A stretch of DNA of 22,707 bases from Candidatus Eiseniibacteriota bacterium (lineage in GTDB: Bacteria > ARS69): assembly GCA_052390515.1 (NCBI GenBank), contig JBQTGV010000043.1:1-22707 (forward strand), read 5' to 3'. The notes under the pieces were generated by a model. It made no database searches and had not been told where the DNA came from. It saw nothing but the letters and a program-made list of their open reading frames with translations. This document shows positions 1 to 22,707 of the stretch, in pieces. The position numbers were made by a program, and so were the translations under genes. How positions within the stretch are numbered: position 1 is the stretch's first letter; each line of letters opens with the position of its first letter.

Positions 1-686
1 CCCCGATCCGCCACGACGCAGGCACCGGCGCCGTCGGCGAAGAGCGAGTGCCCGCGAAGGTCTTCGCCCTTCCAGTGATTCTGGAAGTGAATGCTGGAAA
101 TCTCGCAGGAGACGACGAGAACGACAGCCGAAGGGTCCCCGCGGACGATCTCGGCAGCCGTCCGGATGGCGACGACGCCGGCGCTGCACCCCTGGAACCC
201 GATCTGCACACGGTGCACCGTCCGGCGCAGGCCCACGCCGAGCGCGACCGCCTGGTCCGGTCCGGGCGCGGCGAACCCGGTGCAGGTGACGAAGAGGAAG
301 TGGGTGACGCGGGCGGGGTCCACGCCGGACTGACGAAGAGCTTCCCGCGCGGCGCTGGACGCGAGAGCCGGTGCTTCCTCGCGGAAGACGCGGAGGCGCG
401 CCGCGGTGGACGGCTCGGAGCCGTCGAAGAGGCGCGGACACGCGACGCCCTCGGCGAAGTCCGGGAGCACGCTTGCCCGCGTCTCGACCTTCGCCGCGCG
501 GAACGCTGCGCGGAGCCGCCGGGCCGCCCTCGCATCGAGGGCGCGCCCGAGATGGCGGGCCAATTCGTCCTGACGATAAAGGTGGCCGGGCAGCGAGGTG
601 CCCCAGCCGATGACGGCGGGCACGGCGGCGCGGTCGGAGCGGCGCCGCGGGCGAGCGCGGGCTTCGGGTCGCAGGGCTCGCGGCAT
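1..686 (-). CDS. Type III polyketide synthase (chalcone/stilbene synthase family), 5' part; runs off the left edge
   Basis: Manual translation of the minus strand from ATG 686 (alternative GTG 623) is open to the edge: ...VPAVIGWGTSLPGHLYRQDELA...VTHFLFVTCTGFAAPGPDQAV...VHRVQIGFQGCSAGVVAIRTAAEIVRGDPSAVVLVVSCEISSIHFQ...SLFADGAGACVV. It carries the TCTG..APG.D motif, the catalytic Cys in GCSAG (codon 186-188) and the LFADGA motif. It is missing from the ORF track, presumably because no stop lies in the window. Confidence 0.9.
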   Translation of the reverse strand, partial: MPRALRPEARARPRRRSDRAAVPAVIGWGTSLPGHLYRQDELARHLGRALDARAARRLRAAFRAAKVETRASVLPDFAEGVACPRLFDGSEPSTAARLRVFREEAPALASSAAREALRQSGVDPARVTHFLFVTCTGFAAPGPDQAVALGVGLRRTVHRVQIGFQGCSAGVVAIRTAAEIVRGDPSAVVLVVSCEISSIHFQNHWKGEDLRGHSLFADGAGACVVADR

Positions 687-796
687 GGTTGCATCCAGAA
701 GGGGGCGGACGGACGCGAGTCTACGCCCGGAACGCCCGGGCAGCCACCGCTCAGGAGCGGCATCCGGCGTGCCGTAACCCCGAGCGGCTGCGTTCC

Positions 797-826
797 TTGA
801 CACTCCGGAGAGCCGCGTGCCAGAGT
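797..826 (+). promoter_or_regulatory. Putative sigma70-type promoter for kgd
   Basis: Perfect TTGACA at 797-802, an 18-nt spacer, then CAGAGT at 821-826 preceded by TGn (extended -10), about 70 nt upstream of GTG 897. Confidence 0.45.
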
Positions 827-896
827 CCGCCGCCCGTCCGCCGCGAACATTCACGAGACCACATCCCCGCGTGCTCTCAGGGGAGCTAGGGACCCC

Positions 897-3800
897 GTGA
901 ACGACCATCCCCCCGAGCAGGACGATCCGTCGCGCTACGGACCGAATGCCTGGCTGATCGAAGAGAAGTACCGCCAGTTCCGGGAGTTCCCGGACTCCGT
1001 GGGCGAGCCCTGGCGGCACTTCCTCGAGGGATTCCCGGCCGCTCCCGGCGAGCCGGCGAACGGCCCGACGCGTCCGCCCTCCGCGACGGCGGCCCCCGTC
1101 CCGGCCGAAGCACCCGCGCCGTCGAGGCTGGCTCAGCCGACCGCCGCCCCGCGCCCCGCGCTCCCTGATGATTCGCTCCAGCCCATCCGTGGCGCCGGGC
1201 TCCGCATCGTGGAGAACATGGAGCGAAGCCTCGCCGTGCCGACCGCCACCTCGGTCCGCGACATCCCGGTCCGCCTGCTGGAGGAGAACCGGCGCGTCGT
1301 GAACCAGATGCTCGGCGAGTCCACCGGGCGGAAGCTGAGCTTCGGCCACGTCATCGCCTGGGCCTTGCTCCGCGCGCTTCGCTCCGTGCCGGCGATGACG
1401 TCGTCCTACCGGGAGATCGACGGCGTCCCGCACCGCGTCGTGCCCGCGCGTGTGAACCTCGGCCTCGCGGTGGACATGGAGCGCAAGGACGGCTCGCGCG
1501 CCCTGCTGGTGCCCAACGTGAAGGGCGCGGATGCGCTCGACTTCTCGGCGTTCGTGGACGCGTACGACGAGGCGGTCCGCCGCGTCCGGGAGAACCGAGC
1601 CGTCCCCGACGACTTCGCCGGCACGACGCTCACGCTGACGAATCCCGGGACGATCGGCACGGTGCACTCGATTCCGCGGCTGATGGAGGGCCAGGGCCTC
1701 ATCGTCGGCACCGGCGCGATCGACTACCCGGCCGAGTTCCGATCCTCCGATCCCCGCACGATCGCTTCGCTCGGGATCGGCAAGGTGATGACCGTCACCA
1801 GCACCTACGACCACCGCGTCATCCAGGGCGCGGAGAGCGGAGCGTTCCTCGCCGCACTCGACCGGCTGCTCAACGGCGGCGGCGGCTTCTACGAGGAGAT
1901 CTTCGCCGCGCTGCACGTGCCCCACCACCCGCTGGTGCCCAGGCCGGACTCGAACCCCTTCGTCGACCCCGGCGCGTCCGGGCTCGTCGAGAAGGAGGCG
2001 AAGGTCCTCGCGCTGATCAACATGTATCGCGTGCGCGGACACCTGCTGGCCAACCTGAATCCGCTCGCGACCGGAGTGCGCTCGCACCCGGAGCTGGATC
2101 CGGAGTCGTACGGGCTGACCGTGTGGGACTACGACCGCGAGTTCATCACCGGAGGGCTCGGCGGCAGGGACCGCATGACGCTCCGCGAGATCCTCGAGGT
2201 CCTTCGCGGCTCGTACTGCCAGACGATCGGGATCGAGTACCGGCACATCCAGGAGCCGGAGCCGAAGCGCTGGATCCAGGAGAGGGTCGAGCGCAGCGCG
2301 CGGGAGCAGTGGACCGACCGGAAAGCGAAGCGACGCATCCTCGACCGGCTCGCGGCCGCGGACTCGTTCGAGAAGTTCCTGCACACGAAGTACGTCGGGC
2401 ACAAGCGCTTCAGCCTGGAAGGCGCGGAGACGCTGATCCCCATGCTGGACGCGCTGCTGACCCGCGCCGTCTCCATGGGAATCGGCGAGGCGGTCCTGGG
2501 TATGGCGCATCGCGGGCGGCTCAACGTGCTCGGCAACATCCTGGGCAAGAGCCTCGAACGGTTGTTCCGCGAGTTCGAGGGCAACCTCGATCCGGAGAGC
2601 CTGGACGGCTCCGGCGACGTGAAGTACCACCTGGGCGCGACCGGAACGCACTCCGCGCCGGACGGCGGCACGCTGCTGCTCACGCTCGCGTCGAATCCCA
2701 GCCACCTCGAGGCGGTCGATCCGGTCGTCGAGGGCATGGCCCGCGCCAAGCAGGACCTGGCCGGCGACACCGAGCGCGGCTCGGTCCTCCCCGTGCTCAT
2801 CCACGGCGACGCCGCGTTCGCCGGACAGGGCGTCGTCGCGGAGACGCTGAACCTCTCCGACCTCAAGGGTTACCGCACCGGCGGCACCGTGCACCTCGTC
2901 GTGAACAACGGAATCGGGTTCACCACTTCGCCGGTGGACGCGCGCTCCACGGTCTATCCGACGGACGTCGCGCGGATGATCCAGGCGCCGATCTTCCACG
3001 TGAACGGCAACGATCCGGAAGCGTGCGTGCGCGTGATCGAGCTGGCGCTCGAGTACCGGCAGGAGTTCGCGAAGGACGTGGTCGTCGACATGCTCTGCTA
3101 CCGGAAGCACGGCCACAACGAGAGCGATGAGCCGTCCTTCACCCAGCCCATCATGTACCGCGCGATCGCGCGGATGCGGCCGGTTCGCCTGCTCTACGAG
3201 GAGTCGCTGGTGCGCCGCGGCGAGATCACCGCCACCGAGGCCGAGGAGGCCCAGCGCGACTTCCACGCGCGGCTCGAGGCTGCATTCGCCGCGACGCACG
3301 ACAGCGCTCCGCCGACGCCGATCCTGCCCAAGGACGCGGCGAAGGACGACGCGCAGCCTTCGATGCCGACGGGAGTGGAGCGGGGCCGCCTCGCGCAGGT
3401 GCTGGAGTCCGTGTCGGCGTGGCCGGCGGGGTTCCACGTGCACCCCAAGCTCGCCAGGCAGCTCGAGGCCCGCCGCGCGATGATCGATCAGGACTCCGTC
3501 GACTGGGCCGCGGCCGAGGCGCTGGCCTTCGGAACTCTGCTGCTCGATGGCCGCGACGTCCGTCTCTCCGGGCAGGACTCGCGGCGGGGAACGTTCAGCC
3601 AGCGCCACGCCGTGCTCATCGATCAGGAGACCGGCGCCGAACACGTGCCGCTCGCCGGTCTGGCCGAGGGGCAGGGCCGCTTCGCCGCGCACGACAGCCT
3701 GCTCAGCGAGTTCGCGGTGATGGGCTTCGAGTACGGCTACTCGGTGAGCGCGCCCGAGACGCTCGTGCTCTGGGAGGCGCAGTTCGGGGACTTCGTCAAC

Positions 3801-4526
3801 GGGGCGCAGATCATCGTGGACCAGTTCCTGGCCTCGTCGTACGAGAAGTGGAAGCAGTCCTCGGGCCTCGTGCTGCTCCTCCCCCACGGCTTCGAGGGAC
3901 AGGGACCGGAGCACTCCAGCGCGCGTCTCGAGCGGTTCCTCACGCTGTGTGCCCTCGAGAACATGCGCGTCGCGGTGCCCACGACCGCGGCGCAGTACTT
4001 CCACCTCCTGCGCCGCCAGGCCCACCAGCGTCCCTCGAAGCCGCTCGTGGTGATGACCCCGAAGAGCCTGCTGCGCGCGCCGTCGGCCAAGAGCCGCGCC
4101 GCCGAGTTCGTCGACGGGAGGTTCGAGCTCGTGCTGGACGATCCGGCTGTGCAGCACGTCGAGGCGGTGACGCGGTTGCTCTTGTGCTCGGGGAAGGTCG
4201 CGTACGACCTGATGGCGTTCCGGGCGAAGCACGACGTGCGCGGCACGGCCGTCATCCGCTTCGAGCAGCTCTATCCGTTCCCGGCCGACGACCTCGCCGC
4301 CGTGCTCGGCCGCTACCCCGAGGCGAAGGAGATCCGCTGGGTCCAGGAAGAGCCCATGAACATGGGCGCGTGGAGCTACATGCAGGCCCGCCTGCGCACG
4401 CGGCTCCCCGCCGATCGCCGCCTCTCGTTCGCCGGCCGCCCGCCGTCGGGCTCCCCGGCCACCGGAAGCCAGAGCATGCACGCGGTCGAGCAGGAGTACC
4501 TCGTGCAGCAGGCATTCTACGCATAG
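897..4526 (+). CDS. kgd: Multifunctional 2-oxoglutarate dehydrogenase/decarboxylase (E2 succinyltransferase catalytic domain fused to ThDP-dependent E1; Kgd/OdhA type)
   Basis: 1209 aa. N-terminal GPNAWLIEEKY...P.SV...W helix and Pro/Ala linker; E2 catalytic motif TYDHRVIQGAESG; E1 motifs YRVRGHLLANLNPL, KRFSLEG, GMAHRGRLN, GDVKYHLG, NPSHLEA, ThDP-binding HGDAAFAGQG...NN, WEAQFGDF, PHGFEGQGPEHSS. No lipoyl domain is visible. Confidence 0.95.
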   Translation: MNDHPPEQDDPSRYGPNAWLIEEKYRQFREFPDSVGEPWRHFLEGFPAAPGEPANGPTRPPSATAAPVPAEAPAPSRLAQPTAAPRPALPDDSLQPIRGAGLRIVENMERSLAVPTATSVRDIPVRLLEENRRVVNQMLGESTGRKLSFGHVIAWALLRALRSVPAMTSSYREIDGVPHRVVPARVNLGLAVDMERKDGSRALLVPNVKGADALDFSAFVDAYDEAVRRVRENRAVPDDFAGTTLTLTNPGTIGTVHSIPRLMEGQGLIVGTGAIDYPAEFRSSDPRTIASLGIGKVMTVTSTYDHRVIQGAESGAFLAALDRLLNGGGGFYEEIFAALHVPHHPLVPRPDSNPFVDPGASGLVEKEAKVLALINMYRVRGHLLANLNPLATGVRSHPELDPESYGLTVWDYDREFITGGLGGRDRMTLREILEVLRGSYCQTIGIEYRHIQEPEPKRWIQERVERSAREQWTDRKAKRRILDRLAAADSFEKFLHTKYVGHKRFSLEGAETLIPMLDALLTRAVSMGIGEAVLGMAHRGRLNVLGNILGKSLERLFREFEGNLDPESLDGSGDVKYHLGATGTHSAPDGGTLLLTLASNPSHLEAVDPVVEGMARAKQDLAGDTERGSVLPVLIHGDAAFAGQGVVAETLNLSDLKGYRTGGTVHLVVNNGIGFTTSPVDARSTVYPTDVARMIQAPIFHVNGNDPEACVRVIELALEYRQEFAKDVVVDMLCYRKHGHNESDEPSFTQPIMYRAIARMRPVRLLYEESLVRRGEITATEAEEAQRDFHARLEAAFAATHDSAPPTPILPKDAAKDDAQPSMPTGVERGRLAQVLESVSAWPAGFHVHPKLARQLEARRAMIDQDSVDWAAAEALAFGTLLLDGRDVRLSGQDSRRGTFSQRHAVLIDQETGAEHVPLAGLAEGQGRFAAHDSLLSEFAVMGFEYGYSVSAPETLVLWEAQFGDFVNGAQIIVDQFLASSYEKWKQSSGLVLLLPHGFEGQGPEHSSARLERFLTLCALENMRVAVPTTAAQYFHLLRRQAHQRPSKPLVVMTPKSLLRAPSAKSRAAEFVDGRFELVLDDPAVQHVEAVTRLLLCSGKVAYDLMAFRAKHDVRGTAVIRFEQLYPFPADDLAAVLGRYPEAKEIRWVQEEPMNMGAWSYMQARLRTRLPADRRLSFAGRPPSGSPATGSQSMHAVEQEYLVQQAFYA

Positions 4527-4530
4527 AGGG

Positions 4531-4559
4531 TGGAAAGCCCGCGCGCCTCGGCATACCTT
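4531..4559 (+). promoter_or_regulatory. Putative internal promoter for ctaA-ABC, positioned to give a leaderless mRNA
   Basis: TGGAAA (4531-4536), 17 nt, TACCTT (4554-4559). ATG 4567 follows after a 7-nt gap and has no clear Shine-Dalgarno sequence. Confidence 0.35.
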
Positions 4560-4566
4560 TCGGACC

Positions 4567-5880
4567 ATGAATCGAGCAAGCAGACACGCCGCCGCCGCGC
4601 TGGTCACCGGCTTCGGCACGTCCCTCGCCATGTGGGTGCTGGGCTTCGCGCTGCGCATGCCGCCGGCCGCGACGCCGGGCTGGCTCGTGCTGGCGCTGCT
4701 TCTCGTGGTGCTGGCTGCCGGCGGCGCGTTCGCCGGGGGGGGAACCGGCGCCGGCGCGCGGGCCGGGGCGGCCGCGGGGCTCGTCGCCTCACTGGTGAAC
4801 CTGCTGGTGCTGGGGAGCCTGCTGGGCGGCGAGGAGCCGAACCGCCTCGTTCCCGTCGCGGCGCTGTGGATCCCCGGTTCGCTCGTCTGCGGGGCCGCCT
4901 GCGGCGCGCTCGGCGCGCTCGCCGTGGGCCGCGGACCCGCGCCGGCAGTCCCGCCCGACTGGACGGCGGTCTTCGCGCGGATCGGCGCGCTGGCCACGCT
5001 CGCGCTGGTGATGCTCGGGGGGCTGGTGACGAGCCACGAAGCCGGACTGGCCGTCGTCGACTGGCCGAACTCGTACGGCTACAACATGTTCCTGTATCCG
5101 CTCTCACGTATGGTCGGAGGGATCTGGTACGAGCACGCCCACCGCCTGTTCGGATCCCTCGTCGGCCTCACCACCCTCGCCCTCTTCTTCCGCCTGCTCG
5201 CTTGCGAGCCGCGCCGCTCGGTGAAGGCGTGGGGCGCCGCCGCCGTCGTGCTCGTCATCGCCCAGGGGATCCTCGGCGGGCTGCGCGTCACCGGACACTT
5301 CACCACCGCGGCCACGCCGGATGCGGTCCGCCCCAGCCTCGCGCTGGCCATGGTTCACGGCGTCGCCGGACAGCTCTTCTTCGCCTGGATGGTGTGCCTC
5401 GCCGCGCTGACCTCGCGCACGTGGAAGGAGCGGACCGGAGCGGTGGTGACCGACGCCGCCGGCACCGACCGCACCGTCTCCTGGATCGTGATCGGCGCAC
5501 TGCTCATCCAGCTCCTGCTCGGCGTGCGCGTTCGCCACACCGGCGAGGGCGTCATGCTGCACATCACCTTCGCGGTCGTCGTGCTGGCCGTCATCGTGCT
5601 GGCCGGAGTGCGCACGCTCGGCAACTACTCGGGGGTGGTCGCCCTGCGCAAGTCCGCGGGGGCGCTGCTCGGCCACGGGGTCACGCAGCTCGTGCTCGGC
5701 GGCTTCGCCTTCTTCCTCGTGAATCTCCGCTCGGGCGAGGGGACGCCGCCGGCGAGCGAGGTGTGGGTGACGACGCTGCACCAGACCGTCGGCGCGTTGC
5801 TGCTGGGCAACGCGGCCATCCTCGCCGCGTGGTCCCGCCGGCTGCTCACGACCGGGGACGCCGGGGCGGCAGCATCGTGA
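4567..5880 (+). CDS. ctaA: Heme A synthase (COX15/CtaA family) with N-terminal membrane extension
   Basis: 437 aa. Motifs LGGLVTSHEAGLAVVDWP, WYEHAHRLFG, QGILGGLRV, MVHG, MLHITFA and TLHQTVG supply the four His of heme A synthases. The first ~130 aa are an extra hydrophobic region. Confidence 0.88.
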   Translation: MNRASRHAAAALVTGFGTSLAMWVLGFALRMPPAATPGWLVLALLLVVLAAGGAFAGGGTGAGARAGAAAGLVASLVNLLVLGSLLGGEEPNRLVPVAALWIPGSLVCGAACGALGALAVGRGPAPAVPPDWTAVFARIGALATLALVMLGGLVTSHEAGLAVVDWPNSYGYNMFLYPLSRMVGGIWYEHAHRLFGSLVGLTTLALFFRLLACEPRRSVKAWGAAAVVLVIAQGILGGLRVTGHFTTAATPDAVRPSLALAMVHGVAGQLFFAWMVCLAALTSRTWKERTGAVVTDAAGTDRTVSWIVIGALLIQLLLGVRVRHTGEGVMLHITFAVVVLAVIVLAGVRTLGNYSGVVALRKSAGALLGHGVTQLVLGGFAFFLVNLRSGEGTPPASEVWVTTLHQTVGALLLGNAAILAAWSRRLLTTGDAGAAAS

Positions 5881-6815
5881 GCGGCGCGGTCGTCTGCGAC
5901 CAGGTCGGACACAGCTACGGCACGCGCGTGGCGCTCGATGCGGTGACGCTGGAGGTTCCGCGGGGAAGCCTGTTCGCGCTGCTGGGACCGAACGGCGGCG
6001 GGAAGAGCACGCTCTTCCGCATCCTGGCCACGCTGTTCCGGCCGACGCGCGGCCGCGCGACGGGTCTGGGTCACGACGTGGCGAATCAGGCGAGCGGCGT
6101 GCGCCGCGCGATCGGCGTGGCTTTCCAGGCTCCCGCGCTCGACAAGAAGCTCACCGTCCGCGAGAACCTGACGCACCAGGGCCACCTGTACGGACTCCGG
6201 GGCCGGCGCCTCGCCGCCCGGATCGACGAGCTGCTGGCGCTGTTCCGGCTGGGCGAACGCGCCCGGGACCGCGTCGAGACGCTCTCCGGCGGTCTCGCCC
6301 GGCGCGTGGATCTGGCCAAGGCGCTGCTGCACGCGCCGCCGGTGCTGCTGTTGGACGAGCCGTCCACCGGACTCGACCCGGGCGCGCGGCGCGAGCTGCT
6401 GGAGACGCTGACGTCGCTGCGGGATGGCGGCACCACCGTGCTGCTGACCACCCATCTGACCGACGAGGCCGCCCGCGCGAGCCACGTGGCCATCCTGGAC
6501 CGGGGGAAGCTCGTCGTCCTGGGCGCGCCGGACTCGCTCGTGGCCGAGATCGGCGGAGACGTCGTGACGCTCGACTCCGAGGACGCGCCCGGCCTCGCGC
6601 GGGAGATCGGTGCGCGCTGGGGCACGCGGGCGACGACCGAAGGCGGCGTGGTTCGCCTCGAGCACGCGCGCGCCGCGGATCTGCTGCCGGAGCTGCTGCA
6701 GACTTTCGGAGACCGGGTGCGCTCGGCGAAGGTTTCGCACCCGACGCTCGAGGACGTGTTCTTCCACCGGACCGGCAGGACGTTCTCGCCGGACGGGACC
6801 GACCGCGATGCGTGA
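5877..6815 (+). CDS. ABC transporter ATP-binding protein (DrrA/NodI-like, ABC-2 exporter family)
   Basis: GTG 5877 overlaps the ctaA stop (GTGA); 312 aa. Walker A GPNGGGKST, signature LSGGLARR, Walker B LLLDEP, H-loop LTTH, and a C-terminal PTLEDVF motif typical of DrrA-like ATPases. The track ORF 4530..6815 is over-extended at its 5' end. Confidence 0.92.
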   Translation: MSGAVVCDQVGHSYGTRVALDAVTLEVPRGSLFALLGPNGGGKSTLFRILATLFRPTRGRATGLGHDVANQASGVRRAIGVAFQAPALDKKLTVRENLTHQGHLYGLRGRRLAARIDELLALFRLGERARDRVETLSGGLARRVDLAKALLHAPPVLLLDEPSTGLDPGARRELLETLTSLRDGGTTVLLTTHLTDEAARASHVAILDRGKLVVLGAPDSLVAEIGGDVVTLDSEDAPGLAREIGARWGTRATTEGGVVRLEHARAADLLPELLQTFGDRVRSAKVSHPTLEDVFFHRTGRTFSPDGTDRDA

Positions 6816-7617
6816 CCCCTTGTGGCTGCCGGCGGCCTCCCTGTGGCGGCGCGAGATGGTGCGGTTCTTCCGCCAGCCGAGCCGCATCATCGGCTCGCTG
6901 GGCACGCCCTTCCTCTTCTGGCTGTTGCTCGCCTCCGGACTCGGGCCGTCGTTCCGGCCGATGTCGACGGACGCGGGCTCCTTCGTCTACTTCCTTCCGG
7001 GGGCGCTGGTCCTGGTGCTGCTCTTCACCTCCATCTTCGCGAACATCTCCGTGATCGAGGACCGCCGCGAGGGCTTCCTTCAGAGCGTGCTCGTGGCGCC
7101 GGTTCCGCGCATCGCCGTCGTGGCAGGCAAGGTGCTGGGCGCCGCCACCATCGCCGTGCTCCAGGGAGCCGCGCTCGTCGCCGCGGCGGCGGCCGGGGGC
7201 GTGGACGTCTCCGGCGCCGACCCGGGCGGGACGCTGCTCGCCGTGGTCGTGCTGGCGGTGGGGATCTCCGCGTTCGGGTTCTGCTTCGCCTGGCAGCTCG
7301 AGTCGATTCAGGGCTTCCACGGGGTGATGAACCTGCTGCTCATGCCCATGTGGGTCCTCTCCGGCGCGCTCTTTCCCCTGGACGGCCTCCCGCGGATTCT
7401 CCAGGCGCTCGTGCGCCTGAACCCGGTCACGTATGGACTGGCCTGGATCCGCCACTCCTTCGGGGAGAGCGGGACGGACCTGCCCGCCCGGGATCCGGCG
7501 GCGCTCGTCTCGATCGCCTTCGCCGCGGCGGCTCTGGCCGCCGCCGCCTTCGTGGCAGGGCGCGCTCCCGGCGACGGGATTCTCCGCCGCTTCGTCCGGA
7601 CGCGCGGGGGCTCGTGA
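6808..7617 (+). CDS. ABC-2 type transporter permease
   Basis: ATG 6808 overlaps the end of the ATPase gene; 269 aa with about 6 hydrophobic segments. Motifs WRREMVRFFRQPSR, DRREGFLQSVLVAPV...GK, LSGALFP and NPVTY are characteristic of ABC-2 permeases. Confidence 0.9.
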   Translation: MRDPLWLPAASLWRREMVRFFRQPSRIIGSLGTPFLFWLLLASGLGPSFRPMSTDAGSFVYFLPGALVLVLLFTSIFANISVIEDRREGFLQSVLVAPVPRIAVVAGKVLGAATIAVLQGAALVAAAAAGGVDVSGADPGGTLLAVVVLAVGISAFGFCFAWQLESIQGFHGVMNLLLMPMWVLSGALFPLDGLPRILQALVRLNPVTYGLAWIRHSFGESGTDLPARDPAALVSIAFAAAALAAAAFVAGRAPGDGILRRFVRTRGGS

Positions 7618-7647
7618 ACCGCGGCGATTCCGCGGCCGAGTTCGTGC

Positions 7648-7676
7648 TTGAACCTTTCGTCACATGCCGATAGATT
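7648..7676 (+). promoter_or_regulatory. Putative sigma70-type promoter of the act-cox operon
   Basis: TTGAAC (7648-7653), 17 nt, TAGATT (7671-7676), in a locally AT-richer patch of the 155-nt intergenic region upstream of actA. Confidence 0.55.
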
Positions 7677-7772
7677 GCCGGGGTTCGTGAACGCCCCGTC
7701 CCAGAAGACGCGGGAACGCGGGACTCTCCCGCGGGGCTCCGGGCGCCATCGATCACGCCACGGATAGGGCTC

Positions 7773-8441
7773 GTGTCGGAAACCAAGAAATCGGATCGAA
7801 AGCCCGCATTTCCATCCTGGCTCGACAGTGCGATCAAGGCCGGCGGGATTCTCGCGGGGTTCGGCGCGCTGTACGTGGTCGCGCTCCTTTATTACGGGAT
7901 CCATCCGCAGGCGATGGACATCGGCTACCAGCCGGAGCAGCCCGTGCCGTATAGCCATGCGCTGCACGCCGGCCAACTCGGGATCGACTGCCGCTACTGC
8001 CACAACACGGTCGACCGCTCGCCCTTCGCCTCCATCCCGCCCACCCAGACCTGCATGAACTGCCATACGGCGATCCGGCCGGAGAGCGAGAAGCTGGTCC
8101 CGGTGCGGGAGAGCCACGCGACCGGGATGCCGGTGGAGTGGGTGCGGGTCCACGACCTGCCGGACTTCGTCTACTTCAATCACAGCGCGCACGTGAACCG
8201 TGGCGTGGGCTGCGTGGAGTGCCACGGCCGGGTAGACAAGATGGAGGTGGTCTACTGGGCGAAGCCGCTCTCCATGGCCTGGTGCCTGTCGTGCCACCGG
8301 AACCCGGATGATCGCCTTCGCCCGCTGGACCAGATCACCAACATGAGCTGGGAGCGCCCGGACGACCCGAACTACGGGGCGCAGCTGCGCAAGGCGCTCG
8401 ACGTGAACCCTTCGCAGGATTGCTCGACATGCCACCGGTAG
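7773..8441 (+). CDS. actA: Alternative complex III subunit ActA, pentaheme cytochrome c
   Basis: 222 aa with one N-terminal TM helix, the PEQPVPYSHALHAG motif, five CxxCH motifs (CRYCH, CMNCH, CVECH, CLSCH, CSTCH) and LPDFVYFNHSAH. Confidence 0.93.
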   Translation: MSETKKSDRKPAFPSWLDSAIKAGGILAGFGALYVVALLYYGIHPQAMDIGYQPEQPVPYSHALHAGQLGIDCRYCHNTVDRSPFASIPPTQTCMNCHTAIRPESEKLVPVRESHATGMPVEWVRVHDLPDFVYFNHSAHVNRGVGCVECHGRVDKMEVVYWAKPLSMAWCLSCHRNPDDRLRPLDQITNMSWERPDDPNYGAQLRKALDVNPSQDCSTCHR

Positions 8442-11400
8442 ACGACGACAAGCACGGATACTGGCAGAGCCTCGCCGAGCACGACTCGACGCCGGAGTTT
8501 CGTGAGGCTTCGGAGCGCGAGTTCCTGGAGCTGCTCCCGGAGGAGTTCAGCGCGGGATCGCGGCGACGGTTCCTGCAGCTCATGGGTGCGTCCGTGGCGC
8601 TCGCCGGTGCGGGGTGCGGTGGGGTGGACCCGGACTGGCCGAAGTACCGCACCGCCAAGATCTTGCCGCTGGCGTTCCGCGCGCCCGGGGTCGATCCCGG
8701 GAAGCCGTTCTGGTTCGCCACGTCGATGGAGCTTTCCGGTGTCGCCAAGCCGGTGCTGGCCAAGAGCTACGACGGCCGCCCGATCAAGATCGAGGGCAAC
8801 CCGGAGCACCCCGCATCGCTGGGCGCGGCCGACCTGCTCGCCCAGGCCAGCGTGCTGGAGCTGTACGATCCGGCGCGCAGCCAGGCGCCGTGCCGCTTCG
8901 ACGGCGGCCGAGTCACCGAGGCGACGTGGGAAGTGCTCGCCTCGGAGATGCACCCGGTCGTCGACGCAGCGCGCGCCCGGCGCGGGCAGGGCCTCGCCAT
9001 CCTGAGCGAGGCGACCAGCTCCCCGTCGTTCGCCGCGCTGCGCGCCCGGCTCTCCGAGACGTACCCGGCGGCAGCCTGGTACGAGTGGGAGCCGCTCACC
9101 CGCGACGCGGCCCGGGAGGGCGCGCGGCTCGTGTTCGGCCAGCCGCTGCGCACGCACCTGCACATCGCAGACGCCGACGTAGTCGTCAGCCTGGACGACG
9201 ACTTCCTGTTCGCGCACCCGCAGGCCGTGGCGCACGCCCGTGCATTCGTGGCGCGCCGGCGGGCCGAAGACGGCACGATGAGCCGGCTCTACGTGCTGGA
9301 GAGCGCGTACTCGATCACCGGAAGCCAGGCCGACGACCGTCGCGCGGTGCCGCCCGGCGCCCTTCCGCAGGTCGCGTGGGCGCTCGCCGCGCATCTCTTC
9401 CTGGAGTCCGGAGTGGCGCTGCCGCCCGAGCTCGGCCACCTGCAGCCGCTCCTGACCGGCGCGCGCGCGCACGGCGAGCACTGGCCGTTCGTCGCGCGGA
9501 TCGCCGGCGAGCTCGCCGAGAAGCGCGGCCATGGTCTGGTGACCTGCGGACCGACGCAGCCGGCCGGCGTGCACGCGCTCGTGCACTTGATGAACGCGGC
9601 GCTCGGCAACGCCGGGCACACGGTCACGTACACGGCGGAGCCGGCGGCGGATCGCGCCACGCACGCCGGGTCCATTTCGGCGCTCGCCGCGGAGCTCCAG
9701 GCCGGCCGCGTCGATGCGCTCATCCTGCTGGGTGGGAACCCGGTCTTCGACGCGCCCGCCGACCTCGGCTTCGAGGCGTCGATGCGCAAGGCCGGCGTAC
9801 AGCTGCACCTCTCCCTGCATCGCAACGAGACGAGCCTCGCCTCCACCTGGCACGCGCCGCGGGCGCACTACCTCGAGGCCTGGTCGGACGCGCTCTCCTG
9901 GGACGGGACTTACACGCTCGCGCAGCCGCTGATCCAGCCCCTGTTCGGCGGCCTGACGCCGGCCGAGCTGCTGAGCCTTCTGCTGGAGGACCGTGCCGCG
10001 GACGGGCTCGCGCTCGTGCGCGCAGGCTTCGCCGCGGCGGTCGGTGGCGGCGACGCGGAGTGGACCCGCGCCGTGCACGACGGGTTCGTGGCCGGCTCCG
10101 CGCCGGCGGCGGTGCTGCCGGACCTCGCCCCCGCCGCTTGGAAGCCGGCGACCTCGGACTTCGAGTGGCATGCGCCTTCCGGCTCGACGGTGGAGGTCGC
10201 GCTGCGCGGCTCGGCCACGATCCACGACGGTCGCTTCGCGAACCACCCGTGGCTGATGGAACTCCCCGACCCGATGACGAAGCTCACCTGGGACAACGCC
10301 GCGCTGCTGAGTCCGCTGACCGCGCGCGCTCTCGGCCTCTCCCACGGCGACGTCGTACGGCTCTCCAAGGGCGAGCGCTCGCTCGAGCTGCCCGTGTACC
10401 TCATGCCCGGCCAAGCACGGGGGTCCGTGACGGTCGCTCTGGGCTGGGGTCGGAGGGCCGGAGGCGCGGTCGCCGTGCCGCAGAAGCGGCGCCGCGAAGG
10501 CGGCGGCTTCGACGCCTACGTGCTGCGCACCTCGCAAGCGCTGTGGACCGTGCCCGGCGTCGAGATCGCCGCGACCGGGGGCAGATACCCGCTCTCCGGC
10601 ACGCAGGATCACCACGCGATCTTCAACCCGGAGCAGGGCCGCGGCCAGGCCCGCCGGCTCCACCAGCTCTACCGCGAAGCGACGCTGTCCGAGTACCGCG
10701 AGCATCCCGACTTCGCGAAGCACGTGGTGCACCATCCGCCGCTCGTCTCGCTCTGGAAGGAGCACGACTACAGCACCGGGCACCGCTGGGGCATGACCAT
10801 CGATCTGGCCGCCTGCATCGGCTGCGGAGCCTGCGTCGTGGCCTGCCAGGCGGAGAACAACTCGCCGACGGTGGGCAAGGCGGAGGTGGCCCGCGGCCGC
10901 GAGATGCACTGGATCCGCGTGGACCGCTACTTCCACGGCGATCCCGATCAGCCGAGGGCGATGCACCAGCCGGTTCCCTGCCAGCAGTGCGAGAACGCGC
11001 CGTGCGAGCAGGTCTGCCCCGTGGCGGCCACCGTGCACAGCCACGAGGGCTTGAACGACATGGTCTACAACCGCTGCGTGGGCACCCGGTACTGCTCGAA
11101 CAACTGCCCGTACAAGGTGCGGCGCTTCAACTGGTTCAACAACAGCGACCGCAAGTACAACCGGCCGGACCTCTTCAAGATGCAGCGCAATCCGGACGTG
11201 ACCGTCCGCGCGCGCGGCGTCATGGAGAAGTGCACGTACTGCATCCAGCGCATCAAGGCCGTGACCATCCCGGCGAAGAACGAGCGGCGGGCCGTGCGCG
11301 ACGGCGAGATCGTGCCGGCCTGCGCGCAGACCTGCCCGACGCAGGCCATCGTGTTCGGGGATCTGAACGACACCGGGAGCCGCGTCCGCCGGAACCAGGA

Positions 11401-11554
11401 TGACGCGCGCGCCTACGCCATGCTCGGCGAGCTCAACGTAAAGCCGAGAACGCTGTATCTGGCGAAGGTGCGCAACCCGTCGTCCGGCGAGCGTTCGGAA
11501 GCTCCCGGCCACCACGCGGGCGTTCCCTCGGCCGAGCCAGGGGGCCGCGCCTAG
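8429..11554 (+). CDS. actB: Alternative complex III subunit ActB (Tat-exported molybdopterin-oxidoreductase-like domain plus Fe-S domain)
   Basis: Probable ATG 8429 overlapping actA; 1041 aa. YWQSL leader, Tat motif SRRRFLQLMGAS followed by lipobox-like ALAGAGC, GRPIKIEGNPEHP. C-terminal Fe-S motifs CIGCGACVVAC, CQQCENAPCEQVCP, CVGTRYCSNNCP (one Cys missing, as expected for the [3Fe-4S] site) and CTYC...ACAQTCP. Confidence 0.94.
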   Translation: MPPVDDDKHGYWQSLAEHDSTPEFREASEREFLELLPEEFSAGSRRRFLQLMGASVALAGAGCGGVDPDWPKYRTAKILPLAFRAPGVDPGKPFWFATSMELSGVAKPVLAKSYDGRPIKIEGNPEHPASLGAADLLAQASVLELYDPARSQAPCRFDGGRVTEATWEVLASEMHPVVDAARARRGQGLAILSEATSSPSFAALRARLSETYPAAAWYEWEPLTRDAAREGARLVFGQPLRTHLHIADADVVVSLDDDFLFAHPQAVAHARAFVARRRAEDGTMSRLYVLESAYSITGSQADDRRAVPPGALPQVAWALAAHLFLESGVALPPELGHLQPLLTGARAHGEHWPFVARIAGELAEKRGHGLVTCGPTQPAGVHALVHLMNAALGNAGHTVTYTAEPAADRATHAGSISALAAELQAGRVDALILLGGNPVFDAPADLGFEASMRKAGVQLHLSLHRNETSLASTWHAPRAHYLEAWSDALSWDGTYTLAQPLIQPLFGGLTPAELLSLLLEDRAADGLALVRAGFAAAVGGGDAEWTRAVHDGFVAGSAPAAVLPDLAPAAWKPATSDFEWHAPSGSTVEVALRGSATIHDGRFANHPWLMELPDPMTKLTWDNAALLSPLTARALGLSHGDVVRLSKGERSLELPVYLMPGQARGSVTVALGWGRRAGGAVAVPQKRRREGGGFDAYVLRTSQALWTVPGVEIAATGGRYPLSGTQDHHAIFNPEQGRGQARRLHQLYREATLSEYREHPDFAKHVVHHPPLVSLWKEHDYSTGHRWGMTIDLAACIGCGACVVACQAENNSPTVGKAEVARGREMHWIRVDRYFHGDPDQPRAMHQPVPCQQCENAPCEQVCPVAATVHSHEGLNDMVYNRCVGTRYCSNNCPYKVRRFNWFNNSDRKYNRPDLFKMQRNPDVTVRARGVMEKCTYCIQRIKAVTIPAKNERRAVRDGEIVPACAQTCPTQAIVFGDLNDTGSRVRRNQDDARAYAMLGELNVKPRTLYLAKVRNPSSGERSEAPGHHAGVPSAEPGGRA

Positions 11555-11557
11555 GTC

Positions 11558-13008
<1,451 letters not shown>

Positions 13009-13012
<4 letters not shown>

Positions 13013-13581
13013 GCGAGCACCACGGAGCGAAGCGCACCGACGGGGCCGGAACGCCGCGGCTCGCCGGGTACCTCGTGGAGTTCGAGACCGCGTCGTCGCT
13101 GCGCGTGGCCTGCGAGAAGGTCCGCGACGCGGGTTTCACGCGCTGGGACGCGCACACGCCGTTCCCGGTGCACGGGCTCGACGTGGCCATGGGCCTCAAG
13201 CCGACCGTGCTGCCCCGGCTCGTGTTCGCCGGCGGCTTCGCCGGAGCGGCCATCGGGCTCGGCCTGCAGTGGTGGGCCAACGCGGAGAACTTCCCGCTGA
13301 TCATCAGCGGCAAGCCCTTCTGGAGCATCCCGGCGAACATCCCGGTCACGTTCGAGCTGACCGTGCTCCTCGCCGCGCTCACCGCCTTCCTGGGGATGCT
13401 GGTGCTCAACGGATTCCCGCGGCTGCACCATCCGGTGTTCACCAGCACTCGCTTCCGCAGGGCGTCGATCGACCGCTTCTTCCTCAGCGTGGAAGCGGCG
13501 GATCCGCACTTCGAAGAGCAGTCCACCCTGGTGCTGCTGCGCGGGCTGGGCGGCACTCATCTCGAGCGGCTGGAGGTCTGA
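13009..13581 (+). CDS. actD: Alternative complex III subunit ActD (DUF3341 family)
   Basis: ATG 13009 overlaps the actC stop (ATGA); 190 aa. Motifs [16 protein letters not shown] and [23 protein letters not shown], two TM helices, DRFFL. The track ORF 11713..13581 is over-extended. Confidence 0.92.
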
Positions 13582-13582
13582 C

Positions 13583-14239
13583 ATGCCGCGCTGGATGATC
13601 CCGACCTTGGTGGTGCTCGCGGCGGCGTCGATCGTTCCCGCGGCGCTCATCGCCCGGGCGCGCGCCACTCACCAGGCCACGCCGCGCATCAACATCATCC
13701 CGGACATGGACTACCAGCCCAAGTACCTGCCGCAGACCGCCAATGCGATGTTCGCCGACGGCCGCGCCGCCCGCGAGTTTCCCAAGGGCACGGTGGCGCG
13801 CGGCGCGCTCCTCGAGGACGAGCACCTGCAGCGCGGCCTCGTCGGGGGCGATTGGGCGACGTCCTTCCCCATGACCGTCACCGACTCGTTGATGAGCCGC
13901 GGCCGGCAGCGTTTCGAGATCTACTGCGCGCCCTGCCACGGGCTCGACGGCGCCGGGCAGGGCCTGGTCGCCAGGCGCGCGGATCAGCTCATGCAGATGG
14001 GGGCCGCGCAGTGGACGCCACCGCTCTCCGTGCACGACGACGTCGTCCGGCAGCGCCCCGTCGGCCACCTGTTCAACACCATCTCCTACGGCATCCGCAC
14101 CATGCCGGCGTACGGACCGCAGATCAGCGTGGCGGACCGCTGGGCCATCGTGGCGTACGTGCGGGCATTGCAGAGGAGCTCCCGGGCGAGCGTCGCCGAC
14201 GTCCCCGCGGAAGACCGTTCCCTGCTGGCGGGAGGCTGA
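13583..14239 (+). CDS. actE: Alternative complex III subunit ActE, monoheme cytochrome c
   Basis: 218 aa. DMDYQPK...FADGRA.R..P.GTVARG, RGRQRFEIYCAPCHG (single CxxCH), GIRTMPAYG (axial Met) and DRWAIVAYVRALQ. Confidence 0.92.
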   Translation: MPRWMIPTLVVLAAASIVPAALIARARATHQATPRINIIPDMDYQPKYLPQTANAMFADGRAAREFPKGTVARGALLEDEHLQRGLVGGDWATSFPMTVTDSLMSRGRQRFEIYCAPCHGLDGAGQGLVARRADQLMQMGAAQWTPPLSVHDDVVRQRPVGHLFNTISYGIRTMPAYGPQISVADRWAIVAYVRALQRSSRASVADVPAEDRSLLAGG

Positions 14240-14240
14240 G

Positions 14241-15467
14241 ATGACGAGCGCTCGCAAGGTCCCGGATCTCTCGGCCGTTCGCCTGTCCCTGGATGGGGCG
14301 GCCGGGCGCATCGCCGGCGCGGGCTTCGGTGTCGGCGCGGTCGGGCTCCTCGCCTCCGGCGCGCTCGCGGCCGGCGGCAGCGCAGCCTGGAGCCGCGCCG
14401 TCCAGGCCTGGCTGGTGAACTGGGTCTTCTTCCTGTCGCTGACCCTCGGCGCGCTCTTCTTCGTGCTGCTGCAGCACGTCGCCAAGGCCGGCTGGAGCGT
14501 CGTCGTTCGAAGACTCGCGGAGGGCTTCGCCGCGAACTTCGCGCTGCTCGCCGTGCTGTCGATCCCGGTCCTCGCGGGGCTGCCCCACGTGTTCGAGTGG
14601 GCGCGGCCCGAGATCGTCGAGCACGATCATCTCTTGCAGGCCAAGCGCGCGTACCTGAACCCCGCTCTGTTCGTGGCCCGCATGGCCGCCTACTTCGTGG
14701 TCTGGATCGCGCTCTCCGAGTGGATGTTCTGGAGCTCGGTGAAGCAGGACGAGAGCGGCGATCCCTCGATCACCGGCCGACTGCAGACGATGTCCGGACC
14801 GGCGATCTACCTCTTCGCCCTGACCACGACCTTCGCCTCGTTCGACCTGCTCATGTCCCTGGAGCCGCGCTGGTTTAGCACCATCTTCGGGGTGTACTTC
14901 TTCTCGGGTAGCGCGCTCTCGTGCTTCGCCCTCCTGCCGCTGGTCGCGTTCCTGCTGCAGCGGAGCGGCAGGCTGGTCGGGATCGTCTCCGTCGAGCACT
15001 ATCACGACATGGGCAAGCTGATGTTCGCGTTCGTCGTCTTCTGGTCGTACATCGCGTTCTCGCAGTACATGCTGATCTGGTACGCGAACATCCCGGAGGA
15101 GACGACGTGGTTCCTGGCGCGGCTGACCGGTTCGTGGACCGGCTTCAGCTGGTTCATCCTGCTCGGGCACTTCCTGGCGCCGTTCCTGTTCCTGATCTCC
15201 CGGATCCCGAAGCGGCATCCCTCGGTCCTGGTGGTCGGCTCGCTCTGGCTCCTGCTCGCGCACTGGGCGGACCTGTACTGGATCGCGATGCCGTCGATCG
15301 GGGACGGGACGTCGGGCAAGGTGCCGTTCCACCTGCTGGATCTGACCACCTTCCTGGCCATCGGCGGGTTCTGGGTCGGGGCCTGGGCGCTGCGCATGCG
15401 GGGACGCTCGCTGCTGGCCCGCCGCGACCCGCGGCTCAGCGAGTCCCTGGCATTCGAGAACTTCTGA
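14241..15467 (+). CDS. actF: Alternative complex III subunit ActF (membrane subunit, ActC paralog)
   Basis: 408 aa, about 10 TM segments. Motifs GWSVVVRRLAE, KRAYLN, FDLLMSLEPRWFSTIFG, HYHDMGKLMFAF and FSQYMLIWYANIPEET. Confidence 0.93.
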   Translation: MTSARKVPDLSAVRLSLDGAAGRIAGAGFGVGAVGLLASGALAAGGSAAWSRAVQAWLVNWVFFLSLTLGALFFVLLQHVAKAGWSVVVRRLAEGFAANFALLAVLSIPVLAGLPHVFEWARPEIVEHDHLLQAKRAYLNPALFVARMAAYFVVWIALSEWMFWSSVKQDESGDPSITGRLQTMSGPAIYLFALTTTFASFDLLMSLEPRWFSTIFGVYFFSGSALSCFALLPLVAFLLQRSGRLVGIVSVEHYHDMGKLMFAFVVFWSYIAFSQYMLIWYANIPEETTWFLARLTGSWTGFSWFILLGHFLAPFLFLISRIPKRHPSVLVVGSLWLLLAHWADLYWIAMPSIGDGTSGKVPFHLLDLTTFLAIGGFWVGAWALRMRGRSLLARRDPRLSESLAFENF

Positions 15468-15468
15468 G

Positions 15469-15783
15469 GTGAGCTCCTTGTCGAAGCACGTCGACGATCC
15501 CATCGCGAGCGCCACGGCCATCGTGGTGGTGGTCTTCTCGCTGGCGGTGGCGATCACCCTGATCGCGCTGCAGGCGTACTACGGGCGCGCCACCGCGCGG
15601 GAGCTGGAGGTCAAGTTGCTGCGGCCCACGCCGGAAGAGCGCGCCCTGGTGGAGGCCGCGCAGCGCGAGAGCCTGGCGGGCTACCGCTGGGTGGATCGGG
15701 ACGCCGGTGTCGTCACCATTCCGATCGACCGCGCCATGCATCTCGTCGTCGAGGAGCTCGCCGGCGGCGGAGATTCACGATGA
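15469..15783 (+). CDS. actG: Small single-TM protein, probable ACIII subunit ActG
   Basis: 104 aa, GTG one nt after the actF stop, one TM helix, and C-terminal L.GYRWVDRDAGVVTIPIDRAM motif typical of the small gene between actF and SCO. Its stop overlaps the SCO start (ATGA). Confidence 0.75.
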   Translation: MSSLSKHVDDPIASATAIVVVVFSLAVAITLIALQAYYGRATARELEVKLLRPTPEERALVEAAQRESLAGYRWVDRDAGVVTIPIDRAMHLVVEELAGGGDSR

Positions 15784-16610
15784 GACCGCGCGGCTGGCTC
15801 GGGCCGGTGGCGTGGATCCTGGCGGTTGCGCCGGCCGCAGCGCAGCTCGTCGAGGACGTCCCCGACGAGCTCGTCGGCGTGGGCATCACCGAGCACCTCG
15901 ACCAGCCGCTTCCGCTCGACCTCACCTTCCGTGACGAGGCCGGCGAGACCGTGTCCCTCGGCAAGTACTTCGAGCCGGGCAAGCCGGTCGTTCTGAACCT
16001 CGTCTATTTCAGCTGCCCGATGCTCTGCAACGTCTTCCTGGACGGCTTCACCGAGAGCCTCGGCGACCTGGAATGGACTCCGGGGAACGAGTTCGAGATC
16101 GTCACGGTGAGCATCGACCCCGAGGACGGACCGGAGGGTGCGGCGGCGAAGCGCACGCATTACGTCGAGAAGCTCGGTCGGCCCGAGGCGGCTGCCGGCT
16201 GGCATTTCCTCACCGGCAGCGACACCGACATCCACCGGCTGGCCGACGCCATCGGGTTCGGGTACCGCTTCGACGAGAACTCCGGCGAGTACATGCACTC
16301 CGCCGGGATCTTCCTGGCCACGCCCGAGGGCAGGCTCTCGAGGTATCTCTACGGCGTCATCTTCGACGAGCAGACGCTTCGCCTCTCCCTGGTCGAGGCC
16401 TCCGACGGCAGGATCGGCACGGCGATGGATCAGGTGCTGCTCTTCTGCTTCGCCTATGATCACACCGAGGGTCGTTACGGCCCCGCGGCCATGAACCTCA
16501 TGCGGGGCTTCGCCGCTCTCACCTTGCTGGTCCTGGCCGTCTTCCTCGCGGCGCAGTGGAGGCGGGACGCGGCTCGACGGCACGCGGTCACGCTGGGAGC
16601 GCGATCGTGA
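15780..16610 (+). CDS. SCO1/SenC-family copper chaperone for cytochrome c oxidase CuA assembly
   Basis: 276 aa with a signal peptide, CxxxC (YFSCPMLC), VTVSIDP, WHFLTG, conserved His (YMHSAG), G.LSRYLYG and a C-terminal TM helix after FCFAYD...GRYG. Confidence 0.92.
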   Translation: MRPRGWLGPVAWILAVAPAAAQLVEDVPDELVGVGITEHLDQPLPLDLTFRDEAGETVSLGKYFEPGKPVVLNLVYFSCPMLCNVFLDGFTESLGDLEWTPGNEFEIVTVSIDPEDGPEGAAAKRTHYVEKLGRPEAAAGWHFLTGSDTDIHRLADAIGFGYRFDENSGEYMHSAGIFLATPEGRLSRYLYGVIFDEQTLRLSLVEASDGRIGTAMDQVLLFCFAYDHTEGRYGPAAMNLMRGFAALTLLVLAVFLAAQWRRDAARRHAVTLGARS

Positions 16611-17599
16611 TCGGACTCTTCCGCGGGATGCACGGAGCGGACGCCCTGCTCGCCGCCGGCGAACGCACGTTCTGGCTGCCGGAGGGCCGGTCCACGTTCG
16701 CTTCGGACATCGACAGTCTCTTCTATCTCATCTACTGGGTCTGCGTGTTCTTCTTCCTGCTGATCCTGGGGATGGCCGTCTGGTTCCTCGTGAAGTATCG
16801 GCGCCGCGGCGAGGAGGTGGTCGTCCAGAAGAGCGCACACCACAACACCTTCCTCGAGCTCATCTGGAGCGGCATCCCGCTGCTCATCTCCCTCGCGATC
16901 TTCGTGCTGGGGTTCCGCGGATACATGGACCTGGTGACGCCGCCCGAGAACGCGTACCAGATCCAGGTCGACGCCCAGAAGTGGAGCTGGTCGTTCACCT
17001 ACCCCAACGGGTACGTCGACAGCGAGCTGCACGTGCCGGCGGGCAAGCCGGTCCGCTTGATCATGTCGTCCCAGGACGTCCTGCACAGCTTCTTCGTTCC
17101 GGAGCTGCGCACCAAGAACGACGTGATCCCGGGGCGCTACACGACCGTGTGGTTCAACGCGGACCGCCCCTTCGAGGGTACCGTGTTCTGCACCGAGTAC
17201 TGCGGCACGAACCACTCGCAGATGCAGTCCCTGTTCGTGGCGCACGATCCCGCCGAGTTCCAGAAGTGGCTGGATAACGCCAGCCGCTGGTGGGAAGGCA
17301 TGGAACCGGCCGAGGCTGGCGCCCTGCTCTACCAGAAGCGCGGCTGCGCGCAGTGCCACTCCGTGGACGGCTCGGGCGGCATCGGGCCGACGTTCCAGGG
17401 ATCGTTCGGCAACCGCCGGCAGTTCGCCGACGGCCAGACCGCCGACATGGACGAGAACTACATCCGCCAGTCGGTCCTCGAGCCTCGGGCGAGAATCGTG
17501 GCGGGGTTCGATCCGGTGATGCCCACGTTCCAGGGCCGTCTCAAGGACGAGGAGATCGCCGTACTGATCGCGTACATCAAGAGCCTGAGCGGCAGCTGA
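16607..17599 (+). CDS. coxB: Cytochrome c oxidase subunit II with fused C-terminal cytochrome c (caa3 type)
   Basis: Probable GTG 16607 overlapping the SCO stop (alternative ATG 16628). Two TM helices, KWSWSFTY, CuA ligands DVLHSF...[12 protein letters not shown], then a heme c motif CAQCH...VMP. Confidence 0.95.
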
Positions 17600-17613
17600 C
17601 ACGGAGGTTCCGC

Positions 17614-19311
<1,698 letters not shown>

Positions 19312-19321
19312 AGGAGCCTCG

Positions 19322-20143
19322 ATGAACGAGAGCGCATCCCACGCGGAGCTGCCTCCGCACCGCTGGCACCACTTCGAGAGCGCCGAGCAGCAGTTCGACT
19401 CGGGCAAGCTCGGGATGTGGCTCTTCCTGGCCACCGAAGTGCTCATGTTCGGCGGCCTGTTCTGCGCCTACACCATCTATCGGGGAACACACCCGGACAT
19501 CTTCCACTTCGGGCACCAGTTCCTGGACAAGAAGTGGGGCGGGATCAACACGATCGTTCTGATCTGCAGCAGCCTGACCATGGCCTGGGGAGTGCGGGCG
19601 GCCCAGCTCGGCCAGAAGAAGCTGCTGGTCACCATGCTCTCGCTCACGCTGGCCTGCGCCGGCGGGTTCATGGCCATCAAGTACGTGGAGTACAAGGCGA
19701 AGATCGAGCACGGGCTGCTGTGGGGCAAGAACTACCACCCGGAGGTGCACGGCGAGCACGACGCGGCCGGGACGCACGGCGACGCACCCGCCACGCCGGT
19801 CACGGGGGAGCGACGCTCCTGGAGCACGGAGACGACGGAGTCCTCGACCATAGCACCCGGAGCGTCCGCGCCGCGCGGCCTGGCCACCGGGCGCCCGGCC
19901 CCCGCCGAGCACCAGTCGGAGAGCCCGCCCAACGCGCACATCTTCTTCGGCATCTACTTCGCGATGACCGGACTGCACGGCATCCACGTCCTCGCGGGGA
20001 TGATCGTGATCACCTGGCTCATCGTGGTCGCCGGGCGCTTCGGGCCGGCCTACTTCACGCCCGTGGACCTGGTGGGCTTGTACTGGCACATCGTCGACCT
20101 GATCTGGATCTTCCTCTTCCCGCTGCTCTACCTGATCGACTAG
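19322..20143 (+). CDS. ctaE: Cytochrome c oxidase subunit III (short form with long loop insertion)
   Basis: AAGGAG precedes ATG 19322; 273 aa. Motifs [40 protein letters not shown] and [20 protein letters not shown]. Confidence 0.93.
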
Positions 20144-20153
20144 GGGACGCCGA

Positions 20154-20642
20154 ATGAGCTCGTCGCATTCTCACGGGGAAGCAGGGCACGAACACGGCAG
20201 CGTCGGGCACATCGTGCCGCTGCGCATCCTCTTCGGCACGTGGGCGGCACTCATCGTGCTCACCGTGGTCACCGTGGGGTCGACGTACATCGACCTCGGC
20301 GACCTCAACATCGTCATCGCGCTGCTCATCGCCGTGGTCAAGTCGGCCTTTGTGGTACTGTTCTTCATGCACCTGAAGTACGACAAGCCGTTCCACGCGA
20401 TCGTCTTCGTCAGCGCGACGCTGTTCGTGATGCTGTTCATCAGCTTGGCGCTCATGGACAGCAAGGAGTACCTGCCGAGCAAGATCCCCGGCTACGCCTC
20501 CGAGCTCGCTCCGATCGGCGAACCGGCCGCCGCGGAGACGGCCCCGGCGGCCACCGAAGGCGCGGCCCCCGCCGACGGGGCAGCCCATCCGGCCGAGGGC
20601 GAAGCTCCCGCCGCCGGCACGGAAGCGCCTGCCGGGCACTGA
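20154..20642 (+). CDS. Cytochrome c oxidase subunit IV family protein (CtaF/CyoD-like) with Ala/Pro/Glu tail
   Basis: 162 aa with three TM helices and IAVVKSAFVVLFFMHLKYD, a His-rich N-terminus and a low-complexity C-terminus. Confidence 0.88.
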   Translation: MSSSHSHGEAGHEHGSVGHIVPLRILFGTWAALIVLTVVTVGSTYIDLGDLNIVIALLIAVVKSAFVVLFFMHLKYDKPFHAIVFVSATLFVMLFISLALMDSKEYLPSKIPGYASELAPIGEPAAAETAPAATEGAAPADGAAHPAEGEAPAAGTEAPAGH

Positions 20643-20690
20643 CCGGCGCCGGTCTCCCGTCGCCCGGGGCCGCCGGAGGTCGGAATTCGG

Positions 20691-21323
20691 ATGAAGGTCC
20701 ACCCGACCCGGGACGCCGGCTCGACCCACGGGAACGGCAAGGGGCACCCCGAGGTCGCCACCAAGGAGAACCCGGCACCCGGAGCCGGACCCTTCGGCCT
20801 GGCGATCTTCCTCGTGTCGCTCGCCGTGCTCTTCGCCGCGAGCGTCATCGCGTTCGTGGCCCTGCGCCTGGGTTCCCACGCCTGGCAGGCCACGGAGCCT
20901 CCGCCCCTTCCCCGCACGCTGTGGCTCAGCACTGCGCTCATCGCGGCCGGCAGCGTCACTGCGGAGATCTCGCTGCGGGCCGCCCGTGCCAACCGTCAGA
21001 CGGCGCTGCGCGTGACCCTCTTCGCCACGCTGTTCCTCGGGGTCGCGTTCCTGGCGAGCCAGACGTGGAGCTGGCTCCGGCTCGTCGAGGCCCGCACCAC
21101 GCTCACGACGAGCCTCTACGGATGGCTCTTCTATTTCCTGACCGGCCTGCACGCGCTGCACCTGATCGGCGGCCTCGTACCGCTGACGGTGATCACGGTC
21201 AACGCGTTCTACAGCCGCTACTCGCCGGTCCACCACTCCCCGGTTCGCTTCAGCACGATGTACTGGCACTTCCTGGGCGTCGTGTGGGTGACGCTCTTCG
21301 CCGTGCTGGCGCTGGGGCGGTGA
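20691..21323 (+). CDS. Second heme-copper oxidase subunit III family protein
   Basis: 210 aa, about 5 TM segments. FGLAIFLVSLAVLF, LWLSTALI, FYFLTGLHALHLIGG and MYWHFLGVVW. GGAGG lies upstream. Confidence 0.88.
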   Translation: MKVHPTRDAGSTHGNGKGHPEVATKENPAPGAGPFGLAIFLVSLAVLFAASVIAFVALRLGSHAWQATEPPPLPRTLWLSTALIAAGSVTAEISLRAARANRQTALRVTLFATLFLGVAFLASQTWSWLRLVEARTTLTTSLYGWLFYFLTGLHALHLIGGLVPLTVITVNAFYSRYSPVHHSPVRFSTMYWHFLGVVWVTLFAVLALGR

Positions 21324-21327
21324 GGGT

Positions 21328-21389
21328 CGTTTCGCGGAAAATATCCACGATGACCTCGCTCAACATCGTGACCGTTTCCCGCGAAACGG
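21328..21389. terminator. Nested inverted repeat between convergent genes, probable bidirectional terminator or RNA-stabilising hairpin
   Basis: Outer arms CGTTTCGCGG (21328-21337) and CCGCGAAACG (21379-21388); inner arms CACGATG (21346-21352) and CATCGTG (21364-21370). There is no clear U-tract on either strand. Confidence 0.55.
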
Positions 21390-21393
21390 GACG

Positions 21394-22365
21394 CTAGAAC
21401 ACGCGCCCCGGCAGCCGCGTCGGATCGAGCAGCATGAGCAGCAGCAACACCGGCAGGTAGGCGATGCTGGCGAGGAAGAGGCGCCTCGCGGCGATCTCGG
21501 AGCCCTCGCGGCAGAGGCGAAGGCCGGCGTGCAGCATCCCCAGGCCCAGCACGGTGGCGCCGGCCAGGTAGAACCAGCCCGTCATGCCCACGAGCGCGGC
21601 CGACCACGTGGCCGGGAGCAGGCCGAGGCAGTACACGAAGGCGATGCGGAACGTCGCGCGCCCGTCCGGATCGACGACCGGAAGCATGCGGAATCCTCCG
21701 CGCGCGTAGTCGGCGCGGTGCACCCAGGCGATGGCCAGGAAATGCGGGATCTGCCAGACGAAGAGGATGGCGAAGAGCACCCACGCCCCCGCCGAGAGCG
21801 TTCCCGTGGCGGCGGTCCAGCCCATCATCGGCGGGACGGCGCCGGAGACCGCACCGACGAGCGTGTTGAGCGTCGTGCGCCGCTTGAGCGGCGTGTACGC
21901 CAGCAGGTACGTGACCCAGGAGAAGAGCGCGAGGCCGGCGGTCAGCGGGTTCACCAGCTGCAGCAGCAGGACGAGCCCCGTCGCGGAGAGGCCCAGCGAG
22001 AACGCGAATCCCGAACGCGGGGAGATGCGGCCCGAAGGGAAGGGGCGCCCGCGCGTGCGGCGCATCCGGGCATCGGCCGCGGCTTCCCACCACTGGTTCA
22101 GCCCGTTGGCCCCGCCGCCCACGAGCGCGGTGCCGATCACCGCCGCGGCGAGGGCCGCCGGGTCCACCGACCCGGAGCTGGCCAGGAGGTAACCCAGCGC
22201 GGTCGTCACCAGAACGAGGGCGGTGAGCCGGGGCTTGGTCAGCTCGACGTAGGCGCGCCACGCGGCGGTCCCGACGGCGGCGCGCACATCGGGTTCGGCG
22301 GTCGTCCCGACCGCGGCACGCACCTCGGGTTCGGCGGCGGCCGAGCGGGTCGGCGCAGGATTCAC
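21394..22365 (-). CDS. ctaB: Protoheme IX farnesyltransferase (heme O synthase)
   Basis: YVELTKPRL, ANGLNQWWE...DARMRRTRGRPFPSG, YTPLKR, GAVPPMMGW and WQIPHF...DY.RGGFRMLP. The best start is GTG 22365 with AGAGGA 4 nt upstream (323 aa). The track ORF reaching 22683 is probably over-extended. Confidence 0.95.
   Translation of the reverse strand: MNPAPTRSAAAEPEVRAAVGTTAEPDVRAAVGTAAWRAYVELTKPRLTALVLVTTALGYLLASSGSVDPAALAAAVIGTALVGGGANGLNQWWEAAADARMRRTRGRPFPSGRISPRSGFAFSLGLSATGLVLLLQLVNPLTAGLALFSWVTYLLAYTPLKRRTTLNTLVGAVSGAVPPMMGWTAATGTLSAGAWVLFAILFVWQIPHFLAIAWVHRADYARGGFRMLPVVDPDGRATFRIAFVYCLGLLPATWSAALVGMTGWFYLAGATVLGLGMLHAGLRLCREGSEIAARRLFLASIAYLPVLLLLMLLDPTRLPGRVF
22268..22336. repeat. In-frame tandem duplication, period 36 bp, in the ctaB N-terminus
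   Basis: 22268-22300 and 22304-22336 match at 30 of 33 nt and encode AEPEVRAAVGTT / AEPDVRAAVGTA. Confidence 0.9.
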
Positions 22366-22396
22366 GGTGTCCTCTGGGTGCAGGATGCGGCGCGCC

Positions 22397-22425
22397 ATGG
22401 TGCGCCAGCCGGAGGGCTGCGTCAA
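22397..22425 (-). promoter_or_regulatory. Putative promoter for ctaB
   Basis: On the minus strand TTGACG (22425-22420), 17 nt, CACCAT (22402-22397), consistent with the GTG 22365 start. Confidence 0.4.
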
Positions 22426-22454
22426 GGCCACGGGGTAGGAGCCACGACCGTCCC

Positions 22455-22482
22455 TTGCCACGGAGCCCGCGGCGCGTACGAT
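22455..22482 (+). promoter_or_regulatory. Putative promoter for the divergent right-edge ORF
   Basis: TTGCCA (22455-22460), 16 nt, TACGAT (22477-22482). Confidence 0.45.
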
Positions 22483-22521
22483 GGATCCTCGCCGGGTCCC
22501 GCTCCCCGGGGAGGAATCCAC

Positions 22522-22707
22522 ATGCCGCTCCGGAGTCCGGTACACCGCCGTGCGCTCCGGATCGCCGCGGCGGCCGGCGCCGCCCTCGTCGTCGTCGCCG
22601 GGCTGCGCCGCGCCGGGCGCACCCCCCCACGTCCCCCGCCCCGGCCCCCCGGCGGCGCCCGCCGGGGGGGGAGCGACAACCAAAGCCCGGGGCGCGGGGG
22701 GGGCGAC
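22522..22707 (+). CDS. 5' fragment of a hypothetical exported or membrane-anchored protein; runs off the right edge
   Basis: GGAGGA shortly upstream of ATG 22522. MPLRSPVHRRALRIAAAAGAALVVVAGL has a basic n-region and a hydrophobic stretch, and the frame stays open to the edge. Sequence after ~22610 looks unreliable. Confidence 0.5.
   Translation, partial: MPLRSPVHRRALRIAAAAGAALVVVAGLRRAGRTPPRPPPRPPGGARRGGSDNQSPGRGGGD

Follow-up and report, generated by a model that had tools for sequence, protein, structure and literature searches.

In CcmAB(C), cofactor delivery relies on an ABC pair coupled to a membrane protein that binds heme; NosDFY delivers copper to nitrous oxide reductase, and HrtBA limits heme B toxicity by expulsion. 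In the heme A pathway, the active site of CtaB faces the cytoplasm, the heme sites of CtaA and Cox1 lie towards the outer side, and heme O is the metabolite common to CtaA and CtaB. According to a 2022 review (PMC9145763), neither the transport of heme nor the insertion of heme A is understood, and more assembly factors are expected; the word 'ABC' does not occur in it. Our literature searches found no published description of a role in heme A oxidase assembly for the ATPase-permease pair reported here.

The window, a stretch of 22,707 nucleotides from a Candidatus Eiseniibacteriota bacterium (assembly G000), carries this pair between ctaA and a respiratory operon. On the plus strand, ctaA (heme A synthase) runs from an ATG at 4567 to a TGA at 5880, the DrrA-like ABC ATPase from a GTG at 5877 to 6815, and the ABC-2 (type V) permease from an ATG at 6808 (ATGCGTGA) to 7617. 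The ATPase overlaps ctaA by 4 bp (GTGA) and the permease by 8 bp; these overlaps and positions all agree with the original prediction. About 155 bp past the permease, actA begins, and the act and cta genes continue on the plus strand to 21323. They encode alternative complex III (actA-B-C-D-E followed by two ORFs taken to be actF and actG; 7773..15783), a SCO1/SenC copper chaperone (15780..16610; PF02630, 41 bits) and a caa3-type oxidase (16556..21323), the latter comprising cox2 with a cytochrome c domain, cox1, cox3, cox4 and a second cox3-like gene (PF00116+PF00034, PF00115, PF00510, PF03626/TIGR02229). The genes actA-E were assigned by Pfam (c7/c3, Fer4, NrfD, ActD, cytochrome c), and the ORFs read as actF and actG have no Pfam match, were named by position and are kept in kin. 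The SCO1/SenC gene was missing from the original prediction. The only ctaB (heme O synthase) of the assembly lies at the far end of the locus on the minus strand (21394..22260; TIGR01473, 301 bits against a cut-off of 210); its open frame reaches 22683 and the family match starts near 22255. The gene calls thus place the trio as predicted, upstream of an ACIII-caa3 operon with ctaB at the other end. The window also lacks Surf1 and CtaG, as had been claimed, and the search of the whole assembly (95% complete) found no Surf1, caa3-CtaG, Cox11-CtaG or DUF420. A promoter and terminator scan of the stretch gave nothing above chance. The overlap between ctaA and the ATPase gene (-4 or -8 bp) was kept in 7/7 related genomes, and the ATPase gene overlapped or abutted the permease gene in all seven. 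Tight spacing alone is little proof, because sucA/kgd (2-oxoglutarate dehydrogenase; 897..4526, plus strand; Pfam E1_dh, Transket_pyr, 2-oxoacid_dh), which we regard as context only, also ends just 40 bp 5' of ctaA and keeps this upstream position in kin. The case for a role of the ABC pair rests on cross-phylum data.

The ctaA product qualified as a heme A synthase, with PF02628 at 53.4 bits (cut-off 29.9), four His and the Glu of E-x-x-H-R. The motif His lie in EHAHR, MVHG, MLHI and TLHQ, and the first loop is Cys-less. In alignment A2 (47 sequences), H60, H134, H202 and H275 were invariant or nearly so, and we take the motif roles to be as in B. subtilis CtaA. The protein carries a conserved hydrophobic N-terminal extension of about 130 residues, which matches no known family, gave no usable match in the ESM Atlas, and is common to kin and two Planctomycetota loci.

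The ATPase (PF00005, 106 bits) has an intact Walker A motif (GPNGGGKST), Q-loop, LSGG signature, Walker B motif (LLLDEP) and H-loop (TTH), and the permease scored 92.9 bits with PF01061 (cut-off 26.9), which places the pair among ABC-2/type V transporters. As anticipated, the pair would be labelled a multidrug ABC transporter: its best NCBIfam matches were drrA and drrB, and the sources label close homologs either generically or as 'daunorubicin resistance ABC transporter membrane protein'. DrrAB-type exporters do share the two-gene arrangement of an ATPase and a six-helix permease. However, the window pair scored below both cut-offs (TIGR01188, 247 vs 312 bits; TIGR01247, 154 vs 223 bits), forms its own clade marked by W38, W162, H171 and W182, and is embedded in oxidase clusters, a setting absent in the paralogs. 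The permease also fell below the TIGR00025 cut-off (43 vs 146.9 bits).

Foldseek matched the predicted permease model (pLDDT 90.8) to NosY, KpsM, ABCG/H and TarG, with NosY on top (E 1.6e-4, TM about 0.57). The pair resembles NosDFY, an ABC complex serving metal-cofactor assembly, in its type V fold, but identity is about 20%, no NosD-like gene accompanies the window pair, and the client would be a heme-copper oxidase. Neither a nosZ context nor a NosD partner was found in the window or among recurring neighbours. With CcmAB(C) the pair shares the coupling to a heme-binding membrane protein and the ABC-2 clan; in contrast, the window permease gave no match to PF03379 (CcmB) at E 0.001, ccmC/E/F were absent among the recurring neighbour families scanned, and the predicted cargo is prenylated heme. 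The KpsMT, WzmWzt and TarGH transporters have the same fold and a TM1/TM5' lipid-cargo canyon onto which the clade-specific residues map, but the window pair has no polysaccharide genes nearby, and His and Trp replace the Arg-rich canyon. The model places H171 at the cytoplasmic end of TM5. In a remote alignment with KpsM (32 bits), H171 fell two residues off Gln181, N175 aligned with Arg187 and W182 with Tyr194; according to PMC11041684, these KpsM residues line its lipid-substrate canyon.

The permease clade was monophyletic (support 100/99), with the DrrAB-type exporters as its sister group and nearest sequence relatives. Within it, W38, W162 and H171 were each present in 29/29 sequences and W182 in 28/29, and each was found in 0/16 outside paralogs. 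The nearest paralogs lack His171, are unlinked and occur in ctaB-less genomes. The window ATPase fell in the oxidase-biogenesis clade of the ATPase tree; this tree and the first permease tree were quick trees, and five rows that were duplicates or partial, as well as alternate GTDB rows, were left out of the latter. In an alignment of profile-search matches, for which the His motif was not used in the search, H171 was kept in 122/130 rows and M174 in 112/129. We did not use the His in loci L017-L176 as evidence, because one search pattern contained it and its conservation there is partly by construction. At E values up to 1e-30, 863 representative proteins matched the permease profile, a total that includes sister DrrB-like proteins. 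Plasmid searches with the permease returned only DrrB-like paralogs of at most 38% identity.

The homolog neighbourhoods, the check proposed with the original prediction, came out in its favour. Genes for cox, ctaA, ctaB, SCO or DUF420 were carried by 48/50 fully flanked GTDB loci (72/80 overall) and by 14/16 well-flanked metagenome loci (60/80 overall). In Planctomycetota, 22/25 clade members lay within 10 kb of ctaB, whereas the paralogs scored 0/12. The linkage to biogenesis genes spans more than 10 phylum-level groups. Where the operon is split, the ATPase gene is often beside ctaB and the permease gene beside SCO/CtaM. In the window's family and in an actinobacterial record, the pair flanks ctaA and SCO/CtaM are not adjacent; in other lineages it flanks ctaB and ctaA is elsewhere (e.g. 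L237, L238, L242). Neighbourhood, co-occurrence, gene fusions and residues together strongly support the predicted link between the pair and heme A oxidase biogenesis. The specific tie to CtaA was not supported, as across phyla the ATPase gene was directly preceded by ctaB in 38 cases and by ctaA in 3 (n=82). The two ABC genes represent an ABC-2 family of their own, which is widespread and linked to the biogenesis genes of the heme A oxidase.

Evenly drawn samples of three phyla, with the centre genomes and G180 left out, gave the co-occurrence counts. All 35 clade-bearing genomes had ctaB, none of the 97 ctaB-less genomes had the clade, and 107/142 ctaB genomes lacked it; since the genomes are related, these counts overstate independence, and we place no weight on Fisher tests, which take no account of kinship. 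The Planctomycetota carriers all had ctaA (25/25), and 46 further carriers had ctaB in 46 cases and ctaA in 45. No divergent permease was matched beside ctaB at 19 loci of non-carriers. The pair is accessory. An obligate need for heme A synthesis was rejected, as the pair is missing from close kin and from most genomes with ctaB, among them G001 (100% complete), in which ctaA and cox1 are present. A role in replacing Surf1 was unsupported: Surf1 was found in 0/80 genomes, carriers and non-carriers alike, and C. glutamicum, the control for this search, has it. An obligate partnership with CtaM was rejected on two counts, since four kin (G000, G003, G005, G009) have the pair and DUF420 was not found in them, and DUF420 occurs without the pair in G001 and six Planctomycetota loci.

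Given the embedding among oxidase genes and the restriction to ctaB genomes, the pair is likely to move a lipid-tailed heme in oxidase assembly. We consider it most likely an accessory prenyl-heme translocase tied to heme A oxidase biogenesis, a reading drawn from sequence to which we give a probability of about 0.5. In this proposal, ATP would serve to raise heme with a farnesyl tail (heme O, possibly heme A) out of the cytoplasmic leaflet towards the outer side of the membrane. A (permease)2(ATPase)2 complex would admit the porphyrin to the TM1/TM5' cleft from the cytoplasmic side, where His171 may ligate the heme iron and the Trp residues may pack against the ring and tail. ATP hydrolysis would then drive the prenyl-heme outward to CtaA or subunit I. 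Many lineages do without the pair, so it probably improves efficiency or curbs prenyl-heme build-up and would not be essential. PMC9145763 reports CtaA and CtaB as a complex, presumably tunnelling heme O, and such tunnelling would lessen the need for a floppase. The family is a concrete candidate for prenylated-heme delivery to bacterial heme-copper oxidases, with His171 as a diagnostic residue. If the proposal is true, heme A oxidase assembly would include an ATP-driven step, comparable to that of CcmAB with c-type hemes and that of NosFY with copper. The family also corrects annotation, as the labels given to close homologs are generic or those of daunorubicin pumps.

Copper assembly is a real alternative, because the copper-site factors SCO and CtaM are the commonest downstream neighbours and fusion partners and NosY is the best structural match. 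The pair would then be a NosFY-like mechanotransducer that transports nothing, its ATP driving SCO and CtaM in CuA/CuB insertion, with His171 and Met174 as possible Cu(I) ligands. Of the 128 genes directly after the permease, 57 were SCO and 37 DUF420/CtaM, and four divergent fusions (37-49% identical) join the permease to SCO or to SCO-DUF420. The retention of M174 and the proposal, in PMC9145763, that CtaM acts in CuB assembly point the same way. However, the fusions may merely reflect gene order, and the DUF420 gene was not found in the four pair-bearing kin named above. Both ABC genes were present at 38 well-flanked loci; at nine of these only heme genes lay nearby (seven from one lineage, Poribacteria), and at three only SCO/CtaM. 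Furthermore, the predicted cytoplasmic position of H171 is away from the periplasmic SCO domain, and a NosD-like periplasmic partner gene was not recurrent in the clusters. We rate this alternative as unlikely.

The pair might instead act as an overflow pump, in the manner of HrtBA, that expels surplus heme O/A or by-products against toxicity and delivers nothing. The strict dependence on ctaB (35/35; 0/97) and the dispensability would suit such a protective role, and the type V fold is common to lipid and xenobiotic exporters. The SCO/CtaM fusions and the placement in assembly operons suit assembly better than detoxification, though, and no outer-membrane or adaptor gene was recurrent in the clusters, which leaves this reading improbable.

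A CcmAB-like partnership, the analogy drawn in the original prediction, in which the permease and CtaA would form a complex and ATP hydrolysis would free finished heme A to subunit I, is quite doubtful. The overlap with ctaA is conserved in eight genomes of the window's family, and the actinobacterial record also has an ABC-2 pair directly before ctaA. However, the usual direct neighbour across phyla is ctaB, and in several lineages the pair has stayed beside ctaB although ctaA lies at another site. An ordinary DrrAB-type multidrug exporter placed in the operon by chance is largely refuted: its drrA/drrB matches and daunorubicin-resistance names notwithstanding, the scores lie under the cut-offs, the linkage extends across phyla with no carrier lacking ctaB, both halves remain with biogenesis genes after operon splits, and the true DrrB-like paralogs are unlinked.

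The prenyl-heme translocase proposal may extend to Actinobacteria. In a Tsukamurella record, an ABC-2 pair lies directly before a COX15/CtaA gene, and ctaB follows the same neighbourhood at a distance of about 3 kb; the record's CtaA matched alignment A2 with 98% probability, and its permease scored 148 bits with TIGR00025 (cut-off 146.9). The actinobacterial mptB-ATPase-permease-ctaA operon (Rv1459c-Rv1456c) resembles the window in coupling an ABC-2 pair to COX15/CtaA. In contrast, its permease belongs to the TIGR00025 family, is only 23% identical to the window permease and has no His motif, and the gene order differs. That this ctaA-adjacent permease lacks the His speaks against the translocase proposal. 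Common ancestry of the actinobacterial permease, which has a very long branch, with the His clade gave p=0.184 in the AU test, and the actinobacterial ATPase grouped weakly with outgroups in the quick tree. We tentatively propose a dedicated ATP-driven prenyl-heme floppase family in more than 10 phylum-level groups, which would take heme O or A across the membrane for the assembly of heme-copper oxidases and whose actinobacterial counterpart would be parallel-recruited or long diverged. This reading would include the reviewed three-part actinobacterial 'drug pump' as a heme A synthase with an ABC partner. By the Tsukamurella synteny, M. tuberculosis Rv1456c is likely a heme A synthase, and the Rv1456c-58c 'efflux pump' likely represents an operon for heme A synthase. 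These genes have been reviewed as one three-gene drug pump (PMC7761784, PMC8829022) or as a candidate flippase for glycolipids (PMC2440535). No rows for rv1456c-59c were present in the supplements of PMC8382161. Disruption of Rv1456c-58c leads to a growth defect (PMC7761784), for which a heme A synthase operon would offer a respiratory reading.

The open reading frames of ctaA (4567-5880), the ATPase (5877-6815) and the permease (6808-7617), their overlaps and the neighbouring genes were as the original prediction had described. The assembly (G000) has a single ctaA, a single ctaB, a single cox1 and one strong permease copy. The ATPase has intact ABC motifs. In the window CtaA the heme A synthase Glu/His motifs are conserved and the loop Cys pair is missing. 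The absence of Surf1 and CtaG, first noted for the window, extended to the whole of G000 for Surf1 and both CtaG types, and DUF420 (CtaM) was not found in this assembly. The SCO gene lies at 15780-16610. CtaA also carries a hydrophobic N-terminal extension of ~130 aa (4567-4956) with no Pfam or Atlas match; all 10 full-length CtaAs retrieved from kin have it, whether or not the pair is present, as do two Planctomycetota loci (L200, L219). On the same strand, with a gap of 40 bp, ctaA is preceded by Kgd-type sucA (897-4526), a gene for a fused E2-E1 2-oxoglutarate dehydrogenase that is also upstream in most kin loci. At 19298-21323, cox4 is flanked by two cox3-like genes, the second being shorter (210 aa).

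We scored the neighbours of permease homologs with profiles from the window genes and DUF420. The best 80 of 572 confirmed GTDB matches, two of them from the window's own kin, came from Acidobacteriota, Planctomycetota, Verrucomicrobiota, Nitrospinota, Poribacteria, Elusimicrobiota, Sumerlaeota, Binatia, NC10 and Bacteroidota/Ignavibacteria, and one was labelled alphaproteobacterial. An oxidase or biogenesis gene was present in 72 of these 80 loci and in 48 of the 50 that were well flanked (≥5 kb of upstream and ≥2 kb of downstream sequence); ctaA or ctaB was present in 36/50. The outcome named as refuting the original prediction, a scatter of homologs over unrelated neighbourhoods, did not occur. 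Metagenome loci gave 14/16 when well flanked and 60/80 overall. The commonest order was ctaA-ctaB-ATPase-permease-SCO-DUF420. Immediately upstream of the ATPase (n=82) we found ctaB (38), cox4 (6), ctaA (3) or other genes (35), and immediately downstream of the permease (n=128) SCO (57), DUF420 (37), cox2 (9), actA (2) or others (23). According to the accessible parts of two papers, DUF420 is CtaM, required for aa3/caa3 activity (PMC9145763, PMC8239418). Inserts of 2-7 kb part the ATPase from the permease in seven otherwise intact clusters (L026, L042, L060, L076, L077, L080, L081). CtaA and CtaB form a single open frame in several lineages, in four Planctomycetota loci without the pair (L203, L204, L206, L209) and in two loci with it (L072, L079).

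In a careful tree of 45 permeases, an analysis the original prediction had proposed, the window permease fell in a clade of 29 rows (support 100/99). The sister DrrB-like group lacks the clade histidine, is unlinked and occurs in two ctaB-less genomes. Co-occurrence was determined in samples of three phyla, named from their centre loci and assembled independently of permease presence. In 101 Planctomycetota genomes, permease profile scores were bimodal (25 at ≥247 bits, 12 at ≤142 bits). All 25 carriers had ctaB (65/101 overall) and ctaA (61/101 overall), and 22/25 clade permeases lay within 10 kb of ctaB, compared with 0/12 paralogs. The Acidobacteriota sample held 10 intact carriers, with ctaB in 10/10 and linked in 9/10, and one further copy split in two. 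At L250:8186-8949 (genome G172), a clade permease is broken into two frames by decay or sequencing error; its ATPase is elsewhere, beside ctaB on another contig. Both carriers among 61 Verrucomicrobiota had ctaB, and the unlinked permease sits with SCO and DUF420. Pooled over these phyla, leaving out three centre genomes and G180, and with kin not independent, ctaB was present in 35/35 carriers, the clade in 0/97 ctaB-less genomes, and 107/142 ctaB genomes lacked the clade. Among 46 genomes picked as clade-bearing, ctaB was present in 46 and ctaA in 45. We also retrieved the ctaB region of 19 genomes with a distant permease. In 10 of them the ATPase lay next to ctaB, in 3 it accompanied the permease, and in 6 no ATPase was found in the retrieved stretch, which in three cases ran to a contig edge; G058 is likewise split, with both genes on one chromosome. 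In a quick tree, 7/7 orphan ATPases tested grouped with the window ATPase (SH-aLRT 93), and three oxidase-linked ATPases fell outside, their position not settled.

Clade-private residues are W38, W162 and H171 (each 29/29) and W182 (28/29), each 0/16 outside; H171 occurs in 122/130 profile-search representatives. In the AlphaFold model (pLDDT 90.8), H171 begins helix 167-187, read as TM5. Foldseek top matches were NosY, insect ABCH and KpsM, all remote. A weak HMM alignment to KpsM (published numbering, chain minus 3) places N175 on Arg187, W182 on Tyr194 and H171 two residues off Gln181, a region reported, in the accessible part of the source, to line a glycolipid canyon, TM1 against TM5 of the other subunit (PMC11041684). 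From this weak alignment, the private residues may fall in a cleft for lipid-anchored cargo. Given the strict ctaB dependence, the pairing with ctaA or ctaB when the genes are apart and the predicted His/Trp-lined cleft for lipid cargo, the best single reading is that the pair is a candidate prenyl-heme translocase (probability about 0.5).

Permease-SCO or permease-SCO-DUF420 fusions occur in 3 of 19 long homologs (P0142, P0152, P0199) and at L022:9764-11821; the four are mutually 37-49% identical, and some could be lost stop codons. Beside these fusions stands the leading alternative, in which the pair may act by mechanotransduction at the copper site; we consider it possible, at clearly longer odds than prenyl-heme translocation. 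Other fusions join ATPase and permease (P0134, P0143, P0172, P0187, P0204, P0226, P0263), two permeases in tandem (P0145) and, in a single case, an LptC-like domain and a clade permease (P0239).

A strong permease match was present in 8/12 genomes of the window's phylum, and 7/7 relatives with the permease retain the ctaA-ATPase-permease-actA order with its overlaps. In G001 (100% complete), G011 (96%) and G004 (73%), ctaA precedes actA with no ABC match between, and no clade member was found genome-wide. Since all three keep ctaA and cox1 (fragmented in G004), the pair was lost while oxidase genes stayed. In G002 the contig ends at ctaA. At the G004 locus (L196), frameshifts break the act and cox1 genes into many pieces, as would be expected of an error-rich assembly. 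The predicted role in oxidase biogenesis is supported by neighbourhoods and co-occurrence, but the pair is not required for it. Export of overflow may be envisaged for such a dispensable pair, somewhat less plausibly than the copper-site role, and a CcmAB-like release from CtaA, which directly precedes the ATPase in 3 of 82 loci, is doubtful. A multidrug pump there by chance is very improbable beside the 35/35 carriers with ctaB. A role for the pair in the making of heme-copper oxidases has strong support, and we see in it a genuine, conserved and accessory module for heme A oxidase biogenesis, its role open to test.

In the accessible, chiefly open-access literature, we found no ABC-2 transporter assigned a role in heme A oxidase biogenesis. 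'ABC' does not occur in the accessible text of section 5 of PMC9145763, and that of PMC12808453, synteny section included, does not mention a link of the pair to oxidase biogenesis. The accessible part of its supplementary Table 6 holds at least 385 K01990 entries, some in rows that also list ctaB, cox genes and an ABC-2 permease, and many others in unrelated polysaccharide loci. A COX-operon figure legend has an 'ABC transporter/permease' symbol and nothing more (PMC4013037), and the accessible parts of PMC7337898 and PMC5317091 add nothing further on the pair.

A Tsukamurella record (L220:18104-22532) has mptB-ATPase-permease-COX15/CtaA beside a suf cluster, with ctaB ~3 kb off; its CtaA matches our CtaA alignment (A2). 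Unlike the window permease, its permease belongs to the TIGR00025 family and lacks the His, the two being 23% identical. Common ancestry of the actinobacterial permease and the His clade gave AU p=0.184, with a very long branch. As far as the accessible texts go, the four-gene locus Rv1459c-Rv1456c is kept in Corynebacterineae, with Rv1456c taken as a transporter subunit (PMC2440535), and is given as a proposed drug pump (PMC7761784, PMC8829022); rv1457c/rv1458c are entered as function unknown (PMC13279779). Synteny with the Tsukamurella operon suggests that Rv1456c is likely CtaA, the heme A synthase, and not an ABC membrane subunit.
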